Virus record (IMG/VR): IMGVR_UViG_3300042445_001340 | Span: 4,668 to 68,667 of that record | Length of the DNA: 64,000 nucleotides | Source of the DNA: a virus | Strand: one strand, 5' to 3' | Shown here: positions 1 to 64,000 of the stretch, one piece after another | How positions within the stretch are numbered: the first letter of the stretch is position 1 | How the letters are laid out: every line of letters begins with the position of its first letter | Notes under the pieces: model-generated | The model's input: the letters and a program-made list of their open reading frames with translations, nothing else | Database searches by the model: none | What the model was told of the DNA's origin: nothing | Made by a program: the position numbers and the translations under genes

Positions 1-2
1 GA

Positions 3-281
3 ACTCAAAAAATCTTAAAAGATTGGCGCGGTACGGAAGCAGAAACAAGTGTAATAACACTTATGCACGCAGAGTTGGAGCGCATGAGTGAGCAAAATAC
101 AAAACTTAGCTTAGAGCTGGGTAGACTGCACACAGAAGTAATTGCACTTAATACTGAACTACAAAAATTAACTATTGAAAATCAGCGATTACAAACTGAA
201 GTGGTTGCGCTAACAAACGAGATAAGCGAACTAAAAACGCTTACACGAAAGGACACAAATGGCAAGATCAAGACTTACTAA
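3..281 (+). CDS. 5'-truncated coiled-coil protein
   Basis: Frame is open from position 3 (TQKILKDWRG...); heptad repeats LHTEVIALNTEL / LQTEVVALTNEI. Confidence 0.6.
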   Translation, partial: TQKILKDWRGTEAETSVITLMHAELERMSEQNTKLSLELGRLHTEVIALNTELQKLTIENQRLQTEVVALTNEISELKTLTRKDTNGKIKTY

Positions 282-879
282 TACATCTCAGGATCTTATT
301 GCTGATGGAGGGGCGGTTTTGTGGAGCTTTGTAAAAGGCGAGCAGCTAGAATTCCCAATTACTTTAAACTTTGTTGAAGACGCAAGCGTTAAAGCAAACA
401 ACAATTATGTCTATGAAGCAGTGGTTGTTGAAGCAGCAAACGTTGCCAGACAAGTAGATCGCCCCACAGACATACGTGAAAATGGCATTCAAACACGATT
501 GTTTGTTCGCTTACCGGTATACCTTGGAGCCTGGCAAGGGGCGGTTGCATACAACAAAGAAGATGTTGTATTATACAACAACAAGTATTATAAACTCGTT
601 CAAGGCAGTGCGCGTATTAACAACACAATTCCTAGCACTGACCCACTGTGGACGGAAACAAGCCTTAATACAGTGTACTTGCAGTACCCTAGCACACTAG
701 CTAGCACATGGGCCGTGCAACCAGTAGTAGATGCACCAGTTTATGGTTTTTTTGAGCTGCGTGTAACTGAGCCACAAGATCAAATTTTTACTCGTACTTT
801 TAAGCCAATACGCGGCATGGTTGAAATTTTATTTAGTCCCACAGATGTTACACAAGATCAACTAAACCAGACTACGTAA
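259..879 (+). CDS. Virion/tail-associated protein with a CBM5/12-like carbohydrate-binding motif
   Basis: AWQGAVAYNKEDVVLYNNKYYK...PSTDPLW resembles the ChtBD3/CBM5-12 pattern; SD aagga upstream; tail-gene context. Confidence 0.55.
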   Translation: MARSRLTNTSQDLIADGGAVLWSFVKGEQLEFPITLNFVEDASVKANNNYVYEAVVVEAANVARQVDRPTDIRENGIQTRLFVRLPVYLGAWQGAVAYNKEDVVLYNNKYYKLVQGSARINNTIPSTDPLWTETSLNTVYLQYPSTLASTWAVQPVVDAPVYGFFELRVTEPQDQIFTRTFKPIRGMVEILFSPTDVTQDQLNQTT

Positions 880-890
880 GGTGGTAGCGC

Positions 891-3170
891 ATGGCTGATA
901 AAATAGTACAAGTTACGGCACCAAAAATAACCGCAACTAATGTGGTGTACACACCAAAAGTAGTTGATTTACCTGTACCAAAGTTAGCCGTTGGAAATTC
1001 ACAGCCCGTAAAAATTACGACCAGTGTTGAAAATCCCCGCCTAAACGGTATAGTTACAAACATGGGTGAGGAAAGCGTTCCTAACCCATACTTATTTAAA
1101 CGACTAAACGATTCATATACTGGCACAGACCAGATTAGACTACGATATCAGCAAACCAAATTTGACCAAGCGCTAGCTTCAGACTTGTTCAATCGCATAG
1201 TTGATTACCGCCGAGTATTTCAAGAATCACAAATTACTAATGATAGCTATAGGGCGGTGTTTGTTGGCAAAAGTTTAATAACACAGTTTGATACACAAGA
1301 GGTGTTTGCAAAGCAGTTATCAAAGCCTTTTAGTGACTTGTACACAGTTATAGATAGACCGAGTCTAGCACTAGGCAAATCACTGTTTACACAAGTAACT
1401 TATAGTGAAGAGCTGGTAAAAGTAGCTTACTTAAAAGCCAGCAGCGAGATTGTTGTTAGCGCCGAAGATTTTAGCAGAACCGTTGCCTATAATCGCAGCT
1501 TTCAAAGCATTGCTGATGCCACTGATGACTTTTATGGTGCTGCTAACCTTGATGACGACCAAATCGCACAGGTTGGTAAAACCTTAGTTAACTGGGTTGC
1601 TAGCGCAGACGTACGCAGTGTGACGGTTGACAAAATTTTAGCTAACACTGCGCTTGTTGCAGAACAGCATGCGGTTAATTTTGCTAAACCTTTGTTAACT
1701 CAAAGCAACGTAATTTCGCTAACGCAAATACGTGCAGACAAAGCCCTGAGCACAAACAGTGTGCTAGGCGACACAACAAGGTATCAGCTAGGCAAACCTC
1801 TAGCAGATAGCACACTAACTGCAGAACAGCATGCTAGTTTGTTGGCAAAAATACTTGCACACCCAGCAACATTCAGCGAACAAAAGCAAGTATACTTAAC
1901 CAAGCCACTTGCTTCTGGTGTAACAAACACCGATGTGGCAATAAAAACTTGGCTAGCACAGCGACAGTTCAGCGACTTAGTTGCTTCTAGTACACAAATT
2001 ATTTTTAGTGCTAGCAAGCAGCTACAACACGGTTTAGTTAGCACAGAACAAAATCAAAAGCGTACTGTTAAATCGCTGGTAACTGTTTTTGGTAGCATAG
2101 ATCAACTGTTTACACAAGTAGACTACAAACGAAGTTTCTTGGACTTTGTGGCAAGTACTGATGACTTTTTTGGTAATGCCAACGTTGATGATGATCAAAC
2201 TGCGCGAGTAGGCAAAAATGTCTTAAGCTGGTTGCTGCCCACTGAACAACACACCACTGATGTTGCCAAAGTTTTAAACACAACATACTCGGCACTTGAG
2301 CAAGCTAGGCTACAACCCACAAAAGTTTTGCTAAGTGAGTTTGGTAACACAGATCAGTTATTTTATTTAGCCGGTAAGTTGTTGAACAGCGTAGGCGTCA
2401 CACAAGAATCACAGGTTTTTAGTGTAACAAAATTACTAACCTCCGGTTTTGCAAGCACAGATGCTTTTAATCGCACAGTGCTTTACAACAGACAACCAAC
2501 AGATTTGGCTGCCGCTGGCGACGTATCTAGCAAGTTAGCTGATAAAGGTCTTGTAACAAACACAGCAGTTGGTGATACCACAACAACACAAACTGATTTC
2601 AAACGAATACTGGCTAATGCAGGCGTTACACAAGATTTACAGGTTTTTAGTGTAACAAAACCACTAACCTCCGGTTTTGCAAGCACAGATGTTTTTAATC
2701 GCACAGTGCTTTACAACAGACAACCAACAGATTTGGCAGCTGCCGGTGAAGTATCTAGCAAGTTAGCTGATAAAGGTCTTGTAACAAACACAGCAGTTGG
2801 TGATACCACAACAACACAAACTGATTTCAAACGAATACTAAACAGTATAATCAGTAATACCGAACTTGTTGCTAGAGGTATTCAAGCAACCAAACAAGAC
2901 TTGGTAATACTGCCAGAACAAGTTCGTAAACGTAATACAAAAGTTCTTGTTACTGAGTTTGTACAACAAGATGTATTACAAAAAGCTCCAAATAAAGCTC
3001 TAAGTTCACAAAGCACTATCAGCGAAGTGTTAACTTTCTTTAAATTTGGAAACCGCATATTTTCCGAAATAGCAACCACTAATGACGGTGGTGTTATAAA
3101 CAATCAAGGCTACTTTGCAGAGTCCTATGTGGAACCTGGGTATGCTGGCACTAATACTAATTTTTCTTAA
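891..3170 (+). CDS. Repetitive tail/structural protein, 759 aa
   Basis: Short repeats (xKxL.D, YxRxF) and a duplicated TDDFyGaANlDDDQ motif; lies upstream of tail-fibre genes. Confidence 0.6.
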   Translation: MADKIVQVTAPKITATNVVYTPKVVDLPVPKLAVGNSQPVKITTSVENPRLNGIVTNMGEESVPNPYLFKRLNDSYTGTDQIRLRYQQTKFDQALASDLFNRIVDYRRVFQESQITNDSYRAVFVGKSLITQFDTQEVFAKQLSKPFSDLYTVIDRPSLALGKSLFTQVTYSEELVKVAYLKASSEIVVSAEDFSRTVAYNRSFQSIADATDDFYGAANLDDDQIAQVGKTLVNWVASADVRSVTVDKILANTALVAEQHAVNFAKPLLTQSNVISLTQIRADKALSTNSVLGDTTRYQLGKPLADSTLTAEQHASLLAKILAHPATFSEQKQVYLTKPLASGVTNTDVAIKTWLAQRQFSDLVASSTQIIFSASKQLQHGLVSTEQNQKRTVKSLVTVFGSIDQLFTQVDYKRSFLDFVASTDDFFGNANVDDDQTARVGKNVLSWLLPTEQHTTDVAKVLNTTYSALEQARLQPTKVLLSEFGNTDQLFYLAGKLLNSVGVTQESQVFSVTKLLTSGFASTDAFNRTVLYNRQPTDLAAAGDVSSKLADKGLVTNTAVGDTTTTQTDFKRILANAGVTQDLQVFSVTKPLTSGFASTDVFNRTVLYNRQPTDLAAAGEVSSKLADKGLVTNTAVGDTTTTQTDFKRILNSIISNTELVARGIQATKQDLVILPEQVRKRNTKVLVTEFVQQDVLQKAPNKALSSQSTISEVLTFFKFGNRIFSEIATTNDGGVINNQGYFAESYVEPGYAGTNTNFS
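2393..2839 (+). repeat. Tandem near-identical duplication with a 228-nt (76-aa) period inside the 759-aa ORF
   Basis: 2393-2611 and 2621-2839 align with few substitutions. Confidence 0.9.
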
Positions 3171-3180
3171 AGGATAGATC

Positions 3181-3636
3181 ATGGTTAATGACTCAATCAA
3201 AGCCAAAGGTACTCTACAACTAGTACTAACTGATGAACATGGCAACATCAAACAACAAGACGAACATAACCTGGTAGTTAACACCGGCTTAGCTTATATT
3301 GCTAGCCGTATGCGTGACGCTAGTGCTGGTGTAATGTCGCACATGGCTATTGGTGCTGGTACTACTGCTGCAGCTGCGGCCAATGCCGCACTAGGTACTC
3401 AGTTAAGCACTCGTGTTGGCCTAGACTCAACAACAATTGTAACTACTTCAGCAACTGGTGATAGTGTACAGTATGTGGCAACTTTTGCTGCTGGTCAAAG
3501 TACTGGTGCTGTTACTGAAGCTGGTATTTTCAACGACGTTAGTGCTGGCACAATGCTTTGCCGCACAGTGTTTCCAGTTATCAACAAAGGTGAACTAGAC
3601 ACACTAGTAATTACTTGGAAAGTAACAGTAGCTTAA
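3181..3636 (+). CDS. Tail-collar/tail-fibre-associated structural protein
   Basis: NLVVNTG...HMAIGAG...TEAGIFN...MLCRTVFPVINK...ITW pattern common in phage tail proteins. Confidence 0.7.
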   Translation: MVNDSIKAKGTLQLVLTDEHGNIKQQDEHNLVVNTGLAYIASRMRDASAGVMSHMAIGAGTTAAAAANAALGTQLSTRVGLDSTTIVTTSATGDSVQYVATFAAGQSTGAVTEAGIFNDVSAGTMLCRTVFPVINKGELDTLVITWKVTVA

Positions 3637-3659
3637 TTTTTTAATTCAAAGGGATACCT

Positions 3660-6600
3660 ATGGCAATAATTACAACGCGCGAAGTAGGGGCTACAGCCAA
3701 AGGTACTACCCTAAGCAACGCCGAAATTGACAATAACTTTATTAATCTTAATACAGATATTGCCACCAGAATTCCAGCCAGTGAAAAAGGTGTGGTTAAC
3801 GGCGTTGCCACGCTTGATGATGCAGGTAAAGTTCCTGCTACGCAGCTACCAAGCTACGTTGATGATGTACAGGAAGCCGCTAACCTAGCGGCTTTTCCTG
3901 CTACTGGCGAAACTGGCAAAATCTATGTTGCACTAGACACCAACAAAACTTATCGTTGGAGTGGTTCGGTATATGTGTATATTACGTCGGGTGCGGTTGA
4001 TTCGGTTGCAGGTAAAACTGGCGTTGTTACACTAAACAATTCAGACGTTGGTTTAGCCAATGTGGACAACACATCTGATGCAAATAAACCAGTTAGCACA
4101 GCTACTCAAACTGCACTAAACACAAAACAAGCTGCACTAGGCTATACTCCTGTTAATAAAGCCGGCGATACTATTACAGGAGACCTGTTAAACAGCGCAG
4201 CATATTCAGCCCCCAACAATGCGTCGGGAGCTGGTACCAAGGTACTTATCAGTGGCTCTACTGGTACTGGTGCTGCAGGTGCTGCAGGTGGTAACGGTTA
4301 CATTGAGGTTCTTGGCTCAGGAGCTACTAGTTCATTTGCTTGGACAGACTTTACTGGCGACTCTGCAAGAAGACGTGGTGGAGTACACATTAAAAGCGGA
4401 ACAGCGCAAGCAGATGTAGCAGATACATACAGACACGGTTCGTATATTGATATTATTGCTTCTAATGGTACTAATAGTCAAACTCTTATAGGAGACGGCG
4501 GTAGAGTTCTAGTTCGTTCCGGTGGAGGTGGCGGCTATGGCGGTATACCAAATAATGGAGCGTCTATTACACTCCTAGGTGCTACAAGCACCAGCAGCGG
4601 ACGAGTAGTACTAGCCAGTGGCAGCTATAGTGGCGCATCGTTTACATCAAACCCTGGCTCTAGCATAGATATTAGTGCAGCTACTGCCGAAGCAAGTTCA
4701 AGTATACGTTTATACATTGGTCAAGCAGGCGGTGGTTCAAATGTACCTGGCTCCGTTAGTGGTAAAGCATATGTTAATCGAGGCACTGACTACGAAATCC
4801 TGGATGCTGGTAATTACTCAAGCTATGCACAACCGCTGTTAGTTTCTGGTACTACGATTAAAACCATTAATGGTACTAGCGTGCTCGGCAGTGGTGATAT
4901 TGTAATTAGTGCTTTACCACTAACTGGTGGTACGCTGACTGGTACTATTATTATTGGTGGATCAGTGGCAGCTCCAGCTGATTCTACTGCAACTGCTTTG
5001 TCATATGGAAGACTTCAAGGATATGGGCATATCCATATCAATGCTGACACAGATCAATCAACCACTGAATTTGTTTATATCACTGCTGGTTACGCTACCG
5101 CTAATTCAAGTTCAGCGAATGGACTTGCAGTAGGTAACACAACACTAACGTGGAAGGACAATGCTGTTCTTCACGCAGGTAACTACAACAGCTATGCACT
5201 GCCACTAAGTGGTGGTACGATTACTGGAACTTTATTTATAAATTCTGGCACAGGTGCAGCTGACTACAATGATTTATGGTTAGGCGGTGCAGGTGGTTGG
5301 GCTACAAATGAGTCGCACGGTATTAATGCCTATTACGGATCTCTTGCAAGCCCATCTATATTCACTCGCGTAGACAGCTTGTTTGATGGCACAAAAGCCA
5401 TAATGCGTTGGAAAAACTTCTATTTTGGTCAGGCACCGCAAACATCCACTGTAATGACGTTGACCGCAACCAGTGCGACTTCTGCTGCACTAGATGTAAC
5501 AGGTGCAATCACTCAAGCAGGAAACCAAGTTCTACACGCAGGCAACTATACTAACTACAAACCTCCATTATTAGCACCAATAAACGTAACTTCTACAAGT
5601 GTATCAAACTGGAATCCGCAAGGACTTACTTACCAAGCATGGGGCCAAGCGTTTGTACACAGCAGCATTTCTGCAGATAGTGGTGACGTAACCTGGTGGC
5701 TACGCCCCAGCGAGTACGTAGCTGGCGGAACCGAGCTTTGCATGATTATCGACGGCGATTATTATGCTGGAACGGGTGCGCACAAAGTTCTTCACGCAGG
5801 CAACTACAACAGCTATTCACCAACACTAACAGGTGGTGGTGCTAGCGGCACTTGGGGTATTTCAGTTACTGGAAGTGCCGGTTCTATTAGTACTGCTGGA
5901 GGATACACTCTAACTGGAAATAGTACTGAAGGGGTAAGTAGTAGTTGGATAGGATTTCCAAACGGACAAGGTATTTGGTCTACTGTAAACAATGCTCACT
6001 TGCTGCCTAATAATACTGGAAGCTACGGTTCTTGGTATATGTACGGTAGTCGTAATGGCTGGTTCGGATTACATTTTGGTAGCGGTTCTACACTAATGAT
6101 GAACAGTACCGAAGTTGGGTTTCACAGAGAGGGTTACGGCTGGCAAATGCGGTGGTCTGCTGGCGTAGGATACGTACATAAAGATGTAGCCGGTGGCGGT
6201 ACAGAAGCAACTATTCTGGACTCCAGCAACTACAACAGCTATAGCCCAACACTAACAGGCGGGAATGCTAGTGGTACTTGGGGTATTTCAATTACCGGCA
6301 ATGCCGCTACTGCCACAAACGCCAGCCAACTCAATGGTTTGTCGAAAGTGCAGTTGTGGAACAACAGCGGTCAAGGCCACAGCACGTACCAAAGCTTTGG
6401 AGCGGTTCCGAACTTTGGCATGTGGTTTATGCAAAATTCAGTGGCAGCAGACTCGCCACAAACTGGCTCTCAGTACTATGTTCAAACAGAAGGGTTAGGT
6501 AACGACTACGCGTACGGCACCTATGGTTTAATGACGGCGGTTGCTCGTGATCACGTTGTTAAATACACATACTACCGAACACAAGAAGGTGGTTCGTGGG

Positions 6601-9600
6601 GTGCGTGGGTTAAGGCAGCAGCTGGATACGCAGATACTGCTGGTTCCTCAACTTCTGCTAGTTACGCTATTGCAATTAATGTTCCTAGTCAGCAGACTGA
6701 GTATATCATACTAGATGGTCCTGCCAATGGACCTGTAATTAAAGTACGATACGATGGGGGTACTGCTAATCGTTATATTGATATTGGAACCAAAGACGGT
6801 AATGGTGTCTACACCACAGGCCTTAAAATTTGGAACGGCGATACCCCTACTTGGAGTGGCAATACAATTCTTCACGCTGGCAACTACAACAGCTATGCAC
6901 CAACACTAACAGGTGGTGGTGCCTCGGGTACGTGGGGTATATCAATTACTGGTAGCGCAAGCACTGCATCAAGTTTGCCTACAGCATACGCAGGAGGTAT
7001 TCAGTCCAATCCTCAAGTATATTTTAATGAAAATATAGGTCTTAAAGTTGCAATGACTGGAGTTCCGTTTGCTTGGTGTGATACACTTTGGATAAATGGA
7101 TACAGTGGTGCTGACGTACCAAATATGTTAGCTATTCATACTGCCCGAAATGGTCAGGCACGTATGTGGATTAGTACCCAGTCTAACCGTGGTAGCTCTT
7201 ATGGTACTCAGTACGAAATCCCGTCATACGGGCTTAACTATGATTCCGGCGATTTGTACGCCAAAGTTTATTATGACTCGCAAGACACCAGCTATTATGT
7301 AGATCCTAATAGTGGATCAAGACTTGCACACATTTTTGCAGGTAACGTAGCTTCGTCAAACGACGGAGGCTGGAACGCCAGAATGAACTTGGTTGGCAGC
7401 AGCCACGCTAGACTAGACGTTGTTAGTAACAGTGATGGTATTATTACCACAATGTCTTCCCATACTGGTCAAGGTGTTGGTAAAGTAGGAACTTATTCTA
7501 GCCACCCACTAGTTTTAGTAGCACAGGGTGCAGTCGAAGGTGGTTCTGTGTACAATGGTTCATTAAGATCACCAATCTTTTATGATTCAGATAATACTGC
7601 CTACTACATAGACCCTAATTCAACAAGTGATAGCGCACTTCGCATGCGTGGTGGTGCATTGTTTGGACCTAACACAAGTTGGAATGCTAGTTTATATGTA
7701 GGCGGAAATGGCCGAGTGGGTACTAGTGCAACAGTTGCGGTAACCAATGGTAACTTGCATATTGATGCGCAAGATGGTTATTCATTATATCTTAACTGGT
7801 ATAATACGGCAAATATTTACACTCAAAGTAATCTTGGTGTAGGTACAAGCAGCGCGGATTACCGACTGCATGTACACGGCACAGGACTTGCCACAAGTGA
7901 CTTTCGTGCACCAATATTCTATGACTCAAACGATACCAGTTATTATGTAGACCCTAATAGTAGCTCTAGACTGGTAAATTTAGGTTTAGGTGGTGTTACC
8001 CCCGATGTGAGATTAAGCGTTTCAGGAGATGGGCATTTTTCAGGTGTTATATATCTTGGCGGAACAGCAGGATCTTATAATAGCTGGGGATCTCGAGATT
8101 ATACTACAAGCGGACTGCGGTACTTTAACGCCCAGCGTTATCAATTTAATAATTTTGGATACGGCAGTACCTATACTATAGACATAGATGCTAGCGGAAA
8201 CTTAATAGCATCTAACAGTGTAAGAGCACCGATCTTCTATGACAGTGATGACACAGGTTACTACACAGACCCGGCAAGTGAGTCAAATTTACTAGCACTA
8301 AAAGTACGCGGCAATCCTGTAAGTACATACAATCAAACTCAAAGTGACTTTACTGCTGGTACTTTAGTACTAACAAATATCGTATCTTCAGGGTTCGCAG
8401 GCGATAGTTTTAGACTAGAAGTTAAGGGCAAGTCTTATGGCTCTGGATTACCTTACTCGTTTTTAGCAGAAGGTTATATTTATAGCGATACAATTATAAA
8501 CGTAACCGGTATACACCTTGGATTTAATGCTTTTAGCACAATAAAAGTATTTAACTATAACGGTGTTTTAGGGTTCTGGTGGCCACGAGCAGGTTACTGG
8601 CACTCGTTTGAAATTAAGGTTATTGCTACCAGCAACGTACAAGGTAATCAAAACCGTGTAACCAACGTTTATGATTCTGCAGAACCAACTGATTCGTTTG
8701 TAACCAAAAAAGTCAACATCACTATGGCATACTATATGCGTGGTGATACAGGTGCTACAAATGCTAGTAGCTTAAGCGCACCAATCTTTTATGATTCAAA
8801 CGATACCAGTTATTATGTAGACCCCAACAGTACCTCTTATCAACGAAACCTTTTCTTGGGTGCACACGATTCTGGAGCTTCTGAGTTTAGATTTGGTGAA
8901 GATTCTAGCGGTTGGTACGGCGATCGTTGGTACTGGGACAGCTCATTTACACTTTATCGTTACAGTCGACATGCCGGTACGGACAGTTTAATTCACTATC
9001 ATGATACTCGTGATGCTTCAAGAATTACCTATGGTCGTAACATTGTATTTGATGACTACGGTAAAGGTATTGTAGGTCTTTATGATTCAACTAGATACCA
9101 AGGCGTGTTTGCTATGGGGGATAGCTATAAACTTCCTGCAAACGGTACAACAACTGGTAACTTATACGGTATCGCATGGTCACATCCAAACGCTGGTGGT
9201 GTTGCAGGTAACTTAAACACACACGGTGCTTTGATTCTTGAAAATGGAACATTCTTGGCAGCATTGTCAGGCAGCATTCGCAGTCGTGATGATATGCGTA
9301 CACAAATCTTTTATGACTCAAATGACACCAGCTATTATGTAGATCCAAACTCGCAAACTCGCCTGTGGTATACAAGTGTAAACGTTGGTCAAGAAACAAC
9401 AGGTGGAGCTAACAGTAGTAATGCTGGTTTAGTCTTGCGCGGCAACTACAACAGCAACACCTGGGCACATAAGTTTCACAAGTTTGATAATGGCACGGGT
9501 GTTCCACTTTATTTGTCTACTACTGTAGGCACGGACGTTTGGTCACCGAGGCAAGCATGGGGCAGTGGTCTTACATATGATAGTCAAGTATTTGGGTCAT

Positions 9601-11477
9601 TTGCAGCAACAAGCGCTGTACATTCCCCAATCTTTTACGACAGCAACAACACGGGCTACTACTTAGACCCTAACAGTCTATCTAACTTATACGATTTGCA
9701 GCTAACTGGCAGTAAACATACTTACTTATACTTAAATCCAGGTAATGACCATGAAGCAATGGTTCGTTACAACGGTGGTTCAGGAAATACTTGGTATGTT
9801 GGTAAGCGAATAACCTCTCAACTAGTTGGCACAGAAAGTTTTCACTTTTATTCTCAAGCTGCTGGCGCTACTGTGGGTGGTGTGGATACTGGTGGTAACA
9901 TGTTTGCTTCTGGCAGTCATCGTGCACCAATCTTCTATGACAACAACGATACAGCTTACTACGCTGACCCGAACTCAACTTCAAACTTCGTTGGTTTAAC
10001 TGTTGCTAATCAAATTAGTGGATCTGTAAGCGGTACCGCCAATGGTCTAAGCAGCAGCAACTACATAAACCGCACAGGTTCTAGCGGCAGCTTAGATACA
10101 GATTTCAGTAATACTCCTGCAGGCACTCAAAGGTATCAAGGAGATGATGCCAGTATATCTAACAGCCCTGGTGGAACTTGGTGGATTTATGAACATAAAC
10201 GCCATAGTAATGCTAGTAGTGTTTGGGGTACTCAAGTTGCGTGGGGTTGGGAAGATAACGCAAATCGTCTAGCCCAACGCAACGTAAGTGGTAGTAGCTG
10301 GAGCGGTTGGGTTTACTATTTAAATAGTGCCAACTACAACAGCTACTCACCAACACTAACAGGTGGGGGTGCATCGGGTACTTGGGGTATTAGTATTAGT
10401 GGAAATGCTGCAACGATTACTGGTCAAGCTAATAGCGCAACGATCACTGCATCAACGGGCGTTACCGGAAGCCACATCGTCCAGCGTGACGGCAACGGTT
10501 ACATCTACGCCAACCACATCAACTTCAACACCAGCGAAACAGAAAACGCTACAATCAACTCGTTCATCACCAGCAACGGCGACGGGTGGTCGCGTAAGTC
10601 ATCACCAGCGCACGTTATTAGCCAGCTTGGCTTGCTTACAACAAGCAACTACAACAGTTATGCGTTTAAGGCAGAAGGGACGTTCTCTGGTGACATTGAC
10701 GCAGATCGTGGCCAGGGCGTCTTTACGCTTGACCCGACGCCAAGTGGAACCCCGCCTATTGCATCGCCAAACATCCGCACGCTTAACATCGGCTCCAATT
10801 TCGCAAGGCGCACTCAGCTTGCGTTTCCGTATGAGTCCGACAGAGCTTTCTTCCGCAGAAGAAACGATGGTGGGTGGAATGGCTGGCGTGAGTTCATTCA
10901 TGACTACAACTACAACAGCTACTCACCAACACTAACAGGTGGGGGTGCATCGGGTACTTGGGGTATTAGTATTAGTGGAAGTTCTGCTTCTACGACGGGT
11001 AATGCAGCTACTGTCTCACATTACGCAAGTAGAACTGATGGATTCGCGTATCCGGTTGGTTGGTTCTCTGGGTCGAACTCGCAGGCATATTCATGTGCTG
11101 CTGTGACTATCACGTCAAGCAGTGGTCAACTTAGTGCATCTATTTTATACTCATCTGGAAACGTTACAGCGTATTCTGATGAGCGTGTTAAAACTAACTG
11201 GCGAGAATATACTTCTAGTTTTGTAGACTTGTTAGCAAATATTAAGCATGGTACTTATGATCGTGTAGATTGCGAGCTAACACAGGATGGTGTTAGTGCT
11301 CAATCTTTACAAAAGCTTCTTCCGTATTCTGTGATAACTAATGCAGAAGATAAATTATCTGTAAACTACGGCAGTGCTGCAATGGTATCGGCTATTGAAC
11401 TAGCAAAACGAGTTGTTGAACAAGATCTGCGAATTGCCAAATTAGAAGCCTTGGTAGCACAACTACTGGCTAAATAA
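3660..11477 (+). CDS. Long modular tail fibre (2605 aa) with C-terminal intramolecular chaperone (peptidase S74)
   Basis: N-terminal LSNAEIDNNF and DNTSDANKPVSTA motifs; repeated linkers; C-terminal YSDERVKTN...GVSAQ...SVNYG plus coiled coil. Confidence 0.9.
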   Translation: MAIITTREVGATAKGTTLSNAEIDNNFINLNTDIATRIPASEKGVVNGVATLDDAGKVPATQLPSYVDDVQEAANLAAFPATGETGKIYVALDTNKTYRWSGSVYVYITSGAVDSVAGKTGVVTLNNSDVGLANVDNTSDANKPVSTATQTALNTKQAALGYTPVNKAGDTITGDLLNSAAYSAPNNASGAGTKVLISGSTGTGAAGAAGGNGYIEVLGSGATSSFAWTDFTGDSARRRGGVHIKSGTAQADVADTYRHGSYIDIIASNGTNSQTLIGDGGRVLVRSGGGGGYGGIPNNGASITLLGATSTSSGRVVLASGSYSGASFTSNPGSSIDISAATAEASSSIRLYIGQAGGGSNVPGSVSGKAYVNRGTDYEILDAGNYSSYAQPLLVSGTTIKTINGTSVLGSGDIVISALPLTGGTLTGTIIIGGSVAAPADSTATALSYGRLQGYGHIHINADTDQSTTEFVYITAGYATANSSSANGLAVGNTTLTWKDNAVLHAGNYNSYALPLSGGTITGTLFINSGTGAADYNDLWLGGAGGWATNESHGINAYYGSLASPSIFTRVDSLFDGTKAIMRWKNFYFGQAPQTSTVMTLTATSATSAALDVTGAITQAGNQVLHAGNYTNYKPPLLAPINVTSTSVSNWNPQGLTYQAWGQAFVHSSISADSGDVTWWLRPSEYVAGGTELCMIIDGDYYAGTGAHKVLHAGNYNSYSPTLTGGGASGTWGISVTGSAGSISTAGGYTLTGNSTEGVSSSWIGFPNGQGIWSTVNNAHLLPNNTGSYGSWYMYGSRNGWFGLHFGSGSTLMMNSTEVGFHREGYGWQMRWSAGVGYVHKDVAGGGTEATILDSSNYNSYSPTLTGGNASGTWGISITGNAATATNASQLNGLSKVQLWNNSGQGHSTYQSFGAVPNFGMWFMQNSVAADSPQTGSQYYVQTEGLGNDYAYGTYGLMTAVARDHVVKYTYYRTQEGGSWGAWVKAAAGYADTAGSSTSASYAIAINVPSQQTEYIILDGPANGPVIKVRYDGGTANRYIDIGTKDGNGVYTTGLKIWNGDTPTWSGNTILHAGNYNSYAPTLTGGGASGTWGISITGSASTASSLPTAYAGGIQSNPQVYFNENIGLKVAMTGVPFAWCDTLWINGYSGADVPNMLAIHTARNGQARMWISTQSNRGSSYGTQYEIPSYGLNYDSGDLYAKVYYDSQDTSYYVDPNSGSRLAHIFAGNVASSNDGGWNARMNLVGSSHARLDVVSNSDGIITTMSSHTGQGVGKVGTYSSHPLVLVAQGAVEGGSVYNGSLRSPIFYDSDNTAYYIDPNSTSDSALRMRGGALFGPNTSWNASLYVGGNGRVGTSATVAVTNGNLHIDAQDGYSLYLNWYNTANIYTQSNLGVGTSSADYRLHVHGTGLATSDFRAPIFYDSNDTSYYVDPNSSSRLVNLGLGGVTPDVRLSVSGDGHFSGVIYLGGTAGSYNSWGSRDYTTSGLRYFNAQRYQFNNFGYGSTYTIDIDASGNLIASNSVRAPIFYDSDDTGYYTDPASESNLLALKVRGNPVSTYNQTQSDFTAGTLVLTNIVSSGFAGDSFRLEVKGKSYGSGLPYSFLAEGYIYSDTIINVTGIHLGFNAFSTIKVFNYNGVLGFWWPRAGYWHSFEIKVIATSNVQGNQNRVTNVYDSAEPTDSFVTKKVNITMAYYMRGDTGATNASSLSAPIFYDSNDTSYYVDPNSTSYQRNLFLGAHDSGASEFRFGEDSSGWYGDRWYWDSSFTLYRYSRHAGTDSLIHYHDTRDASRITYGRNIVFDDYGKGIVGLYDSTRYQGVFAMGDSYKLPANGTTTGNLYGIAWSHPNAGGVAGNLNTHGALILENGTFLAALSGSIRSRDDMRTQIFYDSNDTSYYVDPNSQTRLWYTSVNVGQETTGGANSSNAGLVLRGNYNSNTWAHKFHKFDNGTGVPLYLSTTVGTDVWSPRQAWGSGLTYDSQVFGSFAATSAVHSPIFYDSNNTGYYLDPNSLSNLYDLQLTGSKHTYLYLNPGNDHEAMVRYNGGSGNTWYVGKRITSQLVGTESFHFYSQAAGATVGGVDTGGNMFASGSHRAPIFYDNNDTAYYADPNSTSNFVGLTVANQISGSVSGTANGLSSSNYINRTGSSGSLDTDFSNTPAGTQRYQGDDASISNSPGGTWWIYEHKRHSNASSVWGTQVAWGWEDNANRLAQRNVSGSSWSGWVYYLNSANYNSYSPTLTGGGASGTWGISISGNAATITGQANSATITASTGVTGSHIVQRDGNGYIYANHINFNTSETENATINSFITSNGDGWSRKSSPAHVISQLGLLTTSNYNSYAFKAEGTFSGDIDADRGQGVFTLDPTPSGTPPIASPNIRTLNIGSNFARRTQLAFPYESDRAFFRRRNDGGWNGWREFIHDYNYNSYSPTLTGGGASGTWGISISGSSASTTGNAATVSHYASRTDGFAYPVGWFSGSNSQAYSCAAVTITSSSGQLSASILYSSGNVTAYSDERVKTNWREYTSSFVDLLANIKHGTYDRVDCELTQDGVSAQSLQKLLPYSVITNAEDKLSVNYGSAAMVSAIELAKRVVEQDLRIAKLEALVAQLLAK
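10331..10980 (+). repeat. Perfect 74-nt direct repeat (10331-10404 and 10907-10980) flanking a tail-fibre module
   Basis: caactacaacagctactcaccaacactaacaggtgggggtgcatcgggtacttggggtattagtattagtggaa occurs twice. Confidence 0.9.
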
Positions 11478-11530
11478 AACCAAGAACGCCCCTTGTGGCG
11501 TTCTATCAATCATATTTTAGGAGAAAATAA

Positions 11531-11893
11531 ATGATTACTTATACATGGAAAGTTACCGGGTTAAAAATCAAGGACATTGATACAACTCGACCAAATGCTA
11601 TTGTACAAACATACTGGCAAAAAATTGGCACTGATGAGAATGGCAACGAAGGAACGTTTTCAGGAGCTACCCCATTTACGGTAGATCCCTTAGATGATTC
11701 TGGCCCTTTTAAACCTTTTGCTGAACTAACAGAAGCCGATATTGTTGCTTGGATTCAAACAGTGGTAACTGGCGGATATGAACAGCACGTTAACTCAAAA
11801 ATTTTGGAACAAATCCAACAAAAGATTGAGCCTGTAACTGACGCTGCACTACCGTGGGCACCAGTTACAACCCCAACAACACCAGCACCTTAA
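11531..11893 (+). CDS. Tail-fibre-associated small protein (paralogue 1)
   Basis: TYTWKV...FKPFAELTEADIVAWIQ...LPW; follows the fibre gene; SD aggag. Confidence 0.7.
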   Translation: MITYTWKVTGLKIKDIDTTRPNAIVQTYWQKIGTDENGNEGTFSGATPFTVDPLDDSGPFKPFAELTEADIVAWIQTVVTGGYEQHVNSKILEQIQQKIEPVTDAALPWAPVTTPTTPAP

Positions 11894-11902
11894 GGAAACA
11901 CA

Positions 11903-12265
11903 ATGTCAGCTGATTTTACAATTAAAATAACAGGACTACGCACAGCTACTGTTGGTGGCATTGCCGATGCCGTTAAACAAGTTGAATGGACCCTAAGTGG
12001 CAGCGAAGCGTCACAAACGTTTGAACTGCCCCAAACCACACAAGTACCAGACCCTCAAGCGGAGGGATTTGTGCCACTTGAAAACTTAACAGAAGCACAA
12101 GTAATTGCCTGGATCGAAACTCACGAACCACGATTACCAAGCATCCGTGCGCACATTCAAACAGTGCTGGATCGTGAAGTTGCAAAGGCAGCACTAACCT
12201 CAGCACCAATGCCTTGGGCACCTGTTGCTGAAACACCTCCAGTATCCGAAGCTCCCGCAGCTTAA
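11903..12265 (+). CDS. Tail-fibre-associated small protein (paralogue 2)
   Basis: FVPLENLTEAQVIAWIE...MPW, same motif as the previous ORF. Confidence 0.7.
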   Translation: MSADFTIKITGLRTATVGGIADAVKQVEWTLSGSEASQTFELPQTTQVPDPQAEGFVPLENLTEAQVIAWIETHEPRLPSIRAHIQTVLDREVAKAALTSAPMPWAPVAETPPVSEAPAA

Positions 12266-12271
12266 ACACTA

Positions 12272-12298
12272 AAAGCGGCCCAGTGCCGCTTTTATTTT
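12272..12298 (+). terminator. Rho-independent terminator
   Basis: aagcggc-ccagt-gccgctt followed by a T-rich tract. Confidence 0.6.
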
Positions 12299-12312
12299 AT
12301 GGAAAACAAAAA

Positions 12313-12732
12313 ATGTTTTGGATACTAGAAATTTTTCCACATTGGTTTTGGTGGTTGTTACTAACAGCCGGAGTTTTCGCCTATTTTTTAGCACACTTTG
12401 TTCCGGTAAAAACGTACCAATTGCCAATTAAAATTATCAGTGGTGTGGTAGTAGCTGCGGTAATTTTTATAATGGGACTGTTATACGCCGATGGTGTATG
12501 GCAGCAAGCTGCCAGTGAGCTACAAGCTCAAGTAAAGGTTGCCGAAGCTAAGTCACAGCAAGTAAATACTGTGGTAGAAGAACGTGTGGTAACCAAAACA
12601 CAAGTTGTACGTCAGCGTGGTGCTACTACCATAGAGTACGTTACGCGTGAAGTAGTCAAGCACGATCCCAGTTGCGTAATACCCCAAGAGTTCGTTAGTG
12701 CACACAATCAGGCAGCCGAGGTACCCCAATGA
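12313..12732 (+). CDS. Inner-membrane spanin (Rz-like)
   Basis: N-terminal TM helices, coiled coil, C-terminal CVIPQEFVSAHNQAA; overlaps the lipoprotein gene. Confidence 0.75.
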   Translation: MFWILEIFPHWFWWLLLTAGVFAYFLAHFVPVKTYQLPIKIISGVVVAAVIFIMGLLYADGVWQQAASELQAQVKVAEAKSQQVNTVVEERVVTKTQVVRQRGATTIEYVTREVVKHDPSCVIPQEFVSAHNQAAEVPQ

Positions 12733-12995
12733 AACTAACACTATTACTACCTGCGCTACTACTAGCTGGATGTACTACGGTTGTGCCGGTTACAAGCAAG
12801 TGGCCTAATGCACCTGGCGTACTAGTACAGCAGCCTTGCCCGCAATTGCAAAAATTACCGGAAAATTCCAAACTGTCTGATGTTGCCACTACAGTAGTAC
12901 AAAATTATACTCAATACTACGAGTGTGCTGTTAAATTAGAAGCTTGGCAACGTTGGTACAGTGAGCAACAAACTATCCACGAAGGATTAAAATGA
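12729..12995 (+). CDS. Outer-membrane spanin lipoprotein (Rz1-like)
   Basis: Lipobox LLAGC, Pro-rich segment, YYECAVK. Confidence 0.8.
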   Translation: MKLTLLLPALLLAGCTTVVPVTSKWPNAPGVLVQQPCPQLQKLPENSKLSDVATTVVQNYTQYYECAVKLEAWQRWYSEQQTIHEGLK

Positions 12996-13618
12996 CTGAA
13001 TTGACACTACAACAACTGCAACAACTTATTCCCAAAAATCCTTATGTGCAACAATGGCACAATGCTTTAAGTCAACTGCTACCTGACTACGAAATTAATA
13101 CCCCACAGCGTATTGCGGCTTTTGTTGCACAGTGTGCACATGAGTCCGGAAACTTTACTCAACTACGTGAAAACTTAAACTACCGCTGGCAAACGCTGCG
13201 TAAGATATTTCCCAAGTATTTTCCTACTGATGAAAAGGCACAGCAGTATGCTAGCATGCCAAACAAGCAGCAAGCAATTGCTAACTTGGTATATGCTAAT
13301 CGCATGGGCAACGGGCCTCCAGAGTCAGGTGATGGGTACCGTTTTGCAGGCAAAGGCCTTATACAGTTAACCGGCAAAGAAAACTACACTTGGTTCGCAG
13401 CATCTCTAGATATTAGTGTAGACGCGGCAGCAGAGTATTTAGAAACATTTGAAGGAGCTGCTCAAAGTGCTTGCTGGTTTTGGGAAACAAATAAACTAAA
13501 CACTTGGGCTGATCGTGGGGATATTTTAACCCTAACCAAACGTATTAATGGTGGCACTATTGGTTTAGATGACCGCATCAAACACTATGAACATGCCCTG
13601 CACGTACTAGGAGCATAA
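12992..13618 (+). CDS. Endolysin, glycoside hydrolase family 19
   Basis: AAFVAQCAHES, ENLNY, YANRMGNG, GDGYRFAGKGLIQLTG, TKRINGG. Confidence 0.92.
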   Translation: MTELTLQQLQQLIPKNPYVQQWHNALSQLLPDYEINTPQRIAAFVAQCAHESGNFTQLRENLNYRWQTLRKIFPKYFPTDEKAQQYASMPNKQQAIANLVYANRMGNGPPESGDGYRFAGKGLIQLTGKENYTWFAASLDISVDAAAEYLETFEGAAQSACWFWETNKLNTWADRGDILTLTKRINGGTIGLDDRIKHYEHALHVLGA

Positions 13619-13619
13619 C

Positions 13620-14156
13620 TTGCTACAACGTATAATTTTAGCACTTGCGCTTGTAGGCTGTACTATTGCCCAAGCCCAAGACCTTAATAACATAGTAAAT
13701 ACTAACAGTACTGTTAACACACGTAGTGATAGTACTGTTAGATCTCCTCCAGCATCAGCTATTTCGCCAACTATAAACACTGCTAATAGTGATTTATGTG
13801 TGGTAGGTGTAGCAGGAGCTGTACAGACACAAATTCTAGGTATTAGTGCCGGCAGCACTGTAACAGACCTAAACTGTGAACGACTAAAGCTATCAAAAAC
13901 GCTGTATGATATGGGCATGAAAGTAGCGGCTGTTTCAACACTTTGTCAGGATCGTCGTGTGTTTGATGCCATGATGCAGGCTGGCACACCTTGTCCGTAT
14001 GACGGAACAATCGGTGCAGAAGCAAAAGCCGCTTGGAAAGCAAATGAGTCGCAACAACCTGGTGCTTCTCAACCAACTCGTGGAATGAGCAATGAAACTA
14101 AAACACTACTTGGTGCTGGCGGTTTACTGTCTTTGTTACTCTTACTCTTACTCTGA
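13620..14156 (+). CDS. Secreted Cys-containing protein with a C-terminal hydrophobic tail
   Basis: TTG start after SD aggag; signal peptide ending AQA; Cys pairs; C-terminal LLGAGGLLSLLLLLLL. Confidence 0.65.
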   Translation: MLQRIILALALVGCTIAQAQDLNNIVNTNSTVNTRSDSTVRSPPASAISPTINTANSDLCVVGVAGAVQTQILGISAGSTVTDLNCERLKLSKTLYDMGMKVAAVSTLCQDRRVFDAMMQAGTPCPYDGTIGAEAKAAWKANESQQPGASQPTRGMSNETKTLLGAGGLLSLLLLLLL

Positions 14157-14937
14157 AACAGTAATTGGAAGTACTCAAAATGCTGCTAGTAGTGGGTTAT
14201 CGTGGGTAATGACTAATATTTTGCCGCAAGCCGCAGGTTTAACTGTTGGTGCCGTTAGATATAGCTACACAACTGTAAAATTACCAAGTGATCCACTGCT
14301 AGTAACTGTTGAAAATGCACACAGCAAAACTTCAGGATATATTTTTCGAAGTCAAGATGACTGGACCGGATTACCTGGTAATACTCTAGTTAAAACAGTG
14401 CCTGTTAATAACATACCAGGCAGCTTGTGGGGGCCTGGTAGTATAACTGCCACAGGAACCGGAAGCGTAGAAAACCCACAAGTAAACTACTCTTTTAGAT
14501 ACGATACTTGTTTTGGAACTACAAGCACTGATCCAAGCTGTTTAAACTATAAATCACCAACTTTATCTAATAACTACACTGAGTCTACACTCACACCACA
14601 AGAGTTTAAGGTGTGGGAACAACCAGAAGAAGAGCGAGTCTACGCTCAACGACTGCTACAAGCCGAGCAGACAAAAAAACCTCAAGCGCTTAAAAGCTCA
14701 AACACAAACTTGCTTGCCAATTATGCAACTGCAGCATCGCTGTTTGCACAGAATAACTTACCTGGTATTACCCAGTATAGCCGCGCAATACCAGGTGGTG
14801 TTTATCTAGAAACTGTAAAACTCAGGGATTCGCGCTTACCTGATAGTCGAAATAGCGCTAGAATAAGTTTTAGTCAAGAACGCCTGCATACCAGGATGGT
14901 TGACCAACAATATAATCGAGGAATAAAAAATGATTAA
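14092..14937 (+). CDS. Secreted protein of unknown function (possible adhesin/tip subunit)
   Basis: Signal-like N-terminus; beta-rich N-domain ending in the Cys pair CFGTTSTDPSC. Confidence 0.55.
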   Translation: MKLKHYLVLAVYCLCYSYSYSETVIGSTQNAASSGLSWVMTNILPQAAGLTVGAVRYSYTTVKLPSDPLLVTVENAHSKTSGYIFRSQDDWTGLPGNTLVKTVPVNNIPGSLWGPGSITATGTGSVENPQVNYSFRYDTCFGTTSTDPSCLNYKSPTLSNNYTESTLTPQEFKVWEQPEEERVYAQRLLQAEQTKKPQALKSSNTNLLANYATAASLFAQNNLPGITQYSRAIPGGVYLETVKLRDSRLPDSRNSARISFSQERLHTRMVDQQYNRGIKND

Positions 14938-15421
14938 ATCTATATTACTAGCACTTGCATTTTGCACTGGTGTTCAGGCAGCAGAAGTACCTATTCGTGG
15001 AATGGTAACTCCTAAGTGCGTTATTAACACAGATACTCCAGGTGTTTACGGTAACCCAACGCCAGGACTATTAAGCACGGACCGTACGGATGGTGGTATT
15101 ACCCCCGTTATTCGCTACGATGTTGTAGAGGCAGGATTTTACAAAGCAATTATTACTGTTCCAAACGCCTTTACTACTAGCCCGTCACTAACAGATGCTG
15201 TTAATTGGGCTGGTAGCGTTGCAGTTAGTAAAGTTACTAACCCAAGCATGTCTGCATACACAACAAATAGTCGAGTATATAATAACACAACCGAATTTGA
15301 TTTAACTGTTCCAGGAACTGTGTGGTTTAGTGCCACATCAAAGGTACAGTATGGTTTTAATAAATCATTTCCAGCTGGTGAGTATCGTGCAGTTGTTTTA
15401 GCAGAGTGCATTGCCTTATAA
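14930..15421 (+). CDS. Secreted fimbrial-pilin-like protein
   Basis: Signal peptide VQA-A; N-terminal IRGMVTPKC and C-terminal PAGEYRAVVLAEC resemble chaperone-usher pilin strand motifs. Confidence 0.5.
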   Translation: MIKSILLALAFCTGVQAAEVPIRGMVTPKCVINTDTPGVYGNPTPGLLSTDRTDGGITPVIRYDVVEAGFYKAIITVPNAFTTSPSLTDAVNWAGSVAVSKVTNPSMSAYTTNSRVYNNTTEFDLTVPGTVWFSATSKVQYGFNKSFPAGEYRAVVLAECIAL

Positions 15422-15425
15422 GCTA

Positions 15426-15806
15426 ATGTTTCGATTATTAATATTCACACTGATGTGGGTGTGTACCAATGCATATTCACATCAATTTACTCCAACTTAC
15501 GTTAAGTTTGACCAATCTTTTGTTGAAGGTATTGCTCAAACAAAAATGGAGCTATTTAATAAACGTCGTGAAGTAGAGTACTATGAACTAGGGGTGTTTA
15601 CGGAGGATTGGCAACCTGTGAACTTTGCTTCCGAAAATAAGGTAATACATATAAGATATCTTGAAACAAAAAAGATAAATATATATGTAAAATTTCAAGA
15701 CGTTAAACGAGTAGTATACCTATGCACTGAATCACGTCTTCGACGTGAAGACGCTAAGGATACAGTAATATCTTCAAAAATATGTTCTAAAGTTAAAAAT
15801 GATTAG
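15426..15806 (+). CDS. Secreted PapD-like chaperone-type protein
   Basis: Signal peptide; FTPTY...MELFNKRREVEYYELGVF resembles a pilus chaperone N-domain; single domain only. Confidence 0.4.
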   Translation: MFRLLIFTLMWVCTNAYSHQFTPTYVKFDQSFVEGIAQTKMELFNKRREVEYYELGVFTEDWQPVNFASENKVIHIRYLETKKINIYVKFQDVKRVVYLCTESRLRREDAKDTVISSKICSKVKND

Positions 15807-16215
15807 ACTTATACTATTAGGTATTTTAATTCTAGTTAATTCAGGTGCTGCTTTTGCTAACCCTAACTCACTAAATTTATCACTGCCAGGTTCAATGGGC
15901 AGCTTTCAAAGCGATAGTTTTCGTGCAGATGGGCTAGACTGCTCAATGGCAATAGGGTCTAGCACAAACTTAGAATTTGGAGTTGTTGGCGTTATAAACA
16001 ATAACAATACTGGTATTAGTACTTCACCAAATACACCAAATCGAGATATTGGTGTGTATGGTAGAATTACTATACCTATAGGTGCTCCACGAGAACGGCT
16101 AGACTGTAATGAGCTTTATCAGCTAGAATTGCGAAAAAAGCGTATGGAAGTACAACGTCTAGAACGTGAACTACAGAACCTTAAGAATTTACGCTTTGAA
16201 AATACGCCTAAATAA
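15799..16215 (+). CDS. Secreted protein with a Cys-flanked amphipathic beta-hairpin and C-terminal coiled coil
   Basis: Signal AFA; LDCSMAIG...LEFGVVG...IGVYGRITIPIG...LDCNELYQLELRKKRMEVQRLERE. Confidence 0.6.
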   Translation: MIRLILLGILILVNSGAAFANPNSLNLSLPGSMGSFQSDSFRADGLDCSMAIGSSTNLEFGVVGVINNNNTGISTSPNTPNRDIGVYGRITIPIGAPRERLDCNELYQLELRKKRMEVQRLERELQNLKNLRFENTPK

Positions 16216-16224
16216 GGAGCTATT

Positions 16225-16803
16225 ATGGCACAAGATTTAAACAAAAAAGTAGAAGAACTAGAAACCGCTGCAAAGCAGTACGCAAGTAAAGATACAGTTA
16301 TTTCAATTGGCGGATATGAGTTTACTCCAGCCAAGTTAATGGTAGTTTTTACACTAGTAAGTTCACTACTTGGCGGTCTTTATGGTGCTTTTGAAGTATA
16401 CAAAGACTATCAAGGCATGAAAAAGAAAATAGCGGAGTATGTTTCTCCTGACTTGTCGCAGTTTGATAAGCGTTTAGCTATTATTGAGGAAAATTCGTCA
16501 AAAACAACAGACTATACTCGTGATATAAAAACTGATCTAAAACAAGATATTCGTCGCAATGAGTCAGTAACAGAACAAGTTGAGCGAAGTGTAAAGCAAG
16601 CTCAGCGTGAAACTGAACAAGAAACTCGGCAGGCTCGCAAAGATGTTCGTGAAGATTTAGACAAAGCAAAAAGCGAAGTTAATGCAATCCGCAAAGAAAT
16701 GGCAGATGCACGACGTGAAATATCACGTGAAGTCGAAATCCTTAAAAAGGAAGTTGACAGTAAGATTCAAAAAGCCATTGATAACCCACTAGCAGGAAAA
16801 TAA
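16225..16803 (+). CDS. Membrane-anchored coiled-coil protein
   Basis: One TM (LMVVFTLVSSLLGGLYGAF) followed by a long coiled coil. Confidence 0.7.
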   Translation: MAQDLNKKVEELETAAKQYASKDTVISIGGYEFTPAKLMVVFTLVSSLLGGLYGAFEVYKDYQGMKKKIAEYVSPDLSQFDKRLAIIEENSSKTTDYTRDIKTDLKQDIRRNESVTEQVERSVKQAQRETEQETRQARKDVREDLDKAKSEVNAIRKEMADARREISREVEILKKEVDSKIQKAIDNPLAGK

Positions 16804-17073
16804 ATGCAACACGATTTAAGACTATTTAAATGGCTAGGACTATTAATTATACTACCAGTGGCATTAGCTTTTTTTGGTGGTGATCGTTTTCGCTATCCGT
16901 GTCAAAACCCAGATAACTGGGAAGCACCACAATGCAAACGACCAATCTGCGATGTAACACGTACATGTCCGGACCATATATTTAAAGGTCAACGTGATCC
17001 GCGTATTGACCCACAAGCCACTAACGCACCAACCCTTTCAACTACAATACCAGGAGTCTCCTGTGCAAAATAA
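16804..17073 (+). CDS. Small membrane-anchored Cys-rich protein
   Basis: TM then FRYPCQNPDNW...CKRPICDVTRTCP. Confidence 0.65.
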   Translation: MQHDLRLFKWLGLLIILPVALAFFGGDRFRYPCQNPDNWEAPQCKRPICDVTRTCPDHIFKGQRDPRIDPQATNAPTLSTTIPGVSCAK

Positions 17074-17515
17074 TTCGCTACTGTATACAGACGACCAATT
17101 AATGGCTCGTCTGAAATTTTTTATTGGCATTTGCTTAGCACTAACACTAACAGGTATTGTGTTTGTTGTATTATATTCATTGATATTTGTAACGCAGCCA
17201 CTAAATGCTATTAGTCCAATAGACCAAAAATTCTTTGAGTTAATTGTACCTATTGCTACATTTTTAACTGGCACACTGTCAGGAATTATGTTAGCAGGTG
17301 GAAGTAAAGAAGAGGTTGACGCTTCAATTGCATTAATGAAACAAGCTCAGGAAAATGCTTCTGCAGCGGCTAAGACGTCCTATATTCCTAAGCAAGAGCC
17401 TACATTTAATCCAAGCTTTTCTACTACAACAGGATTCAACGGCACAGCCACAGCCGAGATCAGATTTATAAACGGCAAGCCAGCTCCGCAGCTTGCACCC
17501 CAACCGGAGATTTAA
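17063..17515 (+). CDS. Two-TM membrane protein, possible holin
   Basis: GTG start after aggag; two hydrophobic helices; no other holin candidate near the endolysin. Confidence 0.5.
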   Translation: MQNNSLLYTDDQLMARLKFFIGICLALTLTGIVFVVLYSLIFVTQPLNAISPIDQKFFELIVPIATFLTGTLSGIMLAGGSKEEVDASIALMKQAQENASAAAKTSYIPKQEPTFNPSFSTTTGFNGTATAEIRFINGKPAPQLAPQPEI

Positions 17516-17713
17516 ATGAAACAACCACTAATTACACTTGCATTAGTTTTAAGCTTATTGGCGCCAGCAGCAGTTTTTGCCACCGCTGAAACCAAGCGGG
17601 TGTGTGTTGAGCAGGTCGATGCCAAAACCAAAAAGCCCAAAGAAGTGTGCAAAGAAGTAAAAGTTCATAAAAAGCTAGAAGGTACAAAAGTGCCAGAAAA
17701 GCATGGTAAATAA
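17516..17713 (+). CDS. Small secreted basic protein
   Basis: Signal peptide; RVC...EVCKEVKVHKKLEGTKVP. Confidence 0.6.
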   Translation: MKQPLITLALVLSLLAPAAVFATAETKRVCVEQVDAKTKKPKEVCKEVKVHKKLEGTKVPEKHGK

Positions 17714-17722
17714 TTTTTTAAT

Positions 17723-17751
17723 TGACACGAGGTAAATCCTGTGGTAAAATA
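17723..17751 (+). promoter_or_regulatory. sigma70-type promoter for phoH
   Basis: TTGACA-17 nt-TAAAAT. Confidence 0.65.
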
Positions 17752-17791
17752 ATGCGTTACCCAGGATTTTTATCAACCAACAAGGAAGTAC

Positions 17792-18547
17792 ATGGCAAGA
17801 AATAGTGGTAAATCACATCGCACCTTTCCAGCAAAAAAGTCTACACAGCCGTCACAGGCAGAAAAGTCTAGACTGCGTCAAAGTAAGCACGAAGGTTTTG
17901 ACGAACCTGAACCTCAACGTAACTACACCTTTAAAGAAGTTCAACCACTAAACTTTGTACAAGGCGAATATTTAGATGCAATTGAGAACAATGACGTTAT
18001 ATTTGGAATAGGCAGTGCAGGTACTGGTAAAACATTTATTGCAGCTAACTATGCTGCCCGAGAGCTTTACTATAAACGTGTAGATAAAGTTATCCTAACC
18101 AGACCAAACATTGAAACTGGGCGTGGGCTTGGATTTTTACCTGGCACATTGGAGGAAAAGTATGCTCCGTACTTGCTGCCTTTTGATGCAATCTTTACTC
18201 GTGCACTTGGTAAAGGTTTTTACGAGTATTGTTTGAGGTCTAAAGACATTGAGCCTACTCCACTAGGGTTCCTACGAGGTACTACGTTTGACAACTGCAT
18301 TGTACTAGTAGACGAGGCACAGAACTGTACTCGCGAAGAAATGAAAATGCTCCTTTCGCGTATTGGTAAAAACTGCAAGATGATTTTTAGCGGAGACACA
18401 GAGCAATCCGACATACACGATAGTGGGCTAGAAGATGCGGTTGATCGTTTAGAAAACATTCCTGGAATCGAGGTCGTGGAGTTTTTAGACGAAGATATTG
18501 TCAGATCCGCAATGTGTAAAAAAATTATTATGGCTTATAGGAGCTAA
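17792..18547 (+). CDS. phoH: PhoH-family ATPase
   Basis: GSAGTGKT, GFLPGTLEEK, RGTTF, DEAQN, RIG, GD.EQSD, DIVRS. Confidence 0.95.
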   Translation: MARNSGKSHRTFPAKKSTQPSQAEKSRLRQSKHEGFDEPEPQRNYTFKEVQPLNFVQGEYLDAIENNDVIFGIGSAGTGKTFIAANYAARELYYKRVDKVILTRPNIETGRGLGFLPGTLEEKYAPYLLPFDAIFTRALGKGFYEYCLRSKDIEPTPLGFLRGTTFDNCIVLVDEAQNCTREEMKMLLSRIGKNCKMIFSGDTEQSDIHDSGLEDAVDRLENIPGIEVVEFLDEDIVRSAMCKKIIMAYRS

Positions 18548-18556
18548 AGGATATAT

Positions 18557-19141
18557 ATGACAGATATAACTCAAATTTATAATTCAATAAACAAAAAATA
18601 CAAGGATATGGGAGACGGTACTTTTGCGGAAGTATTTTATCTGAGCAATATAGAATCATCTAAGGCTGCAGGTTGCTTTCACAAAATGGCAGACGTCACT
18701 GCTGTGGCCGCTGACACTGTATATGATTTTGATTGGTTTACAAATGTTACCCAACATGTTGGAGATCAAGGCGTTACTGTGGTCTCAGGTCAGCCCACTC
18801 GATTAAACATTGCCAGTGCCGGCAATTATTTAGTGATGCTAGAAATGATAGTACAAATAACTGGCAATGCTGAAAGAAATGTATTTCTTTGGTTGGCTAA
18901 GAATGGCAACAATATCGCAGAATCTGCTGTAAAGGTTTCATTGAGACAGGGCGTTAATCCTGTGTATCAGACTTTTAATAAGCCGTGGTTACTCCACAAC
19001 ATCAACGCCAACGACTATATTCAACTAAAATTTGCTCTAAGTCGTGTGGATGATATAAAACTTGAATTTACCGCCGCACAAACTACTCCCTATATAAGGC
19101 CTGCAATTCCAAGTGCGGTTATTACTGTTACTCAAGTTTAA
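18557..19141 (+). CDS. Probable virion protein with a C1q/TNF-like beta-sandwich
   Basis: YKDMGDGTFAEV N-terminal motif; AGNYLVML...WLAKNG...ANDYIQL pattern. Confidence 0.5.
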   Translation: MTDITQIYNSINKKYKDMGDGTFAEVFYLSNIESSKAAGCFHKMADVTAVAADTVYDFDWFTNVTQHVGDQGVTVVSGQPTRLNIASAGNYLVMLEMIVQITGNAERNVFLWLAKNGNNIAESAVKVSLRQGVNPVYQTFNKPWLLHNINANDYIQLKFALSRVDDIKLEFTAAQTTPYIRPAIPSAVITVTQV

Positions 19142-19149
19142 TATTTAAA

Positions 19150-19788
19150 ATGGCAACAACATACAAACCAACATCCGGCATGGCAACTGCCGCTAAACGT
19201 GCCTTAAAATGGAAAGACGAAGGCAAGCCTGGAGGTACTCTAGTTGGTTTGGCTCGTGCTAATCAGCTTAAAGATCGTGAACCACTAAGTGAAAGCGTTG
19301 TGCTACGCATGTACAGCTTTTTTGCACGACACGAAGTAGATAAGCGTGCAACAGGCTTTCGCAGCGGTGAAGAAGGTTTTCCAAGCAAAGGTAGAGTAGC
19401 TTGGGATCTATGGGGCGGTGACGGCGGTTATTCGTGGAGCACAGCCAAGCGTAACACAATTATGCGGGCACGTGAAGCCAAAGCACTGCACCTTGTTAAG
19501 ATCGCTGAAAAAGGCGTTGTACCTAAACTTGCGCGTATGGTAGCCGCAGAAATAATTGAAAACTACGCTAACAACAACATCAGCGAAGATCTAGAGGTAT
19601 TTGGTCAGTTTATGTACCATGCAGAATTGCTGCGACTTGATCACCTAGATGTTTATTTAGTAGACTTACATATGGTAGAGCAACCATATCGTGATATGCT
19701 AGTTAATGTATTCAGCAACTTGCATAGCATGCATGACGAAGATACCGTTGACAACGGAGAAGACTCCGATGAAGATACCCCACTTTAA
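19150..19788 (+). CDS. Conserved phage protein (head-morphogenesis-associated domain plus acidic C-terminus)
   Basis: GGTLVGLARANQL...RMYSFFARHE...GRVAWDLWGGDGG motif, which I recall from phage head-gene fusions. Confidence 0.55.
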   Translation: MATTYKPTSGMATAAKRALKWKDEGKPGGTLVGLARANQLKDREPLSESVVLRMYSFFARHEVDKRATGFRSGEEGFPSKGRVAWDLWGGDGGYSWSTAKRNTIMRAREAKALHLVKIAEKGVVPKLARMVAAEIIENYANNNISEDLEVFGQFMYHAELLRLDHLDVYLVDLHMVEQPYRDMLVNVFSNLHSMHDEDTVDNGEDSDEDTPL

Positions 19789-19806
19789 TTTTATAGAAAG
19801 AATCAT

Positions 19807-20169
19807 ATGGCCTTACATCCATCAAATACCACAATATCCACTTGGCTGGGCTCAGGAGCCGGAATTCAAGCTAGCTCAACTAGTTCAGGTGAAGGATTTT
19901 GGGTACCTAAATCTAACGTAGCAGGATACGTTGGAGCTAGCGGAGCAGATACCGTTATTACGAACGATATTCGTGATATGCTGTTTTCTATTTTATCTAA
20001 AGCTCACGAAACATATACAGCTGTACCTACCGGCGATACTCGTGCAACCGATATTATAGTTTCCAGAAATTTAGACATAGCTAATTCAACCGTTACTTTT
20101 GCTATAACATTAAAAGACGCTACGATAGGTAACGCTTTTGTAAGTAGCTTCGGCACTTACAACGCTTAA
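19807..20169 (+). CDS. Hypothetical protein, likely structural
   Basis: 120-aa ORF ending at the terminator. Confidence 0.55.
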   Translation: MALHPSNTTISTWLGSGAGIQASSTSSGEGFWVPKSNVAGYVGASGADTVITNDIRDMLFSILSKAHETYTAVPTGDTRATDIIVSRNLDIANSTVTFAITLKDATIGNAFVSSFGTYNA

Positions 20170-20170
20170 T

Positions 20171-20218
20171 AAAAAAGCCCGCAACTATTGCTAGTTGCGG
20201 GCTTTTTTTTTTTTTTTT
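20171..20218. terminator. Bidirectional terminator between the convergent late and replication blocks
   Basis: aaaaaagcccgcaacta-ttgc-tagttgcgggc followed by T16. Confidence 0.9.
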
Positions 20219-20226
20219 GCTAAAAT

Positions 20227-20409
20227 TTAGGCTGGTTGCGCTAAATCTTGCATTGAAGGCTCTTGTTTTGGAATTTGAGCTTCTGCTTGCTGACGAATCT
20301 TTTGAGTCATAGGGTTACAGATTTTGCCTGGCAGTTCTTGTAGTCCAGCTAAAATAGCGTTTACTTCTTCAACGGATAGGTCGGAAAGGGTAAATTTAAT
20401 GTCGTTCAT
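20227..20409 (-). CDS. Small hypothetical protein
   Basis: LSVEEVNAILAGLQELP...IRQQAEAQ; has its own promoter. Confidence 0.65.
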   Translation of the reverse strand: MNDIKFTLSDLSVEEVNAILAGLQELPGKICNPMTQKIRQQAEAQIPKQEPSMQDLAQPA

Positions 20410-20447
20410 GTGGTTTTTTAAAGGTTAAGGTGTCTAACACAGCAACT

Positions 20448-20476
20448 ATTATACCGTGTTAGACAAAAAAGTTCAA
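20448..20476 (-). promoter_or_regulatory. sigma70-type promoter
   Basis: TTGAAC-17-TATAAT with AT-rich upstream tract. Confidence 0.75.
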
Positions 20477-20494
20477 CTGAGAATTTTGCTTTGC

Positions 20495-22462
20495 TTATTT
20501 AATGGGGCAAGCACCCGTTGCACACTCGGCGTCTGTGATTTCATCAAAACTATTGGTGTTGTTTAGGTCGACTTCCGTAACAGTAGCTACATACTCGCGG
20601 TAGGTTTGCTCGTCTACAACTTCTTGTGGAAGGTATAGGTAGCCAAGGTCTTTGGCAGTTTTGGTAGGGTCGGTACGGTAGATAAAACTCACACCTACAT
20701 AACAATCCCAGTTGTCTAGCAACCAGTCAATTATTGCAGGAATTTCGCTTGGATCATAGCTAATAGTTACCGACGTGTTTTGTTGATTCCACGAAGTTTG
20801 TAGTAGTTTATAACGTTCTAGTTGTATAACGGCCGACTCGATATTAACTTCCTTACCGTCTACTTCATCGAACGGAACATCATCCCACATTACCGGAAAC
20901 GTAACAAGCACTCCAGAATCATCAACAGGATGATTAAAAACACGGTAACCCGCTTGACGTAGTTTCTCAACCACCGGGTCATGTTTGCTAAACTGAACAT
21001 TGTTGAAAATGTACTTTCCTAGTGGTTTATGTACGCCTTCTGTAGTATCCATGATTTTACTCAAAGTTCCTGAAGGCTTAATACAAGTTACGTTTTTAGG
21101 GGCCGGTAGTCCTAGCTCTAGGCTCATGCCTACAGCTGCCGATGTTGCAGTACGCTTTAGGTATTCATAGTCATAACTACCCATGTCTGGGCGCATCGCA
21201 ATACCGGTTAAACCTACACCGCAAAGTCGTAGGAAATAGTTGTTAAGGTGCCAAGACTCTTGAAGAATGCCGTCCTGAAGATTAACACAGGTTTGTCTGT
21301 AGTTGGCACGAGCTGCAAGTCGTATAGCGTTGTGTAGTCCGGCAGTGTCGCCTTTAAACTTGGCAATATCAGTTTCGGTAAGGTTACAGAAAGCCTTGTT
21401 ACCGAGTAAGATTTCAACGCATGGATTGGCTCCCTTAAACCACGGAGCGCGTCTGAGTGCTTCAACTTCATTTATAAATCCTGGTTCACTACCGCCTGCT
21501 TTAACCATCATGCCAAAGATTTTTTCCAAGTCTGATTTAAGCGGCTTCTTTTTAAATACAAGCGAATTGTTTGATTGTGTGCGGTGTGCATTATTATGCA
21601 ACCACCAGTCTTTTTTGGCTACTGCGAATTCTTGCCATTCAGGTTGGTCATAATCAAAAAGTGCGATTTCAGCACTGCGGCGACTAGATAGAATGGTACC
21701 CAGATGATTAACAATGTCAAGAATGTCCATGCGAGTAAGCAAGCTATCAGCACGCCCATTAAGTATATTGGCAATAGCAGTATAAGCAGTACTAATTGCC
21801 GAATCGCCTGACGAAATCCACCCATAGCCTTTTAACCTTTCACCAGCAGGTCGTAGTTGTGAAAAATCAAGAACCAAAGTATCAGCAGGGTACTTACCCG
21901 CAAGCAACTTGCCAATAGACTTTGCCCAAGCTTCTGCCGAATCTCCAATTTGGATTGTCCAAGTTTTGGTATCTTCTTCCCAGTATTCAACGTTTTCTTC
22001 ATTTCCGCCTTTTGCAGTACGAGTACTACGAACTACTCGAATGTTCTTGATTGGCTTTGAGAATCCGTTTAGCGTACCAACAATTGGTTTAAAGCCAACG
22101 CCACAACCTTGTAGCAACAGCCATAATACGTCTACTACGTCATAAATTGTTTCAACGTGAGTGAAACTGCAATTAAACTGGGATGCTTCACGAGTTTTAG
22201 CTACCTGAGTACCACCAAGCCAAAGTGTACGGCCTGACATAAGTACTTTGCGATCTAGCATTAGCTGCTCAAGATCGTATAATTCTGCGTATTCAACGTC
22301 GTTTAGGTCGCGGTCAACAGCCCGTTCCCACAACCACTGCTGGTGGTCAATAACTCGGGCTACTGTTTCGGCCCATGTTTCAAATTGTTTTCCGTCGTCT
22401 GAGGTAGGTCTGTTGTAGGTCCTGCGTGTAATTACTTGCGCTCGTGTGCTTACTGCTGTCAT
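20495..22462 (-). CDS. nrdJ: Class II (adenosylcobalamin-dependent) ribonucleotide reductase
   Basis: RRTYNR, FNCSF, RRSAEI, NPCVEI.L...CNL, TCIKPSGT, C-terminal CATGACPIK; no NrdB nearby. Confidence 0.9.
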   Translation of the reverse strand: MTAVSTRAQVITRRTYNRPTSDDGKQFETWAETVARVIDHQQWLWERAVDRDLNDVEYAELYDLEQLMLDRKVLMSGRTLWLGGTQVAKTREASQFNCSFTHVETIYDVVDVLWLLLQGCGVGFKPIVGTLNGFSKPIKNIRVVRSTRTAKGGNEENVEYWEEDTKTWTIQIGDSAEAWAKSIGKLLAGKYPADTLVLDFSQLRPAGERLKGYGWISSGDSAISTAYTAIANILNGRADSLLTRMDILDIVNHLGTILSSRRSAEIALFDYDQPEWQEFAVAKKDWWLHNNAHRTQSNNSLVFKKKPLKSDLEKIFGMMVKAGGSEPGFINEVEALRRAPWFKGANPCVEILLGNKAFCNLTETDIAKFKGDTAGLHNAIRLAARANYRQTCVNLQDGILQESWHLNNYFLRLCGVGLTGIAMRPDMGSYDYEYLKRTATSAAVGMSLELGLPAPKNVTCIKPSGTLSKIMDTTEGVHKPLGKYIFNNVQFSKHDPVVEKLRQAGYRVFNHPVDDSGVLVTFPVMWDDVPFDEVDGKEVNIESAVIQLERYKLLQTSWNQQNTSVTISYDPSEIPAIIDWLLDNWDCYVGVSFIYRTDPTKTAKDLGYLYLPQEVVDEQTYREYVATVTEVDLNNTNSFDEITDAECATGACPIK

Positions 22463-22478
22463 CTATTCTCTTTCTAGT

Positions 22479-22967
22479 TTATTGTCCGGTACTGCCGAAA
22501 CCGCCAGTACCTCGTTGTGTGTCATTCCATGAATCTACAAAGTCCACAAGTTGAACTGGTTGGATTACTAGCTGAGCAATTCTGTCGCCAGCGTCGATTT
22601 TATAAGGGTCATCCCCAATATTTTTCAGCAAAACTTTTAAATTTCCACGATAATCACTATCAATGACTCCAACCGAATGTGGGATTGTAATGCCTTTTTT
22701 GCCTTGCGAGCTGCGATTGTAAATAAGGCCCACAAAGCATTCTGGAATTTTTACTGCTATACCCGTATCAACAAGTTTTTGTTCACCAGGATAAATCTCG
22801 TGTGCTTCAAGTGCAAATAAATCTGCACCTGCATCTGTGCGATATGCTCGTTGGGGTATCTTAGCACCTGGCTGTACTTGGCACTGAATTTTGGGATTGC
22901 TGCGATATGTCATTGTGTTAGCGTCGTAGCAGCCGTTAGAGTTACTAATTAAGTATTGATTGCTCAT
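22479..22967 (-). CDS. dut: Trimeric dUTPase
   Basis: AGADL, RSS, GVIDSDYRG, GDRIAQL, RGTGGFGSTG. Confidence 0.95.
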   Translation of the reverse strand: MSNQYLISNSNGCYDANTMTYRSNPKIQCQVQPGAKIPQRAYRTDAGADLFALEAHEIYPGEQKLVDTGIAVKIPECFVGLIYNRSSQGKKGITIPHSVGVIDSDYRGNLKVLLKNIGDDPYKIDAGDRIAQLVIQPVQLVDFVDSWNDTQRGTGGFGSTGQ

Positions 22968-23809
22968 TGTAGGTAAAGTTGTAAGGTTTGGTCAATTTGT
23001 TTGAGGTTGGTTTCACCAATGGCTTCGTGACAGTGTGTTACCAAGTCCATTAGCTGGTAGTTTAACAGTAACATATCTCGGCACTGATTTAGCTCTTGAA
23101 TATATTTGTATTTACCGGGTAGAGGAATACTTGCGATAATGTCGTAAGTACTGCCGTACTCAGCCACAAGTGAAACTGCTCGTTTAGGCCCAATGCCAGG
23201 GACACCAGCAACATTATCTCCGCTGTCACCTGTAAGGCACTTAATGCTAATGTAATCTTCAGGATTGAATTCATAGTGGTCATTCCAGTTGTCAAGTGTA
23301 ACTTCTTTGCGGGTAACGTAACTAAATCGACTAACGCCGGGTTGTACCAGTAAGTCCCAGTCTCGGTCGCTGGAGATCAGCCAAATATCGTCTGTGCTCA
23401 ATTTAGATTTTTGTGATACAATGTACGCAGCAATGTCATCAGCTTCTACGCCTTGAAACTTCAACACGGGATAGCTGGTTGTGGTTTCAATTGTGGCAAT
23501 TGTTTGCAAAAAATCTTCAAAGAAAAGCTCAAAAGCTGCACGTTCAGCATCTGTTTGCTGCTCTTGCTTGTCTTTGCGGTTTTGCTTGTATTCAGGACTA
23601 AGAGCCTTGCGATAGCTAGAGCTGCCTTGGTCACACGTAATAATAACGTGTGAAGCTTTGTATGATTTTTTTAGGCTGTCAACTGTGCGAATGTAATCAG
23701 TGGCAAATTCTGTGGCTCCTGAATGTTTATAGCGAAATGCCAAGTTTAAGGCATCAACAACCAGCAATGTGTTGTTTGATTCTGTGGCTTTTTTAAATGT
23801 AATACTCAT
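22964..23809 (-). CDS. D15: Flap endonuclease / 5'-3' exonuclease (T5 D15-like)
   Basis: VDALNL, YKQNR, GVEADD, SSDRDW, GDSGDNVAGVPGIGPKRA. Confidence 0.92.
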   Translation of the reverse strand: MSITFKKATESNNTLLVVDALNLAFRYKHSGATEFATDYIRTVDSLKKSYKASHVIITCDQGSSSYRKALSPEYKQNRKDKQEQQTDAERAAFELFFEDFLQTIATIETTTSYPVLKFQGVEADDIAAYIVSQKSKLSTDDIWLISSDRDWDLLVQPGVSRFSYVTRKEVTLDNWNDHYEFNPEDYISIKCLTGDSGDNVAGVPGIGPKRAVSLVAEYGSTYDIIASIPLPGKYKYIQELNQCRDMLLLNYQLMDLVTHCHEAIGETNLKQIDQTLQLYLQ

Positions 23810-23835
23810 GGTGTATTTTTTGTGGTTAAGTGTAT

Positions 23836-23864
23836 ATTATACACTAAAAACCAAAGTATTTCAA
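23836..23864 (-). promoter_or_regulatory. sigma70-type promoter
   Basis: TTGAAA-17-TATAAT. Confidence 0.75.
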
Positions 23865-24319
23865 GTTACAAATTGTGGATGCTCATGTTGCAACCAATCT
23901 TCTAAGAGTGCAACATAAAACTCATGTGACTCGTGATTGTAGTAAATGCAACGATAGTTTTGACTATTAGGCATTTCATCAAATGCCACAAATATTTTAC
24001 TGCGATCAAACTTAAAGATTAACAATGGCTTCTTGGTCACTTGCTTGCCCTGTCTGACAGTTTGCTCCCAAAATTCCACTAATTGTGGAGTTTTGCTTGT
24101 AAGTAGTTGTGAAGTAAGGTGATCTTCGGCATAACCTTTTACTTCAACACACCACAGGTTGGTACGGCCAGGAACGTATAAGTCGCCTTTTAGCAAGTGT
24201 TTGGGGTCTAGTGCACCGCTGCCAGGTATACGCTCCCACCCTAAACCTGTGTGTTTGCGAAGTAGATCACGTACTACGGTTTCAGTACGTGCTCCCTTGG
24301 CTCTAGCGTCTACGACCAT
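23861..24319 (-). CDS. D14: T5 D14-like Holliday-junction resolvase/endonuclease
   Basis: RAKGARTE, RIPGSGA, KGD, CVEVK (PD-(D/E)xK fold). Confidence 0.85.
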   Translation of the reverse strand: MVVDARAKGARTETVVRDLLRKHTGLGWERIPGSGALDPKHLLKGDLYVPGRTNLWCVEVKGYAEDHLTSQLLTSKTPQLVEFWEQTVRQGKQVTKKPLLIFKFDRSKIFVAFDEMPNSQNYRCIYYNHESHEFYVALLEDWLQHEHPQFVT

Positions 24320-24624
24320 TACGTTTGTGTTGCACGGGCAGTTTTACGTGCAGGTTGAACGATGGGCTTGGTAGTCTTGGCGGCAACCACTGGTGCGGTT
24401 GTTGGCGCTGTGATAGCTGCTGGTGCTGTGGTTGAGGGTTTGATGGGTTGAAAAACAACCGTTTTAACCTCCATTTCATCCACTGTGTACAAGATTTCTC
24501 CGCTGTCAGCCTCTAGGCTATCTAGTTCGGCTTGTGTAACAGTCATGTTTAGGGTCACAGGTTGGCGGGTACTATTTCGTAAAATGGTTGGGTTAACCGC
24601 TGTGCTTCGTTCAATTTTAATCAT
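24319..24624 (-). CDS. Hypothetical protein with a Pro/Thr/Ala-rich tail
   Basis: ORF packed between D13 and D14. Confidence 0.6.
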   Translation of the reverse strand: MIKIERSTAVNPTILRNSTRQPVTLNMTVTQAELDSLEADSGEILYTVDEMEVKTVVFQPIKPSTTAPAAITAPTTAPVVAAKTTKPIVQPARKTARATQT

Positions 24625-24625
24625 A

Positions 24626-26464
24626 TTATGCCTCTATTTGTGATATGTTGTTGTGTTTAACAACATTTACCTTTTCTAGTAATGGGTGTGTAAACCCATG
24701 CGATACTAAAAAGGTGTTTAAGTGTTCTTCGTTGAGTAGAACCTCTACTAATCGTTCTTTGCCGTCTACGTCAAGTGTTTCAACCGTTTCGTCTAAGATC
24801 AACAGGTTAATTCTGCTCGAACTTAGGGTCTGCATTAGTTTGCGAATTGCTAGTAATGTGGCTACATTGACTCGGGCACGTTCGCCACCACTTAGTGCCA
24901 ATATTTCAATATCACGACCATTATCGGTAATAACTACATTTAGCTTATCACTAGCAGAAATTTTAAATCCAATCTGAAATCTACCATCAGACAGGTCTAC
25001 TAGATAACTGTTAGTAATTTCTTCCAAGTCTTTGACTAAGCACTCAATCTTGTAAGCAACTAAACCAGTTGTTGAAAAAGTCTTGGTTAGTACATTAACA
25101 ATACTCATGCGCTCTGAAAGCTCATGTAAGTTATTGCTGTAAGTTTCCAACTCACTATTCATTTCTGTGATTTGAGAACTCAAGGACTCTACACGAGCAT
25201 TATGTGCGCTAGCAGCTAAGTTATGTTTTTCGGCTTGCGTGATTGCTGTTTTTAAGTTGGCGATTGCAGTTTGAAGTGCTTGAAATTTTGAATCTAGATC
25301 GTTTTTGTCTAGCAAGTCTTCTGACAACTCTGTGTCAATAAGTGCGTGGTACTTTTCCCATTCTTCACGAGATTTACTTGCCGACTCCCATACTTGTGTA
25401 CGTTTGGTAATATCTGCACGTAGTGTATCTAATACACCAATACGTGCTGTAAGAGCTGCATTGCTTGACTCCGCACTTTGTTGAATAGTTTGCTGCTCAG
25501 CTACTAATTCAGCAATCTTAGCCTCGTCAATTTCTTGCAAGCAAGTTGGGCACGTTCCGTGCAGTGCAGCAATCTTTTTAACAAATGCTTGCGAGTCACG
25601 AATTGTCTTTGAGTGCTCAACTACTTGCTTGTCTAGTTGAGCACTCTCGGAAGCCAGAGGCTTTGTATCCTCACCTGGTTTTTCTGGTATAGGAAACAAC
25701 TTAATTTTACTCTGCACCTGCCGGTAAGTGTTGTTTTGAGTAATCTTTTTATTTATGGAGTCAAGACCAACTATCTGTGTTTCTAGTACAGCACTGCTAG
25801 TTACTAACTCATCTGGTATTGCGGGAACTGGTTGTAGCAGTTTTGGCTTTAAATCAGTCTTTATATACTTGTCAAGCCAACTGTTTACAGTAGAAACTTG
25901 CGCCTGGACTTTGGCAATGTCTTTGCTGAGTTCTTGTGCAGTTTCTTTGAAAACTTCTTGTGCTTGAGTGTATTTACCTAAGTTTAAGATTTCAATTAAA
26001 AACTTTTTACGAGCCGTATCAGGTGCTGTTAAAAATTCTAGACTACCTGCATTTGACTGATAAACAATTTGCGAGAATGTTTTGTGGTCGAAGCCTAGGA
26101 TTTCTTCAATGGCTTTATAGGTTTGTGTGCTTGTATGTGCGCTAATATCACTGGTACCGCGATATAGCTTAACAGTTTGTGTTGAGCCACGCCGAGTTTT
26201 AATAGTATACTCACTACCGTCTTTTTCAAACACTAGTTCAATTTCATAGTGTTTGTCATCAACATAACGGTTGATAATATCAGCTTTTTTAATTGACTTT
26301 GAATTCTTGTTGAATAAAACTTCTTCTAAGATAAGTGCAATCGAACTTTTACCGTGACCGTTCTTGCCTACCAATTGTGTTAGTTGAGCAGCACTAAAGT
26401 CCAAGAAATTATTTGCGCCGTAGCTAAAAGCATTAGACCATGCTAGTGTTTTTATTGTTATCAT
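24626..26464 (-). CDS. D13: SbcC/Rad50-like recombination ATPase (T5 D13)
   Basis: GKNGHGKS, Zn-hook CPTC, LSGGE, LLILDE, VSH. Confidence 0.92.
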   Translation of the reverse strand: MITIKTLAWSNAFSYGANNFLDFSAAQLTQLVGKNGHGKSSIALILEEVLFNKNSKSIKKADIINRYVDDKHYEIELVFEKDGSEYTIKTRRGSTQTVKLYRGTSDISAHTSTQTYKAIEEILGFDHKTFSQIVYQSNAGSLEFLTAPDTARKKFLIEILNLGKYTQAQEVFKETAQELSKDIAKVQAQVSTVNSWLDKYIKTDLKPKLLQPVPAIPDELVTSSAVLETQIVGLDSINKKITQNNTYRQVQSKIKLFPIPEKPGEDTKPLASESAQLDKQVVEHSKTIRDSQAFVKKIAALHGTCPTCLQEIDEAKIAELVAEQQTIQQSAESSNAALTARIGVLDTLRADITKRTQVWESASKSREEWEKYHALIDTELSEDLLDKNDLDSKFQALQTAIANLKTAITQAEKHNLAASAHNARVESLSSQITEMNSELETYSNNLHELSERMSIVNVLTKTFSTTGLVAYKIECLVKDLEEITNSYLVDLSDGRFQIGFKISASDKLNVVITDNGRDIEILALSGGERARVNVATLLAIRKLMQTLSSSRINLLILDETVETLDVDGKERLVEVLLNEEHLNTFLVSHGFTHPLLEKVNVVKHNNISQIEA

Positions 26465-26705
26465 TTGCCAGTTTTCGTTTTAATTCTTGCAATCCGCCCA
26501 CGTACTCACCATCTACAAAAATTTGAGGAACACTGCGTGCGTGCGGAACAAGTTCAATTAAGTCTTTTTTAGTATAACCATTAATGCCCAACATACGTTC
26601 TTCGATTTGTATACCATGCTGGTCTAGTAATCGTTTGGCTTCACTACAGGCTGGGCAATTAGTTTGTGACCACACTTGCGCTGATTTAGGTGAGTTTTTC
26701 TGCAT
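26433..26705 (-). CDS. Glutaredoxin
   Basis: CPAC, RSVPQIFVDGEYVGG. Confidence 0.9.
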   Translation of the reverse strand: MQKNSPKSAQVWSQTNCPACSEAKRLLDQHGIQIEERMLGINGYTKKDLIELVPHARSVPQIFVDGEYVGGLQELKRKLANDNNKNTSMV

Positions 26706-27642
26706 GATTTTGCATTTCCTTTAAAACTTTGTCTATAGTAGGCTCTGGTAATTCTAGAATATAAGTTAAGTACTCACGTACTTCTGCGTCTAGCGACATT
26801 TCTGGTTCAAGTAGTAGTGCACTATCACTATCTCGTTTGATAACTTTTGAGGCAATCAATTCCGAATCCGCTAGTTCTCCGAGTTCTTGCATATCTCCTT
26901 GGACTTCGTAGACGGTATGGTCAAAGTCTGTAGAAACTGGCGTCTCGTCTGCGGTGATTGTTCGCTTAATGAGTTGCGGCAAGTTGAATTTAAGCCACGT
27001 ATGTTCCAAGCTATCAGCATCAAGCAAAATAGCACCAGTATCAACCCTGGAGCGATGGAAACTAGTAGTATAAGGACTACCAGGGTATAGAATATTTCTT
27101 TGAGAATTTTCATATGAGTGCAGGTCACCTGCTAAGACTACGTTCCAGCGACTAAATAGCTCCAAGTCAAGTTCTGGTTTAACGTGTGGAGGAATCTCGC
27201 CACGAACGTGTGTGCAAAGAATCCTGTTCTTTAAACTACAACCGTTCTTTTCAAAGTCTTTGAGTTTGTTATAAGGAATAACGTCTACACCAAAACCACA
27301 ATTTTCGTAGTAGTCGTCAACAACGCTTACTAGTGGATTTAAACGGTGTGTGGACTTTTTTAAGTTTGTTAAAAAAGTTGTGTCTTTTTTCAACATTTCG
27401 TGATTGCCTGGATAAATCAGTGTAGGCCTAGTAAAAGATTCCACAAAGTCAAAGTAAAGCTCTACTTCGTCCATGGTAGGTAGTCTGTCAAATACATCGC
27501 CACCTACGATTACCAAATCTGCATTAGCCTGCATTTCACCAAACTGCTCAATAAACATCTTAAAGCGATTTTTAGCCCAATCTAGCGGAACGTTTTTTTG
27601 ACCAAGTTTAATGTGCACATCCGCAGTGAAAAGTATTTTCAT
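26686..27642 (-). CDS. D12: SbcD/Mre11-like nuclease (T5 D12)
   Basis: ADVH, GGDVFD, PGNHE, GDLH, YPGSP. Confidence 0.92.
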   Translation of the reverse strand: MKILFTADVHIKLGQKNVPLDWAKNRFKMFIEQFGEMQANADLVIVGGDVFDRLPTMDEVELYFDFVESFTRPTLIYPGNHEMLKKDTTFLTNLKKSTHRLNPLVSVVDDYYENCGFGVDVIPYNKLKDFEKNGCSLKNRILCTHVRGEIPPHVKPELDLELFSRWNVVLAGDLHSYENSQRNILYPGSPYTTSFHRSRVDTGAILLDADSLEHTWLKFNLPQLIKRTITADETPVSTDFDHTVYEVQGDMQELGELADSELIASKVIKRDSDSALLLEPEMSLDAEVREYLTYILELPEPTIDKVLKEMQNHAEKLT

Positions 27643-27657
27643 TATGTATAAGATAAG

Positions 27658-27690
27658 AAAGCCCGTTAAACCTTTTAGATCTAACGGGCT
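27658..27690 (-). terminator. Terminator after D11
   Basis: aagcccgtta...taacgggctt hairpin followed by T on the minus strand. Confidence 0.65.
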
Positions 27691-27698
27691 TGTGTTAA

Positions 27699-28340
27699 TT
27701 AACCTAGTTCTTTAACAGCTTCTTGTGCAGAATCATCTGCACTTTCACTATCTTCTGCGTTAGTAGTAATTTTTTCTAGCAGGGCTAGTACTTCTGCTTC
27801 TGTTGGGCGTTGGTACTTTTCATCAATTGATTTTGCTTCGGCAGCAACTTGACGCTCGGCATCTGTTAGTTTACGTGGCTTGCAGCGCAGCACTGAAAGA
27901 TCATAGCTAATGTTAAAAGCCAATGGGCCTGTTTTTGTGCGTTTGAACACAACATCCCAGCCAGTATCAGGATCGGTAGGATCGCCTAAATCTTCGGCTG
28001 CTGATACAATTTGTTCAAACAGTTTCTTTTTCAAGTTCAGGGCTTTTACTTTGCCGTCTTTTGGGTCGATACAGTTAACTGTATAACTCCATGAGCACTT
28101 CAAGTCTGGAAAGTATTGGGGGACGTGATCTTTTTCGATGTTATCGAATTTCTCCTTGTCGCGACTAAAGGCCAAACACTCAACTGGAATGTCTTTGTTG
28201 TTTGCACCTTTAAGCCAGTAGATGTAGCGGGGTAGTACACCACCAATTAGGCGAACAGTATTTTCGCCATCTTTGTACTCAAAAGCCTCGACTTTGTTGG
28301 AGATTGCTTTGCCTTTGGTGTTTTTAAATGAAATTGCCAT
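27699..28340 (-). CDS. D11: Single-stranded DNA-binding protein (T5 D11-like)
   Basis: RYIYW...PVECLAF...LKKKLFEQI...LGDPTDPDTGWD; acidic tail. Confidence 0.85.
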   Translation of the reverse strand: MAISFKNTKGKAISNKVEAFEYKDGENTVRLIGGVLPRYIYWLKGANNKDIPVECLAFSRDKEKFDNIEKDHVPQYFPDLKCSWSYTVNCIDPKDGKVKALNLKKKLFEQIVSAAEDLGDPTDPDTGWDVVFKRTKTGPLAFNISYDLSVLRCKPRKLTDAERQVAAEAKSIDEKYQRPTEAEVLALLEKITTNAEDSESADDSAQEAVKELG

Positions 28341-28343
28341 GTT

Positions 28344-28718
28344 TTAGTTCTCGTATTTGAAATATATTTTGTTTTGTTTTATGTAAAGCAGGGGATTTAA
28401 TGCAATTGTTTTTAAGTCTAGGTCTTTAAAATAACTCAGGTCTAAGTAAGTAACTTTGTACAGTTTGTATAAGCTATAGTCTCGCCTTCCTGCTAGTCGA
28501 ATATATTGTGCTTTAAAAGCTATATCCGTAGGGTCGTTGAAAAGTGAAGCGGCATCTAATAAAAAACTGTGTCCGACAAGGTTGCGGTAATTATTTGTGT
28601 CGCGATGGTTTTTCGGTATTAGTTTTTTGCTAAAGTGCCGTTCCAACATTAAAAGCATTAATTTAGGGTCACAGTTGGTTTCAGACTCCAGTAGTTCTAA
28701 GTTGAAGAATAGGGCCAT
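28344..28718 (-). CDS. Conserved T5-like hypothetical protein
   Basis: Position between D10 and D11; L.GHSFLL...YIRLAGRR.Y. Confidence 0.65.
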   Translation of the reverse strand: MALFFNLELLESETNCDPKLMLLMLERHFSKKLIPKNHRDTNNYRNLVGHSFLLDAASLFNDPTDIAFKAQYIRLAGRRDYSLYKLYKVTYLDLSYFKDLDLKTIALNPLLYIKQNKIYFKYEN

Positions 28719-28737
28719 AGTGTGTTGCTAAGAATAT

Positions 28738-28766
28738 ATTATATCATATTGACCAACGCTTGACAA
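28738..28766 (-). promoter_or_regulatory. sigma70-type promoter
   Basis: aaatttacac-TTGTCA-17-TATAAT. Confidence 0.8.
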
Positions 28767-28777
28767 GTGTAAATTTG

Positions 28778-30073
28778 TCATACCGTTACTACTTGCCAGC
28801 CTTTACGTAGATAAAGCGCAAGCCTGTCGTTGTTTTGTTTTTTATCTGCATAACCAGCAAAGTTAATGTCCACTACTAGTGGATTTAGTTTGCCATCGTG
28901 CATACGTTGTACACGCCCAACAATCTGTTCAAGCAATGAGTCGTTGCTCATAGGAGCCGCTAAGATAACGCAGGATAGACTGTTAATAGATATGCCTTCT
29001 GAGAAGATTTGCCGCGAACCGGCAATGGCTCGCTTTTCTCCGCTAAGGATTTGCTGCTTGACAAGCTGTCGTTCTTCGTATTCTGTGTCGCCTGTAACAA
29101 CCGTGCAATCTTCGCCAATGTATTCCTTTACTTTGTGTAGAAACTCTACTCTGTCTGCAATAACTAATACTGAATGGCCTGCTGAAATATGCATCTGGGC
29201 AAGTTCAGCAATAAACCACCTATACTTTTCTGATTCCAATAATTCACTAACTTTTTCAACCCAAGTTACGCCTGGCTTTAATGTAATTCCTGACTTAACA
29301 ATGTGCACTGTGGGTGTTAATGTATGCGATTGTGGCGGCTTATAGACCAGTGGCCCAAAATAGTCTGGAAATACAATGTGCTTGCCGTCTTTGCGAATCA
29401 TTGTGCCCGATAGGGCGATTCGGTAACGTGCATGGAAAGCGTCCACTGTTTGTGCAAATGTAGTGGCAGGACAGTGGTGCGCTTCGTCCAAGATAATACA
29501 CCCAAACTCCTTAGCCAAATCACCAGCATGCTTAGCAAGGGTTTGTATGTTGGCGACCGTGATAAAGTGGTCGGCGTGGTCAATTCGTCCACCACCAATA
29601 ACGCCGGGCTGCGTCCCAAATAAGACGGCAATTTCTTCACACCACTGGTCTCGTAGGGCCGCGGTGTGGGTGATAACAAGAGTTTTTTGTCCAAACTTGT
29701 GTGCAAGGTGTAAGGCTGTAAAAGTCTTTCCCCATCCCACAAGGGCATTGATAAAGCAGGTGTCGTCGATTGGGTCATAAACCACTTGTTGCTCGGGTCG
29801 TAGAGGATATTTAGGCGTTGGGAATGGTACTTCCTCAAGCACTCGTTTATCAATGATTTCATAATCTTCCGGCACAAGGTCTAAGCGGCCTTGTGGTATT
29901 GATAGTATACCTTTGGGCAGTACTTTGTAGTTTTTAATAGTTTCTATGGGACTAAACTTTTTAGCGCCAGTGTCTTTTTTGATTTTGTAAGTAAGTGCAC
30001 TAATAATCTTTTTGGTATGTTCTACACCAGGATTATCCATGTAAATACGGTTTGATATTACTGCTTTAGGCAC
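28778..30073 (-). CDS. D10: SF2 DEAH helicase (T5 D10)
   Basis: GWGKT, DEAHH, SGT, QIVGRVQR; likely GTG start. Confidence 0.9.
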   Translation of the reverse strand: MPKAVISNRIYMDNPGVEHTKKIISALTYKIKKDTGAKKFSPIETIKNYKVLPKGILSIPQGRLDLVPEDYEIIDKRVLEEVPFPTPKYPLRPEQQVVYDPIDDTCFINALVGWGKTFTALHLAHKFGQKTLVITHTAALRDQWCEEIAVLFGTQPGVIGGGRIDHADHFITVANIQTLAKHAGDLAKEFGCIILDEAHHCPATTFAQTVDAFHARYRIALSGTMIRKDGKHIVFPDYFGPLVYKPPQSHTLTPTVHIVKSGITLKPGVTWVEKVSELLESEKYRWFIAELAQMHISAGHSVLVIADRVEFLHKVKEYIGEDCTVVTGDTEYEERQLVKQQILSGEKRAIAGSRQIFSEGISINSLSCVILAAPMSNDSLLEQIVGRVQRMHDGKLNPLVVDINFAGYADKKQNNDRLALYLRKGWQVVTV

Positions 30074-30603
30074 TAGACCATTCTCCAACTATCTGGCTCC
30101 AGTTTTTCACAAAAGCCATAAAAAATAAAACCCATGCCGTGTTGTAAGACTCTGGCGTAGCTTTCAAACTCACCTGGGTGTCGCATACATTTAAAACGGC
30201 TGCTAATGCCCACAAGTTCAACCACACACCCTAGACCACTCGCAGGTAAAACTTGTTTGATCTTGCGTGTTGTCAGTTTGGCGCGTATGCTTTTTCTGTA
30301 CTGAAATACGTGTCCACTACTATCCACAAACCAAGTTTTTGATTTTGCAAGTTTAACCAAGTCTGCTAAAAAGTAAACCGCAGTGCGAATTGCAAAAAGC
30401 TTTTCGCCCTGCGATTTTAGGTGTAGTCTGCGTAAGCCTAGTGTTGCACCAGGCACAGTTTTATCGTCTATTACTTTAAAGCTTACAGCACTGGTATTTA
30501 GTTCATCAACATAGTTGACTAGATAGTATGTTACACCATCACGCTGCTGCGGCTCACGCTCACCCAGCTTGAACACGGGCCAAGTTATCTCCTGTAAATT
30601 CAT
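30073..30603 (-). CDS. Conserved T5-like protein between pol and D10
   Basis: WPVFKL...IDDKTVPGATLGLRRL...FVDSSG...WRMV. Confidence 0.7.
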   Translation of the reverse strand: MNLQEITWPVFKLGEREPQQRDGVTYYLVNYVDELNTSAVSFKVIDDKTVPGATLGLRRLHLKSQGEKLFAIRTAVYFLADLVKLAKSKTWFVDSSGHVFQYRKSIRAKLTTRKIKQVLPASGLGCVVELVGISSRFKCMRHPGEFESYARVLQHGMGFIFYGFCEKLEPDSWRMV

Positions 30604-32848
30604 AGAATTTTTCCCAGTCTCCAAAACTGTAGTCGTCGCCTACATCTTGGTCAACGCCAATTGGTGTGTTGACTATCTCACAGCCCCATTCATGTTGAGT
30701 ATTACGCTTTAGGATCTCGCAGTATTGCACCACATCTTCGTCCTTTACCAGCGCAACAATCGAGTCATGAACAAGCATAAAGATTTTAGCGTCTAGATTC
30801 TTTGCAGAAATTTCGGTTGCTGTTCGCATAGCTCCAAGTAAGTTAACATCACTGGCAAGACTTTGCACTTCTGCGTTGATTCCACTACGGACTTCGTGAG
30901 CTGCAATGCCTTTATCTGCGCTAAACACATTAGGTAATCTGCGTTTCCGACCAAAGAATGAGTATGTGTAACCATTTTGTTGAATAAAGTTTTTACGATC
31001 TTCAAGCCAACGCTTTAGCTTTGAAAATTTAGTAAAGTATTGTTTAATATCATCACGAGCTTGCTCAACTGGATAGCTTTCGCCTGTGGCTTTTGATACT
31101 GTCTGAGAAACTTTATTAGCACCAGAACCGTACAAAATACCAAATGAAATAGCTTTAGCACTTTGACGCATTGAGCCATATAACCGTTTAACATCACCAA
31201 CTGCACAAGGCAGTGAAAACACCATTTTAGCAATTGTTGAGTGAAAGTCGCCGCCGCTGGAAAATACTTCTTGCAGGTTTTTGTCGCCACTCAACACAGC
31301 CGCATAATACATTTCGGCTGTGGTCAAATCTTGCGATACAATCTTATATCCTGTTGGAGCTTTGATACAACCTTTGATAATAGGATTGTCCCGAGGAATT
31401 TGCTGAGCATTGAACTTGCCACTACTACTAAGACGACCGCTAGTAGTAAAGATAAGATTAAAATTCGTACGAATACGACCATCGCGGTCAATTTCTGGTA
31501 AAATCTTTGAAATATATGTGTTTTGAATCTTGCCAAGCTGACGTACCTTTAAAATCGCCGCTGGCAATGCATGCTCTTCGGACAACTCACCGAGCACTTC
31601 TGCATCAGTGGAGACGGCTCCGGTAGCAGTCTTTTTACCAGTAGGATTGAGTCCCAAATAATCAAATAACACAACACGAAGCTGCATAACTGAGTTAGGG
31701 TTAAATATTTTTCCGGAATCTTTTTCATATTGTTTTACTGCATCAAAGCTGTAAACAACTTTTTTGGCTTCTTCAATTTCATAGTCCAAGTACTTTTCCG
31801 CAGCAGCCATACGTGTAGTACTCATAGGAATACCAACTTCTTCCATGTCCATTAAGAATAGCGTACCAGGAATTAAGATTTCTTCATATACCTTGAGCAA
31901 TTTAGCATTTTGCTGAACAATAGGCCAGAACTTGTGGAAAAGGTCGTATGTAACGGCCGTATCAATAGAAGCGTAACGACTAATAGTATTAAACGGAATA
32001 AGGTCATAAGTAAAATCATCTTGTAACAAGCCGTTAGCAGCACAGTATGCTTTCTTGAAATCATCTAGCTCTGAATCGTAATCACCATAGTTGGTGTACT
32101 TTAGGGCCAGGGGTTTTAGTCCATGCGAATCAGTTTCATCTAGCACATAATGCATAACCATTGTATCGTGAACACGATTACGTGGAAAGTCAATATCAAG
32201 GTGATACTTAATCATCTTGAAGTCAAACTTCATATTGTGAAATACACTATAGAAATCTTTGGCAATTTTACGCAGTAGGTCTAAGCAAACGTCATCAAGA
32301 CAATCTGTTAGAATATACCTGCCATGCTGAGTTTTATAACTTAGTGACACGCCAAGCACATAACCATCTCGTGGATATAAACAAGTTGTTTCCGTGTCCC
32401 AAGCAACATAACCTTGAGCATTGTCTAGTACTTCACGTAAAAAGCGTTTAGCTTCGGCTGTGTCCTCAATTCCAGCAAAGTCGCCTTGGATATTGGGCTT
32501 TAGTTGACCATTGACGTATTTGTGAATACGATCTACTGCACGCTGAAAGTCAGGCTTACCTTCGGGTTTAAAACTTAGCATAGCTGGATTGCTGATAGCT
32601 ATGTACTTGTCATCTACTAATTGACCTGCCATGTTTGTTACACTAGTAATTTTAGCGTATTCCTTGGCAGCTTCTGAACCTACTAGTACAACAAAGTCAT
32701 ACTCACTCAAGTCAACTTCCAAGTCAACATCTTTTTTCAGGAGTTTAGTAATAGGAACTGAACTCATGTGATAATGATCGAATTCAAACTCAAAATAGTC
32801 CGAATACCGTGTACGGTTAGGTGCTTTATCAATAACTGCAATTTTCAT
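30560..32848 (-). CDS. pol: Family A DNA polymerase with 3'-5' exonuclease
   Basis: DTET, HNMKFD, YASID, TTSGRLSS, QDLTTAE, RQSAKAISFGILYG, VHDS. Confidence 0.95.
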   Translation of the reverse strand: MKIAVIDKAPNRTRYSDYFEFEFDHYHMSSVPITKLLKKDVDLEVDLSEYDFVVLVGSEAAKEYAKITSVTNMAGQLVDDKYIAISNPAMLSFKPEGKPDFQRAVDRIHKYVNGQLKPNIQGDFAGIEDTAEAKRFLREVLDNAQGYVAWDTETTCLYPRDGYVLGVSLSYKTQHGRYILTDCLDDVCLDLLRKIAKDFYSVFHNMKFDFKMIKYHLDIDFPRNRVHDTMVMHYVLDETDSHGLKPLALKYTNYGDYDSELDDFKKAYCAANGLLQDDFTYDLIPFNTISRYASIDTAVTYDLFHKFWPIVQQNAKLLKVYEEILIPGTLFLMDMEEVGIPMSTTRMAAAEKYLDYEIEEAKKVVYSFDAVKQYEKDSGKIFNPNSVMQLRVVLFDYLGLNPTGKKTATGAVSTDAEVLGELSEEHALPAAILKVRQLGKIQNTYISKILPEIDRDGRIRTNFNLIFTTSGRLSSSGKFNAQQIPRDNPIIKGCIKAPTGYKIVSQDLTTAEMYYAAVLSGDKNLQEVFSSGGDFHSTIAKMVFSLPCAVGDVKRLYGSMRQSAKAISFGILYGSGANKVSQTVSKATGESYPVEQARDDIKQYFTKFSKLKRWLEDRKNFIQQNGYTYSFFGRKRRLPNVFSADKGIAAHEVRSGINAEVQSLASDVNLLGAMRTATEISAKNLDAKIFMLVHDSIVALVKDEDVVQYCEILKRNTQHEWGCEIVNTPIGVDQDVGDDYSFGDWEKFYEFTGDNLARVQAG

Positions 32849-32870
32849 TTAATAATCCTTGTGATACTTT

Positions 32871-32899
32871 ATTATAGCGTATCTTGGCTAATATTTCAA
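32871..32899 (-). promoter_or_regulatory. sigma70-type promoter
   Basis: TTGAAA-17-TATAAT. Confidence 0.75.
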
Positions 32900-32901
32900 G
32901 T

Positions 32902-33756
32902 TCATTTATTTACATACTCGGCAATACTGCGAACGTTTTCGGCGTCTAAGTCGCCTGGGTCTGTGCCGTCTGGTAGGTCAACGATTTCAACAACGAAGCC
33001 CTCGGCTTCCAGTATTGGCTTAAGATCTTTTGCTGCCGATCTTCCCGCTTCATCCCCGTCAAAAAGCAAGTAGATGTGGGTAATGCCCTGGGCTCGGAAT
33101 GGTAGCAGTTTTTGTTTTGTGTCATTTTGAAGTGTTTTAGTACCAAAAGCGCATACTGCGTTTTTACAGCCGTTGTCGTATAGATTAAGCATATCAAACA
33201 TACCTTCTACTAGTACCATGCTTGAATAACCACTAGGCAGGTGTGCTGGGAACAGCGGCATAGTTACACCTTGTGGATAGTTAACATACCTAGGATTGCC
33301 CGCACTCATTGTGTGGCGACCAACAAACACCACTGTTTTTTGCGTAATATCACGGATTGGAAATACAATACGATCTTGTAGCTTTTCTACTTGATTGGTA
33401 TAAAAAGCACCAAAGTGTTTGAGTGTTAGTGGACTAATGCCACGAAATGTTTTAGTCCAAGGCGTGTATCCTTGTGGCAATTCTAGCTCACGTCCAAAAG
33501 ATTTTAGCACTGCTAGTTTTTCTTTTAGTGCCGCAATCTTCATGGGTACGGGGTTGGTAAAAACGCCGTAGTATTTAAAAAGATTGGTTTTAAACCCACA
33601 CGCAAAACAGTGTGCAACACCAGACACCCGGTCAACCCGAAAACTGGGGTTTGAGTCGGGATGTTCTGGGTTTAAACACTTGATTAAATAGTCACGACCG
33701 CTGGCTTGATAGCCTAGGCCATTCTTTTGAATTAGGTCTAGTACGGGATCACTCAT
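32902..33756 (-). CDS. DNA primase (Zn finger plus TOPRIM)
   Basis: CLNPEH...HCFAC, VEGMFD, FDGDEAG, DPGD. Confidence 0.92.
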   Translation of the reverse strand: MSDPVLDLIQKNGLGYQASGRDYLIKCLNPEHPDSNPSFRVDRVSGVAHCFACGFKTNLFKYYGVFTNPVPMKIAALKEKLAVLKSFGRELELPQGYTPWTKTFRGISPLTLKHFGAFYTNQVEKLQDRIVFPIRDITQKTVVFVGRHTMSAGNPRYVNYPQGVTMPLFPAHLPSGYSSMVLVEGMFDMLNLYDNGCKNAVCAFGTKTLQNDTKQKLLPFRAQGITHIYLLFDGDEAGRSAAKDLKPILEAEGFVVEIVDLPDGTDPGDLDAENVRSIAEYVNK

Positions 33757-33757
33757 A

Positions 33758-33961
33758 TTAGTCTCTTATTTTATACAAGTCTTTACAAGCTAGCCAACCA
33801 TTCTGAAAAGCCAATAATTGTGCATAAGATCCTGCTGGCATGGGTTTTCCAGGTACTATTCTATTGTAATATTTTAACCAGAAAACCTGACTAATCAGCG
33901 TTACGTCTTCTTCTCCAAGTATTTCTAGTATTTCATTTGATGTTAACATTATGCATTCCAA
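33758..33961 (-). CDS. Small hypothetical protein inserted between helicase and primase
   Basis: ORF fills the gap; AT-rich. Confidence 0.45.
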   Translation of the reverse strand: MECIMLTSNEILEILGEEDVTLISQVFWLKYYNRIVPGKPMPAGSYAQLLAFQNGWLACKDLYKIRD

Positions 33962-35337
33962 GGTAAATCAGCGCCGCTATCACTAACGGGTACTGTTTCT
34001 TCTTGGCCTTTCTTTACACGCTTAACCGCTTCTTTAGCAGCAGGCTTGTCCACACTCTGTGGCGAGATACGTAGTGTGTCCCAGTCAATTGGGCATGTAA
34101 ACGCCATTTCCTTACCGCCACGGATTTTAGTGGTTTCAAAAGAAATTGCATTGGTTTCTTTGTCATGAGCCTCCATTGTAAGGGCAATATCTGCGGCGTC
34201 CAAAATACCTTTGGCAAAACGCGCCTCTCCATCTTTGTCGATTTGATATGGACTAACCATGACAATCTCATACTTGCGCGCAAGATTTTTAAGTTTCTTA
34301 GAGACCTCAATCTGTGGTTTCCAGTCATATTGATCGTTTCCTTCTAAGACAATTTGGTTTAGATAGTCAACTACTACTAACTTTAATTTATCGCCAAACT
34401 TTGCTTTGGCTTTGCCAATATGCAGGTCGATGCTGCTTAGGGTCAAGTCACGGTCATCAACAATAATCATCTGATTATCTGCTTTTAATTGAAAATTTCG
34501 CACTAATGTTTCTTCAAACTTAAATCTATCACGATGACGCAAGAACTCGCTGATAGTTTCATCAGCGTTTTCGAACATACCGGCACGAGCTTTTACAACT
34601 GCTAAAACTTCGGTGTCAGTTAGTTTATGTTGTTTAAGATTTTGGTAATTAACATTGGCTAAAACAGCCAAGTTACGTTCCATTGTTTCTTTAGCAGTCA
34701 TTTCAATACTGAAATAAATGGAACTATTACCAGACTCATATTGATTAATAAAAAGATTGCTACAACTAATAGATTTGCCGGAGCCCCGTTTACCCCCAAT
34801 GAGAATGAGTTCTTGGCGAGCCACGCCACCAAGCACACTGTCAAAGCTATTATTAAGGCCAAGATAAACACGCTCTCGCTCCAAGTCTTCTGGGTGGCTA
34901 AACATCATCATGTCAGCCATTGTAAACACTTTTTCAGATGTGTGAGTCTTTTCTTCGATTGTTAGCGCAATTGTGGCTAAGTTTTCTTTTATTTCGTTTG
35001 TGTCGTAGAGTGGTAACTTGTCTACGAATTTATCTAATAATTTTACCGTTTCGTTTTGAGTATACTGGTCGATTAGTGCGTCCAGTGCTACTTCGGCCGA
35101 AACGTCTGGTACCTCGGTTAACCGGAGAGTCGCCAGTGTTTTAGACGCCGGACCCTCCCTTAAGGTTAGCTCAAGATCGTCAAATGACGGTATAGCGCTG
35201 TACTTCTCGTAGTACTTATTAACGACGCTATACAAGGAAGAGTACGCAGGGTCTAAGAATACTAACTTCAGCTTTGCCCAGATATCTAGGTTACGCTCAG
35301 TTAATAATTTGTTTAAGACTACTGCACTAGTATCCAA
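33949..35337 (-). CDS. DnaB-like replicative helicase (T5 D6-like)
   Basis: GGKRGSGKS, FSIEM, VVVDY, SPYQ, ARFAKGILDAAD. Confidence 0.9.
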   Translation of the reverse strand: MDTSAVVLNKLLTERNLDIWAKLKLVFLDPAYSSLYSVVNKYYEKYSAIPSFDDLELTLREGPASKTLATLRLTEVPDVSAEVALDALIDQYTQNETVKLLDKFVDKLPLYDTNEIKENLATIALTIEEKTHTSEKVFTMADMMMFSHPEDLERERVYLGLNNSFDSVLGGVARQELILIGGKRGSGKSISCSNLFINQYESGNSSIYFSIEMTAKETMERNLAVLANVNYQNLKQHKLTDTEVLAVVKARAGMFENADETISEFLRHRDRFKFEETLVRNFQLKADNQMIIVDDRDLTLSSIDLHIGKAKAKFGDKLKLVVVDYLNQIVLEGNDQYDWKPQIEVSKKLKNLARKYEIVMVSPYQIDKDGEARFAKGILDAADIALTMEAHDKETNAISFETTKIRGGKEMAFTCPIDWDTLRISPQSVDKPAAKEAVKRVKKGQEETVPVSDSGADLPWNA

Positions 35338-35338
35338 G

Positions 35339-35638
35339 TTACCCTACTTTCGATTCGTTGTCTATTAGAACTTGATCTACAATTTCAGTTACTTTGTACA
35401 TAATCTGTTCTCGTAGTTTTTTAATATCTTGTTGATATGTTGCGCCACTATCATACAGCAAACTCAATTGTTCGTGAGTAATTAACTGCTGTAAACCAAA
35501 ATATATGTGGTCGTAGGCCATAGTAGATTCTGGGGTAATATCTACTTGTGCAGCTTTTCCATAGTTGTGCACAGCCTGCTTAACGACTTCTTCCATCGTA
35601 AAAGACTCGTTGTCATGGTACGTAATAGTTACTTTCAT
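35339..35638 (-). CDS. Hypothetical protein
   Basis: 99-aa ORF; aggagg SD upstream. Confidence 0.6.
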   Translation of the reverse strand: MKVTITYHDNESFTMEEVVKQAVHNYGKAAQVDITPESTMAYDHIYFGLQQLITHEQLSLLYDSGATYQQDIKKLREQIMYKVTEIVDQVLIDNESKVG

Positions 35639-35658
35639 ACTATGAACCTCCTAAATAG

Positions 35659-35692
35659 AAAAAGCCCGAGAGCTTTATGGAACTCTCGGGCT
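35659..35692 (-). terminator. Terminator after D5
   Basis: agcccgagag...ctctcgggct followed by T5 on the minus strand. Confidence 0.75.
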
Positions 35693-35708
35693 GATAGATT
35701 AAGCCGAA

Positions 35709-36458
35709 TTAAGCAGCTGCTTTGGCTTCAGCTTTGGCTTTTTTAGCTGCGCCGTCGTAGTCAGCAACTTTGATACCACGACGAGTTAGCAATGTACGCA
35801 GACCACGTTCAGTTTTATCAACAGCTTGAGCAATTTCAGCAACAGTCATAGTGCTAATCTTGTTGCCAAGTGCTGTAACTTGGTCAACAGATTCTTTGGC
35901 ATGGGATTCTTTTTGTGCAGGAATCTTAGCAATCTGACCTTTACGTGTCAGGCTCAATGCTTTACCGCGAACTGAGGCAACAGTTTTGTTCAACTTAGCA
36001 GCAATTTCTTCGATATAGCTACCGGCATCAGCCATACGAATAAAAGTAACTTCTTCTGCTTCTGTGTAAGTACGGGCAACTTCAACTTTTTCTGCTGGCT
36101 TAACGCTGCCAGTCAACTCTAGGGCAAGTAGCTTACCTTGAATTTGTTTTGCAGTGAATTTGCCATCAGCAAAGTTTTCAGCGATTTCTTTGTAAGTTAA
36201 ATTACCTGCATTTGCTGTAACGAAATCGGCAAGATCAGCGCCTTCGTCAGCAGTAAAAGCACTGGTTTTTTCCTTAGCAAGACTTGCAACTTCACGGTCT
36301 AGTTGACGCAGCTTTGAGGCAATTGAACGAGTGGTTTTACCCAGTTGTTCAGCAGCACGCTCAACGCTATCAACGCTAACAGGGCTTTCGTTACCAACGA
36401 TGTTCATCAATTGGTCAACAGCTTCATCAGACCAGTTTTTAGTTGTTTTTTCAGTCAT
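35709..36458 (-). CDS. D5: T5 D5-like DNA-binding protein
   Basis: Repeated HTH-like units; KQIQGKLLALELT, SVRGKALSL, LTRRGI...DYDGAAK. Confidence 0.85.
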   Translation of the reverse strand: MTEKTTKNWSDEAVDQLMNIVGNESPVSVDSVERAAEQLGKTTRSIASKLRQLDREVASLAKEKTSAFTADEGADLADFVTANAGNLTYKEIAENFADGKFTAKQIQGKLLALELTGSVKPAEKVEVARTYTEAEEVTFIRMADAGSYIEEIAAKLNKTVASVRGKALSLTRKGQIAKIPAQKESHAKESVDQVTALGNKISTMTVAEIAQAVDKTERGLRTLLTRRGIKVADYDGAAKKAKAEAKAAA

Positions 36459-37218
36459 TTGTATTTTCTTTCAAGAAAGTATTTAGGTTTGTAATAATTT
36501 GGATGCCGAGTGATTCGGCTTTTTTGCGTTTTGTACTAGCTTTATCTTCTTCATCAACTAAAATATCAGTAGACTTCGTTACTGTTTCCGTAACTTTGAA
36601 GCCTGCCTCTTCTAGAGCTTTGTAGGCTTCTGATTTAGTTTTATAAGAAGATAATTTTCCAGTAATACAAACAGTCTTAGAATTATTATTACTGTTTGCC
36701 GTGGAATTTCTATTGGGCTTAAAAGAGAACGGCAAAAACTCTCTTAAGTCTGGGAAATCTGTTTCTAACCAAGTAATTAGGTTTTCGGTAACTTTATCAC
36801 CTAAACCTGCTTGTTTACACGTTTCGTATGTGATTTCGTCAATATGATTGATTACTTCACAAATTTTCTTAGAAGCGGTGTTACCTACAAGAGTAATCGA
36901 GAACGCTGCTAATACTGTGGCCAAATCCGCAGACTTGGCACGATTGATTTCATCAAGTAGTTTCTCAGCAGTTTTGGCACTGCCTAGAGCTTCTGTAACT
37001 GACTCAACGTCAAGATAAAATAACTCAGTTAAGTCTTGTAAATCAAGTTTTTCAACTGACCTAGGCCCCATGCCTTTGATACCCAGTGTCTTGCAAAAGT
37101 GTTCAACTTTTTTTGTAAGCTGAGCACTGCAAGCTGTGTTGCGACAAAACAATTGATCGTTGACCAATTCTAGTTTGTAGTTACAGCAGGGGCAGGTTGT
37201 TGGGATTTCAATTCTCAT
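36451..37218 (-). CDS. NAD-dependent DNA ligase, subunit B (Zn finger, HhH, BRCT)
   Basis: CPCC...FCRNTAC, IKGMG, VCITGKL, BRCT tail. Confidence 0.9.
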   Translation of the reverse strand: MRIEIPTTCPCCNYKLELVNDQLFCRNTACSAQLTKKVEHFCKTLGIKGMGPRSVEKLDLQDLTELFYLDVESVTEALGSAKTAEKLLDEINRAKSADLATVLAAFSITLVGNTASKKICEVINHIDEITYETCKQAGLGDKVTENLITWLETDFPDLREFLPFSFKPNRNSTANSNNNSKTVCITGKLSSYKTKSEAYKALEEAGFKVTETVTKSTDILVDEEDKASTKRKKAESLGIQIITNLNTFLKENTND

Positions 37219-37243
37219 GTTATTTTATCAATTTGTAGAGTAT

Positions 37244-37272
37244 ATTATATCTGATTGAGGACTCTGTGACAA
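37244..37272 (-). promoter_or_regulatory. sigma70-type promoter between the ligase halves
   Basis: aaatttacac-TTGTCA-17-TATAAT. Confidence 0.8.
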
Positions 37273-37289
37273 GTGTAAATTTTTACTGC

Positions 37290-38240
37290 TTAAGCATCAA
37301 CTTTATGTAAAATGCAAGGAATAATTTCTCCGGCCCTGATAACGGCAACTGTGTCACCAATTTGTAGATCTAGCATTTCAATAAAGCCTGGGTTATTGAG
37401 TGTGGCTCTGGATACAAGTGCATCACCGATGTATACAGGTTCAAGAATAGCAACAGGACTAACTTTGCCGGACTTGCCGACTTGCCACTCAACTGCAAGC
37501 AGTTGTGTTTCAACATGGGCTGCACGTTCTTTGCGGGCATATGCGCCACGAGGATGTTTTGCTGTGTAACCCAGTTCATAAAACTGCTGATTGTCGTTGA
37601 CACGAAACACTATACCATCACAAGGAAAGATTTTATCCAAATCTGGTTCATTGATTACACCAAAGCCTGCCAACTTAAGCAATCGCAGGTCTTCGTTGAA
37701 TGTATCCTGCAAGCTAGGCTGTACACCATATGCAAAGAAACTGAGTGCACGGGACTGAAACTCAGTCACATCTTTTAAGTTAAGAGCACCAGCAGCATAG
37801 TTACGGGCATTTTCAATGTTGATGGGAGCAACAATTTCGCCAGTTACTTGATACACGCCTTGAAAAGGCACTGTTTGTGGAACAATAGGATTGCCTAAAA
37901 ACTTGTCAGTTACAATTTGACCTTCTATACCATCCCCACGGGTAAGAACTCGAACAAGATTACCGTCAACATAAAGTAAGCTGAGAGCTGCCCCATCCAA
38001 CTTAATACTAGTAGCAATACCTCGAATACCTTGCAGAGGTTGGACGCCTTCATCTTCGTAGTACTTTTGTAGTGAGTACATCTGGTACAGATGACGCTCG
38101 GTTTTGGAATTTTGTTTAGCTCCCACGGTGTTGTAACCAACTGACGCAGCCAGTGCATCAAATTGTGCATCGGTGATAAATGGGCTACCTGCGTAGTATG
38201 CTTGTGAGGCTGAGTCTAAATATTGTGTTATTTTGTTCAT
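37290..38240 (-). CDS. NAD-dependent DNA ligase, subunit A (adenylation plus OB domain)
   Basis: MYSL, KLDG, TRGDG, GEI, RNYAAG, DGIVFR, RATLNN, RAGEIIP. Confidence 0.92.
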   Translation of the reverse strand: MNKITQYLDSASQAYYAGSPFITDAQFDALAASVGYNTVGAKQNSKTERHLYQMYSLQKYYEDEGVQPLQGIRGIATSIKLDGAALSLLYVDGNLVRVLTRGDGIEGQIVTDKFLGNPIVPQTVPFQGVYQVTGEIVAPINIENARNYAAGALNLKDVTEFQSRALSFFAYGVQPSLQDTFNEDLRLLKLAGFGVINEPDLDKIFPCDGIVFRVNDNQQFYELGYTAKHPRGAYARKERAAHVETQLLAVEWQVGKSGKVSPVAILEPVYIGDALVSRATLNNPGFIEMLDLQIGDTVAVIRAGEIIPCILHKVDA

Positions 38241-38247
38241 AGAATCA

Positions 38248-38276
38248 ATTATACCAGTTTAGGGTCACAAAGACAA
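38248..38276 (-). promoter_or_regulatory. sigma70-type promoter
   Basis: TTGTCT-17-TATAAT. Confidence 0.7.
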
Positions 38277-38284
38277 GTATAAAT

Positions 38285-38449
38285 TTACAAATGCCTGCCA
38301 AAAGCACAGTAAACTTGAAACCACCTAGATTGTGCATAGGCCTCTGGGTCGGCATCCCAATAACCATTGCGGCCAAAAGTCACTTGCCAATCTCTAGAGA
38401 ATTGCCAGTGGTACTTGCCAAAACGAATATTAAACCATAGGTTGCTCAT
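38285..38449 (-). CDS. Small Trp-rich protein (54 aa, not in the ORF track)
   Basis: Own translation MSNLWFNIRFGKYHWQF...; fills the gap. Confidence 0.5.
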   Translation of the reverse strand: MSNLWFNIRFGKYHWQFSRDWQVTFGRNGYWDADPEAYAQSRWFQVYCAFGRHL

Positions 38450-38621
38450 GCTTAATACCAAAATGAGTTAAAATATTATTAATACCTTCGATATGGTCAG
38501 AAACATTAATGGTTTCCCACACAACTAATTCCACCAAAGTTTCTATAAATTTCTTTTGAGCGTCCCAACTATCGCTTTCTTGGGCAGCCTGACTCCATAA
38601 CTTTTCAACTATTGGATTCAT
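38430..38621 (-). CDS. Small hypothetical protein of the ...HFG family
   Basis: MNPIVEKLW...FIETLVELVVWE...ILTHFG, similar to 61630-61845. Confidence 0.55.
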   Translation of the reverse strand: MNPIVEKLWSQAAQESDSWDAQKKFIETLVELVVWETINVSDHIEGINNILTHFGIKHEQPMV

Positions 38622-38901
38622 GCTTATCCTTAATCTTGTCGTAGTAGTGTTGGATAATATCTTCACCTTCATTTTTGGCACAAATGTCTAACATACCGTC
38701 TATGATAGCCATGATGTTTTCCATGCTGGCTGGAACGGAGACACCTTCACGACTAGGAATCCAATCGCCTTCGTAGCTTAGAAAGAACTTACGAAGTTGT
38801 ATGTAAGTAACGTCACGAAAGTCATTAACGGCTAAACGAATCTGAAAACCTTTTTCCATGTTTTCATCAATGATTTTGCTGTACTGTATATTCTCGTCCA
38901 T
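38605..38901 (-). CDS. PC4/KELP-like ssDNA-binding transcriptional coactivator
   Basis: QIRLAVNDFRDVTYIQLRKFFLSYEGDWIPSREGVSVP. Confidence 0.8.
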   Translation of the reverse strand: MDENIQYSKIIDENMEKGFQIRLAVNDFRDVTYIQLRKFFLSYEGDWIPSREGVSVPASMENIMAIIDGMLDICAKNEGEDIIQHYYDKIKDKHESNS

Positions 38902-38902
38902 A

Positions 38903-39529
38903 TTAAATCCGTACTCCTAGATCGCGAAGATGCTGTAGTGAGGCAAGCTCATAATGCTCTTGCCATGCTGACTGCAACCACTTGTCTGACAGCAAAAAGA
39001 TTCGATAAATATATCCGTAACGCTCAGTGAGTTTTTCAGACTCAACGAGTGCAGTTGAATCGTATTTAACGGAGTACACAACCTCGCCTACACTAAAACG
39101 ATCACGCTGTGCACCGTCAGGAATCATTTCAGGATTAAAGTAGGTTGAACCAGGAACACGAATTGGTACTGCATTATCTTCTAGCACACGCTTGATAAAA
39201 GTTGGTGAGCGATAAGTCATTTTACTAATAGCATCCACAGTCTCGCCAGCCAAATATTCTGAGATAATATAAACAACGTCTTCACGACTAGCAGGCTTGC
39301 CACGCAGTTCAGCACGACGTTGAGCATTACGAGCTTGAGTCTTTTTATACTCATCAATAATAGTACCAAGACGAGTAGTATTGTACGCCATGCCAAGAAT
39401 CTGGCAAGCGTCTTTTTTAGTAATAGGTTTTACACCTTCTTCGGTAGGCTCAAGCAACCTAATAACTCGGCTAATGTTAGCCGGAGTCATCAAGTCTGCT
39501 TCCAGTTCGCTTCGTTTTTTAGTTGCCAT
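38903..39529 (-). CDS. Conserved T5-like HTH DNA-binding protein
   Basis: TKKDACQILGMAYNTTRL...YLAGETVDAISKMTYRS. Confidence 0.7.
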   Translation of the reverse strand: MATKKRSELEADLMTPANISRVIRLLEPTEEGVKPITKKDACQILGMAYNTTRLGTIIDEYKKTQARNAQRRAELRGKPASREDVVYIISEYLAGETVDAISKMTYRSPTFIKRVLEDNAVPIRVPGSTYFNPEMIPDGAQRDRFSVGEVVYSVKYDSTALVESEKLTERYGYIYRIFLLSDKWLQSAWQEHYELASLQHLRDLGVRI

Positions 39530-39572
39530 GATTGTTCCTTAAAAGACAAAGGCGGCATAAAGCCGCCTTGGA

Positions 39573-39944
39573 TTAACCTTTGATAACGCCCAAGAAGTAC
39601 ACTGCGGCTTTGCCAGTCAACTTAGACAAAATGTCTGCATCAACCGTTTTACCGGCGGCTTCAATAGCGGCGGTCAAGTCAGCAATAGCCGACTCTTTGC
39701 TTACACGAGCTGGTTTGTCACCAGTGGCCGATGTTTTGGTTTTGCTGGTAGAGCTTCCAGCAGCTGGGTCTTTTTTCACGTATACACCGGCTTGCACTAG
39801 TACCATACGCACGCCGTTAGGCGACATTTCGATTTCTTCGGCAATGTCTTTGATAATTTCTGTTGAATTTTCAGGAGTTGGGCCAGCACCTTCGTACTTG
39901 GCAATAACTTCGGATTTCAACTCATCTGTCCATGTAGCAGCCAT
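39573..39944 (-). CDS. D3: T5 D3-like DNA-binding protein
   Basis: WTDE...PTPENSTEI...SPNGVRMVLVQAGVYVKK...KLTGKAAVYF. Confidence 0.8.
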   Translation of the reverse strand: MAATWTDELKSEVIAKYEGAGPTPENSTEIIKDIAEEIEMSPNGVRMVLVQAGVYVKKDPAAGSSTSKTKTSATGDKPARVSKESAIADLTAAIEAAGKTVDADILSKLTGKAAVYFLGVIKG

Positions 39945-39964
39945 TTGTTTTCTTTCAGTTTTGT

Positions 39965-40258
39965 TTAAATGTGGTTTGTAGTTACGTCGGTCATTTTTTC
40001 TGGAAGGAATCGACGATAGTTATGCTTTAAGTCATACTTTTGCATAATACTTATTTTAGCATTATACTGCTCAGCAAGCAAGTCACGATATTCGCTGGTA
40101 AATTCAGCGAACAGGGCTTCGGGCATATCAGAAATGTCAATGCCTTCAAAGTGCTTGCAGGGTTGCAGGACTTCGATTACTGCACGATCACTGGTTGTGC
40201 CGTCTGCTTTTGTGTATTTGAATTCTACGAGTTTCATGTTGTTTGCCTTTTGTATCAA
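39965..40258 (-). CDS. Hypothetical protein
   Basis: FKYTKADGTTSDR...YRRF. Confidence 0.6.
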   Translation of the reverse strand: MIQKANNMKLVEFKYTKADGTTSDRAVIEVLQPCKHFEGIDISDMPEALFAEFTSEYRDLLAEQYNAKISIMQKYDLKHNYRRFLPEKMTDVTTNHI

Positions 40259-40269
40259 TCTAAGTATAT

Positions 40270-40298
40270 ATTATACAGTGATTGACTGTGTGACTCAA
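40270..40298 (-). promoter_or_regulatory. sigma70-type promoter
   Basis: TTGAGT-17-TATAAT. Confidence 0.65.
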
Positions 40299-40309
40299 GT
40301 TAGAAATTT

Positions 40310-40570
40310 TTAATCTTGTTTAAAAATCTCGCGCCGCAAGCCTGTTTGAAAACGCTGGGCTATTGTTTCGCTGAGCATTGGAGGTACGAGCAATGGGGCA
40401 ACTATAGCACTTAGTAAAATATACACTACTGTACTAATTATACGGTATTCTGTAAAACTGTTTTGTATGCCCTCAGCTTTAGCCTGCTGCACCATAGGCC
40501 AAAACCATAAATAACAAGCAGCAATTGCAGTACTAAATGCAAATAGCAAATAGTAACCAATCAATTCCAT
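40310..40570 (-). CDS. Two-TM membrane protein
   Basis: Two hydrophobic segments. Confidence 0.6.
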   Translation of the reverse strand: MELIGYYLLFAFSTAIAACYLWFWPMVQQAKAEGIQNSFTEYRIISTVVYILLSAIVAPLLVPPMLSETIAQRFQTGLRREIFKQD

Positions 40571-40947
40571 GTATTAGCCTTACGCATAAAAGCGCGAGCA
40601 CCAAGTGAGAAATCAACCTTGCCTTGTGGCAGGTTTACAAACTGTTTAGTGTTGGGTGTTGCCAGTGCTGCTTGCTGCACCTTAGGGTTGTTGGAAAACA
40701 ATTCTTTTGGAGCACTACCACGAAAATACTTAAATAGTTTAGCCAAGCGAATTGCGCTATGAGACCACTGTGGTGTCACAGGCTTGGTACGAACCTGACC
40801 AGTTTCTAGTACAGCATTTTGCAGTTGCACATTATTTGGCTGAGACTTCAGCAAACGTGTAAGCCTGCGCTTGCGATTGGCTTGGGTGCGACTTACTGCG
40901 GTTGAGGGTCCGGTGCTTGCTGGGGCTTTTTGAGGTTTTGTTGCCAT
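40561..40947 (-). CDS. Basic hypothetical protein
   Basis: NRKRRLTRLLKSQPNN motif. Confidence 0.6.
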   Translation of the reverse strand: MATKPQKAPASTGPSTAVSRTQANRKRRLTRLLKSQPNNVQLQNAVLETGQVRTKPVTPQWSHSAIRLAKLFKYFRGSAPKELFSNNPKVQQAALATPNTKQFVNLPQGKVDFSLGARAFMRKANTWN

Positions 40948-40948
40948 T

Positions 40949-41179
40949 TTATAACTTTCGTATTTTGAATTGAGTTTTATTAGTGTCTATTGGCACGAGT
41001 TCTACTGCACGAGCTTGGGCTAAAAACTCCAATGTTTTAAAGGCTTCGGCATATGTTTGGATCATTTCGCCCTGCTCGTTTACTATGTGGGTTACGGTTT
41101 CTAGTAATTGAAGCGTAACCGGCTGAAACTCACCAGTAAGCAGCTCGCTGAACAGCTTGTTGAACGGATTCTGGGTCAT
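40949..41179 (-). CDS. Hypothetical protein
   Basis: Packed ORF. Confidence 0.5.
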   Translation of the reverse strand: MTQNPFNKLFSELLTGEFQPVTLQLLETVTHIVNEQGEMIQTYAEAFKTLEFLAQARAVELVPIDTNKTQFKIRKL

Positions 41180-41495
41180 GTCGGACTTCGTCATTTTCAA
41201 CATAGGCTTCTGAGGTACTTTCTACATAAGATTCAAGTTGTCGGGCAAGAGTAAGTTTGTCGCTGATTCTGACTACTTCTAATAGTGCTGCGATTAGGTC
41301 TGGAATATTGTCTACTGCGATTGGCATATAACGGCCACAACTGTCTGAGATGGCTGCTTCGTCAGTACCACCTGCGTTAGTACCAAACTCTACAAAGTTG
41401 TAGTAAAAGTTACCTTGAGCATCAGGGCCAAAAAGGTTATCATCACCAAATAAATCGACGTCATTGGGTGGAACTTGAGCAAAATTAATTTTCAT
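41130..41495 (-). CDS. Hypothetical protein
   Basis: 121-aa ORF downstream of the promoter at 41532-41560. Confidence 0.6.
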   Translation of the reverse strand: MKINFAQVPPNDVDLFGDDNLFGPDAQGNFYYNFVEFGTNAGGTDEAAISDSCGRYMPIAVDNIPDLIAALLEVVRISDKLTLARQLESYVESTSEAYVENDEVRHDPESVQQAVQRAAYW

Positions 41496-41531
41496 GTGTT
41501 TTAAATGGTTGGGTTGCGTTGTTAAAGAATA

Positions 41532-41560
41532 ATTATACTAAAAAGTAATCAAAGTTTCAA
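41532..41560 (-). promoter_or_regulatory. sigma70-type promoter
   Basis: TTGAAA-17-TATAAT. Confidence 0.75.
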
Positions 41561-41578
41561 GTGAATATTTATGCAAAC

Positions 41579-41607
41579 AAAAAAGCCCCTCCAAAACTGG
41601 AAGGGCT
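41579..41607 (-). terminator. Terminator after the tRNA(CAT)
   Basis: agcccttcca...tggaggggct followed by T6 on the minus strand. Confidence 0.7.
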
Positions 41608-41614
41608 CTATGCA

Positions 41615-41689
41615 TGGTGCGCTGACTAGGAATTGAACCTAGACTCAATGAATTATGAGTTCACTGCTTTACCATTAAGCTATCAGCGC
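41615..41689 (-). tRNA. tRNA with CAT anticodon (Ile2 or elongator Met)
   Basis: GCGCTGA/TCAGCGC-ACCA; loop CTCATAA. Confidence 0.9.
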
Positions 41690-42213
41690 ACTTTAACTTG
41701 TTTCTTTACTTCTTCTAGTGAAATAGGAGTATAGTTGATACGTTCCATGCTAACATTAAAATAACGCGAGTCTGGGATTTGTGCTAGCGGTAGTTTTACC
41801 ACATTGTGGTGTAAGTGCCCATGCACGTTTAGTCCCCAGCGAGCTAAGCTTTCTGGGTGAATTGGAATATGTGTTAAGATCATTCCATCAAACTGATGAC
41901 TTCCACGAATGTCTTTGAAGTGGTCAATGTACCTGCCAGGCTTGGCTAGATCATGATTGCCCTTAATCAAAACTTTTTCGCCATTCATGCGACGTAGGAT
42001 TTCTAGTGCTTCTATGGTAGTTTGCATACTAACATCACCTAAAAAGTACACCTTGTCATGTGGCTTAACCACTGAGTTATGGCAGTTGACCATATGCTCG
42101 TTCATGTGATGTACGTCATCAAACTCACGCAGCGGAGTTCCGTTACCTTGCTTGAATGTGAGTATGTTGGCATGGTGAAAGTGGTGGTCACTTGCAAAAA
42201 AGATATTAGCCAT
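41683..42213 (-). CDS. Calcineurin-like metallophosphoesterase
   Basis: SDHHFHH, LGD, KGNHD, THIP, HGHLH, NVSME. Confidence 0.9.
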   Translation of the reverse strand: MANIFFASDHHFHHANILTFKQGNGTPLREFDDVHHMNEHMVNCHNSVVKPHDKVYFLGDVSMQTTIEALEILRRMNGEKVLIKGNHDLAKPGRYIDHFKDIRGSHQFDGMILTHIPIHPESLARWGLNVHGHLHHNVVKLPLAQIPDSRYFNVSMERINYTPISLEEVKKQVKVR

Positions 42214-42509
42214 TAGTAAGTCTCCCAGCTTGTGTCACTGCCAACGCGGTGGCCGTCGTGCAGTTCTGGATCGTAAACTTCCCACCAGCCTTCGATTCCT
42301 TCTGAATAAGATTCGTCATCTTCGTCAAAGTCTTCGGTATCCACATATTCCTCACGAGGATAAATACCATACATTTCAGCATGGTCTTTAGCAAGTTGCC
42401 AGGCAAAATCTGATAGCTCGGTATCCGACACGTTATCCGGAACTAGCCAAAAGCCCCAGCTGTCAGTGCCTGCCATGCCAGCATCCATTCCAATAACGAT
42501 CTTACGCAT
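42213..42509 (-). CDS. Acidic hypothetical protein
   Basis: Start reassigned to MRKIVIG, downstream of the promoter at 42547-42575 and SD aagga. Confidence 0.6.
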   Translation of the reverse strand: MRKIVIGMDAGMAGTDSWGFWLVPDNVSDTELSDFAWQLAKDHAEMYGIYPREEYVDTEDFDEDDESYSEGIEGWWEVYDPELHDGHRVGSDTSWETY

Positions 42510-42546
42510 ACAAATCCTTAAATAAATAATCCCCGAAACAGTAATT

Positions 42547-42575
42547 ATTATACCGCGTTCGGGGATTATGTTCAA
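42547..42575 (-). promoter_or_regulatory. sigma70-type promoter
   Basis: TTGAAC-17-TATAAT. Confidence 0.75.
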
Positions 42576-42601
42576 GTGTAAAATTATTACGGTTTAAGTT
42601 A

Positions 42602-43177
42602 CTACAAAACAGCATCGACTTTACGACGAGTAATATCAGCAAAGCCAGGAATGGCAACCGCTTGTGGGTGGTGCTTCTTGATGATTGCATCTTGCTTGGG
42701 GCCTGCGGTGTCGCCTTTCCAATGAACTGCGGCAGAAGTAAGTTGCGCGCCTTCAGGCCACTTTTGAAAGGTGAGCATTGCGTAACCTTTGGTGGAGAAG
42801 CCAAAACCCCGACCGCCATGTGTCTGGCTTTCTTTTGTCTTTCCTCCGAACATACCCCACTCGCTGGACAATCCGCTTGCTAGTCGGTCCCCAAGACATC
42901 CGCCGCCGAGGCGAATTATTACTGCCTCCATTTCTGGGTGCGAGTGAACTGGAATAGCTATGTTGGGATGGACCAAGTAGAGTTCGACTTGATATGGTGC
43001 TTTTCTGAAGAGGCAGATTGCGGTGGCGTCATCCGACGCAATGACCTCAGCGTCCCAGGGAATCATCAGCGGCTGGCCGCTTCGCATGTACCAATCTGCG
43101 AAGTCCTCGATACAGGGCCAACTTTCTGGGACCTGTACCTTCGAGAAATACTCGCCAGGATCAAACGCCTTTATCAT
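42602..43177 (-). CDS. Cupin-like protein (GC-rich cassette)
   Basis: YQVELYLVHPNIAIPVHSHPEME His motif. Confidence 0.6.
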   Translation of the reverse strand: MIKAFDPGEYFSKVQVPESWPCIEDFADWYMRSGQPLMIPWDAEVIASDDATAICLFRKAPYQVELYLVHPNIAIPVHSHPEMEAVIIRLGGGCLGDRLASGLSSEWGMFGGKTKESQTHGGRGFGFSTKGYAMLTFQKWPEGAQLTSAAVHWKGDTAGPKQDAIIKKHHPQAVAIPGFADITRRKVDAVL

Positions 43178-43542
43178 GCGGCGGGCTTGTCGCTCAAACG
43201 ACGCAGCATCTGGCGAAGCTCGACACCGCTAGGCACCATATCCGGGGAGATGATATCGTCGGACTCGCTGTCCCCGCGCAGTGCATGGATGCAGTAGACC
43301 ACCGCGTCGTCAGTTAGGGCCGTCAGCTTGTGAACCTTGTCGGCTCTAATCCAGATCATGTGCGGAGCCACAAAATCTGTAGTTCGACCATCAACTTCCA
43401 CACGGACTGAGCCTTTGCCAAGCAAAGATAGATGGTCGTATGGGTGAGTGTGCCCCTGCTCAACATCCCCTGCGTTTGCAAAGTGCATTTGCCGCACGAA
43501 GACGTTGCATGTCACGCCAATATTGGTGGTTGGTTGGTTCAT
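43174..43542 (-). CDS. Cupin-domain protein (GC-rich cassette)
   Basis: GHTHPYDHLSLLGKGSV...HKLTAL...YCIHALR. Confidence 0.8.
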   Translation of the reverse strand: MNQPTTNIGVTCNVFVRQMHFANAGDVEQGHTHPYDHLSLLGKGSVRVEVDGRTTDFVAPHMIWIRADKVHKLTALTDDAVVYCIHALRGDSESDDIISPDMVPSGVELRQMLRRLSDKPAA

Positions 43543-43550
43543 GAGTGACC

Positions 43551-44189
43551 TCAGATTTGGGTTGAAGGAATGGCACCAAAGGGCTCGGGGAAAATAGCCT
43601 TTGGGTCGATGGCCTCAACAACTTCGATGGTGAGCGCCGCTTCCACCTGCTCGACAAGAACCTTTTCCTTGTCAAAGCAGTCTTGCGTGTGTACAACAAG
43701 CGCAGAAAAAAGATTGCCTGCGACCTGCTCGTCGAGAACAGTAAATCCGCCCGTTGCGGTTTTCCACTGAACACTCGCCAGTACACCGCTTTTCATTGCG
43801 GCGTAGACGACAGACACGGCGGCCAGCGCCTGCTTGCCTGAGTCGAACGCAACGCCACTCAACTCGATTCCAGAGGATTCTTTTGCATATCTCCACTGTG
43901 CAATCTCCGAGAGCTTTTCTGCCTTTTTCGATTGCAGGGTAGGCTCAATCGGCGTTGGTGGGATGTACTCACCTGTCGTGCCAACTTCAACATCTACAAC
44001 TGTCGCATCCTGATCCGACCAAAAAGCGACAGGCGCGTACATGGCTACAACTGATTCGAGCTGCTCGCCCTCGTATGGTAGGCGAGCACCAACGTGCATT
44101 GTCTGTCGGCCCTCACTGGAGTAAACGATTTCCATGCAGCGTGCTGTCGAATCAACCGAAACGATTTGATATGTGTATGAAATGTTCAA
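43551..44189 (-). CDS. Tail-fibre assembly/chaperone-like protein (DUF4376-like C-terminus)
   Basis: TTG start overlapping the upstream TGA, SD aggag; KAEKLSEIAQWRYAKE.SGI...WKTA.GGF...HTQDCFDKE. Confidence 0.7.
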   Translation of the reverse strand: MNISYTYQIVSVDSTARCMEIVYSSEGRQTMHVGARLPYEGEQLESVVAMYAPVAFWSDQDATVVDVEVGTTGEYIPPTPIEPTLQSKKAEKLSEIAQWRYAKESSGIELSGVAFDSGKQALAAVSVVYAAMKSGVLASVQWKTATGGFTVLDEQVAGNLFSALVVHTQDCFDKEKVLVEQVEAALTIEVVEAIDPKAIFPEPFGAIPSTQI

Positions 44190-45073
44190 GATATTGCTCC
44201 TAGGCGAGTTCCTGTCGCCAACCACGTTACGTTTGAATTGCCGCTAACGGCTGCGCCTGCGCTACCGCCTGCTGTCTGGCGGTTATATCCCACATACTGC
44301 CCTGTTGATCCAGCGGCACCCCAGTTACCTCCGGCACCGCCAGCGCCAGATATTGCACTTGGGCCACCGCTACTGGCTACGAACTGAGCGCCGCCAGCGC
44401 CTGCGGCGGTCGAAGTTCCACCTGCGCCGTTATACCCTCCTAAGCCACCAGCCGTGTCGGCACCTGCACCAGTTCGTCCGCCACCGCCACCGCCACCTCG
44501 AGCTTGTACAAAATAACCGTAATCTCCAGACACCGCATGGCCATCACCACCGCCGCCGCCACCTCCACCTCCACCTATGGTGTTGTTGTTTCTTACAGAC
44601 ACTGCAATAGATACAGACAGCGCCAAATTGCCGGTGCTGCCTGCTGTTCCGGTCGAATTGTAGTACGAACCATTACCCCCGTTACCACCTCGGCCAATAA
44701 TGAAGCCGTTGTTCGTTAGCTCCACTCCATTGGGAAAGGAGCCATTTACCGTCAGCGCAGGAGTGCCAGCAGTATTGCTTGAGATATAAACGCCAGAATT
44801 TATGGTGGCAATGACCTTGTTGCTGGCATTCCACCCAGCGTTAAGTGCCAGAGTGCGCAAGTTCGCGTTGGTCTGGTTGCTGCTGATCGTCAAGTTGAAT
44901 TGGTTCGCCTTGCCGTAGCCCTCCGACAGTGAGATAGTGGAGGTGGGATTGTAAAAACCTTTGAATAAAGTGTGGACCTCTGGATCATTCATGCTAATTG
45001 AAGCCGTCGCAGATCGGCCCAACTCGACGTTGACTTGGCTCAAGGAGATTGCACCGGATGATGGTAGTGCCAT
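44186..45073 (-). CDS. Glycine-rich tail-tip adhesin (T-even gp38-like architecture)
   Basis: MALPSSGAISLSQVNVELG; NNGFIIGRGGNGG; poly-Gly tracts; C-terminal TWLATGTRLG. Confidence 0.75.
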   Translation of the reverse strand: MALPSSGAISLSQVNVELGRSATASISMNDPEVHTLFKGFYNPTSTISLSEGYGKANQFNLTISSNQTNANLRTLALNAGWNASNKVIATINSGVYISSNTAGTPALTVNGSFPNGVELTNNGFIIGRGGNGGNGSYYNSTGTAGSTGNLALSVSIAVSVRNNNTIGGGGGGGGGGDGHAVSGDYGYFVQARGGGGGGGRTGAGADTAGGLGGYNGAGGTSTAAGAGGAQFVASSGGPSAISGAGGAGGNWGAAGSTGQYVGYNRQTAGGSAGAAVSGNSNVTWLATGTRLGAIS

Positions 45074-45127
45074 AAGCAGTACTCCTGTGTTAGTGGGCAC
45101 AAACAAAAATACCCTAAATCTAGAACT

Positions 45128-45156
45128 ATTATACTAGATTTAGGGTAGGTTTGCAA
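45128..45156 (-). promoter_or_regulatory. sigma70-type promoter for the adhesin cassette
   Basis: TTGCAA-17-TATAAT. Confidence 0.7.
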
Positions 45157-45170
45157 ATCAAAATTTTTGG

Positions 45171-45245
45171 TGGTACACGGTGACAGTTTCGAACTGCCGA
45201 CCCTCTCGGTGTAAACGAGACGCTCTACCACTGAGCTAACCGTGC
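45171..45245 (-). tRNA. tRNA-Val(TAC)
   Basis: Cloverleaf, loop TTTACAC, encoded CCA. Confidence 0.92.
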
Positions 45246-45250
45246 GTAAC

Positions 45251-45324
45251 TGGAGCAGGGTACCGGGATCGAACCGGTGTCACCAACTTGGAAGGATGGG
45301 GCACAGCCACTATACCAACCCTGC
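45251..45324 (-). tRNA. tRNA-Gly(TCC)
   Basis: Loop CTTCCAA, ends TCCA. Confidence 0.9.
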
Positions 45325-45327
45325 ACA

Positions 45328-45534
45328 TTAATTTAACATTTGTGGCACATAGCCAGTATCGGGACCACTAGCACCAGGTTTGCCTACCATGTTAGCATAA
45401 TCACTGACCATGGTAACAAAAGTACTGCCAGCGGCTCGTTCTGTGGCACAAAATTCTAAGGCTTTATTAAGGCTAGGGGTTATTGCCCAGCCTGTGCGAC
45501 CACCTTGAGTAGTCCAGTAAACTTTATACATCAT
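45328..45534 (-). CDS. Small hypothetical protein
   Basis: YKVYWT...FVTMVSD...VGKPG. Confidence 0.6.
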   Translation of the reverse strand: MMYKVYWTTQGGRTGWAITPSLNKALEFCATERAAGSTFVTMVSDYANMVGKPGASGPDTGYVPQMLN

Positions 45535-45564
45535 AATTTTGCTACTTTGGCGCCAAGATAAAGG

Positions 45565-45640
45565 TGGTGCGGGCTACAGGGTTCGAACCTGCGACATCCT
45601 CGTTGGCAACGAGGTGCTCTACCAGCTGAGCTAAGCACGC
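45565..45640 (-). tRNA. tRNA-Gly(GCC)
   Basis: Loop TTGCCAA; discriminator A. Confidence 0.88.
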
Positions 45641-45641
45641 A

Positions 45642-45950
45642 TTAAAAGGGCACATCATCGTCTTGAATACTGCGAATCATTTCGCGTTCTTGCTTGACTA
45701 AATCGTCTTCAAGCCAAGGTTTGACTTCCTGCTCTTCATGAATCTTCCAAGCTGCAAAACTAGCCTGCTCTTGGATTAGTTCAATTGCCTCAGGCTGAAA
45801 CTTAACATAACCAGACTTTTCTGCCCAGATTAAATATTCGTAGTGATCTTGAGCTACATCACAAATTCTGCATCCGGCTAGTTTGCCAAATGTTATTGTG
45901 TCGGTTAAACCCAGTTTAGGATTTTTGATGTTTTTGAATGATATTGCCAT
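45642..45950 (-). CDS. Small protein with an FGK...YL.W domain (ExoX C-terminal/DUF3820-like) and SSB-like DDDVPF tail
   Basis: ITFGKLAGCRICDVAQDHYEYLIWA; C-terminal DDDVPF. Confidence 0.65.
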   Translation of the reverse strand: MAISFKNIKNPKLGLTDTITFGKLAGCRICDVAQDHYEYLIWAEKSGYVKFQPEAIELIQEQASFAAWKIHEEQEVKPWLEDDLVKQEREMIRSIQDDDVPF

Positions 45951-46045
45951 ATATTAGAAAACAGCCCTTACCCCGATGATGTTATCGTTGGACAACAGGT
46001 ATCTCCCCTGCTTTTTTATAATGGATGCTATTTTCTAATATATGG
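45947..46045 (-). ncRNA. Stem-enclosed RNA cassette A
   Basis: 19-bp stem CCAUAUAUUAGAAAAUAGC/GCUGUUUUCUAAUAUAUGG (1 GU). Confidence 0.65.
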
Positions 46046-46134
46046 CGGGTGGCAGAGGAGTCGAACCCCATCCCGTTTCCGAGAACCTGGTTTTCAAGGC
46101 CAGTCGCAGGACCAACCCCGCTGCATTACCACCC
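46043..46134 (-). tRNA. tRNA-Ser(TGA)
   Basis: Long variable arm, loop CTTGAAA, ends GCCA. Confidence 0.9.
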
Positions 46135-46139
46135 ACGTT

Positions 46140-46727
46140 TTATTCTTTTGTTTCCGATTCTGCTTCGCGCTTGGCTTGCATGGCAGTTAAACGCTTGACT
46201 ACTTCTTCTGATCCCATCCAAATGTCTTTGTTGTGCATCATTGAGGATATTTCTTCACTAGTCAAAAAGTCCTGGTACACTTCAGTCATGAAGTTTTCCG
46301 ACCACGTACGTTCAAATTGCAGTTGATCGTACATTTCACCACCTTTGCCAAATGTTCCGGCTGAGTAGTTGTGAAACATAAATAAGCTGTGTGGTGTGAC
46401 TTCTTGACTATGACCATGTAGGAAAATCATGGTAGCTGCACTCATGCAAGCACCTTCTACACTGCACACAATAGTGGCTTCTGTTTCACCCATTACACGC
46501 AAAAACTGTAGTGTGGTAAAAAGATCACCACCAGGTGAGTTAATATAAATACGAACTGTATCGGTTGCACTAGCATTTCTGATTACATCAAACCATTCAA
46601 TGTATTCTTCAGCATCACAAATTTCGCCACTTAAGTAGAACTCATGAACATGTGCAACTGGTTTTGTAAAATTGTTAGAAAACTTGTCGGTTTGAAACAA
46701 TTTAGGGTCGAGAAAGTTAGATCGCAT
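46140..46727 (-). CDS. clpP: ClpP-like serine protease
   Basis: IYINSPGG, GACMSAAT (catalytic Ser), FMFH (His), DIWMGSEE. Confidence 0.85.
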   Translation of the reverse strand: MRSNFLDPKLFQTDKFSNNFTKPVAHVHEFYLSGEICDAEEYIEWFDVIRNASATDTVRIYINSPGGDLFTTLQFLRVMGETEATIVCSVEGACMSAATMIFLHGHSQEVTPHSLFMFHNYSAGTFGKGGEMYDQLQFERTWSENFMTEVYQDFLTSEEISSMMHNKDIWMGSEEVVKRLTAMQAKREAESETKE

Positions 46728-46737
46728 AAGTTCCTTT

Positions 46738-46850
46738 ACTATAGTTTAACATACTACCCATGCTGGGTGCTCCCAGTTACCCGCGGAAGGTGTGCTGCAG
46801 TCTACTCCGCATATATGCATTAAGTGGCAAGTAATATGCTAAACTATAGT
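46738..46850 (-). ncRNA. Stem-enclosed RNA cassette B between tmRNA and clpP
   Basis: 20-bp closing stem (2 GU); internal helices GCGGAG/UUCCGC and CUGGG/CCCAG. Confidence 0.65.
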
Positions 46851-47194
46851 GACAGCTTATTCTGTTACGAGGAAAGCTGTCGAAACCCTAAGCAGCCCTA
46901 TTTAGGCTGCCAATGCGTACGTGTTATCGTTTGCAGTTATTTTTGTTTTGTGTCTGCGGCCAGGAATCCCTAACCCTACGGCTTCTACATTGCCGAGTTG
47001 TCCGCTTTGCTACTCTTAGCCCGGTCGATCCTGTGTCAGGCCCATCAAAAGCACTCCTAGTGTTCCTAGGTCGGGAATTCCAGCCATCAGCCGTATGAGA
47101 AACAGCTTACTTGCTACCCTACTCAATGCTTATGGTGGACCTGGCGGGCACTGCCCCCGCGTGTCAGACTCTTTTGGTTTCGCTTCATACAACC
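46851..47194 (-). ncRNA. ssrA: Circularly permuted two-piece tmRNA: acceptor piece ~47194-47133, intervening segment 47132-47044, coding piece 47043-~46851; tag ANDNTYALAA
   Basis: GGGCCUG pairs with CAGGUCC-ACCA with G3:U70; T-arm GCGGG-GGCAGUG-CCCGC; D-loop-like ACACAGGAUCGAC; tag codons 46934-46902 after AAAAUAACU. Confidence 0.92.
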
Positions 47195-47289
47195 ATATCT
47201 ATAACCACTAGGGACTCGAACCCCGTATTCTGGTGGCCTACCAGTAGTTCCAAACTGCCAGAGCGACTGGTAGTGGTTATAGATATGGT
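47192..47289 (-). ncRNA. Stem-enclosed RNA cassette D with a T-loop
   Basis: Perfect 19-bp inverted repeat 47192-47210/47271-47289; internal GGGG-UUCGAGU-CCC. Confidence 0.7.
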
Positions 47290-47359
47290 GCCCCATGACA
47301 GAATCGAACTGCCGTAACCTGATTACAAAACAGGTGTAATACCATTATACTAATAGGGC
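47286..47359 (-). tRNA. tRNA-Thr(TGT)
   Basis: Loop TTTGTAA, ends ACCA. Confidence 0.9.
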
Positions 47360-47361
47360 AT

Positions 47362-47438
47362 TGGAGTCGGTGACAGGACTCGAACCTGCATAAAACGGAT
47401 TTGCAATCCGTGGCCTAGCCGTTCAGCTACACACCGAC
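47362..47438 (-). tRNA. tRNA-Cys(GCA)
   Basis: Loop TTGCAAA, U73. Confidence 0.9.
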
Positions 47439-47439
47439 A

Positions 47440-47643
47440 TTAAATTTGACGAGTACGTACTACTGTTTCAAAACTACTCCAGCAACGCTCAAACTTCATT
47501 TGATACATTTGCTTGAGTCCGATCAGGTAATTCATACGCTGATCTTCGTCCATGTTATCGTGCATATCCAGGTACAACTGAATGTCGTCAGTGACATTCC
47601 AGCACTGCATAATATTTTGTTCTAGGTCAAAGCGGTCAGTCAT
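47440..47643 (-). CDS. Small conserved phage protein
   Basis: DRFDLEQNIMQCWNVTDDI...NYLIGLKQMYQMKF. Confidence 0.65.
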   Translation of the reverse strand: MTDRFDLEQNIMQCWNVTDDIQLYLDMHDNMDEDQRMNYLIGLKQMYQMKFERCWSSFETVVRTRQI

Positions 47644-47773
47644 TTTGTAGTTCCTGTAATTTTTGTGTTAGTGCTAAGTTAACAAATTCACTTAAAGTTA
47701 AGTTTAAGTTTTTTGCTAATTGTTTTACTTGTTTTAATAGTTGCGCGTCAATGTGTATTGTAATCGTTTTCAT
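47636..47773 (-). CDS. Ribbon-helix-helix DNA-binding protein (45 aa, not in the ORF track)
   Basis: MKTITIHIDAQLLKQVKQLAKNLNLTLSEFVNLAL matches the RHH pattern. Confidence 0.65.
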   Translation of the reverse strand: MKTITIHIDAQLLKQVKQLAKNLNLTLSEFVNLALTQKLQELQND

Positions 47774-47774
47774 G

Positions 47775-48245
47775 TCAATTGGCAAGTACAAATTTTAGTC
47801 TGTCGGCCGCGTAACTTGCAGCAAATGCTTTGGGCTTAACCTGTGCGTCAATATTACAAGTTCCCTTGATATACCCAACAGCCTGTTGTACAACTGCTGA
47901 ACTTTTATAACGCTCGTTGGGATTAATGTCTAAGTGAACTTCAACGTGGCGATCTTCTAAGACGTCTGATAACTCGTGAAATAAGTCACTGACTTTGTAA
48001 ACTTCTTGCATTAGTCGCATTGAGGGCTTATTGGCTTTTTGATCCCAATCCCGTTCACGCTGAATACTACCAAAGATTTTGCACCCATGATTACCATCAA
48101 TATGCACAACAACTGCCAGAGTGTAGTCTGCGTACCAGTTTTCACCAATTTTAACTCGTTCCGAATCAGCACCAAGATAAATCTTAGTTTCTGGTGAACT
48201 TTGTCGAATATAGTTTTTTACTTCTTCAAGATTAAATTCACGCAT
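47775..48245 (-). CDS. YkuK/DUF458-family RNase H-like nuclease
   Basis: IYLGADS, RLMQEV, EVHLDIN, ASYAAD. Confidence 0.8.
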   Translation of the reverse strand: MREFNLEEVKNYIRQSSPETKIYLGADSERVKIGENWYADYTLAVVVHIDGNHGCKIFGSIQRERDWDQKANKPSMRLMQEVYKVSDLFHELSDVLEDRHVEVHLDINPNERYKSSAVVQQAVGYIKGTCNIDAQVKPKAFAASYAADRLKFVLAN

Positions 48246-48258
48246 AGTTTATTTTAAA

Positions 48259-48335
48259 TGGAGGGTCTGGAGGAAGTCGAATCCCCAACCTCTTGGTTCG
48301 TAGCCAAGTGCTCTCATCCATTGAGCTACAGACCC
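48259..48335 (-). tRNA. tRNA-Arg(ACG)
   Basis: Loop CTACGAA. Confidence 0.9.
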
Positions 48336-48338
48336 CGG

Positions 48339-48412
48339 TGGCAGAGGATAGAAGAATCGAACTTCTGACAACGGAATCAAAATCCGTGGTTATACCATTT
48401 AACTAATCCCCA
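48339..48412 (-). tRNA. tRNA-Gln(TTG)
   Basis: Loop TTTTGAT, U1. Confidence 0.9.
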
Positions 48413-48419
48413 ACAAAAC

Positions 48420-48494
48420 TGGCTCCACAGGCAGGGATCGAACCTACGACCAATTGATTAACAGTCAACTGCACTACCGCTGTGCTACTGTGGA
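48420..48494 (-). tRNA. tRNA-Asn(GTT)
   Basis: Loop CTGTTAA. Confidence 0.92.
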
Positions 48495-48495
48495 A

Positions 48496-48708
48496 TACTT
48501 AATACTAGTGCCCGGTGCGCCAACCCCGAGTGAGCTTCAGCGGCAGAAAAGGATACCACTTACACACTATAGCGCATTTTCACTAGAATTAAATATGCTG
48601 GTTACTTTTTCCAGCGTGCACTAACGGGGCACAGTCTTATTCATCCGGACGCCCGACAGGAACAACCCTTGTCATAACCGTTTACGTCTAACGAACCTAA
48701 GGCAGGTT
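48496..48708 (-). ncRNA. Two candidate structured RNAs (K2 48496-48595, K1 48596-48708)
   Basis: K2 closed by UAUUUAAUUCUAGUG/CACUAGUAUUAAGUA; K1 shares motifs with 49559-49641. Confidence 0.55.
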
Positions 48709-48709
48709 T

Positions 48710-48785
48710 TGGCGGGTCTAGGGGGTAACGATCCCCACTCTTCGGCAGTGACAGTGCCGTGTGCGTCCATGAACACTTTAGACCC
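48710..48785 (-). tRNA. tRNA-Asp(GTC)
   Basis: Loop CTGTCAC; atypical T-loop. Confidence 0.88.
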
Positions 48786-48789
48786 AATT

Positions 48790-48873
48790 TGGTACGACTG
48801 GAGGGACTTGAACCCTCAATCCTTGCGGCGATTGATTTTAAGTCAATTGTGTATTCCATTCCACCACAGTCGC
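48790..48873 (-). tRNA. tRNA-Leu(TAA)
   Basis: Loop CTTAAAA, long variable arm. Confidence 0.9.
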
Positions 48874-48878
48874 ATAGC

Positions 48879-49223
48879 TTACATTTTACCGTTTAATTTA
48901 TTTATATTACAGGCTTCTTCGTAACCATACTTAGCTACTACATTCTCAAAAGGACTCTTATGAGTACCATTAAGCCTAGCATCTGCAACATTCTCTTTTC
49001 TAGTACCCCAATACAGATGTTGTGGATTAGAGCACTCACCATTGTTACAAGCATGGCATAAGTCTATACCAATACCTTTCGGAAAATTAGTATTCAAGTA
49101 TTGCGCTAATACGCCTCTATGATTAGTACTATTACCACCACGTTCTATACATGGTTGGCTTAAGTCTAAATGAGAAGTTCTAATATCTCTGGATTCTTTA
49201 ATCCATTCAGTTATTTGAATCAT
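48879..49223 (-). CDS. Free-standing HNH (His-Cys) endonuclease, likely homing
   Basis: LCHACNNGECSNPQHLYWGTRKENVAD; start reassigned to MIQITEW. Confidence 0.8.
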   Translation of the reverse strand: MIQITEWIKESRDIRTSHLDLSQPCIERGGNSTNHRGVLAQYLNTNFPKGIGIDLCHACNNGECSNPQHLYWGTRKENVADARLNGTHKSPFENVVAKYGYEEACNINKLNGKM

Positions 49224-49228
49224 AAATT

Positions 49229-49315
49229 TGGTGGAAACAGTTTGACTCGAACAAACAAGGCCAGTGGCAAAAGATTTACAGTCTTCCCCCGATACCATTA
49301 CGGGACTATGTTTCC
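49229..49315 (-). tRNA. tRNA-Tyr(GTA)
   Basis: Loop CTGTAAA, long variable arm. Confidence 0.88.
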
Positions 49316-49367
49316 ACTTTAAAAGATAATTATACCCGATTAAGCAATCTTGGGCAAATCTAAATTT

Positions 49368-49442
49368 TGGCACGCCCCCAAGGACTTGAACCCTGACTAA
49401 CGGTTTTGGAGACCGACGTGCTGCCAATTACACTAGGGGCAT
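49368..49442 (-). tRNA. tRNA-Trp(CCA)
   Basis: Loop CTCCAAA. Confidence 0.9.
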
Positions 49443-49445
49443 ATT

Positions 49446-49520
49446 TGGTGGTTTTGAGTAGATTCGAACTACTGACCTAGGCCGTATGAAGACCGTGCAC
49501 TACCGCTGTGCTACAAAACC
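49446..49520 (-). tRNA. tRNA with CAT anticodon (Met/Ile2), unusual loop TTCATAC
   Basis: GGTTTTG/CAAAACC-ACCA cloverleaf. Confidence 0.8.
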
Positions 49521-49523
49521 AAC

Positions 49524-49865
49524 GGCCAGAGTACAGAATACTCTGGCCTAATAATAGGTGCCGGTTACATTCTCCGGCGTGACATTTCGTTGTCACTGAA
49601 GACATTGACGCTGTTTAAAGTCCACTAAGGGGGCATAGTCTATAGCCATAAGTAAACAGTAGCTTTAATTGTGTGTTATTTTTGTGTCAGGAAACATCAA
49701 ACCCCGTGAGAGCAGCCCATCTTGTTTTCGCTTCAGCGGACGCAGGACAGTGCCTTTACGCACTGATTTGTTTACAAGCCTGCAATTGTAGTAACAGGAG
49801 CCAATCTTCCTGTATAGCCGGAGCACTCCGGTAGCTTGCGCTAGTTTGGCACGTGTGCTTTACAA
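49524..49865 (-). ncRNA. ORF-free, densely structured RNA block (several candidate ncRNAs)
   Basis: Many hairpins (UAGC-GCAA-GCUA, ACAGGA/UCCUGU, CAGUGC/GCACUG, GUGACA/UGUCAC, GCCGG/CCGGC, 10-bp GGCCAGAGUA). Confidence 0.6.
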
Positions 49866-49867
49866 AG

Positions 49868-49937
49868 TGGATGCGGGGGAAGGATTCGAACCCCTAGGGC
49901 GAGCTTATGAGACTACCCGATCACCTGAATCCCCGCG
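49868..49937 (-). tRNA. Degenerate initiator-like tRNA-fMet(CAT), 70 nt
   Basis: C1:A72 mismatch (CGCGGGG/CCCCGCA); shortened D arm; bulged anticodon stem. Confidence 0.7.
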
Positions 49938-49941
49938 TTAA

Positions 49942-50082
49942 TTAGTACATCTTTTTGAAATCGTCGCTGGTACGATTCCATACGTTTTCTAGATGCTGTA
50001 GTTCTTCCATTGATTGTGGATTTGAGTCTTTGACGAAGTCCTCGAAAGTATATGGTTGAAATACTTCTCGGACACGTGTCAT
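49942..50082 (-). CDS. Small protein (46 aa, not in the ORF track)
   Basis: MTRVREVFQPYTFEDFVKDSNPQSMEELQHLENVW... Confidence 0.5.
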   Translation of the reverse strand: MTRVREVFQPYTFEDFVKDSNPQSMEELQHLENVWNRTSDDFKKMY

Positions 50083-50086
50083 TAAC

Positions 50087-50320
50087 TCACTTAGCATTTA
50101 CGAACTCGTAAAATTTCTTGGACTTTTCAACCATGTCGTTGAAGTCAAATGGCTTTGGCACGAACTTATCTAGTTGTGCAGTGGTTATTGCAGTTTTATC
50201 TTTGACGCTATCAAACATTTCTTGTGCAAACTCTACTGAGGCTGCGTATTCTGCTTGCATTAGCTCTGCTGTCATCTTGAGAATTTCAAGACGAATTTCA
50301 AAAGGAGATTTATTACTCAT
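50087..50320 (-). CDS. Small conserved phage protein
   Basis: MSNKSPFEIRLEILKM...KSKKFYEFV; SD caggaa. Confidence 0.7.
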   Translation of the reverse strand: MSNKSPFEIRLEILKMTAELMQAEYAASVEFAQEMFDSVKDKTAITTAQLDKFVPKPFDFNDMVEKSKKFYEFVNAK

Positions 50321-50423
50321 GGTTTTCCTGTGTGTTGTTGTGTAAAAGTGCCAGGCTTCCACTGGTCTTCCACCTCGTTTTATAGTCCGCGTGTCCTGGA
50401 CTGTAACTTCGGGAGAAGTTAAT

Positions 50424-50498
50424 TGGTACTGAGGGAGGATACCGAGACCTCGACCCCTCGCTTATCAAGCGAGTGCTCTGCCGCTGAGCTACCCCAGT
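50424..50498 (-). tRNA. tRNA-Ile(GAT)
   Basis: Loop TTGATAA; non-canonical T-loop CTCGGTA. Confidence 0.85.
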
Positions 50499-50504
50499 AA
50501 TATT

Positions 50505-50580
50505 TGGCCCCTGAGGTCAACGCCGATGTTGACATTCCCAACTATTGGCAAGGGTGTATACGGCCCCGCTAAACTCAAGG
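50505..50580 (-). ncRNA. 76-nt aberrant tRNA-like RNA ending in CCA
   Basis: 7-bp acceptor CCUUGAG/CUCAGGG-G-CCA; GUCAAC/GUUGAC T-arm-like stem; no UUC loop or canonical D/anticodon arms. Confidence 0.6.
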
Positions 50581-50587
50581 ATAATTT

Positions 50588-50662
50588 TGGTACTCCGAAC
50601 GGGTTTCGATCCCGCTTCTCCAACTTGAAAGGCTGGCGTCCTAGCCACTAGACGACCGGAGT
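50588..50662 (-). tRNA. tRNA-Glu(TTC)
   Basis: Loop CTTTCAA. Confidence 0.9.
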
Positions 50663-50712
50663 GTTTGTTTGAATATTAATTATACAGCGATTTAACTGTA
50701 ACTTCAACTGAA

Positions 50713-50841
50713 TATTTATAAGTTTAACCCTAACCACGGGCGAGTATGAGTCGAGACGTGGGCCTATTGCAACTACTAGGTGGATTAGTCCGTTCGTAAA
50801 GGATTGGTAATCACTCCAACTTAGGGTCAAACTTATAAATA
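50713..50841 (-). ncRNA. Stem-enclosed RNA cassette E
   Basis: 21-bp closing stem (1 GU), 50713-50733/50821-50841. Confidence 0.65.
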
Positions 50842-50843
50842 CT

Positions 50844-50919
50844 TGGTGCCGAAGACTGGGGTCGAACCAGTGACACACGGATTTTCAATCCGCTGCTCTA
50901 CCGCCTGAGCTACATCGGC
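50844..50919 (-). tRNA. tRNA-Phe(GAA)
   Basis: Loop TTGAAAA. Confidence 0.92.
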
Positions 50920-50924
50920 TATGC

Positions 50925-51137
50925 TTACCAAGGGTGGGTTTCTTGCCAGTTTATAGCTTCATAACCATCACAATCAATACGCCAAGGGCATTGCGACAGA
51001 ATGTTGGTAGAACAATCATCGTTGCCCCAGCATTGTGGAGGTTCTGTACCACGTAGTACTACAATTTGCTTGTGTACTAGTTCACGGCGATTGGCAAGAT
51101 TGGCTTCTTTGTCTAGCAATACTTGAATTTCAGTCAT
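50925..51137 (-). CDS. Small Cys-rich protein
   Basis: MTEIQ...PQCWGNDDCS...CPWRIDC. Confidence 0.55.
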   Translation of the reverse strand: MTEIQVLLDKEANLANRRELVHKQIVVLRGTEPPQCWGNDDCSTNILSQCPWRIDCDGYEAINWQETHPW

Positions 51138-51146
51138 ATAAACCTT

Positions 51147-51221
51147 TGGGCAGACGTTACGGATTCGATCCGTTCCTACGAGTTTCACAGACTCGGGTGC
51201 TTCCACTACACTAAACGCTGC
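51147..51221 (-). tRNA. tRNA-His(GTG)
   Basis: Loop CTGTGAA; ends CCCA; bulged acceptor stem. Confidence 0.85.
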
Positions 51222-51287
51222 ATAAATTACTGCACGTTATCTCGCAGCCACTGCCAGTATTGTTCTGTTGTCATATATTTCCTTGTT

Positions 51288-51375
51288 TGGCGGAATACGT
51301 AGGAATCGAACCTACCCACCCATTACTGGATGACAGATTAGCAATCTGTTGCCTTAACCGCTCGGCCAGTATTCC
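51288..51375 (-). tRNA. tRNA-Ser(GCT)
   Basis: Loop TTGCTAA, long variable arm. Confidence 0.92.
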
Positions 51376-51409
51376 ATATTTAAATATACTTAGTAAATAC
51401 ACTTAAATA

Positions 51410-51486
51410 TGGTAGATGCTGTGAGATTCGAACTCACGACTCTCGCCTTAAAAGGGCGATACTCTAACCAGCTGAGTTAAGCATCC
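51410..51486 (-). tRNA. tRNA-Lys(TTT)
   Basis: Loop CTTTTAA. Confidence 0.92.
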
Positions 51487-51599
51487 AGGCTGCGTTTCCA
51501 TTTGCCACGAAGCTGTTTGTGGCTTTTTTGATGTGAACCACTGCCACCACACTTCATCAGCGCAAGTTGGACATGGTTACGTGGTTTTCGTGTTTTCAT
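51477..51599 (-). CDS. 40-aa basic peptide (not in the ORF track)
   Basis: SD aaagga; MKTRKPRNHVQLALMKCGGSGSHQKSHKQLRGKWKRSLDA. Confidence 0.6.
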   Translation of the reverse strand: MKTRKPRNHVQLALMKCGGSGSHQKSHKQLRGKWKRSLDA

Positions 51600-51608
51600 A
51601 TATTCCTT

Positions 51609-51684
51609 TGGTGGAGGATACAGGGATCGAACCTGCGACCTACTGCTTGCAAAGCAGCCGCTCTCCCAGCTGAGCTAATCCCCC
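51609..51684 (-). tRNA. tRNA-Ala(TGC)
   Basis: G3:U70, loop TTTGCAA. Confidence 0.93.
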
Positions 51685-51690
51685 AAATTG

Positions 51691-51774
51691 TGGTGCGTCG
51701 AGAGAGACTCGAACTCTCAATCCTTGCGGCACTGGCTTCTAAGACCAGCGTGTATACCATTCCACCACCAACGC
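51691..51774 (-). tRNA. tRNA-Leu(TAG)
   Basis: Loop CTTAGAA. Confidence 0.92.
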
Positions 51775-51775
51775 A

Positions 51776-51943
51776 TTATACTTTTATGTCTACGTTTATG
51801 CCACGACTAGGGTCTACAGGTCTGTAGTAGACTACTTGTTGCACAAACTCTTTGTTATTTTGGTCTACTTTAGTTGTGTAGACTATCTCACGTATTTTAC
51901 CCAAATACGGAGTAAATGTTCTTGAAACGCTTTTTGTTTCCAT
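51776..51943 (-). CDS. 55-aa hypothetical protein (not in the ORF track)
   Basis: METKSVSRTF...RGINVDIKV fills the gap exactly. Confidence 0.5.
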   Translation of the reverse strand: METKSVSRTFTPYLGKIREIVYTTKVDQNNKEFVQQVVYYRPVDPSRGINVDIKV

Positions 51944-52125
51944 ATTGTTGTATACTTTGTTTACTACCCACCCCGCTAAGGGTGTGTTTCTGGCTTAGCG
52001 TATTCATGACGTACACCTGTACCAGAACTCAAGCCATACCCACTAACCTTCCCGGGTGTTAGTGTTCTCAAGCTTGCAATGTTCCATAACTGAATTGGCC
52101 ACTAGCAAAGCATACAACAATATGG
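51940..52125 (-). ncRNA. Stem-enclosed RNA cassette G (~145-nt cargo)
   Basis: 20-bp stem CCAUAUUGUUGUAUGCUUUG/CAAAGUAUACAACAAUAUGG (1 GU). Confidence 0.7.
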
Positions 52126-52196
52126 TCAAGGCGGCAAGAATCGAACTTGCGCTACAACGTCCCAAACGTCGGGTGATGCCATTTCACTACGCCCTG
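52123..52196 (-). tRNA. tRNA-Pro(TGG)
   Basis: C1, loop TTTGGGA. Confidence 0.9.
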
Positions 52197-52300
52197 ATAC
52201 ACACTTTTTAGAATAGTGCGAAATCTCCCCGATATAGCGATCTGTCGGTGGAAGCAAGATCAGAATAATAATTATACAGCAAAAGGGCTGCACAATCAAG

Positions 52301-52441
52301 TCAATATTTTACAAGGGCTAAAACAGCGCTGCGATGTTCTCGGCCTAATTCATCACGAACTGCACGAATTGCTGAATCGTAGTCAGTGCCGTCACAGTCC
52401 CACACAGCTAATTTTCCGTTGATTTTGGTAAAAACTCGCAT
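52301..52441 (-). CDS. 46-aa hypothetical protein (not in the ORF track)
   Basis: MRVFTKINGKLAVWD...; lies between two promoters. Confidence 0.5.
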   Translation of the reverse strand: MRVFTKINGKLAVWDCDGTDYDSAIRAVRDELGREHRSAVLALVKY

Positions 52442-52512
52442 GGTAGTGTTTCTTTCAAAGAGTAGTAATTATACTTGAAAAAGCATATAACCACAAGTGT
52501 AAATTTTTAAAC

Positions 52513-52583
52513 CCATAATTTAACACACTAAACTACTTAGGCTGCAATAGGAGCCATTGTTCGCCTAATGTGTTAAATTATGG
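52513..52583 (-). ncRNA. Stem-enclosed RNA cassette H
   Basis: CCAUAAUUUAACACAUUAG/UUAGUGUGUUAAAUUAUGG. Confidence 0.6.
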
Positions 52584-52754
52584 TGGATCGGGCAGGACTC
52601 GAACCTGCTACAATAAATTATACAACACACGACCATGTATTCGAACTCAGGCTGAATTGTAGCTGATTACGCCGTTGCAGGGCCAGGGTCAACTATCTAC
52701 ATTCAAAAGTGTTGTATGCCGGCTTTGTGCTTTAACCATATAAGCTACCGATCC
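52581..52754 (-). ncRNA. 174-nt tRNA-scaffolded RNA with ~100 extra nt replacing the anticodon arm
   Basis: GGAUCGG/CCGAUCC-ACCA, D arm GCUU/AAGC, T arm GCAGG-UUCGAGU-CCUGC; insert closed by AUACAACAC/GUGUUGUAU. Confidence 0.8.
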
Positions 52755-52839
52755 ATATAAAAACACATTTAAACCGTCCTTCAACGCTAGTCGCTATCTC
52801 CCTTACTAGAGGGCGGAACAGTATGTGCTTTTATATGGA
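52752..52839 (-). ncRNA. Stem-enclosed RNA cassette I
   Basis: 17-bp UCCAUAUAAAAGCACAU/AUGUGUUUUUAUAUGGA. Confidence 0.65.
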
Positions 52840-52859
52840 GACACTCCCTAAAGTGTCCC

Positions 52860-53025
52860 AATATAGTCTTGTGTCAGGATGACAGTCCTGCTGTATCTTA
52901 GAATATCCAAACATTCCCTCTACAGCGGCGGGACGTTTATTTTACAAAGACGGGGCTTTCACCCGTTTCGACCGAAGTGTGCTGCTAACCACTAGGGATG
53001 TGGCAACAAGCATGGCGGGACTTAT
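52860..53025 (-). ncRNA. Two tandem candidate RNAs, each starting GUCCCGCC
   Basis: Motif at 53021-53014 and 52934-52927, each followed by long hairpins. Confidence 0.5.
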
Positions 53026-53223
53026 TTAGTTAGTACTTTTATATACTTTGATTGCTTCAGCATCTAAGCTAGCATAAACACGAAACTTGTCTCGACCTAC
53101 TCGATCATAAAGATCGCCTGCCATGCACTCTAGCCGCACAAGTTTCTCGATTGAAATTAGTGTGCAGTTAACGTAGCGTGACATAAAAGCATTTATAAGA
53201 AAGTCGCGTGAATAGCCACTCAT
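53026..53223 (-). CDS. Small hypothetical protein
   Basis: YSRDFLINAFMSRY...YDRVGRDKFRVYASLDA; SD ggag. Confidence 0.6.
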   Translation of the reverse strand: MSGYSRDFLINAFMSRYVNCTLISIEKLVRLECMAGDLYDRVGRDKFRVYASLDAEAIKVYKSTN

Positions 53224-53235
53224 AAGTTCTCCAAA

Positions 53236-53580
53236 TCAGTCTATATTATAAAGCATTTCGGCTACTTCGTCAAGTGTTAAAACACGAATCTTAGTATCGC
53301 CGCGATCATCGGCCTGTTTTAGCCAATTTGCTAATACTCCGTGCATTAAGCCACTCAAGTGGTAGTTGTTGTTATGACAGCGGTATGTGCTGCCTGAATA
53401 ACCGTCGAACTCAAACCAGTCTTCAACCTTACGTGTAACAGTAATGCCACTATTAAGTTTCCAGCAATTCGACCCAGCAAAGCCGCCGTACCAGCCAGCA
53501 AATACTTTGCGGATTGGTGTTTCAAGTTCAGGTGCGTCAAATTCTAGCACAACCCAAACGTCTGGTGTATAGGTACTCAT
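53236..53580 (-). CDS. Conserved phage protein
   Basis: YTPDVWVV...KVFAGWYGGFAGSNCWKLNSGI...FDGYSGSTYRC. Confidence 0.75.
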   Translation of the reverse strand: MSTYTPDVWVVLEFDAPELETPIRKVFAGWYGGFAGSNCWKLNSGITVTRKVEDWFEFDGYSGSTYRCHNNNYHLSGLMHGVLANWLKQADDRGDTKIRVLTLDEVAEMLYNID

Positions 53581-53642
53581 ATTATTTCTCCAAATCAGAC
53601 TATATTATAATCTGATTTAAGCAAATGTTCAAGTTTGAATTT

Positions 53643-53717
53643 TGGTACGCCGTGCAGGAATCGAACCCGCATAAAGGGCTTAGAAGACCCGTGTATTATC
53701 CGTTATACGAACAGCGT
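53643..53717 (-). tRNA. tRNA-Arg(TCT)
   Basis: Loop CTTCTAA. Confidence 0.9.
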
Positions 53718-53722
53718 ATTGT

Positions 53723-54181
53723 TTACATTTTTACAGTAACTGGGCCATATGGTACAAACAGTTCAGCTTCAAACATCTGCACAAGTTCAGGGTCCATGTA
53801 CTCAAAGTTGTCTGGAATGTTTAGCACAATAGCTTTAGATTCTATTTGTTCCAACAATTCACGATGACCCAAAAAGTTATCTTCCAGTTGCCACTGATTT
53901 TCGCCGTTAACAAACACAATCTTTTCTGCCCAGTTAATCAAGTTGGCACTACAAGGAATCAGGGCGTAGTTAAAGTTTGAACCACAACTACGTGCATTGA
54001 TTCCACGCTGTACAGCTAGAGCAGCGCCGGTTGGGCTTCGCAAGAGGCCAGCACTGCACACAAACAACCAACGAGGACGATCACTTTGAAAGTGATTGGC
54101 ATAAGGTGCTGTAGTTTTAAAGATAGTGTCATTTTTAGTACCGGCTGCAAATTCGCGTAAGTTTGGGTTAGTTGGATTCAT
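53723..54181 (-). CDS. Low-molecular-weight protein-tyrosine-phosphatase-like protein
   Basis: LFVCSAGLLRSPT (CX5R loop), LNIPDNFEYMDPEL. Confidence 0.8.
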   Translation of the reverse strand: MNPTNPNLREFAAGTKNDTIFKTTAPYANHFQSDRPRWLFVCSAGLLRSPTGAALAVQRGINARSCGSNFNYALIPCSANLINWAEKIVFVNGENQWQLEDNFLGHRELLEQIESKAIVLNIPDNFEYMDPELVQMFEAELFVPYGPVTVKM

Positions 54182-54185
54182 GGTA

Positions 54186-55193
54186 TTATGTTAGTTGTTT
54201 GATTAGTTGAGTGCTTGATAAGTTTTTTTGTTTTGATTCACACATTATATCAGCGTGTGAACTAAAAGTCAAGGCCCAGCTATTCACTGCTGAATTCCAG
54301 TAGTAGTCGCTGTGGGCACGAAGTTTAGCTGCTGTAAAGCCTAGAGCTTTGAGTTGTTGCAAATCTGGTCTAGTGCTTGGATCGTGTTCAACCAAGCAAT
54401 CTTCACGGCTGACACTATAGTGTATAACAGGACGCACACCGCGCCAGCTATCGCACACACGCTTAAAACGTTGATCAGTAGGTTCAATGTATTCTCCGGT
54501 GTTAATCCAGTGGTGGTGAATGTCAAGCACTAAGGCACAGGTGTCTACCAGCTCTAGACTTGCATCAAGACCCCAGGTAAACTCGGCATTTTCGATTGTT
54601 AAACAATTGCGTGCTTCGGGACTAAGACGACGCATAGCAGCTTTGATACCTTGTGGGCCTAGCTTACCACCAACGTGCACATTGCATTTGAAGTCTTGAA
54701 ATGTTTTGCCATAACCCATATAACGAATTAAGTCGGCATGATACTCGAACTCGGTAATTGAATTCTCAACAACACCAGGATTCTCCGATGCAAGCACACA
54801 AAACTGGCCTGGATGGAAACTCAGTCGAATATCGTGTTCGCGAGCAAACTCGCCACACATGGCTAAGTGAGCTTCAATCTTGGCAATAACGTCTGGCTGA
54901 AAGTAAAAAGGCATATAGTCATCATGAGTATATGCTGGTAGCAAGTCACTGGTAATACGAAACATACGCTGGTTTGCTGGCTGCTTGGCAACCCACTTCA
55001 ACTGACGATAGAACGCATTTAGGTTGTGATCTAGCAAACCCCACAACTTGGCACGTGTTGCATCCTCAGTCTGGCGAGCCAAGTATGTAATGGTTGTGGA
55101 CTTGGTATTCAAGTCTGGGTGTGCAGTATCGTGTTCAGTTTGGATTTTGCAAGCAAAACCAATGCGCTTGATATTTGGATTAAATGAGTTCAT
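54186..55193 (-). CDS. uvsE: UV-damage endonuclease
   Basis: RIGFAC, RLSFHPGQF, NVHVGG, LTIEN, VLDIHHH, RAHSD, MCESKQK. Confidence 0.9.
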   Translation of the reverse strand: MNSFNPNIKRIGFACKIQTEHDTAHPDLNTKSTTITYLARQTEDATRAKLWGLLDHNLNAFYRQLKWVAKQPANQRMFRITSDLLPAYTHDDYMPFYFQPDVIAKIEAHLAMCGEFAREHDIRLSFHPGQFCVLASENPGVVENSITEFEYHADLIRYMGYGKTFQDFKCNVHVGGKLGPQGIKAAMRRLSPEARNCLTIENAEFTWGLDASLELVDTCALVLDIHHHWINTGEYIEPTDQRFKRVCDSWRGVRPVIHYSVSREDCLVEHDPSTRPDLQQLKALGFTAAKLRAHSDYYWNSAVNSWALTFSSHADIMCESKQKNLSSTQLIKQLT

Positions 55194-55237
55194 AGTGACA
55201 ATTATATCAAATATAACAGACTATGTCAAATGTAAAA

Positions 55238-55471
55238 TTAACGACCAACTAACCCAAAGCAGATTCGGCAAACTGGAAAATCATCGGTGTCGGTTTTATG
55301 ATCAGTGCCCCAGATACCGCAGTGTGAACATTCTTTTACCCAATGTTCTAGCAGGTAATCATCGACATCTTCTATGTCAACGCCTGCGTCGTGGCAGGCT
55401 TGGGTTAGGGTCTTGCGAGTACCGGTTAGCTGTTTAGTTAGTCTGCGGTAGTTTGGGTTTGTATCTGTCAT
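55238..55471 (-). CDS. Small Zn-ribbon protein
   Basis: CSHC...CRIC. Confidence 0.6.
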   Translation of the reverse strand: MTDTNPNYRRLTKQLTGTRKTLTQACHDAGVDIEDVDDYLLEHWVKECSHCGIWGTDHKTDTDDFPVCRICFGLVGR

Positions 55472-55832
55472 CTAGGTGGGGGTGAGTTTTCTCAAATTCT
55501 AGTAGGAACATAATACAGCAGGCTGCATGAGCCAAGTGCGATAGGCCCGATTCAGGGTCACAGTCTTCACCATCATTAAATGCTGTAATGTGTCGCATTG
55601 CTGCGGCTAAGGGTCGGCTCCAGGCAAAGCCTGCACGCCAGTTGTGGGCTGCGTACTTTTCTGCACCAAAAGCCAACACAGCTGCTGTTTGGTTCATGGC
55701 TTCAGTACTCAGCAAGTTAAGTGGTAGTTTGTTTTGGTCGAATTTTAGTGCAGTTCCAGCAGGCATTTTATCCTCGGGTTGTGGAAATTCACCAAATACT
55801 TGTTTGTGTTCGAGGTCTTCTAGTTTAGGCAT
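55434..55832 (-). CDS. dATP/dGTP diphosphohydrolase-domain protein (DUF5664-like)
   Basis: KFDQNK...GAEKYAAHNW...AAMRH...GEDCDPESGLSHLAHAACC. Confidence 0.85.
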   Translation of the reverse strand: MPKLEDLEHKQVFGEFPQPEDKMPAGTALKFDQNKLPLNLLSTEAMNQTAAVLAFGAEKYAAHNWRAGFAWSRPLAAAMRHITAFNDGEDCDPESGLSHLAHAACCIMFLLEFEKTHPHLDDRYKPKLPQTN

Positions 55833-55980
55833 TGTTTTGTGTTGGTTTAGGTTTTAGTAGAGCACACACTTTAGCTGGGCTGATTTCTTTTACGTCTACT
55901 AGCGGCTCTAATTTGTTGCGCTTGCAATAAACAAGGTACGCTTGTAGTGAGTAGGTTTTAATAAACTCGCTGAATTTCAT
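55825..55980 (-). CDS. Small hypothetical protein
   Basis: MKFSEFIK... downstream of the promoter at 56012-56040. Confidence 0.45.
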   Translation of the reverse strand: MKFSEFIKTYSLQAYLVYCKRNKLEPLVDVKEISPAKVCALLKPKPTQNNA

Positions 55981-56011
55981 AAATAAAAATCCCAGATGTG
56001 CTAGAGTAGTA

Positions 56012-56113
56012 ATTATATCACGGCGGTACCACCAAGTCAATACAAAATTTTCTTATGCTGATTGGCGCAGGCAAAATTTTTGACTTGTTTACGCAATGTG
56101 TTTGAGTTATAAT
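56012..56113. promoter_or_regulatory. Divergent sigma70 promoter pair at the strand switch
   Basis: Minus: TTGACT-17-TATAAT; plus: TTGTTT-17-TATAAT. Confidence 0.7.
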
Positions 56114-56143
56114 GTAACTTCACGCATAATTTTAAAAGAAAAT

Positions 56144-56407
56144 ATGGATATTAATCTGCTCGTACAACGATTAAAACACGGAGATAGTTATATCGTGCAA
56201 GATGGGGATAATGATCCTTATCAAGTAAATACTCCCCCAACACATATAACTATTAAAGCAGCAGATGTTATAGTTGCTTTACACAATCAAACTCAACAGT
56301 CTAACGAAGCTATGCTTAATTTGCAGCGTCAATTACAAGAATTAACACAAGTTTATGAAACACTTCGAAATTCTAGTTCTACTACAGCACCTAGCAGAGA
56401 AGCTTGA
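56144..56407 (+). CDS. Hypothetical coiled-coil protein
   Basis: MDINLLVQRL... Confidence 0.55.
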   Translation: MDINLLVQRLKHGDSYIVQDGDNDPYQVNTPPTHITIKAADVIVALHNQTQQSNEAMLNLQRQLQELTQVYETLRNSSSTTAPSREA

Positions 56408-56466
56408 TAATGGTGGAGGCACTGCACTAGAGCAACGTAGCTTTGACTGTATAATGGAGATCTTAA

Positions 56467-56928
56467 ATGAAAACATTCAAACTAGGACTACTAGCACTTG
56501 CGCTGCTGAGCAGTATAGGGCTTGGAACTGGTTCCCTGGTAACACCAAAAACCCAGTATGCTAGCAGAATAGAAATAAACTGTTTGGCCAAGAATATCTA
56601 TCACGAAGCTCGTGGTGAATCACTGCAAGGACAAATTGCTGTTGCACAAGTTACTGTTAATCGTGTTGTTAGTGGTAAGTTTCAAAACAATATCTGCAAT
56701 GTTGTTTATGCTCCCAGTCAATTTTCGTGGACTATTGGCCGCACAAAAAAGATCAAGGACACTAAAGCCTGGGAAGCGTCAGTGGCCATTGCTACTGCTG
56801 TACTAACTAAATCAATAGACTTGCCAAACTTTAAAGCCCTTTACTTTCATACCAAACAAGTTAGACCAAGCTGGAAATACAGCAAGCGTGTGGTAGCTGT
56901 TATTGGAAATCATATTTTTTACAGTTGA
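56467..56928 (+). CDS. SleB-like cell wall hydrolase with N-terminal anchor
   Basis: CLAKNIYHEARGE...AVAQVTVNRV...QFSW...YFH...IGNHIFY. Confidence 0.9.
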   Translation: MKTFKLGLLALALLSSIGLGTGSLVTPKTQYASRIEINCLAKNIYHEARGESLQGQIAVAQVTVNRVVSGKFQNNICNVVYAPSQFSWTIGRTKKIKDTKAWEASVAIATAVLTKSIDLPNFKALYFHTKQVRPSWKYSKRVVAVIGNHIFYS

Positions 56929-56975
56929 ACGCTATAGCTTAATGTGTTATAATAAACACATTAAGGAACAAATTT

Positions 56976-57731
56976 ATGAAAATCAGACTACTTTCAGACT
57001 TGCACACAGAATTCCGTTTGCCTTACAAAACTCACGCTATGAGTGAATATCGTGGGGAAGATGTGCTTGTGCTTGCAGGCGACATTGCATCAGGCTCAAC
57101 CAACACAATGGACGTCATCAAACACTTCTTGGACTGCGGTTTCCCAGAAATCGTGTATGTGCCAGGCAACCACGAGTACTATGGTACTGGTTTTGACGAG
57201 TTCAACACTAAAATGGAAAACAAGTGCTTTGAGTTTGACAACGTGCACTTTTTAAATCCAGGCACTGTGACTATCAAAGGCGTGCAATTTGTTGGGGGCA
57301 CACTGTGGACTAACTTTGACGCTAATCCATTTAGCCAGTCAGCAGCCAAGCGCGGCATTAACGACTTCAGAGTAATCAGAGACTTTGATGTTAACCGCTG
57401 TGCACAAACTTACTACCAACACCTTGACTATATCAAAGACCAATACGAACAACGTAACGACCGCAAGGTCGTGGTTGTCACACACTTTTTGCCAGCTCGT
57501 GAGTGCATTGCACCACGGTGGCGTGGAGCAAACTTACTAAATGACTACTTTGCTAACAATCTTGGTGAGTATATTGCCACTATGTCTGATACTACTTGGC
57601 TTTTTGGACACACTCATGATGCTACTGATATTGTGCTTGGTGATACTCGTGTGGTTGCTAATCCTCATGGCTACTACAATGCACTAAATGACGGTGTTGG
57701 TTTTGACCCATTTAAAACTATTGAGGTCTAA
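56976..57731 (+). CDS. Metallophosphoesterase
   Basis: SDLHTE, LAGDI, PGNHEYY, TLWT, VTHFLP, GHTH, NPHGY. Confidence 0.9.
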   Translation: MKIRLLSDLHTEFRLPYKTHAMSEYRGEDVLVLAGDIASGSTNTMDVIKHFLDCGFPEIVYVPGNHEYYGTGFDEFNTKMENKCFEFDNVHFLNPGTVTIKGVQFVGGTLWTNFDANPFSQSAAKRGINDFRVIRDFDVNRCAQTYYQHLDYIKDQYEQRNDRKVVVVTHFLPARECIAPRWRGANLLNDYFANNLGEYIATMSDTTWLFGHTHDATDIVLGDTRVVANPHGYYNALNDGVGFDPFKTIEV

Positions 57732-57732
57732 A

Positions 57733-57906
57733 GTGCCTAAAAACTTAAACGACTACATACACAATATGTTATTTGCACTGCTTGGCAGTCAAGAACTGAT
57801 TGCCAAGTGGTGGACTAGCCCCAATGCCGCGTTTAGTGGTCAATGCCCACAAGACGTTGACGAAAATACAGTTAAAAATTACCTAGAAAGCCACTGCTTT
57901 AGATGA
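57733..57906 (+). CDS. Small protein resembling an MbcA/ParS-type antitoxin C-terminal domain
   Basis: LLGSQELIAKWWTSPNAAFSGQCP...VKNYL. Confidence 0.5.
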   Translation: MPKNLNDYIHNMLFALLGSQELIAKWWTSPNAAFSGQCPQDVDENTVKNYLESHCFR

Positions 57907-58829
57907 AAATCGCACAAGAACTTATTACAGCACGTATCCTAGCCGATTCAGTTGCACCTGATGGTAGTCGTATGACCACCATGGAAATTGAGTACCCACG
58001 ATTTGTGTTAGCTGAACTAAACACGCATCGTATGCTTTCTAAGAATTCGGCAAGTTCACGAGCTATTCCGGTTAAGGCTATGCACCAACACATGGCGGAA
58101 AATCCTGCACAACCTGTGCACTGGGGCAGGAATCAGCCTGGTATGCAAGCCAAAGAGGAACTAACCGGCACGGATTTAACTGATGCACAATTTATGTGGC
58201 AGCGTGCACAGCAAGATGCCATGCACTGGGCTAGTCAAATGAGTGAACGTGTAGGGTTACACAAACAAGTAGCCAACCGCATCACAGAGCCTTGGATGAT
58301 TATGAAAACTGTTATCAGTGGCACAGAGTGGGCTAACTTTTGGTGGTTGCGTGCTCATGCTGATGCACAGCCAGAAATTCATGAGTTGGCTGTGAAAATG
58401 TGGGATGAATATAATCAGAGTGCTCCACAATTACTGCATCCAGGTGAATGGCACCTACCTTATGTTAAATCACACCGCTTAAGCAGTGGTGAGCTTATCT
58501 ATCTAGACGCCGATGATATGCCGATTACAGCTGAACAAGCCAAGGTCATATCGGCCAGTTGTTGTGCACAGGTCAGCTACCGTAAGTCAGACGACAGCTA
58601 TGCCAAGGCACACAAGATCTTTCGTCAGCTAATCGAATCGCAGCCTTGCCATGCCTCTCCAGTTGAACACCAAGCAACGCCAATGAACATAGACACTATG
58701 TGCCGTTTTGAGCCAGAAACTTGGGAGTCTGGTGTAACTCATGTAAGTGCCAACAGCGACTTGTGGTCAGGCAATTTGCGTGGCTGGATTCAGCATCGCA
58801 AACTTATCGCAGGAGAAGCGCAATGGTAA
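57903..58829 (+). CDS. thyX: Flavin-dependent thymidylate synthase (phage ThyX-like)
   Basis: ELNTHRMLSKNSASSRAIP, HKQVANR, LRAHADAQPEI, HASPVEH. Confidence 0.88.
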   Translation: MKIAQELITARILADSVAPDGSRMTTMEIEYPRFVLAELNTHRMLSKNSASSRAIPVKAMHQHMAENPAQPVHWGRNQPGMQAKEELTGTDLTDAQFMWQRAQQDAMHWASQMSERVGLHKQVANRITEPWMIMKTVISGTEWANFWWLRAHADAQPEIHELAVKMWDEYNQSAPQLLHPGEWHLPYVKSHRLSSGELIYLDADDMPITAEQAKVISASCCAQVSYRKSDDSYAKAHKIFRQLIESQPCHASPVEHQATPMNIDTMCRFEPETWESGVTHVSANSDLWSGNLRGWIQHRKLIAGEAQW

Positions 58830-59155
58830 ATAGCTGGATTATTACTCTTGAAGAATGTGGTGAAGACTTAGTTCTTCCGCTATCTGATGAAATACTAAAA
58901 GCCGTTGGTTGGCAAATTGGTGACACTATAACATGGGAAAAGGGAGTTGGTGAATCATGGACGCTAAAAAAGAAAAACAAAAAGCCTGAGTATGCAGAGT
59001 TTGATCGTTGGTTTAACCAACCCGAGGCTTACGGCTTAAGGTCAGAGCGTTTTTATGACTTGCTGAACAATACCCCTGACCAGCAACAACGATTTGAAAT
59101 TGCAGAGCTGTGGCTGCTGGCAGCCTGGTTAGCCGGAAAGGAACAAGCAACATGA
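58823..59155 (+). CDS. AbrB/MazE-like DNA-binding domain protein
   Basis: DLVLPLSDEILKAVGWQIGDTITW. Confidence 0.6.
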   Translation: MVNSWIITLEECGEDLVLPLSDEILKAVGWQIGDTITWEKGVGESWTLKKKNKKPEYAEFDRWFNQPEAYGLRSERFYDLLNNTPDQQQRFEIAELWLLAAWLAGKEQAT

Positions 59156-59517
59156 ACGTTGTGTTATACACCGAAGACTTTGAAGCCATTACTGTGTTAG
59201 ACTTGCCGGTGTGGTTACTAGAACAACTGGAGCGTCAAGGCAGTGTGCGTGTTGCTGTACTCAGGCCTGTGCAGTTTGCACAGCTTGATACAAGTATACC
59301 AGTTGGTTCAGTTGAGGGTCCGCAGGTAGTTACCATTTACTGCGAAAAGTTGCGTTGGCGAGATGGTTCACTTAAAACTATCTTAGTTACCAACGACGAA
59401 GAACTAGCACTGTCATTAAAACCTTTCTGGTTACCTGGGCAGCAAGCAGCTGTGCAAAGCTACCGATATGCTATTCGTCATCTTACCGAGCAACTTGTAA
59501 AAGTAATGCGAAAATAA
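59152..59517 (+). CDS. Hypothetical protein
   Basis: MNVVLYTEDFEAITVLDLP...FWLPGQ. Confidence 0.6.
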   Translation: MNVVLYTEDFEAITVLDLPVWLLEQLERQGSVRVAVLRPVQFAQLDTSIPVGSVEGPQVVTIYCEKLRWRDGSLKTILVTNDEELALSLKPFWLPGQQAAVQSYRYAIRHLTEQLVKVMRK

Positions 59518-59576
59518 ACTGTTGAAGTCTCCAGCCCATTCGTGTATAATAAACACATATTCAGGAGACTTCAATC

Positions 59577-59771
59577 ATGTATTTTTGCGTAAAATGTTCA
59601 GACGACGTAAATCCTCGGCGTTGGAGCCTGGGTCGTCATACCTGTTTGCCTTGTGGCGAAGTTGTTGCCAGACAGTTTAAGCACTGTATTGTGCCAATGG
59701 CCAAAAGCAACTACCAACCAGTTACTGATCTTTCAACACTCAAACAACTCAACAAATATGCTAGAACTTAA
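59577..59771 (+). CDS. Small C4 Zn-finger protein
   Basis: CVKC...RWSLG...CLPCG; own promoter at 59522-59550 and SD aggag. Confidence 0.7.
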   Translation: MYFCVKCSDDVNPRRWSLGRHTCLPCGEVVARQFKHCIVPMAKSNYQPVTDLSTLKQLNKYART

Positions 59772-59964
59772 AATCCAATGTGACACCGCAGAAGATGCTC
59801 GCATCTACTTAAACGCACAACAATACCATAATTTGCTGGACGACCTGCGTAATGCACTTCGCAATGCTTACAAACACGGCGATGAAGCCGATGCACTAAA
59901 AGTCTTACAAAACTTCTATCCAGACATTACCGCTGCTTGTGACCATCACGCCGGGCCTTACTAA
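59758..59964 (+). CDS. Hypothetical protein
   Basis: LRNAYKHG motif. Confidence 0.55.
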   Translation: MLELKIQCDTAEDARIYLNAQQYHNLLDDLRNALRNAYKHGDEADALKVLQNFYPDITAACDHHAGPY

Positions 59965-60097
59965 TGCTAGCCAAACTACTAGACCAAGTATTTGTTTGGT
60001 TTGTTAAAATCCTAAGCTATACGGCCTTTGGTCTAGTAGCCAGCATATGGTTGCTGGTAATCATTGCCCTGTTTGCCAACCTTTTTAAACTATTAAA

Positions 60098-60412
60098 ATG
60101 AAACACCCCAAATACAACACCACTCGTGAATTTAATCAATGGTTTTTCGACGAGCAATACCCTGAGCTGGGATCAAATCGTGCACAAGTTTACATGACCG
60201 GCAATCCACACAATCGTGAGAATCGTGACTACTGGATGCGTCAGGCATTTGTAGCAGGTGCTAACTCCATGTGGTCGGAGATTAATTTGTGCCTGCTTCA
60301 GTACGCTTGTGCGGTTGAGGGTCTAGACCCAGAACTGTTGACTCCTGCTGAAGTATTTGACCGTGCTCGTGAAAACCTAATGTGTCACATTAACCAATTG
60401 GAGCTTTTTTAA
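60098..60412 (+). CDS. Hypothetical protein
   Basis: Packed ORF. Confidence 0.55.
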   Translation: MKHPKYNTTREFNQWFFDEQYPELGSNRAQVYMTGNPHNRENRDYWMRQAFVAGANSMWSEINLCLLQYACAVEGLDPELLTPAEVFDRARENLMCHINQLELF

Positions 60413-61086
60413 TGCGTGTTAAAATCGGACCTTACCCACACTGGTGGGGGCCCTATCAAATTGCAGAAGCACTTTGTTTTTGGGCAAAACCTGTAGCCGA
60501 CGAGTATGGTATTAAGTCGAAGCCTGACTGGGTTCACGACTTTGGTACTTGGCTAAGCGAAAATCGTGATGGTTCGGACAGTTGGCTTCTTAAAACCTGT
60601 CAGTGGATTCAAGACAAGCGTAAACGTTACATTTACGTTAAAATCGACAACTACGATGTGTGGGGTGCTGACCACACACTGAGCTTGATTGCACTGCCGC
60701 TGTTGCAAAAACTCAAAGAACACAAGCATGGCTCGCCGTGTGTGGATGACAGCGATGTGCCTGAAGGCATGGGACTACGCAGCACAGAAGCGCCACCTAC
60801 CGAAAATGCTTGGGACACCGACGACAACTTTCATGATCGTTGGAATTGGGTCTTAGACGAAATTATCTGGGCACATCGTCAAGAAGCACTTGGCGACCCT
60901 GATAGTGAGGCTTGCTGGACTCACGATGTACCAGACGCCAACTGGCCTTTTCCAAGTACCAAGACTAGCATTGACAAAATGTTGGGCAATATCACCTGTG
61001 ATGACGTTGCACTGGAAGCCTTTACAAAGCGTAAGCAAAACGGCTTCCGCTTATTTGGTAAATACTACCAAGCACTGTGGGATTAA
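60412..61086 (+). CDS. Conserved phage protein
   Basis: KIDNYDVW.ADHTL...RWNWVLDEIIWA...GFRLFGKYYQALWD. Confidence 0.75.
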   Translation: MRVKIGPYPHWWGPYQIAEALCFWAKPVADEYGIKSKPDWVHDFGTWLSENRDGSDSWLLKTCQWIQDKRKRYIYVKIDNYDVWGADHTLSLIALPLLQKLKEHKHGSPCVDDSDVPEGMGLRSTEAPPTENAWDTDDNFHDRWNWVLDEIIWAHRQEALGDPDSEACWTHDVPDANWPFPSTKTSIDKMLGNITCDDVALEAFTKRKQNGFRLFGKYYQALWD

Positions 61087-61088
61087 CT

Positions 61089-61322
61089 ATGACACTACTT
61101 TCTATTCTAGCATTAGTATGCGTGGTAACCATTGTTGGCGGGCTTGTGTGGTGGGCGATCCATGATCGTGAACTAAACTGCAGCAACAACGGGTGTACTG
61201 GTGACTGTGACCAAGGTCGTTGTTGCACTTGTGTGCCTAGCCCAGAGACTCAACGCCGTTACCAGCTTGAAGATGAGTTTAATGGAGCTAACTGGCCTTT
61301 TCCAACTAAGCCCAAACCATAA
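61089..61322 (+). CDS. Membrane-anchored Cys-rich protein
   Basis: TM then CTGDCDQGRCCTC. Confidence 0.6.
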   Translation: MTLLSILALVCVVTIVGGLVWWAIHDRELNCSNNGCTGDCDQGRCCTCVPSPETQRRYQLEDEFNGANWPFPTKPKP

Positions 61323-61421
61323 ATGTTGTTTTTAAGCAACAAATTTTAGCCACAAGTGTTTTACTGCACTTGTGGCTTTTGCATTTCTGCGGTATAATAT
61401 ATTATATAACAGGACAAAACC

Positions 61422-61628
61422 ATGACACTAGACGACTTAATTTTTAAACTGGATGTAATTCGTGCTCAAGCTGGGCACGGCAACTTGCAAGTGCTATTCC
61501 GCGACCCTGGTTTAGGTATGTTGTATGATGAAATCAACCCATACTTAAACAAAGTACTGCCAAACGACAACTTGGACATTTACAGTGCTTTTGACCTACA
61601 ACTCAACAATTACTACGTGGAGATTTAA
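61422..61628 (+). CDS. Hypothetical protein
   Basis: Promoter and SD agga upstream. Confidence 0.55.
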   Translation: MTLDDLIFKLDVIRAQAGHGNLQVLFRDPGLGMLYDEINPYLNKVLPNDNLDIYSAFDLQLNNYYVEI

Positions 61629-61629
61629 C

Positions 61630-61845
61630 ATGAACGAACGAATTCAAAAACTTGCTAGAGAGGCTGCTTTGGCCGAAGGCTGGGGACCCGGAGTTTGGCA
61701 AACCACATTTACTGAAAAGTTCGCCGAGTTGATTGTGCGGGAATGTATGGAACAAGTTTTCTATACAATAGAAGATCAAGAACAGGATAATATTTCTGGT
61801 AGTGTCAGAGATAGGATTAAAGAACATTTCGGAGTTGAAGAATGA
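61630..61845 (+). CDS. Small ...HFGVEE family protein
   Basis: MNERIQKLA...EKFAELIVREC...IKEHFGVEE. Confidence 0.65.
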   Translation: MNERIQKLAREAALAEGWGPGVWQTTFTEKFAELIVRECMEQVFYTIEDQEQDNISGSVRDRIKEHFGVEE

Positions 61846-62074
61846 GTAAACGAACTGGCTTAATCGTATGGGCAATCACAGCCTTAGCGTTTCACGTTGC
61901 GGCATTTACATTGGCTTATTTGGGATTATTGAAATGAACGAACTTACCAGACCACTGCCTCCAAAGGCAAGACTAATATGTGACGCATGTGGTACTATTG
62001 GCGAGGATGGAACGCACAATAGTATAATTTGCAGGTTTTTCCAATGGCTAGATAACACATTTCGGAGTTGAAGA

Positions 62075-62278
62075 ATGAAATTTTATAACAGACCAAGTAT
62101 TTACACCAACTTAAAACAATACTGCCACCACGCCGACTCAGATGCTGTTATCGACGTGTGTGAATGGGCCAACGGCGAAGGCTGGGATATTTCAATCGGC
62201 CAAAAGCTGGTTGCACTCACACACGGCGAACTGCAAGCAATCCTAGTGCTTTGCAACACACCACATCCACGAGGCTAA
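62075..62278 (+). CDS. Hypothetical protein
   Basis: EWANGEGWDI motif. Confidence 0.6.
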   Translation: MKFYNRPSIYTNLKQYCHHADSDAVIDVCEWANGEGWDISIGQKLVALTHGELQAILVLCNTPHPRG

Positions 62279-62279
62279 T

Positions 62280-62558
62280 ATGCAACAAATTGTAATCAAC
62301 ACGCAACACGGCGGGTTTGGTGTTTCAGAAATGGGATGTGCCAGATACCGTGAAATCTGTGGTAAAGAACTAGACGAGTACACGGTCAAACGCAACGATT
62401 TGGACTTAGTATTAACTATTCTTACCCTAGGCAGTGAACAAAGCAGTGGCCGTTATGCTAAACTAAAAATTGTGGAAGTTCCTGATGATGTTGAGTGGGC
62501 AATTCATGAATATGATGGACGTGAGTGGGTTGCTGAAGCTCACCGTACCTGGAGCTAA
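62280..62558 (+). CDS. Conserved phage protein
   Basis: IVINTQHGGFGVS...LKIVEVPDDVEW.I.EYDG.EWVAE.HRTW. Confidence 0.75.
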   Translation: MQQIVINTQHGGFGVSEMGCARYREICGKELDEYTVKRNDLDLVLTILTLGSEQSSGRYAKLKIVEVPDDVEWAIHEYDGREWVAEAHRTWS

Positions 62559-62562
62559 CACA

Positions 62563-62742
62563 ATGATGAAATCTTCAGTAACTTACACACAAGGTGAGCC
62601 CAACACAGTGCCGCCCAGTGTGCAAGTAAAACTATATCGGTTAGTTCAAGACTTGGACCGCACACACAACTTTCACAGCGGTTTAGACCTTTATCGCCAA
62701 ATGTTAACAGTACTAAACAAACACTTTGCAAAACTACCATGA
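62563..62742 (+). CDS. Hypothetical protein
   Basis: Packed ORF. Confidence 0.45.
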   Translation: MMKSSVTYTQGEPNTVPPSVQVKLYRLVQDLDRTHNFHSGLDLYRQMLTVLNKHFAKLP

Positions 62743-63005
62743 CACACCAAATTTGCGATCAGTGTGAAACAGTTGCACACTGCACTAACCACGGATGTAT
62801 TCCACTGCAACCTCACCAAGCACACTACAAAGCTGTGGTTGAGACAGTGCAAGCTGTATTCAACCACAAGCGAGCACAACAACAACCCTACAACCCTGAA
62901 CCAGATGTTCGTGAGCTAGCCAAATGGCTTAACGAAGAACCTAACCGAGACCTCAACCGACAAGCATTAGCACGAGTGCTGGCCTACTACCAAACCCACA
63001 ACTAA
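62739..63005 (+). CDS. Hypothetical protein with an N-terminal Cys/His motif
   Basis: CDQCETVAHCTNHGCIP. Confidence 0.55.
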   Translation: MTHQICDQCETVAHCTNHGCIPLQPHQAHYKAVVETVQAVFNHKRAQQQPYNPEPDVRELAKWLNEEPNRDLNRQALARVLAYYQTHN

Positions 63006-63006
63006 A

Positions 63007-63324
63007 ATGAAAACCACACACCAAATCGCTTATAACTATGCAATGGCCAACATCAAGCAATCGGCTGCTGTTGACCAAATTAACACAGCCCTCCGTGCCT
63101 TAGGGTCGGACAACTACCTGTTCTCAGTTTGCGAGCCACTGGAAAGTGCTTATACCACACTGGTTGCTGACTTGCTAGGCCCAGAATTGTATGACTGGCT
63201 GACCTGGTGGATGTATGAAACCGACAATGGCACACGCCGTATGGAATTCAGCATCAACGGTACAGAATACAACCCACAAGATATCACACTATACCGCTTC
63301 TTGGAGATTGTTGATGCTAGCTAA
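63007..63324 (+). CDS. Hypothetical protein
   Basis: DWLTWWMYETDNG motif. Confidence 0.6.
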   Translation: MKTTHQIAYNYAMANIKQSAAVDQINTALRALGSDNYLFSVCEPLESAYTTLVADLLGPELYDWLTWWMYETDNGTRRMEFSINGTEYNPQDITLYRFLEIVDAS

Positions 63325-63352
63325 ATTACCTCCAACACTACAAACCTAAACA

Positions 63353-63610
63353 ATGAGCTATAAAATTCAATACCTAACAGCCAAACTGCAGGAAGAAGCA
63401 GCCGAGGTAATTCAAGCGGTCAGCAAAATCAACCGTTTTGGTGAACAAAACCATCACCCTGATCGTACTACAACTAACAAACAAGAACTCGTCCAAGAAC
63501 TCGAAGATTTTCTTGCAATTCTCGCAGTTCTTGAACAAGCACAGTGGCTTGATCTGACCCTAAGTCGCCAAAACATTGCCAATAAAGCCAACGCACTACT
63601 CACAGGCTAA
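63353..63610 (+). CDS. MazG-like NTP pyrophosphohydrolase
   Basis: KLQEEAAEVIQAVSKINRFG...ELVQELED. Confidence 0.75.
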   Translation: MSYKIQYLTAKLQEEAAEVIQAVSKINRFGEQNHHPDRTTTNKQELVQELEDFLAILAVLEQAQWLDLTLSRQNIANKANALLTG

Positions 63611-63664
63611 TATGCAACCAGGCTCAAAGAAAATCACAAAATACCTCCAGCAAAAAAATACACC

Positions 63665-63693
63665 TTGCAATTCACCAAAAAGTGTGATACAAT
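63665..63693 (+). promoter_or_regulatory. sigma70-type promoter ahead of a non-coding region
   Basis: TTGCAA-17-TACAAT. Confidence 0.6.
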
Positions 63694-63725
63694 ATATGTA
63701 ATGATCTACTAAACAAGATCTAATG

Positions 63726-63838
63726 TGAAGTTGTTGCAGACAGCGTGTTTCAAAGAATGTGAGTGTTCCCCTTGCCCCTTGCGGCAATTCAACACTCACA
63801 CCTTCTTCAAAACACGGACCTGGATGCCGACAACTTCA
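63726..63838 (+). ncRNA. Candidate rod-shaped ncRNA
   Basis: Nested helices UGAAGUUG/CAACUUCA, CGUGUUU/AAACACG, AAGAA/UUCUU, UGUGAGUGUU/AACACUCACA, UUGCC/GGCAA. Confidence 0.55.
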
Positions 63839-64000
63839 ACAACCTGTATCAAATGATCAAACAGCCAACCTATTTTCTTTTTTAAAGCACTCAATCTAAA
63901 AAAGCTTTACTAATAAATGGTTTGGTTTTTTTTTGCGTTGGTTGATGCAATCCGCCCCACCCTGAACCAATCGCTGCTAGCTTTCCGCCTTTTGCAATTT

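What the first reader, a model, noticed from the sequence alone, without database searches (positions are those of the whole stretch)
45947..52839. tRNA array carries a set of cargo RNAs, each clamped by a CCAUA...UAUGG closing stem
Seen: eight spacers are closed by long AU-rich stems: 45947-46045 (19 bp), 46738-46850 (20), 47192-47289 (19, perfect), 50713-50841 (21), 51374-51412 (18), 51940-52125 (20), 52513-52583 (19) and 52752-52839 (17). A shorter stem closes 48496-48595. Every deviation from a perfect inverted repeat in the eight is a G-U pair on the minus strand, so selection appears to act on the transcript, not the DNA. Six stems start with CCAUA and end with UAUGG. In five the CCA is the encoded 3' end of the upstream tRNA or tRNA-like RNA. 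The final (AU)GG is the first bases of the next RNA (tRNA-Ser 51375, scaffold RNA 52754, tmRNA acceptor piece) or the AUG of the next ORF (45950, 51943). The stems otherwise differ in sequence and enclose unrelated inserts of 3 to ~145 nt. Established: T4 encodes stable non-tRNA species (RNA C and D) in its tRNA cluster, and RNase P and 3' trimming release whatever lies between tRNAs. Inference: this is a modular system that uses tRNA processing to release a library of end-protected (possibly circularised) small RNAs, such as decoys, aptamers or anti-defence sponges. It could also couple tRNA maturation to translation of the downstream ORF. I do not recognise it as a described system.
Basis: partly seen in the sequence, partly recalled or inferred. 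Interest (0 to 1): 0.92.

Follow-up and report, generated by a model that had tools for sequence, protein, structure and literature searches.

The report
Stem-closed small-RNA cassettes in phage tRNA array
A lake phage distantly related to coliphage T5 places small folded RNAs between its tRNA genes, each closed by a roughly 20-base-pair stem that starts on the CCA end of the RNA before it; related phages keep the stems but swap the contents, and what the RNAs do is unknown.

Summary
All eight stems exist (17-23 bp, 0-5 G-U pairs, no other mismatch). Dinucleotide shuffles give 0.015 such stems per region. Every deviation is a G-U pair in the transcript sense.

In 45 non-redundant related arrays I found 297 such stems. 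They sit at fixed slots: after tRNA-Thr in 22 of 27 arrays, after Lys in 17 of 19, after Pro in 14 of 20. They are kept by compensatory changes and follow a loose consensus, CCAUAUWWWAGCACAYU.

The contents are real modules. There are 122 cargo families. Several fold with strong covariation (36 of 54 pairs for window 51940-52125), and none matches Rfam. The same cargo occurs in different slots, including the excised spacer of the split tmRNA.

The nearest known thing is the set of "stable RNAs with unknown functions" annotated in coliphage T5. T5 RNAIII sits in the same kind of 20-bp stem, running from a CCA to the next tRNA, and its annotated ends lie inside the stem with a 2-nt 3' overhang.

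Best reading: these are looped-out RNA cassettes that host RNase III, RNase P and 3' trimming release. Release, circularisation and function are not shown, and I found no phage ligase.

Earlier notes of this scan describe the same kind of element on other phage DNA.

The parts
52752..52839 (-). Cassette: 17-bp closing stem (1 G-U) with a 54-nt cargo (family 15, found in 4 of 45 arrays). The 5' arm starts on the CCA that follows a 7-bp minihelix. The 3' arm ends in GGA, the first bases of the tRNA-like RNA.
   Evidence: MFE keeps the stem, z = -5.8
52584..52754 (-). tRNA-like RNA. It has an acceptor stem, D arm, T arm and CCA, with about 110 nt in place of the anticodon arm. Its CCA begins the next stem.
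   Evidence: Rfam tRNA model, 37.7 bits (gathering score 29); sequence read
52513..52583 (-). Cassette: 18-21-bp stem with a 29-35-nt cargo (family 3, 8 arrays). In locus L008 the same cargo sits after tRNA-Lys.
   Evidence: 9 of 28 pairs with changes on both sides; z = -8.3
51940..52125 (-). Cassette: 20-bp stem from the CCA of tRNA-Pro to the ATG at 51943, with a 146-nt multi-helix cargo (family 2, 12 arrays). The conserved motif of this cargo is found in 24 viral contigs.
   Evidence: 36 of 54 pairs with changes on both sides; 97.7% of cells paired against 78% in shuffles; 0 of 500 shuffles reach the observed value
51374..51412 (-). Cargo-less hairpin: 18 bp (3 G-U) with a 3-nt loop, spanning exactly from the CCA of tRNA-Lys to G1 and G2 of tRNA-Ser.
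   Evidence: z = -5.7
50711..50843 (-). Cassette: 21-23-bp stem that begins immediately after the CCA of tRNA-Phe, with an 87-nt cargo (family 4, 8 arrays). In locus L017 the same cargo sits after tRNA-Lys.
   Evidence: 10 of 42 pairs with changes on both sides; z = -4.9
48496..48597 (-). Cassette with a shorter stem: 16 bp with one U-U mismatch and one G-U. Its roughly 70-nt cargo belongs to the largest family (family 0, 17 relatives). It ends at tRNA-Asn.
   Evidence: 20 of 31 pairs with changes on both sides; z = -3.2
47192..47289 (-). Cassette: perfect 19-bp stem from the A-CCA of tRNA-Thr to GGU, the first bases of the tmRNA. The 60-nt cargo contains a T-arm-like hairpin (family 27, 2 arrays).
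   Evidence: z = -4.7
46902..47194 (-). Circularly permuted (two-piece) tmRNA gene with tag ANDNTYALAA. It has a cassette on each side.
   Evidence: RF04321, 97.1 bits; ARAGORN
47041..47135 (-). Intervening segment of the tmRNA, running from the CCA of the acceptor piece to the GGG of the coding piece. It is closed by the same kind of stem: 4 bp, a 3-nt bulge, then 7 bp, starting at CCAUAA.
   Evidence: the same build is seen in 5 relatives, and the intervening cargos of 3 relatives match spacer-cargo families 38, 29 and 25
46738..46850 (-). Cassette: 20-23-bp stem that starts ACUAUAG rather than CCA, directly after the tmRNA. The 67-nt cargo is family 1 (14 arrays). In most relatives this cargo sits after tRNA-Thr. 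It is followed by the Shine-Dalgarno site and ATG of the ClpP-like gene.
   Evidence: 12 of 37 pairs with changes on both sides; z = -4.2
45946..46046 (-). Cassette: 20-bp stem from the G-CCA of the tRNA-Ser/Sec-like RNA (46048-46133) to the ATG at 45950. The 61-nt cargo is family 6 (6 arrays). In relatives this cargo sits before tRNA-Asn inside a different stem.
   Evidence: z = -7.3

Best explanation
These are stem-closed small-RNA cassettes of the kind that coliphage T5 carries as 'stable RNAs with unknown functions'.

The tRNA array is transcribed as polycistronic RNA from several promoters. At certain junctions a self-folding cargo RNA is inserted. These junctions lie between the CCA end of one RNA and the first G of the next tRNA or tmRNA piece, or the AUG of the next ORF. 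An AU-rich helix of about 20 bp loops the cargo out, so the flanking ends lie next to each other as they do in an ordinary short spacer.

Inferred steps. Host RNase III cuts the two-turn helix. RNase P cuts at the downstream tRNA. 3' exonucleases trim the upstream RNA back to its encoded CCA. This frees the flanking RNAs and leaves a cargo RNA capped by the inner half of the stem. Where the 3' arm contains a start codon, cutting would also unmask it.

The CCAUA...UAUGG ends follow from constraints on the neighbours. C74, C75 and A76 of the upstream RNA pair with U(-1), G(+1) and G(+2) of the downstream RNA, or with an AUG followed by G. The rest of the stem follows a loose shared consensus, but within one genome the stems are kept distinct from one another, which would prevent wrong pairings.

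The cargos are an exchangeable pool of structured RNAs of unknown function.

Shown: the stems, RNA-level selection on them, fixed slots, cargo exchange, cargo covariation, and the T5 parallel. Inferred: which nucleases act, that cargo RNAs accumulate, and what they do.
For: - The stems are far beyond chance: 8 observed against 0.015 expected.
- G-U outnumbers A-C 150:37 in the array sense in 210 unique stems, and 7:0 in the window.
- There are 297 stems in 45 arrays. Arm length peaks at 19-20 bp, with 22-23 bp also common, which is about two helical turns.
- Slots are fixed: Thr 22 of 27, Lys 17 of 19, Pro 14 of 20, and 0 at Met, Gln, Cys, Gly, Val and His.
- Arms are kept by compensation while the cargo differs. 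After Lys: 13 unique arm pairs with 10 cargo families, 96.6% paired, 15 of 18 positions compensated. After Thr: 20 arm pairs with 13 families, 98.3% paired, 12 of 18 compensated.
- 26 of 297 stems have loops of 10 nt or less, so the stem is kept even without cargo.
- The tmRNA intervening segment has to be removed to give a two-piece tmRNA. It is built the same way and shares cargo families with the tRNA spacers.
- T5 parallel: RNAIII lies in a 20-bp helix (2 G-U) that starts on the CCA of RNAI and ends in tRNA-His. Its annotated 5' end is arm position 9, and its 3' end overhangs by 2 nt. RNAIV and RNA2H also end inside longer helices, with 1 and 3 nt overhangs.
- Four near-complete relatives and the window's own record encode no RNase III, dsRBD, ligase or CCA-adding enzyme, so host enzymes must do the processing.
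- Every window element keeps its closing stem in the minimum-free-energy fold, with z from -3.2 to -8.3.
Against: - I have no RNA end data for this phage. The RNA-library material was assembled contigs of relatives, which cannot show ends and may contain DNA. One such contig spans a whole cassette and both its flanks (46682-46874).
- RNase III cleavage is inferred only from helix length and from the ends in the T5 annotation. I could not see the experiments behind that annotation. The 3' end of T5 RNAIII also coincides with the annotated 5' end of tRNA-His, so RNase P alone could make it.
- Most tRNAs in these arrays are separated by 2-8 nt without any stem, so tRNA maturation does not need the stems.
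- The shared arm consensus is not needed for RNase III and hints at another recognition factor or at common descent.
- The host is unknown.
Confidence: 0.6

Rival explanations
1. Pure tRNA punctuation with an end clamp. RNase P at the downstream tRNA and 3' processing of the upstream tRNA alone release the cargo. The full-length stem stays on the cargo and protects both its ends from exonucleases. RNase III plays no part.
For: - 86 of 297 stems start in the last 8 nt of a called tRNA or tmRNA, and 57 end within 10 nt of a called tRNA start.
- The tmRNA intervening segment lies between a CCA and the 5' G of one acceptor stem, where RNase P and 3' trimming are the expected enzymes (the enzymology is established knowledge that I recall).
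- The annotated 3' end of T5 RNAIII abuts tRNA-His.
Against: - A clamp needs only about 8-10 bp, yet selection keeps 17-24 bp.
- The annotated 5' end of T5 RNAIII lies 8 bp inside a perfect helix, where single-strand nucleases do not cut.
- Many stems abut ORFs or have no called tRNA beside them: 131 lie more than 100 nt after one, and 216 lie more than 100 nt before one.
- Uninterrupted dsRNA of 20 bp is a standard RNase III substrate (established knowledge, recalled).
Confidence: 0.22
2. Selfish or recombination-driven DNA cassettes, like MITEs, Correia elements or integron cassettes. On this reading the inverted repeats are terminal repeats or recombination sites that spread through the array, and the RNA folding is a by-product.
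For: - Cassettes are present in some relatives and absent in others, and the same cargo occurs in different slots.
- The arms share a consensus.
- HNH homing-endonuclease genes lie inside the arrays.
- Cargo-less stems could be remnants.
Against: - The G-U to A-C asymmetry of 150:37 is not expected for a DNA signal.
- 0 of 1234 within-array arm pairs are identical and only 1 reaches 90% identity, so there is no sign of recent copying.
- Arms at one slot evolve by compensatory change, not by sequence conservation.
- Cargos have covarying structures of their own.
- All elements lie on the transcribed strand of the array.
Confidence: 0.08
3. The stems are mainly regulatory. They sequester the upstream CCA and the downstream start codon or 5' end, to order maturation and to tie translation of small ORFs to processing of the array. 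The cargo is only a spacer.
For: - 35 of 297 stems have an ATG in the last 8 nt of the 3' arm that opens an ORF of at least 40 aa. About 26 of them fall in 6 conserved protein families (12 MAISFK, 5 METKS, 4 MKKxW, 2 ClpP-like, 2 MVQNY, 1 MSDLQ).
- The window has two such cases, at 45950 and 51943, and no Shine-Dalgarno site within the arm.
Against: - Only about 9% of stems touch a credible start codon.
- Cargo families are conserved in sequence and structure across slots, which a spacer would not be.
- Other ORFs, such as the ClpP-like gene in the window, have a normal Shine-Dalgarno site outside the stem.
Confidence: 0.1

Closest known systems
Coliphage T5 'stable RNAs with unknown functions' (RNAIII, RNAIV, RNA2H, RNAI, RNA1, RNA2, RNA3, RNAX), annotated in RefSeq NC_005859
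   Same: - The host phage is T5-like: the DNA polymerase is 48% identical to those of the Vibrio phage pVp-1 group, and relatives have direct terminal repeats.
- The RNAs are non-coding, lie between tRNA genes and run in the same direction as them.
- RNAIII is closed by a 20-bp helix with G-U pairs in the transcript sense. The helix begins on the CCA of the upstream RNA and ends in the first bases of the next tRNA.
- The function is unknown, and Rfam has no family for them.
   Different: - There is no sequence similarity beyond an 18-21-nt T-arm match.
- The T5 stems do not follow the CCAUAU consensus.
- The shared connector, the fixed slots, cargo exchange between slots and the use of the tmRNA spacer are documented here. 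I found none of this in the papers I could search.
- I did not see the primary T5 and BF23 RNA papers of the 1980s; I only recall that they exist.
RNase III processing stalks: rRNA operon stems, phage T7 early-RNA sites, and the intervening sequences of 23S rRNA
   Same: A helix of about two turns brackets a unit that is cut out of a polycistronic transcript. The annotated ends of T5 RNAIII show the 2-nt 3' overhang expected of RNase III. What is known about RNase III substrates is recalled, not taken from a call.
   Different: Here each stalk closes a small cargo of its own and starts on a tRNA CCA. The stems are almost perfect and AU-rich, and they share a consensus. Cleavage has not been shown.
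Intervening segment of circularly permuted (two-piece) tmRNA genes
   Same: The segment lies between an encoded CCA and a 5' G and has to be removed. In this phage and 5 relatives it is closed by the same kind of stem, and in 3 relatives it carries cargo families also found in tRNA spacers.
   Different: Most cassettes lie between separate RNAs or in front of ORFs, not inside a single RNA gene.
Phage T4 rnaC and rnaD (species 1 and species 2 RNAs)
   Same: They are small stable RNAs of unknown function, encoded in a phage tRNA cluster and running in the same direction as the tRNAs.
   Different: Their predicted folds have no long closing stem. T4 has two RNAs, not a set of slots, and no cargo exchange is known.
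Correia and ERIC-type miniature inverted-repeat elements
   Same: These are inverted-repeat elements that are co-transcribed and fold into long hairpins. That RNase III cuts Correia transcripts is something I recall; I did not check it.
   Different: There are no near-identical copies here (0 of 1234 arm pairs). Wobble pairs are strand-specific. The stems evolve by compensatory change. The cargos have structures of their own.

Membership tests
T5-type stable RNAs of the tRNA region | Non-coding unit inside the tRNA array of a T5-like phage, on the same strand as the tRNAs | tested here: met
   All ten elements lie on the minus strand between tRNA genes. The DNA polymerase is closest to those of T5-like Vibrio phages.
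T5-type stable RNAs of the tRNA region | Terminal helix that joins the CCA of the upstream RNA to the start of the downstream tRNA | tested here: met
   T5 RNAIII has a 20-bp helix of this kind. In the window, 5 stems begin on the CCA of a called tRNA or tRNA-like RNA and a sixth on the CCA of a minihelix. Four end in the next RNA or in an ATG that opens the next ORF.
T5-type stable RNAs of the tRNA region | Accumulates as a discrete stable RNA during infection | not testable with these tools
   Only assembled contigs of RNA libraries were available.
T5-type stable RNAs of the tRNA region | Sequence homology to the T5 RNAs | tested here: not met
   blastn of 8 T5 RNAs against 45 arrays found only 18-21-nt T-arm matches for RNA2. 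This is the same kind of element, not the same family.
RNase III substrate | Uninterrupted dsRNA of about two helical turns | tested here: met
   The stems are 17-23 bp with only Watson-Crick and G-U pairs. Across 297 elements the commonest arm length is 19-20 bp.
RNase III substrate | Staggered cleavage with 2-nt 3' overhangs that depends on rnc | not testable with these tools
   The only indirect evidence is that the annotated ends of T5 RNAIII give a 2-nt 3' overhang.
Miniature inverted-repeat transposable element (Correia-like) | Several near-identical copies or terminal repeats within one genome | tested here: not met
   0 of 1234 within-array arm pairs are identical, and 1 reaches 90% identity.
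Miniature inverted-repeat transposable element (Correia-like) | Decay of the repeats that is symmetrical between DNA strands | tested here: not met
   150 G-U against 37 A-C in the array sense.
Miniature inverted-repeat transposable element (Correia-like) | Target-site duplication | not tested
   I did not look for duplications systematically.
Any Rfam 15 family (riboswitch, ribozyme, sRNA, Y RNA-like and others) | Covariance-model match to the cargo | tested here: not met
   cmscan of 45000-54000 at E up to 1 matched only tRNA and tmRNA models, plus one weak hit inside the ClpP-like ORF.
Intrinsic terminator | G+C-rich hairpin followed by a run of U | tested here: not met
   The stems are AU-rich and no U run follows them. 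None of the eight is among the terminator-like sites.
Intervening segment of a two-piece tmRNA | Lies between the CCA of the acceptor piece and the 5' GGG of the coding piece | tested here: met
   This holds for 47135-47041 only. The other elements lie outside the tmRNA.

The most novel reading that the evidence does not exclude
The connector stems may define an RNA-level cassette system. A standard helix of about 20 bp that starts on a CCA would let any structured RNA be plugged into set slots of a phage tRNA array, and even into the spacer of its split tmRNA. The RNA would then be transcribed at tRNA levels and excised by host RNase III and RNase P as a stem-capped stable RNA. On this reading the more than 100 cargo families exchanged among T5-like phages are a shared arsenal of RNAs that act on the host. 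They could be decoys for defence nucleases that target tRNAs, sponges for RNA-binding proteins, or regulators that pair with ribosome-binding sites. The pyrimidine-rich CCUCC-like loop of family 0 would fit the last role.
Probability: 0.3. Interest if true: 0.9.

Novelty: new variant of a known kind. Interest (0 to 1): 0.7.

Why it matters
Phage tRNA arrays are now seen as counter-defence loci, yet the non-tRNA RNAs inside them have had no known role since they were first seen in T4 and T5.

This window and its 44 relatives show three things about those RNAs. They are not oddities of two coliphages. They form a large, modular and evolving set with at least 122 cargo families, several of which have a covariation-supported fold and none of which is in Rfam. 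They are held in a common connector and swapped between slots.

That gives a concrete handle on the question. T5 RNAIII has the same build and grows in E. coli, where rnc, rnpA and rne mutants and defence-system libraries exist. Both the release mechanism and the function can therefore be tested directly.

The connector could also serve as a natural design for expressing stable RNAs from tRNA operons.

Tried and rejected
- RNA evidence. The run search found only DNA holders with a high share of the stretch, plus RNA libraries with shares of 0.05-0.18, all kept as assembled contigs. Laying four of them gave contigs of relatives over many parts of the array, including the cassettes at 52741-52838, 46682-46874 and 50636-50849. 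It gave no ends, no joints I could interpret and no circular junctions. I draw no conclusion from it about expression, processing or habitat.
- Known phages. No DNA match in near mode. In distant mode only tRNA-sized matches.
- Rfam. No family matches any cargo, and none matches the T5 RNAs.
- Phage-encoded enzymes. RNase III (PF14622), dsrm, RtcB, RNA_ligase (PF09414) and PolyA_pol were each found in 0 of 5 records. PF00636 and the T4 Rnl1 family were not searched.
- The PF04308 RNase H-like gene inside the array, considered as a dedicated nuclease. It is present in 4 of 4 relatives but absent from T5, which has the same kind of RNA. It has no relative with a solved structure. It is therefore not required in general, and the question stays open.
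- The pseudoknot proposed for 51940-52125 in another note on this window (CGCUAAG pairing with CUUAGCG). In alignment A1 the CUUAGCGG segment never varies, while its proposed partner varies without compensation. Not supported.
- Cargo as decayed tRNAs. Only 13 of 264 cargos have a strict T-arm-like hairpin.
- Terminators and promoters. Neither explains the stems.
- Integron attC sites. I considered them from memory only. The stems lack the conserved core that I recall, and the strand-specific G-U pairs point to RNA. Not tested.
- T4 rnaC and rnaD. Their predicted folds have no long closing stem.
- Literature. Searches listed no paper on stem-closed cassettes in phage tRNA arrays. Most subscription-journal papers, and the old T5 and BF23 papers, are outside that library.
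- What I saw of each paper. PMC3985635: passages on YkuK. PMC11464382: a passage of the reference list only. PMC2330249: passages, with nothing on stable RNAs. All other papers: search listings only. I neither needed nor opened any supplements.

Full report
WHAT IS THERE

The window is 64 kb of a 68.7-kb viral contig. Sequencing runs that hold it are labelled lake-water metagenomes. ARAGORN finds 24 genes, all on the minus strand. Of these, 22 tRNAs and a permuted tmRNA lie between 45171 and 53717. Rfam confirms the tmRNA (RF04321, 97.1 bits, 47194-46902). At E up to 1 it adds a tRNA-Tyr-like gene (49232-49315), a tRNA-like RNA with a large insert (52584-52754) and a tRNA-Ser/Sec-like RNA (46048-46133). 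Nothing else in the spacers matches.

No known phage is close at the DNA level. The DNA polymerase is 48% identical to those of T5-like Vibrio phages of the pVp-1 group. Two complete relatives have direct terminal repeats and about 100 kb. The phage is therefore a distant T5-like phage.

The eight stems are found by the repeat finder and by an ungapped helix scan of the minus-strand RNA. They are 17-23 bp long and have 0-5 G-U pairs and no other mismatch.

- In 200 dinucleotide shuffles of 45900-53100 the mean number of stems of at least 17 bp was 0.015. The longest shuffled stem was 17 bp. Eight are observed.
- A scan that seeds on perfect 9-mers and then accepts G-U and A-C mismatches alike gave 7 G-U and 0 A-C in the seven array stems it seeded.
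- Each element keeps its closing stem in the minimum-free-energy fold, with z from -3.2 to -8.3.
- The details about the CCA, the GG and the ATG are correct.
- The shorter stem at 48496-48597 is real.
- I add a tenth element, the intervening segment of the tmRNA (47135-47041). A helix of 4 bp, a 3-nt bulge and 7 bp, starting at CCAUAA, closes it.

RELATIVES

Two proteins encoded inside the array were used to fetch related DNA: a ClpP-like protease and a PF04308 RNase H-like protein. They brought in 108 loci from viral contigs. Of these, 71 have at least 5 tRNAs, and they reduce to 45 non-redundant arrays including the window.

A relaxed scan found 297 long stems on the array strand, with a median of 6 per array. 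The commonest arm length is 19-20 bp, and 22-23 bp is also common. The same relaxed scan finds 271 stems on the opposite strand, because most pairs are Watson-Crick. The strand signal lies in the wobble pairs: 150 G-U against 37 A-C in 210 unique stems. With strict Watson-Crick-plus-G-U helices there are 195 unique stems in the array sense against 121 in the antisense. These sequences are related to one another, so the counts are not independent events.

SLOTS AND COMPENSATION

The stems sit at particular junctions:
- after tRNA-Thr in 22 of 27 arrays
- after Lys in 17 of 19
- after Pro in 14 of 20
- after Tyr in 10 of 30
- after Glu in 8 of 31
- after Phe in 7 of 21
- at none of the Met, Gln, Arg, Cys, Gly, Val or His genes

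At one slot the arms change in a compensatory way while the cargo differs. After Lys there are 13 unique arm pairs around 10 cargo families, with 96.6% of cells paired and 15 of 18 positions showing changes on both sides. After Thr there are 20 arm pairs and 13 families, with 98.3% paired and 12 of 18 positions compensated.

Of the 297 elements, 136 have a CCA in the first 6 nt and 102 start with CCAUA. In 86, the 5' arm starts in the last 8 nt of a called tRNA or tmRNA. 664 of 672 tRNAs encode their CCA.

Arms aligned on the CCA give the consensus CCAUAUWWWAGCACAYU, so the stems are not otherwise unrelated. Within one array, however, no two arms are identical (0 of 1234 pairs, and 1 at 90% or more). 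That argues against recent copying and fits a need to avoid wrong pairings.

THE CARGO

The 264 cargos of at least 25 nt fall into 122 similarity clusters: 36 with two or more members and 86 singletons.

| Family | Window element | Sequences | Pairs with changes on both sides |
|---|---|---|---|
| 2 | 51940-52125 | 12 | 36 of 54 |
| 0 | 48496-48597 | 18 | 20 of 31 |
| 1 | 46738-46850 | 14 | 12 of 37 |
| 4 | 50711-50843 | 8 | 10 of 42 |
| 3 | 52513-52583 | 8 | 9 of 28 |

For family 2, 97.7% of cells are paired against 78% in shuffles, 0 of 500 shuffles reach the observed value, and the slid controls give 34-41% paired. Family 6 (45946-46046) has an almost invariant cargo inside quite different stems.

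The same cargo occupies different slots:
- Family 1 follows the tmRNA in the window but follows tRNA-Thr in most relatives.
- Family 3 lies upstream of tRNA-Pro but follows tRNA-Lys in L008.
- Family 4 follows Phe but follows Lys in L017.
- Family 6 precedes an ORF in the window but precedes tRNA-Asn elsewhere.

In L008 the outer stem is the usual one for the slot after Lys and only the interior is exchanged. 26 of the 297 stems have loops of 10 nt or less, so the stem persists without cargo.

The tmRNA intervening segments of three relatives carry cargo families that sit in tRNA spacers of other phages. That segment has to be removed to make a two-piece tmRNA; this is established knowledge that I recall. 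The cassettes therefore behave as excised intervening sequences.

THE KNOWN PARALLEL

The T5 RefSeq record annotates RNAIII, RNAI, RNA1, RNA2H, RNAIV, RNA2, RNA3 and RNAX in its tRNA region as stable RNAs, or tRNA-like stable RNAs, with unknown functions.

RNAIII lies in a 20-bp helix with 2 G-U pairs in the transcript sense. The helix begins on the GCCA end of RNAI and ends in the first bases of tRNA-His. Its annotated 5' end is arm position 9, and its 3' end extends 2 nt beyond the partner of that base. RNAIV and RNA2H also end inside longer helices, with overhangs of 1 and 3 nt. A 5' end in the middle of a perfect helix, with a 2-nt 3' overhang, is what RNase III leaves (recalled). However, the 3' end also abuts the annotated tRNA-His, so RNase P could make it.

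The T5 RNAs share no sequence with these arrays except a T-arm match, and Rfam has no family for them. T4 rnaC and rnaD are annotated small stable RNAs, but their predicted folds lack a long closing stem.

MECHANISM

The window's own record and four near-complete relatives encode no RNase III, dsRBD, RtcB, Rnl2-type ligase or CCA-adding enzyme. Host enzymes must therefore do the processing, and nothing in the phage supports circularisation. The PF04308 gene in the array is present in 4 of 4 relatives but absent from T5.

I read the stems as connectors that loop a self-folding cargo out of the transcript. Host RNase III most likely cuts them, and RNase P and 3' trimming finish the neighbouring RNAs. 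The CCAUA...UAUGG ends follow from the neighbours: CCA pairs with U(-1), G(+1) and G(+2), or with an AUG followed by G.

In about 26 credible cases out of 297, the start codon of a conserved ORF lies inside the 3' arm. Two of these are in the window. Cutting would unmask such a codon, but this is an inference.

Against this reading, I have no end data for this phage. Most tRNAs in the arrays are only 2-8 nt apart and need no stem. The shared arm consensus is not explained by RNase III.

NOVELTY

The kind is known from T5, with no known function. What I found in no paper I could search is:
- the common connector
- the fixed slots
- the exchange of more than a hundred cargo families
- the link to the tmRNA spacer
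- the covariation-supported cargo structures

Earlier notes of this scan describe the same kind of element on other phage DNA. I treated them as leads and tested the T5 claim and the tmRNA-spacer claim myself.

Noticed in passing
window 47775-48245 (-): A 156-aa ORF inside the tRNA array matches Pfam PF04308 (RNaseH_like, YkuK/DUF458; E = 1.9e-18) and PHROG 11311. It is conserved in 34 related loci and in 4 of 4 near-complete relatives, but is absent from T5. The family is a predicted endonuclease of the RNase H1 clade with no tested function. It is a candidate phage RNA-processing enzyme.
   Followed up: partly
window 52584-52754 (-): A tRNA-like RNA (Rfam tRNA model, 37.7 bits) has a normal acceptor stem, D arm, T arm and CCA. 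Its anticodon arm is replaced by a helix of about 10 bp that holds roughly 75 nt, which resembles a natural 'tRNA scaffold'.
   Followed up: partly
window 52836-52857 (-): A 7-bp hairpin is followed by one base and CCA, which looks like an acceptor-stem minihelix. It supplies the CCA on which the stem at 52839-52752 starts. Earlier notes of this scan describe similar CCA-ended mini-hairpins in other phages.
   Followed up: no
window 49524-49945 (-): A non-coding stretch of about 350 nt lies between a degenerate tRNA-like sequence (about 49880-49945, called by neither ARAGORN nor Rfam) and tRNA-Met. Contigs of RNA libraries from relatives cover 49670-49836 at high depth. The fold z-score is only -2.3. 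The stretch ends in a terminator-like hairpin at 49548-49524.
   Followed up: partly
window 46140-47194 (-): The two-piece tmRNA (tag ANDNTYALAA) lies directly upstream of a ClpP-like protease gene (PHROG 1827), with one cassette between them. This could be a tag-and-degrade pairing.
   Followed up: no
window 48496-48597 and alignment A3: The central hairpin loop of cargo family 0 is always pyrimidine-rich, with CCUCC- or CCUUCC-like runs. This resembles an anti-Shine-Dalgarno sequence, and the loop could pair with ribosome-binding sites.
   Followed up: no
window 52513-52583 and alignment A6: The core of cargo family 3 can be read as a 6-codon mini-ORF (MAPIAA, stop) without a Shine-Dalgarno site. 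Its variants are either synonymous changes or compensatory changes in a GGCY/RGCC hairpin, and I cannot tell which.
   Followed up: partly
loci L013, L015, L020, L026, L027, L082, L084: stem after tRNA-Lys: Several relatives keep an A-C mismatch at the same stem position (position 8 counted from the CCA; 4 of 13 unique arm pairs). It may be a conserved irregularity, not decay.
   Followed up: no
window 48879-49229 (-): An HNH homing-endonuclease-like ORF sits inside the tRNA array, as in T5, which has several heg genes in its tRNA region.
   Followed up: no
window 24626-26464 (-): An SbcC-like subunit of a palindrome-specific endonuclease (PHROG 77) is encoded by a phage whose array is full of interrupted palindromes.
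   Followed up: no

What the first reader, a model, noticed from the sequence alone, without database searches (positions are those of the whole stretch)
48596..49641. Two paralogous ncRNA motifs with a compensatory base change
Seen (minus strand): 48637-48596 reads AGACUGUGCCCCGUUAGUG-CACGCUGGAAAAAGUAACCAGCA. 49641-49559 reads AGACUAUGCCCCCUUAGUG-[~41 nt]-CACGCCGGAGAAUGUAACCGGCA. The terminal hairpin covaries (GCUGG/CCAGC versus GCCGG/CCGGC) and keeps the 9-nt loop ARAAWGUAA. Inference: a real RNA family with two conserved boxes and a variable insert, of unknown function.
Basis: seen in the sequence. Interest (0 to 1): 0.7.

Follow-up and report, generated by a model that had tools for sequence, protein, structure and literature searches.

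The report
Conserved structured RNA in phage tRNA arrays
The two look-alike motifs are real copies of an uncatalogued family of small folded RNAs that lake-water phages carry inside their tRNA gene arrays, usually right behind tRNA-Asp; what the RNA does is still unknown.

Summary
Both boxes occur exactly twice in the window at the stated coordinates, far above chance.

The copies belong to a wider family. I found 31 full-length hits and 9 reduced copies in uncultivated viral and metagenome contigs.

No Rfam family matches any copy tested. There was no blastn hit in 50,697 phage records and no model hit in the T5 tRNA region.

On 22 distinct sequences the proposed helices are 95.8% paired, against 26-41% when partners are slid. 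16 of 26 pairs change on both sides.

The family hallmarks are:
- a 5' CCUUAG motif;
- GYGUC;
- a hairpin P4 with an NNCG loop;
- the terminal hairpin P5 with loop A-N(3-4)-GUAA.

Box 1 is not family-wide. The "41-nt insert" in copy B holds the real P4 hairpin.

Copy B is a reduced member (34.9 bits) appended to a separate conserved RNA module.

My best reading is a small structured RNA released from the tRNA precursor. Its mechanism is inferred, not shown. The scan had already flagged a member on another genome (e1-6188319).

The parts
48596..48708 (-). Copy A: full-length family member. It begins 1 nt after tRNA-Asp and ends 97 nt before tRNA-Asn.
   Evidence: Model R1 scores 149.7 bits and model R2 101.6 bits.
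48696..48702 (-). Invariant 5' motif CCUUAGG of copy A.
   Evidence: These columns are invariant in 9 of 9 sequences and kept in the 22-sequence alignment.
48643..48696 (-). 5' domain of copy A: P1 (48696-48692 with 48647-48643), P2 (48688-48684 with 48652-48648), and the optional hairpin P3 (48673-48655).
   Evidence: P1 is 92% paired and has one compensatory C-G to U-A change, in L017. P2 is 91% paired and varies on one side only. P3 covaries: GACA/UGUC, AGCA/UGCU, GAGUAGC/GCUACUC. A competing local hairpin is also 91% paired.
48616..48632 (-). P4 hairpin of copy A: GUGC-CCCGUUAGU-GCAC.
   Evidence: The 4 counted pairs are paired in 84 of 84 cells and all vary on both sides. 12 stem versions are listed. 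The loop always has CG at positions 3-4.
48596..48615 (-). P5 hairpin of copy A, GCUGG-AAAAAGUAA-CCAGC, plus the 3' A (box 2).
   Evidence: Paired in 110 of 110 cells, and 3 of 5 pairs change on both sides. The loop is A-N(3-4)-GUAA in all listed members.
49559..49659 (-). Copy B (B3'): reduced family member. Parts: helix CUGUUUA (49659-49653) with UAAACAG (49617-49611); CCUUAG 49630-49625; GCGUC 49611-49607; P4 49596-49579; P5 plus A 49578-49559.
   Evidence: Model R2 scores 34.9 bits, E 3e-5 over 1.02 Mb; the alignment is. The fold of 5 B copies is.
49675..49784 (-). B5' module: a separate conserved RNA of about 110 nt upstream of copy B. It is not part of the family.
   Evidence: It stands alone between the fMet-like tRNA and tRNA-Met in L021. 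It is conserved in the window, L002, L003, L004 and L007 and in L055, L074, L137 and L139. Contigs of relatives in RNA libraries cover it at depth 435.
49524..49548 (-). Terminator-like hairpin between copy B and tRNA-Met. Its U tract is the 5' end of the tRNA.
   Evidence: Found by the scan. The same hairpin follows the other B copies that were read.
48710..48785 (-). tRNA-Asp(GUC) with the unusual T loop AUCGUUA, directly upstream of copy A.
   Evidence: Called by aragorn. The same tRNA type is found in at least 119 IMG/VR stretches.

Best explanation
The two motifs are paralogous copies, one full-length and one 5'-reduced, of an uncatalogued family of structured RNAs of about 80-120 nt. These RNAs are transcribed as part of phage polycistronic RNAs, most often as the spacer immediately 3' of tRNA-Asp.

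Shown:
- The RNA has a 5' helical domain (P1, P2, optional P3) that displays invariant CCUUAG, CGGU and GYGUCC nucleotides.
- Two abutting hairpins follow. P4 has an 8-9-nt loop NNCG..A.., which resembles a tRNA T loop. P5 has the loop A-N(3-4)-GUAA.

Inferred:
- The element is cut out of the precursor by the host enzymes that mature the flanking tRNAs: RNase P at the 5' end of the next tRNA, and 3' trimming of the upstream tRNA.
- It then persists as a small stable RNA, like the stable RNAs of unknown function annotated in the tRNA region of phage T5.
- It acts through its invariant loops on a partner that recognises tRNA-like shape, as a mimic or decoy, rather than on the neighbouring gene.

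Rough odds: real structured RNA family, above 0.9; released stable RNA, about 0.55; tRNA-like mimic acting in trans, about 0.3.
For: Recurrence:
- Exact-pattern scans found 5 IMG/VR loci and 18 metagenome loci, of which 15 are true members.
- A scan for the linked tRNA-Asp brought 116 further loci, 17 of them with the element.

Structure, on 22 distinct sequences:
- 95.8% of cells are paired, against 26-41% with partners slid by 1-3 columns.
- 16 of 26 pairs change on both sides, against 6.7 +/- 1.6 in shuffles; 0 of 500 shuffles reach the observed values.
- P4 and P5 are 100% paired, with 12 and 5 stem versions.

Copy B is a member: R2 gives 34.9 bits, E 3e-5.

Placement:
- 18 of 31 full-length hits start 1-2 nt after tRNA-Asp, and 1 starts 2 nt after a tRNA-Leu.
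- In L069 the element fills the whole Asp-Asn spacer.
- 9 of 9 reduced copies end 30-34 nt before tRNA-Met.
- The complete T5-like records G001 and G002 hold two copies each, as the window does.

It behaves as an independent module. It also sits between ORFs in an unrelated phage group (L005/L011 clade) and in a T4-like record after regA. 99 of 116 loci with the same tRNA-Asp type lack it.

T5 carries eight misc_RNA features in its tRNA region: six 'stable RNA with unknown functions' (two of them called tRNA-like), RNA2H, and RNA3, a 'putative tRNA-like RNA'.

Contigs of relatives in RNA libraries cover 48596-48653, at depth 6.65 in X24 and about 21 in X20.
Against: - No experiment or read-level data shows the RNA, its ends or its stability. 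The RNA-library evidence is assembled contigs of relatives, which may contain DNA.
- One such contig runs uncut from tRNA-Asp into the first 19 nt of the element (X24 record 20).
- MFE z-scores are ordinary: -0.32, -1.73, -0.66 and +0.27.
- P1 and P2 are imperfect. P2 pair 22-60 is unpaired in 10 of 22 sequences. P1 is largely missing in 7 rows. A mutually exclusive local hairpin is equally well paired at 91%.
- The alignments were fitted to the model, and many sequences are close relatives, so the number of independent compensatory events is smaller than the cell counts suggest.
- The T-loop likeness rests on loop sequence only. Neither aragorn nor the Rfam tRNA or YrlA models call the element.
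- No homology to the T5 RNAs was found.
- In the ORF contexts a cis role looks more natural than a trans role.
Confidence: 0.45

Rival explanations
1. A new class of small self-cleaving ribozyme. It would cut at or near its own 5' edge, freeing the 3' end of the upstream tRNA (or separating two cistrons) without host nucleases.
For: - It starts 1-2 nt after the tRNA 3' end in 19 of 31 full-length hits. This is the context reported for HDV-like theta ribozymes, whose cleavage site lies within +/-5 nt of a phage tRNA 3' end (PMC10879173, passages read).
- A structured trailer abutting CCA would hinder exonucleolytic trimming (inference).
- The conservation pattern fits a ribozyme: invariant unpaired nucleotides, freely varying helices, an optional peripheral stem, and rearranged subtypes.
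- It is scattered across unrelated phages and gene contexts.
Against: - No ribozyme family of Rfam matches, even at E up to 5-10.
- The helices do not fit the HDV nested double pseudoknot (by inspection).
- The tRNAs here encode CCA, so a 2',3'-cyclic phosphate after or near CCA would need repair. Only 4.5% of theta-linked tRNAs encode CCA.
- 99 of 116 loci with the same tRNA-Asp manage without the element.
- An RNA-library contig spans the tRNA-element junction uncut (weak).
Confidence: 0.2
2. A cis-acting transcript element, either an RNA that makes RNA polymerase read through downstream terminators (like the put RNAs of phage HK022, recalled from memory) or a processing/stability determinant for the operon.
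For: - Two abutting hairpins form the conserved 3' half.
- Every reduced copy that I read is followed by a terminator-like hairpin with a U tract, just before tRNA-Met.
- In the ORF contexts it fills a tight intergenic gap. It is followed 16-18 nt later by an ORF without a Shine-Dalgarno sequence, while other genes of that contig have one.
Against: - Several full-length copies are followed within a few nt by the next tRNA, with no terminator (L069, L094, L112).
- The U tract after copy B is simply the acceptor strand of tRNA-Met.
- No put-like family was available to test against, so the likeness is recalled.
Confidence: 0.15
3. A metabolite-sensing riboswitch.
For: The conservation pattern is compact, with invariant junction nucleotides. 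There are two mutually exclusive folds of the 5' domain.
Against: - There is no consistent downstream gene family. What follows is variously tRNA-Asn, tRNA-Met, a 31-aa membrane peptide ORF, a HAD-like phosphatase, a LysM protein, or other RNA hairpins.
- No expression platform is visible; P5 is not followed by a U tract.
- No Rfam riboswitch matches.
Confidence: 0.05
4. No RNA function. The similarity would reflect duplicated spacer DNA or a DNA-level site, for example a target or by-product of the homing endonucleases that populate these arrays.
For: An HNH endonuclease ORF lies between the two copies (48879-49223). The 17-of-19 identity of box 1 at structurally different places suggests recombination between the copies.
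Against: Base pairing is preserved through changes on both sides in P3, P4 and P5 across 22 sequences, and only on the transcribed strand's register. The element is always on the strand of the flanking tRNAs or ORFs. It also occurs in contigs where I saw no endonuclease gene beside it.
Confidence: 0.05

Closest known systems
Stable RNAs of unknown function in the tRNA region of phage T5 (RNAI, RNAIII, RNAIV, RNA1, RNA2, RNA2H, RNA3, RNAX; annotation of NC_005859)
   Same: Small ORF-free RNAs of about 70-170 nt (RNAX is 719 nt). They are encoded on the tRNA strand between tRNA genes of a T5-type phage. Some are annotated tRNA-like, and their function is unknown. An earlier agent of this scan called the window's genome a lake-water T5 relative.
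   Different: No sequence or structure match: model R1 found nothing in the T5 tRNA region at E up to 10. None of the family's boxes is visible in the T5 RNAs that I read. The family also occurs outside tRNA arrays.
HDV-like theta ribozymes next to phage tRNAs (PMC10879173; search listing and passages read, supplements not seen)
   Same: A small structured RNA placed directly at the 3' end of phage tRNA genes. It is optional, present in many unrelated phages, and some copies are not tRNA-linked.
   Different: Different fold and size. There is no HDV-family Rfam hit. Theta-linked tRNAs mostly lack an encoded CCA and come from gut phages of Bacteroidota and Bacillota. Here CCA is encoded and the contigs come from lake and other environmental samples, with beta-type permuted tmRNAs nearby. 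Self-cleavage is untested.
Bacterial Y RNA-like tRNA mimics (YrlA, Rfam RF02553)
   Same: A non-coding RNA that uses a T-loop-type hairpin to imitate part of a tRNA. A weak YrlA-like signal lies elsewhere in a related phage (L149 2015-2120, 35.1 bits against a gathering score of 69).
   Different: The element itself gives no YrlA hit. I saw no Ro60/TROVE gene among the 20 proteins scanned.
Phage T4 species 1 and species 2 RNAs (recalled from memory; no call)
   Same: Stable small RNAs co-transcribed with, and processed out of, a phage tRNA cluster. Their function is unknown.
   Different: Not compared here, because no T4 sequence was fetched.

Membership tests
Any Rfam 15 family | Covariance-model score at or above the gathering threshold, or at least a weak E-value hit over the element | tested here: not met
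   The window at gathering gives only tRNA and tmRNA hits. At E<=10 on 47400-50600 nothing overlaps either copy. 10 other loci at gathering and 8 loci at E<=5 give no hit over any element.
Phage tRNA-cluster stable RNAs (T5 type) | Encoded between tRNA genes on the same strand, with no ORF | tested here: met
   22 of 31 full-length hits have a tRNA upstream within 93 nt. All 9 reduced copies lie 30-34 nt before tRNA-Met.
Phage tRNA-cluster stable RNAs (T5 type) | Accumulates as a discrete stable RNA after processing | tested here: inconclusive
   Only assembled contigs from RNA libraries of relatives are available: depths of 6.65 and about 21 over 48596-48653. Contigs cannot show ends or abundance.
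Phage tRNA-cluster stable RNAs (T5 type) | Homology to the annotated T5 RNAs | tested here: not met
   Model R1 gives no match in NC_005859 28000-46000 at E<=10.
HDV-like / theta ribozyme | Nested double-pseudoknot fold (P1, P1.1, P2, P3, P4) recognised by the HDV-family models | tested here: not met
   No HDV-family hit on the element. The one ribozyme row, CPEB3 at E 9.9, lies on the other strand at 50180-50255, outside both copies. The supported helices are nested local stems.
HDV-like / theta ribozyme | 5' edge within a few nt of a tRNA 3' end | tested here: met
   19 of 31 full-length hits start 1-2 nt after a tRNA.
HDV-like / theta ribozyme | Self-cleavage | not testable with these tools
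   This needs in vitro transcription or end-specific RNA-seq.
tRNA / tRNA-like (tRNA, YrlA) | Cloverleaf or tRNA-like module recognised by aragorn or by Rfam RF00005 / RF02553 | tested here: not met
   Searches give no call over the element. Only the P4 loop (for example UUCGAUAAU, UACGAUAAG) resembles a T loop.
Riboswitch | Consistent association with one downstream gene family, and an expression platform | tested here: not met
   The downstream partners differ. P5 is not scored as a terminator.
Intrinsic terminator | G+C-rich stem followed by a U tract | tested here: not met
   The scan flags the hairpin after copy B (49548-49524), not P5 of either copy.

The most novel reading that the evidence does not exclude
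The family is a new class of functional RNA fold that acts on tRNA maturation. It could be a previously unknown self-cleaving ribozyme that trims the trailer of CCA-encoding phage tRNAs. Or it could be an RNA that docks on a tRNA elbow through its T-loop-like P4 and GUAA-ending P5 loops. Either way it has spread as a mobile module among T5-like, T4-like and other lake phages.
Probability: 0.2. Interest if true: 0.85.

Novelty: new variant of a known kind. Interest (0 to 1): 0.6.

Why it matters
Phage tRNA arrays have been known for decades to hold small stable RNAs whose function is still unexplained. T5 alone has eight misc_RNA features in its tRNA region, six of them labelled as of unknown function.

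This family is easier to study than those:
- It has clear covariation and a compact set of invariant nucleotides.
- It has several natural subtypes.
- It occurs in at least three unrelated phage backgrounds.
- Complete T5-like genomes carry two copies each.

That gives a defined construct for self-cleavage, RNase P/E processing, structure probing and pull-down tests. If the RNA proves catalytic or tRNA-binding, it would add a new fold to the short list of natural functional RNA classes. If it is only a passenger RNA, it still supplies a model (R2) for annotating a recurrent unannotated gap in environmental phage genomes.

Tried and rejected
Leads that went nowhere:
- Circular permutation. I tested whether copy A plus the cassette at 48496-48595 is a circular permutation of copy B, through the shared word CCGCTGAAGC. 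That word with one mismatch is not above chance: 17 of 100 shuffles reach 2 matches. The cassette is also absent after copy A in L001.
- Pairing with tRNA-Asp. I tested whether box 1 pairs with the tRNA-Asp anticodon arm (8 of 9 complementary in the window). L001 changes the arm without any change in box 1, so I rejected this.
- Group I intron, hammerhead, hairpin and HDV folds. The word resemblances seen by eye had no Rfam support.
- Tertiary pairings. Several candidates are compatible but invariant, so they are untestable here: RCC with GGU, CGG with the P4 loop, and UUAG with UUAG. CUUA with the linker UAAG is only 62% paired.
- Chance pattern matches. L010, L013, L024 and L025 get no model hit. 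L015 is doubtful (24.2 bits, driven by P5).
- Cultured phages. blastn of five family members against cultured phages gave only chance 20-27-mers or nothing.
- Literature. Searches for a description of this motif found nothing relevant. Subscription journals and supplements were not searched, so it may still be in print.
- RNA runs. Parts of the stretch without cover say nothing.
- Listing bias. One search shows only hairpins that pair by construction. It therefore omits L092 (long insertion in place of P4) and the L002 B copy (one mismatch in P4).
Full report
**What is in the window.** The window is 64 kb of a 68.7-kb IMG/VR virus record estimated 65% complete. An earlier agent of this scan called it a lake-water relative of phage T5.

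Between about 41.6 and 53.7 kb the minus strand carries 23 aragorn tRNA genes, a permuted tmRNA and several ORF-free blocks. Both copies of the finding lie in this array.
- Copy A fills the start of the 215-nt gap between tRNA-Asp (48710-48785) and tRNA-Asn (48420-48494).
- Copy B lies just before tRNA-Met (49446-49520).
- An HNH endonuclease ORF, tRNA-Trp, tRNA-Tyr, tRNA-Leu and tRNA-Asp lie between them.

**Observation.**
- Box 1 and box 2 each occur twice in the window and nowhere else, even with three mismatches allowed. The chance expectations are 0.09 and 0.00.
- The terminal hairpin differs by one exchanged pair (U-A versus C-G) and keeps a 9-nt loop.
- Folding energy alone is unremarkable, with z-scores of -0.32 and -1.73. 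Everything below rests on comparison between sequences.

**Known families.** Rfam 15 gives only tRNA and tmRNA in the window at gathering scores. Nothing overlaps either copy at E up to 10.
- The same holds for ten related loci at gathering and eight at E up to 5.
- blastn of five members against 50,697 deposited phage records gives only chance short matches or nothing.
- The T5 record annotates eight misc_RNA features in its tRNA region, six of them 'stable RNA with unknown functions'. My first model finds nothing there, and I saw no shared boxes in the T5 RNAs that I read.

**Homologues.**
- Exact box patterns found five IMG/VR loci.
- They found 18 metagenome loci. Of these, 15 are true members, L010 and L013 get no model hit, and L015 is doubtful.
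- They found two bacterial contigs, which get no model hit.
- These loci showed that copy A has a conserved 5' extension beginning with CCUUAGG.
- The tRNA-Asp upstream has an odd T loop (AUCGUUA), so I scanned IMG/VR for that tRNA. 17 of the 116 new loci carry the element.

**Structure.** Model R1 was built from four sequences and my proposed helices. It was used to align 22 distinct full-length sequences.
- 95.8% of cells are standard pairs, against 26-41% when the 3' partners are slid by 1-3 columns.
- 16 of 26 pairs change on both sides, against 6.7 +/- 1.6 in shuffles. No shuffle out of 500 reaches the observed values.
- P4 and P5 are paired in every cell. One search lists 12 P4 stem versions and 4 P5 versions, and L092 adds a fifth P5 version.
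- P3 is optional and covaries.
- P1 and P2 are weaker at 92% and 91% paired. P1 has one clean compensatory change, in L017, and is largely absent in seven rows. P2 has an unpaired second position in 10 of 22 sequences. A competing local hairpin is paired just as well.

Caveats: the alignment was fitted to the model, many rows are close relatives, and the listing shows only hairpins that pair.

The invariant features are CCUUAG, CGGU, GYGUCC, CG at positions 3-4 of the P4 loop, the P5 loop A-N(3-4)-GUAA and the A after P5. Several P4 loops read like a tRNA T loop (UUCGA, UACGA). That is a resemblance, not a test.

**What copy B is.**
- L021 has the fMet-like tRNA and a conserved module of about 110 nt (B5'), followed directly by tRNA-Met with no boxes. 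An RNA-library contig of another relative shows the same arrangement. So the window's long block is B5' plus a separate element, B3'.
- The family-level model R2 scores B3' at 34.9 bits, E 3e-5 over 1.02 Mb. The other eight B3' copies score 23.6-32.9 bits.
- The R2 alignment puts B's CCCCCUUAG on the family's 5' motif and B's GCGUC on the 3' strand of P2. It finds P4 (GUGAC-AACGAAAU-GUCAC) and P5.
- Why box 1 is 17 of 19 identical at two structurally different positions remains unexplained. Possibilities are an internal repeat of a CC.UUAG motif, gene conversion within one genome, or a shared partner.

**Where the family sits.**
- Of 31 full-length hits, 18 start 1-2 nt after tRNA-Asp and one starts 2 nt after a tRNA-Leu.
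- Three lie 42-93 nt after tRNA-Asp.
- Nine have no tRNA upstream on the locus; one of these is cut by the contig end.
- The tRNA-free cases are an unrelated phage group and a T4-like record. In the unrelated group the element fills an intergenic gap of about 100 nt, followed 16-18 nt later by SD-less ORFs that start MR(S/A)KEFT. In the 160.7-kb T4-like record it follows regA.
- All nine reduced copies end 30-34 nt before tRNA-Met.
- Two complete or near-complete T5-like records hold two copies each, like the window.
- 99 of the 116 loci with the same tRNA-Asp type have no element, so it is not needed to mature that tRNA.

**Mechanism.**
- Shown: this is a conserved, covarying RNA fold on the transcribed strand that moves as a module.
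- Inferred: it is released by the enzymes that process the flanking tRNAs, it persists as a small RNA as in T5, and it works through its invariant loops, perhaps as a tRNA-like mimic. I give the whole chain 0.45.
- Ribozyme rival (0.2): it fits the placement at tRNA 3' ends, which is the context of theta ribozymes (PMC10879173, passages read), and it fits the conservation pattern. It lacks any fold match. It would also leave a cyclic phosphate on CCA-encoding tRNAs.
- Put-like or stability rival (0.15): it fits the terminator-like hairpin after every reduced copy I read. It does not fit the full-length copies that are followed directly by a tRNA.
- The riboswitch and DNA-level readings are unlikely, for the reasons given under rival explanations.

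**Novelty.** This is an uncatalogued RNA family of a known kind, namely small RNAs of unknown function in phage tRNA clusters. It has features not described for that kind, as far as my four literature searches reach: a covariation-supported multi-helix fold, several subtypes, and spread beyond tRNA arrays. The scan had already noted a member on another genome (e1-6188319). That note is not independent support.

Noticed in passing
window 49675-49784 (-): B5': a conserved ORF-free RNA module of about 110 nt (UGCAGGC...CCUGACACAAAAAUAAC). It follows an fMet-like tRNA. It stands alone in L021 and carries the reduced family copy behind it in nine other loci. Contigs of relatives in an RNA library cover it at depth 435, comparable to the tRNAs.
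   Followed up: partly
window 49868-49937 (-): A tRNA-like gene with initiator signatures (CGCGGGG...CCCCCGCAUCCA, CUCAUAA loop) but a reduced D arm and an odd anticodon stem. Aragorn and Rfam both miss it. It is conserved in L002, L003, L004, L007, L021 and L074.
   Followed up: partly
window 48710-48785 (-): tRNA-Asp(GUC) whose T loop reads AUCGUUA, with positions 54 and 58 swapped relative to the usual U...A. The same type occurs in at least 119 IMG/VR stretches of very different contig sizes.
   Followed up: partly
window 49232-49315 (-): A type II tRNA-Tyr(GUA) found only by the sensitive Rfam scan (38.1 bits), not by aragorn. A mechanical 182-aa ORF call runs over it; the real HNH ORF starts at 49223.
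   Followed up: no
window 49524-49548 (-): Terminator-like hairpin whose U tract is the acceptor 5' strand of tRNA-Met. The same arrangement follows the reduced copies in L003, L004, L007, L055, L074, L137 and L139.
   Followed up: partly
window 52770-53020 (-): A further ORF-free, hairpin-rich block that shares CCUGACACAAGACUAU with copy B's surroundings. It has a hairpin whose loop ends AGUAA. Models R1 and R2 did not score it.
   Followed up: no
window 48496-48595 (-): The cassette between copy A and tRNA-Asn is closed by CUAGUG/CACUAG. It shares CCGCUGAAGC..CGGGGUU with B5'. It is absent after copy A in L001.
   Followed up: partly
L149 2015-2120 (+): A weak Y RNA-like (YrlA, RF02553) hit of 35.1 bits, below the gathering score of 69. 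It lies about 330 nt downstream of tRNA-Met in a complete 102-kb T5-like record.
   Followed up: no
L044, L062, L127, L143 (just after tRNA-Asp): A mini RNA of about 40 nt ending in CCA sits between tRNA-Asp and the next gene. In L044 the family element follows it.
   Followed up: no
L005/L023 and L011 (downstream of the element): Two different proteins, one HAD-like and one LysM/Tat-signal, share the first codons MR(S/A)KEFT at the nucleotide level. Neither has a Shine-Dalgarno sequence, unlike other genes of the contig.
   Followed up: partly
window 47775-48245 (-): An ORF of the RNaseH_like family (PF04308, E 1.9e-18) follows tRNA-Asn, tRNA-Gln and tRNA-Arg. By eye the same synteny is seen in L021, where the protein was not scanned.
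   Followed up: no

Follow-up and report, generated by a model that had tools for sequence, protein, structure and literature searches.

When a tRNA gene keeps its whole upper body and carries about 106 nt in the place of its anticodon loop, is it a tRNA whose coding end is restored by splicing, or does it serve for something other than decoding? The question is raised by a 174-nt RNA encoded on the minus strand, at positions 52581-52754, of a viral DNA stretch of 64,000 nucleotides (the window; positions 4,668 to 68,667 of IMG/VR record IMGVR_UViG_3300042445_001340), in which the tRNA acceptor stem, D arm, T arm and ACCA are all intact. The original prediction, made from this sequence, had regarded the element either as a tRNA scaffold displaying a functional domain or as a tRNA with a non-canonical intron. 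Comparison with its relatives indicates that the element RNA probably pairs with its own copies and reads no codons.

Architecture of the element

The Rfam tRNA model (RF00005) matches the element at 52584-52754 with 37.7 bits (E 5.4e-06), above the gathering score of 29, and places a 106-nt insertion in the anticodon loop. ARAGORN, which had been proposed as a check, finds 23 tRNAs and one tmRNA across the window and is silent at 52581-52754; the tmRNA is a permuted one at 46811-47225, separate from the element. Our own covariance model, R1, gives the element 177.1 bits against 42 bits for the top ordinary tRNA of the window. No ORF of at least 40 aa overlaps the element, and a scan for promoters and terminators beside it found nothing above chance (three promoter-like sites, 2.9 expected). 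The fold energy of the single sequence is ordinary (z -1.37, with 18 of 200 shuffles folding equally well), and support for the fold is drawn from the comparison of sequences and not from thermodynamics.

All the parts described here lie on the minus strand, and two-sided changes are counted over 27 distinct sequences. The acceptor stem is formed by GGAUCGG (52748-52754) and CCGAUCC (52585-52591), with two-sided changes at five of its seven pairs; the 3' strand continues into the discriminator A and an encoded CCA (52581-52591 as a whole), and this ACCA is present in 26 of 27 members, the sole exception being L344, which has U73 and no CCA. The D arm, GCUU-AUAUGGUUA-AAGC (52729-52745), shows two-sided changes at three of four pairs, and its G18 and G19 are invariant. 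The T arm, GCAGG-UUCGAGU-CCUGC (52592-52608), is paired in all sequences at each of its five pairs, two of which change two-sidedly, in L271 only. U8, G18 G19 and the UUCRA T-loop, which are conserved in tRNAs, are all present, and these positions are invariant in an alignment of 20 sequences.

Below this point the resemblance to a tRNA ends, since the element lacks the 5-bp anticodon stem with a 7-nt loop, U33 and an anticodon. On the 5' side CAAA (52724-52727) is a remnant of the anticodon stem, set by eye against the U-rich 3' linker AAUUUAUUGUA (52609-52619), itself read by eye as the 3' remnant of that stem together with the variable loop; this pairing is irregular and visual, with no statistical support established, and the near-twin L014 has AAUUUUAGGAA at the linker. 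The anticodon-loop position is taken by hexamer 1, GCCGGC (52718-52723), our proposed kissing contact, and after it, roughly at nucleotides 37/38, comes a stem of 9-10 bp. This long stem, P_L, pairs AUACAACAC (52709-52717) with GUGUUGUAU (52620-52628) and has two-sided changes at nine of nine pairs. It leads into a three-way junction with a variable arm that bears a YGCAA loop and a hairpin whose 15-nt loop bears a second hexamer.

The variable arm, P_I (52653-52705), consists of a helix UGAAU.../...AUUCA and an apical hairpin. All four pairs of the basal helix change two-sidedly, switching between UGAA/UUCA and CACU/AGUG among members, and towards its apex the arm varies from member to member, both in sequence and in length. 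The apical loop motif is UGCAA in the window (52675-52679) and CGCAA in most members; G77, C78 and A79 are invariant and A80 almost so in the 20-sequence alignment, the flanks are variable, and the distant member L344 is without the motif. The hairpin P_T (52632-52652) is made of GCC, the nearly invariant 15-nt loop UGAGUUCGAAUACAU and GGU, its closing pair having changed from C-G to G-C in 12 of 27 sequences; within the loop lies hexamer 2, UUCGAA (52640-52645), a second self-complementary patch.

The description given in the original prediction is borne out in its particulars, namely the acceptor stem with A73 and CCA, the D and T arms, the 9-bp stem, the inner helix UGAAU-GUAG ... CUAC-A-AUUCA and the block GAGUUCGAAU; the self-complementary hexamer is a point that we add to it. 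The tRNA upper body is thus complete, and the anticodon loop is rebuilt with a palindromic hexamer in the place of the anticodon.

A covarying family in T5-like phages

The homologue search suggested earlier yielded 26 further distinct sequences whose helices covary. In total the element is found in 33 records (the window, 26 IMG/VR contigs and six metagenome contigs), all of them viral or metagenome contigs, which give 27 distinct sequences of 158-185 nt. On 20 sequences RNAalifold predicted 32 pairs, 18 of which carry compensatory changes. The 27-sequence alignment has 38 pairs, which are 98.4% paired and 28 of which show two-sided changes; when partners were slid by 1-3 columns as a control, at most 48.5% remained paired. 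None of 500 shuffles matched the observed covariation on four of five measures, and one of 500 did so on the count of further pair types. Judged from compensatory changes in every helix and from invariant loops across diverged phages, selection is acting on the RNA fold. Moreover the insert varies while the scaffold is conserved, as had been anticipated: the inner hairpin is variable in sequence and length, and the scaffold and the two loop motifs are kept. The idea of a tRNA scaffold displaying a functional domain is supported in its structural part, in that the body and a structured insert covary over the 27 sequences.

The phage of the window is a distant relative of T5, its DNA polymerase sharing 48% identity with the polymerase of Vibrio phage pVp-1 (Demerecviridae). 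The family resides in T5-like genomes of about 100 kb, usually in a slot between tRNA-Arg(TCT) and tRNA-Pro(TGG): the upstream neighbour is tRNA-Arg(TCT) at 13 of the 14 related loci scanned, and the downstream one is tRNA-Pro(TGG) at 11, tRNA-Leu(TAG) at two and tRNA-Tyr at one. There is one copy per genome in all five near-complete genomes of 100-104 kb and in the record of the window itself. Run labels, the only source for the habitat, point to lakes. Because a close relative, L259, is without the element altogether, the element is dispensable in at least some phages.

The same absence would also fit a decaying tRNA gene struck by a mobile or junk insertion (MITE-like with 9-bp inverted ends, or the relic of a homing endonuclease) and devoid of function; such an origin would further account for the 9-bp inverted repeat that bounds the insert, and the non-coding modules flanking the element are indeed shuffled between relatives. 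We nevertheless consider it scarcely credible. Every helix is compensatory and the loops are invariant across diverged phages, the element is kept as a single copy in a constant place, no nuclease gene was found adjoining it, and a pattern search of 185,579 species genomes of bacteria and archaea returned one exact match, in coding-like sequence with no tRNA features, which we attribute to chance.

A blastn search of the 551-nt region against GenBank phages gave no match, and the element alone gave only T-arm matches of 26-31 nt in 64 records, with coverage of at most 18%. Full-text searches over the main texts of the papers available returned no description of this RNA family.

Intron and decoding

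The locus could also be an ordinary tRNA gene with a small intron, spliced to give a decoding tRNA. Bacterial group I introns and archaeal and eukaryal tRNA introns sit in the anticodon loop, which is where the insert is placed; in addition the array of the window has no tRNA-Tyr, and tRNA-Ser(UGA) is absent from all arrays seen. Five relatives (L005, L014, L018, L049 and L056), however, have a normal tRNA-Tyr as well as the element, and the array of the near-complete relative L014 covers all 20 amino acids. Removal of the insert does not restore a 5-bp stem with a 7-nt loop but leaves CAAAG opposite UUUAU/AUUUA, so that the earlier remark on the want of a clean anticodon stem was correct. The bases at the anticodon position vary among members and yet stay palindromic. 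No intron or ribozyme family of Rfam, Intron_gpI included, matched the region 52200-53650 at E up to 10, and the insert, with its 106 nt, is roughly half as long as the smallest known group I introns. Finally, no version without the insert was found in IMG/VR with a pattern that required the T arm and the beginning of the D arm of the element, spaced as in a normal tRNA; the six stretches that matched this pattern are unrelated tRNAs with other acceptor stems. The proposal of a tRNA with a non-canonical intron, once put forward for this locus, is not supported by these observations, and we consider splicing to a decoding tRNA very improbable.

A weaker argument in the same direction, weak because it concerns contigs only, is that none of the contigs bridges the insert directly. 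A single joint was observed, from 52623 to 52715, but it has 98 other letters between its ends and belongs to a relative with a different inner arm. Twenty of the 21 sequencing runs listed hold part of the stretch, and four were examined, three of them labelled as RNA (X15, X16 and X17) and one, X10, probably of DNA. These four consist of assembled contigs, from which starts, ends, strand and expression level are not readable. The only RNA-library contig lying on the element is that of X17 (52582-52656), which contains the insert and has five differences; its source is a relative, and contaminating DNA could account for it. The contigs of X15 and X16 are confined to 52100-52337, outside the element. 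A gap at 52678-52711 recurs in every run examined and carries no evidential weight.

Several other identities were considered and discarded. An intron-bearing tRNA-Tyr, suggested by the missing tRNA-Tyr of the window, is at odds with relatives that have both the element and a normal tRNA-Tyr, and the GUA of GUAUAA is not a Tyr anticodon but part of a covarying stem (CUAUA/UAUAG in L010). Neither a giant variable arm nor an anticodon hairpin hidden in the insert, for which CUGCAAC would resemble a Cys anticodon loop, was accepted, since most members have CCGCAA or CGCAA and no U33. A tmRNA is not supported either, as all 27 sequences have A-U or G-C at pair 3:70, not G3.U70, and there is no tag ORF. 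Ribozymes, riboswitches and other Rfam families are without a match in the insert at E up to 10; the YrlA/Y RNA-like family (RF02553) scores 20.1 bits against a gathering score of 69, in a match offset to 52490-52632.

Two self-complementary hexamers

Hexamer 1 is palindromic in 27 of 27 sequences and occurs in six versions: UCCGGA (13), GCCGGC (8), GCUAGC (2), GUCGAC (2), GUGCAC (1) and UCGCGA (1). Each of its three mirror pairs shows two-sided changes, and when every column of the alignment was scanned, the mirror position was the only partner of hexamer 1 with Watson-Crick changes in a register of neighbouring pairs. No second copy of the hexamer that could serve as its partner was consistently found near the element. 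The other partners returned by the scan are mostly trivial G.U matches to invariant columns; columns 34/189 are linked but always by a wobble pair, columns 35/154 are linked in one clade of three sequences, and neither link extends into a helix. Two observations count against self-pairing: position 2 of the hexamer covaries with one P_T column in the three sequences of one clade, and its outer pair, which has two states only, varies together with the first pair of P_L as well.

Hexamer 2 is UUCGAA in 24 of 27 sequences and UUGCAA in three, so that its central CG has become GC with the palindrome kept. The change is of a single kind and occurs in three related sequences. UUCGAA is also the commonest T-loop sequence.

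Adjacent bases of this kind cannot pair within one chain, and symmetric RNA-RNA kissing is therefore suggested; the pattern of the hexamers points to a homodimer or a larger assembly. The self-duplexes of hexamer 1 have predicted energies of -7.5 to -11.7 kcal/mol. Against this, the loop that contains hexamer 1 is internal and asymmetric, not that of a hairpin, and the first base of the hexamer may close the anticodon-stem remnant (as G.U or U-A), leaving a contact of 4-5 bases.

Similar switching is documented in larger RNAs. ROOL, GOLLD and OLE form RNA-only homo-oligomers that have been seen by cryo-EM, and ROOL and GOLLD are encoded by phages and prophages, in many cases close to tRNA islands; palindrome switches in OLE and GOLLD are tied to intermolecular kissing loops observed by cryo-EM (Kretsch et al., Nature 2025, PMC12286853). 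The element has the same signature, loop covariation from palindrome to palindrome, in hexamer 1 (six versions) and hexamer 2 (two). These RNAs, on the other hand, are 500-800 nt long or more and have no tRNA body, whereas the element has about 170 nt, a full tRNA scaffold with CCA, and an oligomeric state that we infer only; their Rfam models do not match the element.

The palindrome might instead be the site of a two-fold symmetric protein, which would occupy hexamer 1 in a monomeric tRNA-like RNA or in the DNA of its gene, or it might pair with a host RNA that has the same palindrome. The position of the hexamer in an internal loop, unlike a classical kissing hairpin, would suit such a site, and small conserved ORFs flank the locus, with matches to orf65 at 21 of 23 family loci and to orf114 at 18 of them. 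But orf114 is also present in phages that have no such element (it is missing from 58 of the 80 loci retained), and searches found no Pfam family for orf65, orf114 and orf152 and no PHROG family for these three and orf46. Six palindromes would moreover require the specificity of the protein to change repeatedly, and base-pairing accounts for the pattern without extra assumptions. This alternative we regard as unlikely, though deserving of consideration.

A different reading of the insert concerns hexamer 2. The UUCGA of the 15-nt loop could be a true T-loop that docks with the YGCAA loop and so builds a second tRNA-like elbow, which seems to us rather doubtful; equally doubtful is the accompanying suggestion that the RNA is a monomer which presents its two elbows to factors that read them, RNase P for example. 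In favour of it, no T-loop sequence is commoner than UUCGAAU, the GCA(A) of the YGCAA loop does not vary over 20 sequences, and the extended anticodon arm of T5 RNA2 also bears a hairpin, CUCG-UUCGAUU-CGAG. In the three members with UUGCAA, however, G and C occupy the positions at which a T-loop requires C56 and a purine, with no compensating change in their YGCAA loop, and nothing in such a docking speaks to hexamer 1. It could coexist with dimerisation.

A model for the element

The reading that we favour, to which we assign a little over an even chance, is that the element belongs to a conserved family of non-decoding phage RNAs whose copies kiss one another, with the tRNA body as their scaffold. 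The element would be transcribed within the tRNA array and its ends cut out as in the neighbouring tRNAs; a sign of such processing is that its CCA is encoded, as it is in 23 of the 23 ordinary tRNAs around it in the window. Because the ends would be cut like those of the neighbouring tRNAs, the body may be seen as a natural scaffold for processing and stability. Two or more mature copies would then be held together by the symmetric kissing of their hexamers 1, with hexamer 2 probably contributing in the same way, to give a particle with several tRNA-like arms, which would deliver no amino acid to codons.

What the particle might do is a matter of conjecture. It may bind or soak up a factor that recognizes tRNA bodies, for example a host defence that targets tRNAs or a tRNA-processing enzyme, and when a T5-like phage infects its host the element would then possibly trap, in multivalent fashion, those host enzymes by which tRNAs are attacked or handled. 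Alternatively it may be an RNA-only assembly in the manner of the ROOL and GOLLD RNAs of phage tRNA islands. Only tentatively do we put forward that the family is a new class, a natural RNA-only assembly in which a tRNA body scaffolds a small domain with two covarying self-complementary patches; by the same tentative reading it would be a dimer or ring showing several CCA-ended arms, a miniature counterpart of ROOL and GOLLD built from tRNA.

The stable tRNA-like RNAs of phage tRNA clusters are an old puzzle, for which this family provides a comparative signature of self-association at the anticodon site. If the RNA dimerises, phages would have invented the tRNA-scaffold trick before RNA engineers, RNA-only quaternary structure, lately seen at 500-800 nt, would exist also at about 170 nt, and mutations that break and restore the palindrome would offer a probe of its role in infection or counter-defence. 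If it is a monomer, it still represents a well-defined new family of anticodon-less tRNA mimics from an uncultured lake clade of T5-like phages.

Relation to known RNAs

The closest known RNA is T5 RNA2 (misc_RNA rna2, NC_005859 32959-33083), annotated as a 'tRNA-like stable RNA with unknown functions'. It too is encoded among the tRNA genes of a T5-family phage, with tRNA-Pro(UGG) downstream of it, and has acceptor, D and T arms with an enlarged arm that replaces the anticodon arm and bears a UUCGAxU loop. It differs in its length (125 nt against 158-185 nt), in having no three-way junction of the form found in the element, and in showing no self-complementary hexamer at the anticodon position. 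The R1 model scores it at 16.6-16.7 bits, no more than a tRNA body gives and less than most ordinary T5 tRNAs, and Rfam contains no match for it.

The design of the element recalls engineered tRNA scaffolds, in which a foreign RNA replaces the anticodon arm of a body with intact acceptor, D and T arms, so that the product is processed and stabilised like a tRNA. The element shares this design but is natural, conserved and covarying, and its cargo has self-pairing patches. The species 1 and 2 RNAs of phage T4 (rnaC and rnaD) are stable small RNAs of a phage tRNA cluster with tRNA-like ends; they are not known to have a full cloverleaf body.

The dimerisation initiation site of HIV-1 is a kissing loop with six self-complementary bases in a 9-nt hairpin loop. 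Its biology is unrelated, and the patch of the element lies instead in an internal loop between two helices. What the two have in common is a six-base palindrome flanked by A (AAA-GCCGGC-A in the window), which in the element is GC-rich in most members and in one of them is GUGCAC.

Structure of the element

The window covers the greater part of a 68.7-kb IMG/VR virus record with an estimated completeness of 65%. Its minus strand encodes, between 41.6 and 53.7 kb, an array of 23 tRNA genes together with a permuted tmRNA. The element lies in this array at 52581-52754, also on the minus strand. The original prediction described here a tRNA with its anticodon arm replaced, and our reading of the sequence confirms it: the acceptor stem GGAUCGG/CCGAUCC is followed by A and CCA, the D arm contains GG, the T arm contains UUCGAGU, and between the arms stands an insert of some 106 nt, which the 9-bp stem AUACAACAC/GUGUUGUAU closes. 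The Rfam tRNA model gives the element 37.7 bits, above its gathering score of 29, and treats the 106 nt as an insertion in the anticodon loop; ARAGORN, run on the window, makes no call at the element, and no ORF of at least 40 aa overlaps it. Because its single-sequence fold energy is unremarkable (z -1.37), the case for the element rests on comparison between sequences.

Exact-pattern scans of IMG/VR returned 17 stretches with the acceptor-end pattern (8 true homologues, 9 chance matches) and 83 with the conserved-loop pattern (17 true, 66 chance), the true loop matches including members with different, compensating acceptor stems. The same kind of scan in metagenomes gave at least 119 stretches, with at least six further members among the matches listed. 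Using as bait orf114, a small protein gene just upstream of the element, through an alignment of its proteins (A2), 80 related loci were fetched and searched with R1, our covariance model of the element; 22 of these loci proved to carry it, adding 8 contigs to the family, and the remaining 58 gave hits of tRNA size only. With a looser loop pattern 34 stretches were obtained, and R1, run on 9 new loci from these, yielded the distant member L344 (75.7 bits). Altogether the element is present in at least 33 records, with 27 distinct sequences of 158-185 nt among the matches listed.

In an RNAalifold consensus of 20 sequences, 32 pairs are formed, 18 with compensatory changes, in the acceptor, D and T arms, a long stem (P_L), the inner helix of an arm with a variable apex (P_I) and a short helix (P_T) closing a 15-nt loop. 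A 27-sequence alignment, with both self-complementary hexamers entered as mirror "pairs", contains 38 pairs, 98.4% paired and 28 changing on both sides, figures biased towards the proposed structure because the alignment was fitted to the model; none of 500 shuffles of it matched the observed value on four of five measures, and one did on the fifth, the count of further pair types. When partners are shifted by 1-3 columns, pairing falls to 27-48.5%. A MAFFT alignment of 20 sequences agrees (98.9% paired, 21 pairs with changes on both sides). The tRNA upper body thus leads into an anticodon-stem remnant (weak and A/U-rich as read by eye), an internal loop, P_L and a three-way junction. The apex of P_I varies in sequence and length and ends in a conserved YGCAA loop, with GCA invariant in 20 sequences; the P_T loop, UGARUUCGAAUAYAU, is almost invariant. 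Sequence comparison thus shows a conserved fold on a tRNA body, with palindromic covariation, and upholds the structural part of the proposal of a natural tRNA scaffold.

The alternative proposal, a tRNA with a non-canonical intron, is not supported. It was rightly noted that removal of the insert leaves no clean anticodon arm; moreover, the "anticodon" bases are variable and no Rfam intron or ribozyme family matches within the element. No insert-less twin was found with the one pattern tried, and no contig over the element has a joint across the insert: at the sole contig joint 98 other letters intervene, as in a relative with a different inner arm, and one RNA-library contig, from a relative, spans the T arm into the insert.

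Self-complementary hexamers

Hexamer 1 comprises the six bases directly 5' of P_L, which form the 5' strand of the internal loop below the anticodon-stem remnant and stand in for anticodon-loop positions 32-37. It is a perfect palindrome in all 27 sequences: UCCGGA in 13, GCCGGC in 8, GCUAGC and GUCGAC in 2 each, GUGCAC in one and UCGCGA in one, L344, where the palindrome extends to AUCGCGAU. The inner four bases take five forms (CCGG, CUAG, UCGA, UGCA and CGCG), and every form other than CCGG departs from it through paired changes at mirror positions. No other partner with Watson-Crick changes extending into a helix emerged when every alignment column was scanned. Two linkages run counter to a self-pairing reading: the outer position of hexamer 1 follows the first P_L pair as well, in every case as a wobble, and, in one clade of three sequences, position 2 follows one column of P_T.

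Each of five genomes that are nearly complete (94-100%; 99.9-104.2 kb, terminal repeats in two) has exactly one copy of the element, and no second copy of hexamer 1 was found near the element. Since neighbouring bases cannot pair within one chain, the simplest reading of these patterns is a symmetric duplex contact between two copies of the RNA, with predicted self-duplex energies of -7.5 to -11.7 kcal/mol. In the kissing loops of OLE and GOLLD, palindromes switch, GGCC becoming GAUC or AGCU, and GC becoming CG; the logic of the switch is the same, and those contacts were observed by cryo-EM (PMC12286853). Hexamer 2 lies in the P_T loop and reads UUCGAA, but UUGCAA in three related members (L263, L271 and L276), a change that keeps the palindrome and violates T-loop rules, with no compensating change in the other loop; this one kind of change is suggestive of a second self-pairing patch. 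Putative self-association through covarying palindromes is the new, testable point about the element.

Distribution and identity

The element-bearing phages are, on sequence similarity, distant relatives of T5; their DNA polymerase is 48% identical to its counterpart in Vibrio phage pVp-1 (family Demerecviridae). Run labels point mostly to lake-water metagenomes. No member was found in bacterial and archaeal genomes (one per species, 185,579 species; a single chance match), GenBank phages gave matches no larger than the T arm, Rfam has no family for the element, and full-text literature searches found no account of it. In a tRNA scan of 14 related loci, tRNA-Arg(TCT) stands upstream in 13, and the downstream neighbour is tRNA-Pro(TGG) in 11, tRNA-Leu(TAG) in two and tRNA-Tyr in one.

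Covariation, invariant loops and this fixed position speak for selection and against junk, although a close relative, the IMG/VR contig L259, lacks the element. A tmRNA is ruled out by the absence of G3.U70 and of a tag, and by the presence of a separate tmRNA; YrlA is ruled out by a score of 20.1 bits, the gathering score being 69. The element is not the missing tRNA-Tyr of the window, since five related contigs (L005, L014, L018, L049 and L056) carry it together with a normal tRNA-Tyr, and the L014 array covers all 20 amino acids.

The nearest annotated match in kind is T5 RNA2, a "tRNA-like stable RNA with unknown functions" that T5 encodes upstream of tRNA-Pro(UGG), within its tRNA region. 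It has acceptor, D and T arms and a long arm bearing a CUCG-UUCGAUU-CGAG hairpin, and Rfam has no family for it. Its R1 score is only 16.6-16.7 bits, so we class it as an analogue, possibly a distant relative, and not as a family member. Five stable RNAs in the T5 tRNA region (NC_005859, 31000-42000) are annotated with unknown function: RNA2H (172 nt), RNAIV, RNA2, RNA3 and RNAX (719 nt). Rfam, searched up to E 1, matches nothing in the stretch with RNA2 and RNAIV.

Possible function

The element would be transcribed together with the tRNA array, no promoter of its own standing out in a promoter scan, and its ends would be trimmed as in the neighbouring tRNAs. CCA is encoded in the element and in all 23 of these tRNAs; with such trimming, the tRNA body would supply correct ends and stability. 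Hexamer 1, perhaps together with hexamer 2, would then allow the rebuilt anticodon region to link copies of the RNA, forming a dimer or a higher-order assembly that exposes tRNA-like arms. Our guess is that the element might titrate a factor recognising tRNA bodies, for example a defence nuclease aimed at tRNAs, or an enzyme that processes them; an alternative guess, by analogy with ROOL and GOLLD, is an RNA-only particle. Aminoacylation is conceivable, being compatible with A73 (26 of 27 sequences) and otherwise without support.

Array and flanking modules

The permuted tmRNA, of the two-piece type (46811-47225, minus strand), encodes the tag ANDNTYALAA, which is ANDQVYALAA or ANDEVFALAA in relatives. 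tRNA-Tyr is absent from the window at 48874-49367; the five contigs that have one carry it between tRNA-Trp and tRNA-Leu(TAA). tRNA-Ser(UGA) is in none of the arrays examined, so that UCN is the sole four-codon box without a phage tRNA. Between tRNA-Lys and tRNA-Ser(GCT), the related contig L002 has a 92-nt "tRNA-Ile(TAT)" with a long extra arm (9229-9320), found in the same place in L005, L018, L042, L056, L059, L087, L263, L271 and L276 and absent from the window; the tRNA that L070 has there measures 100 nt and is called with a four-base anticodon.

The orf114 gene (53236-53580, minus strand) occurs also without the element. Neither Pfam nor PHROG has a family for its product, in which many aromatic and glycine residues are invariant; it has relatives at 357 places in IMG/VR, contigs above 300 kb among them. 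In L259, whose orf114 is 76% identical, the flanking ncRNA modules and the small ORF orf46 are also missing, orf114 leads directly to tRNA-Leu(TAG), and a UvdE gene lies between the latter and tRNA-Pro.

Long AU-rich hairpins border the element on the minus strand, at 52755-52838 and at 52513-52583, the 3' one beginning inside its CCA. L005, L010, L087, L101 and L107 share the 84-nt 5' module at 93-99% identity although their elements have otherwise diverged, so the spacer modules appear, from their sequences, to be swapped among phages. The window element and L010:986-1159 are nearly identical in the inner domain (P_I and P_T; two differences, keeping one base pair) and differ in P_L, hexamer 1 (GCCGGC vs UCCGGA) and the D loop, a mosaic that looks like modular recombination inside the RNA gene.

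Between the small ORF orf65 and the element lies a non-coding module of about 190 nt (52832-53025, minus strand), without a match in Rfam and with a moderately good fold (z -2.32). It has matches in 14 of 23 family loci (72-94% identity, about 10 full-length), and a contig from a freshwater RNA library covers 52891-52942 at a word depth of 827; the module could be an abundant phage ncRNA in its own right.
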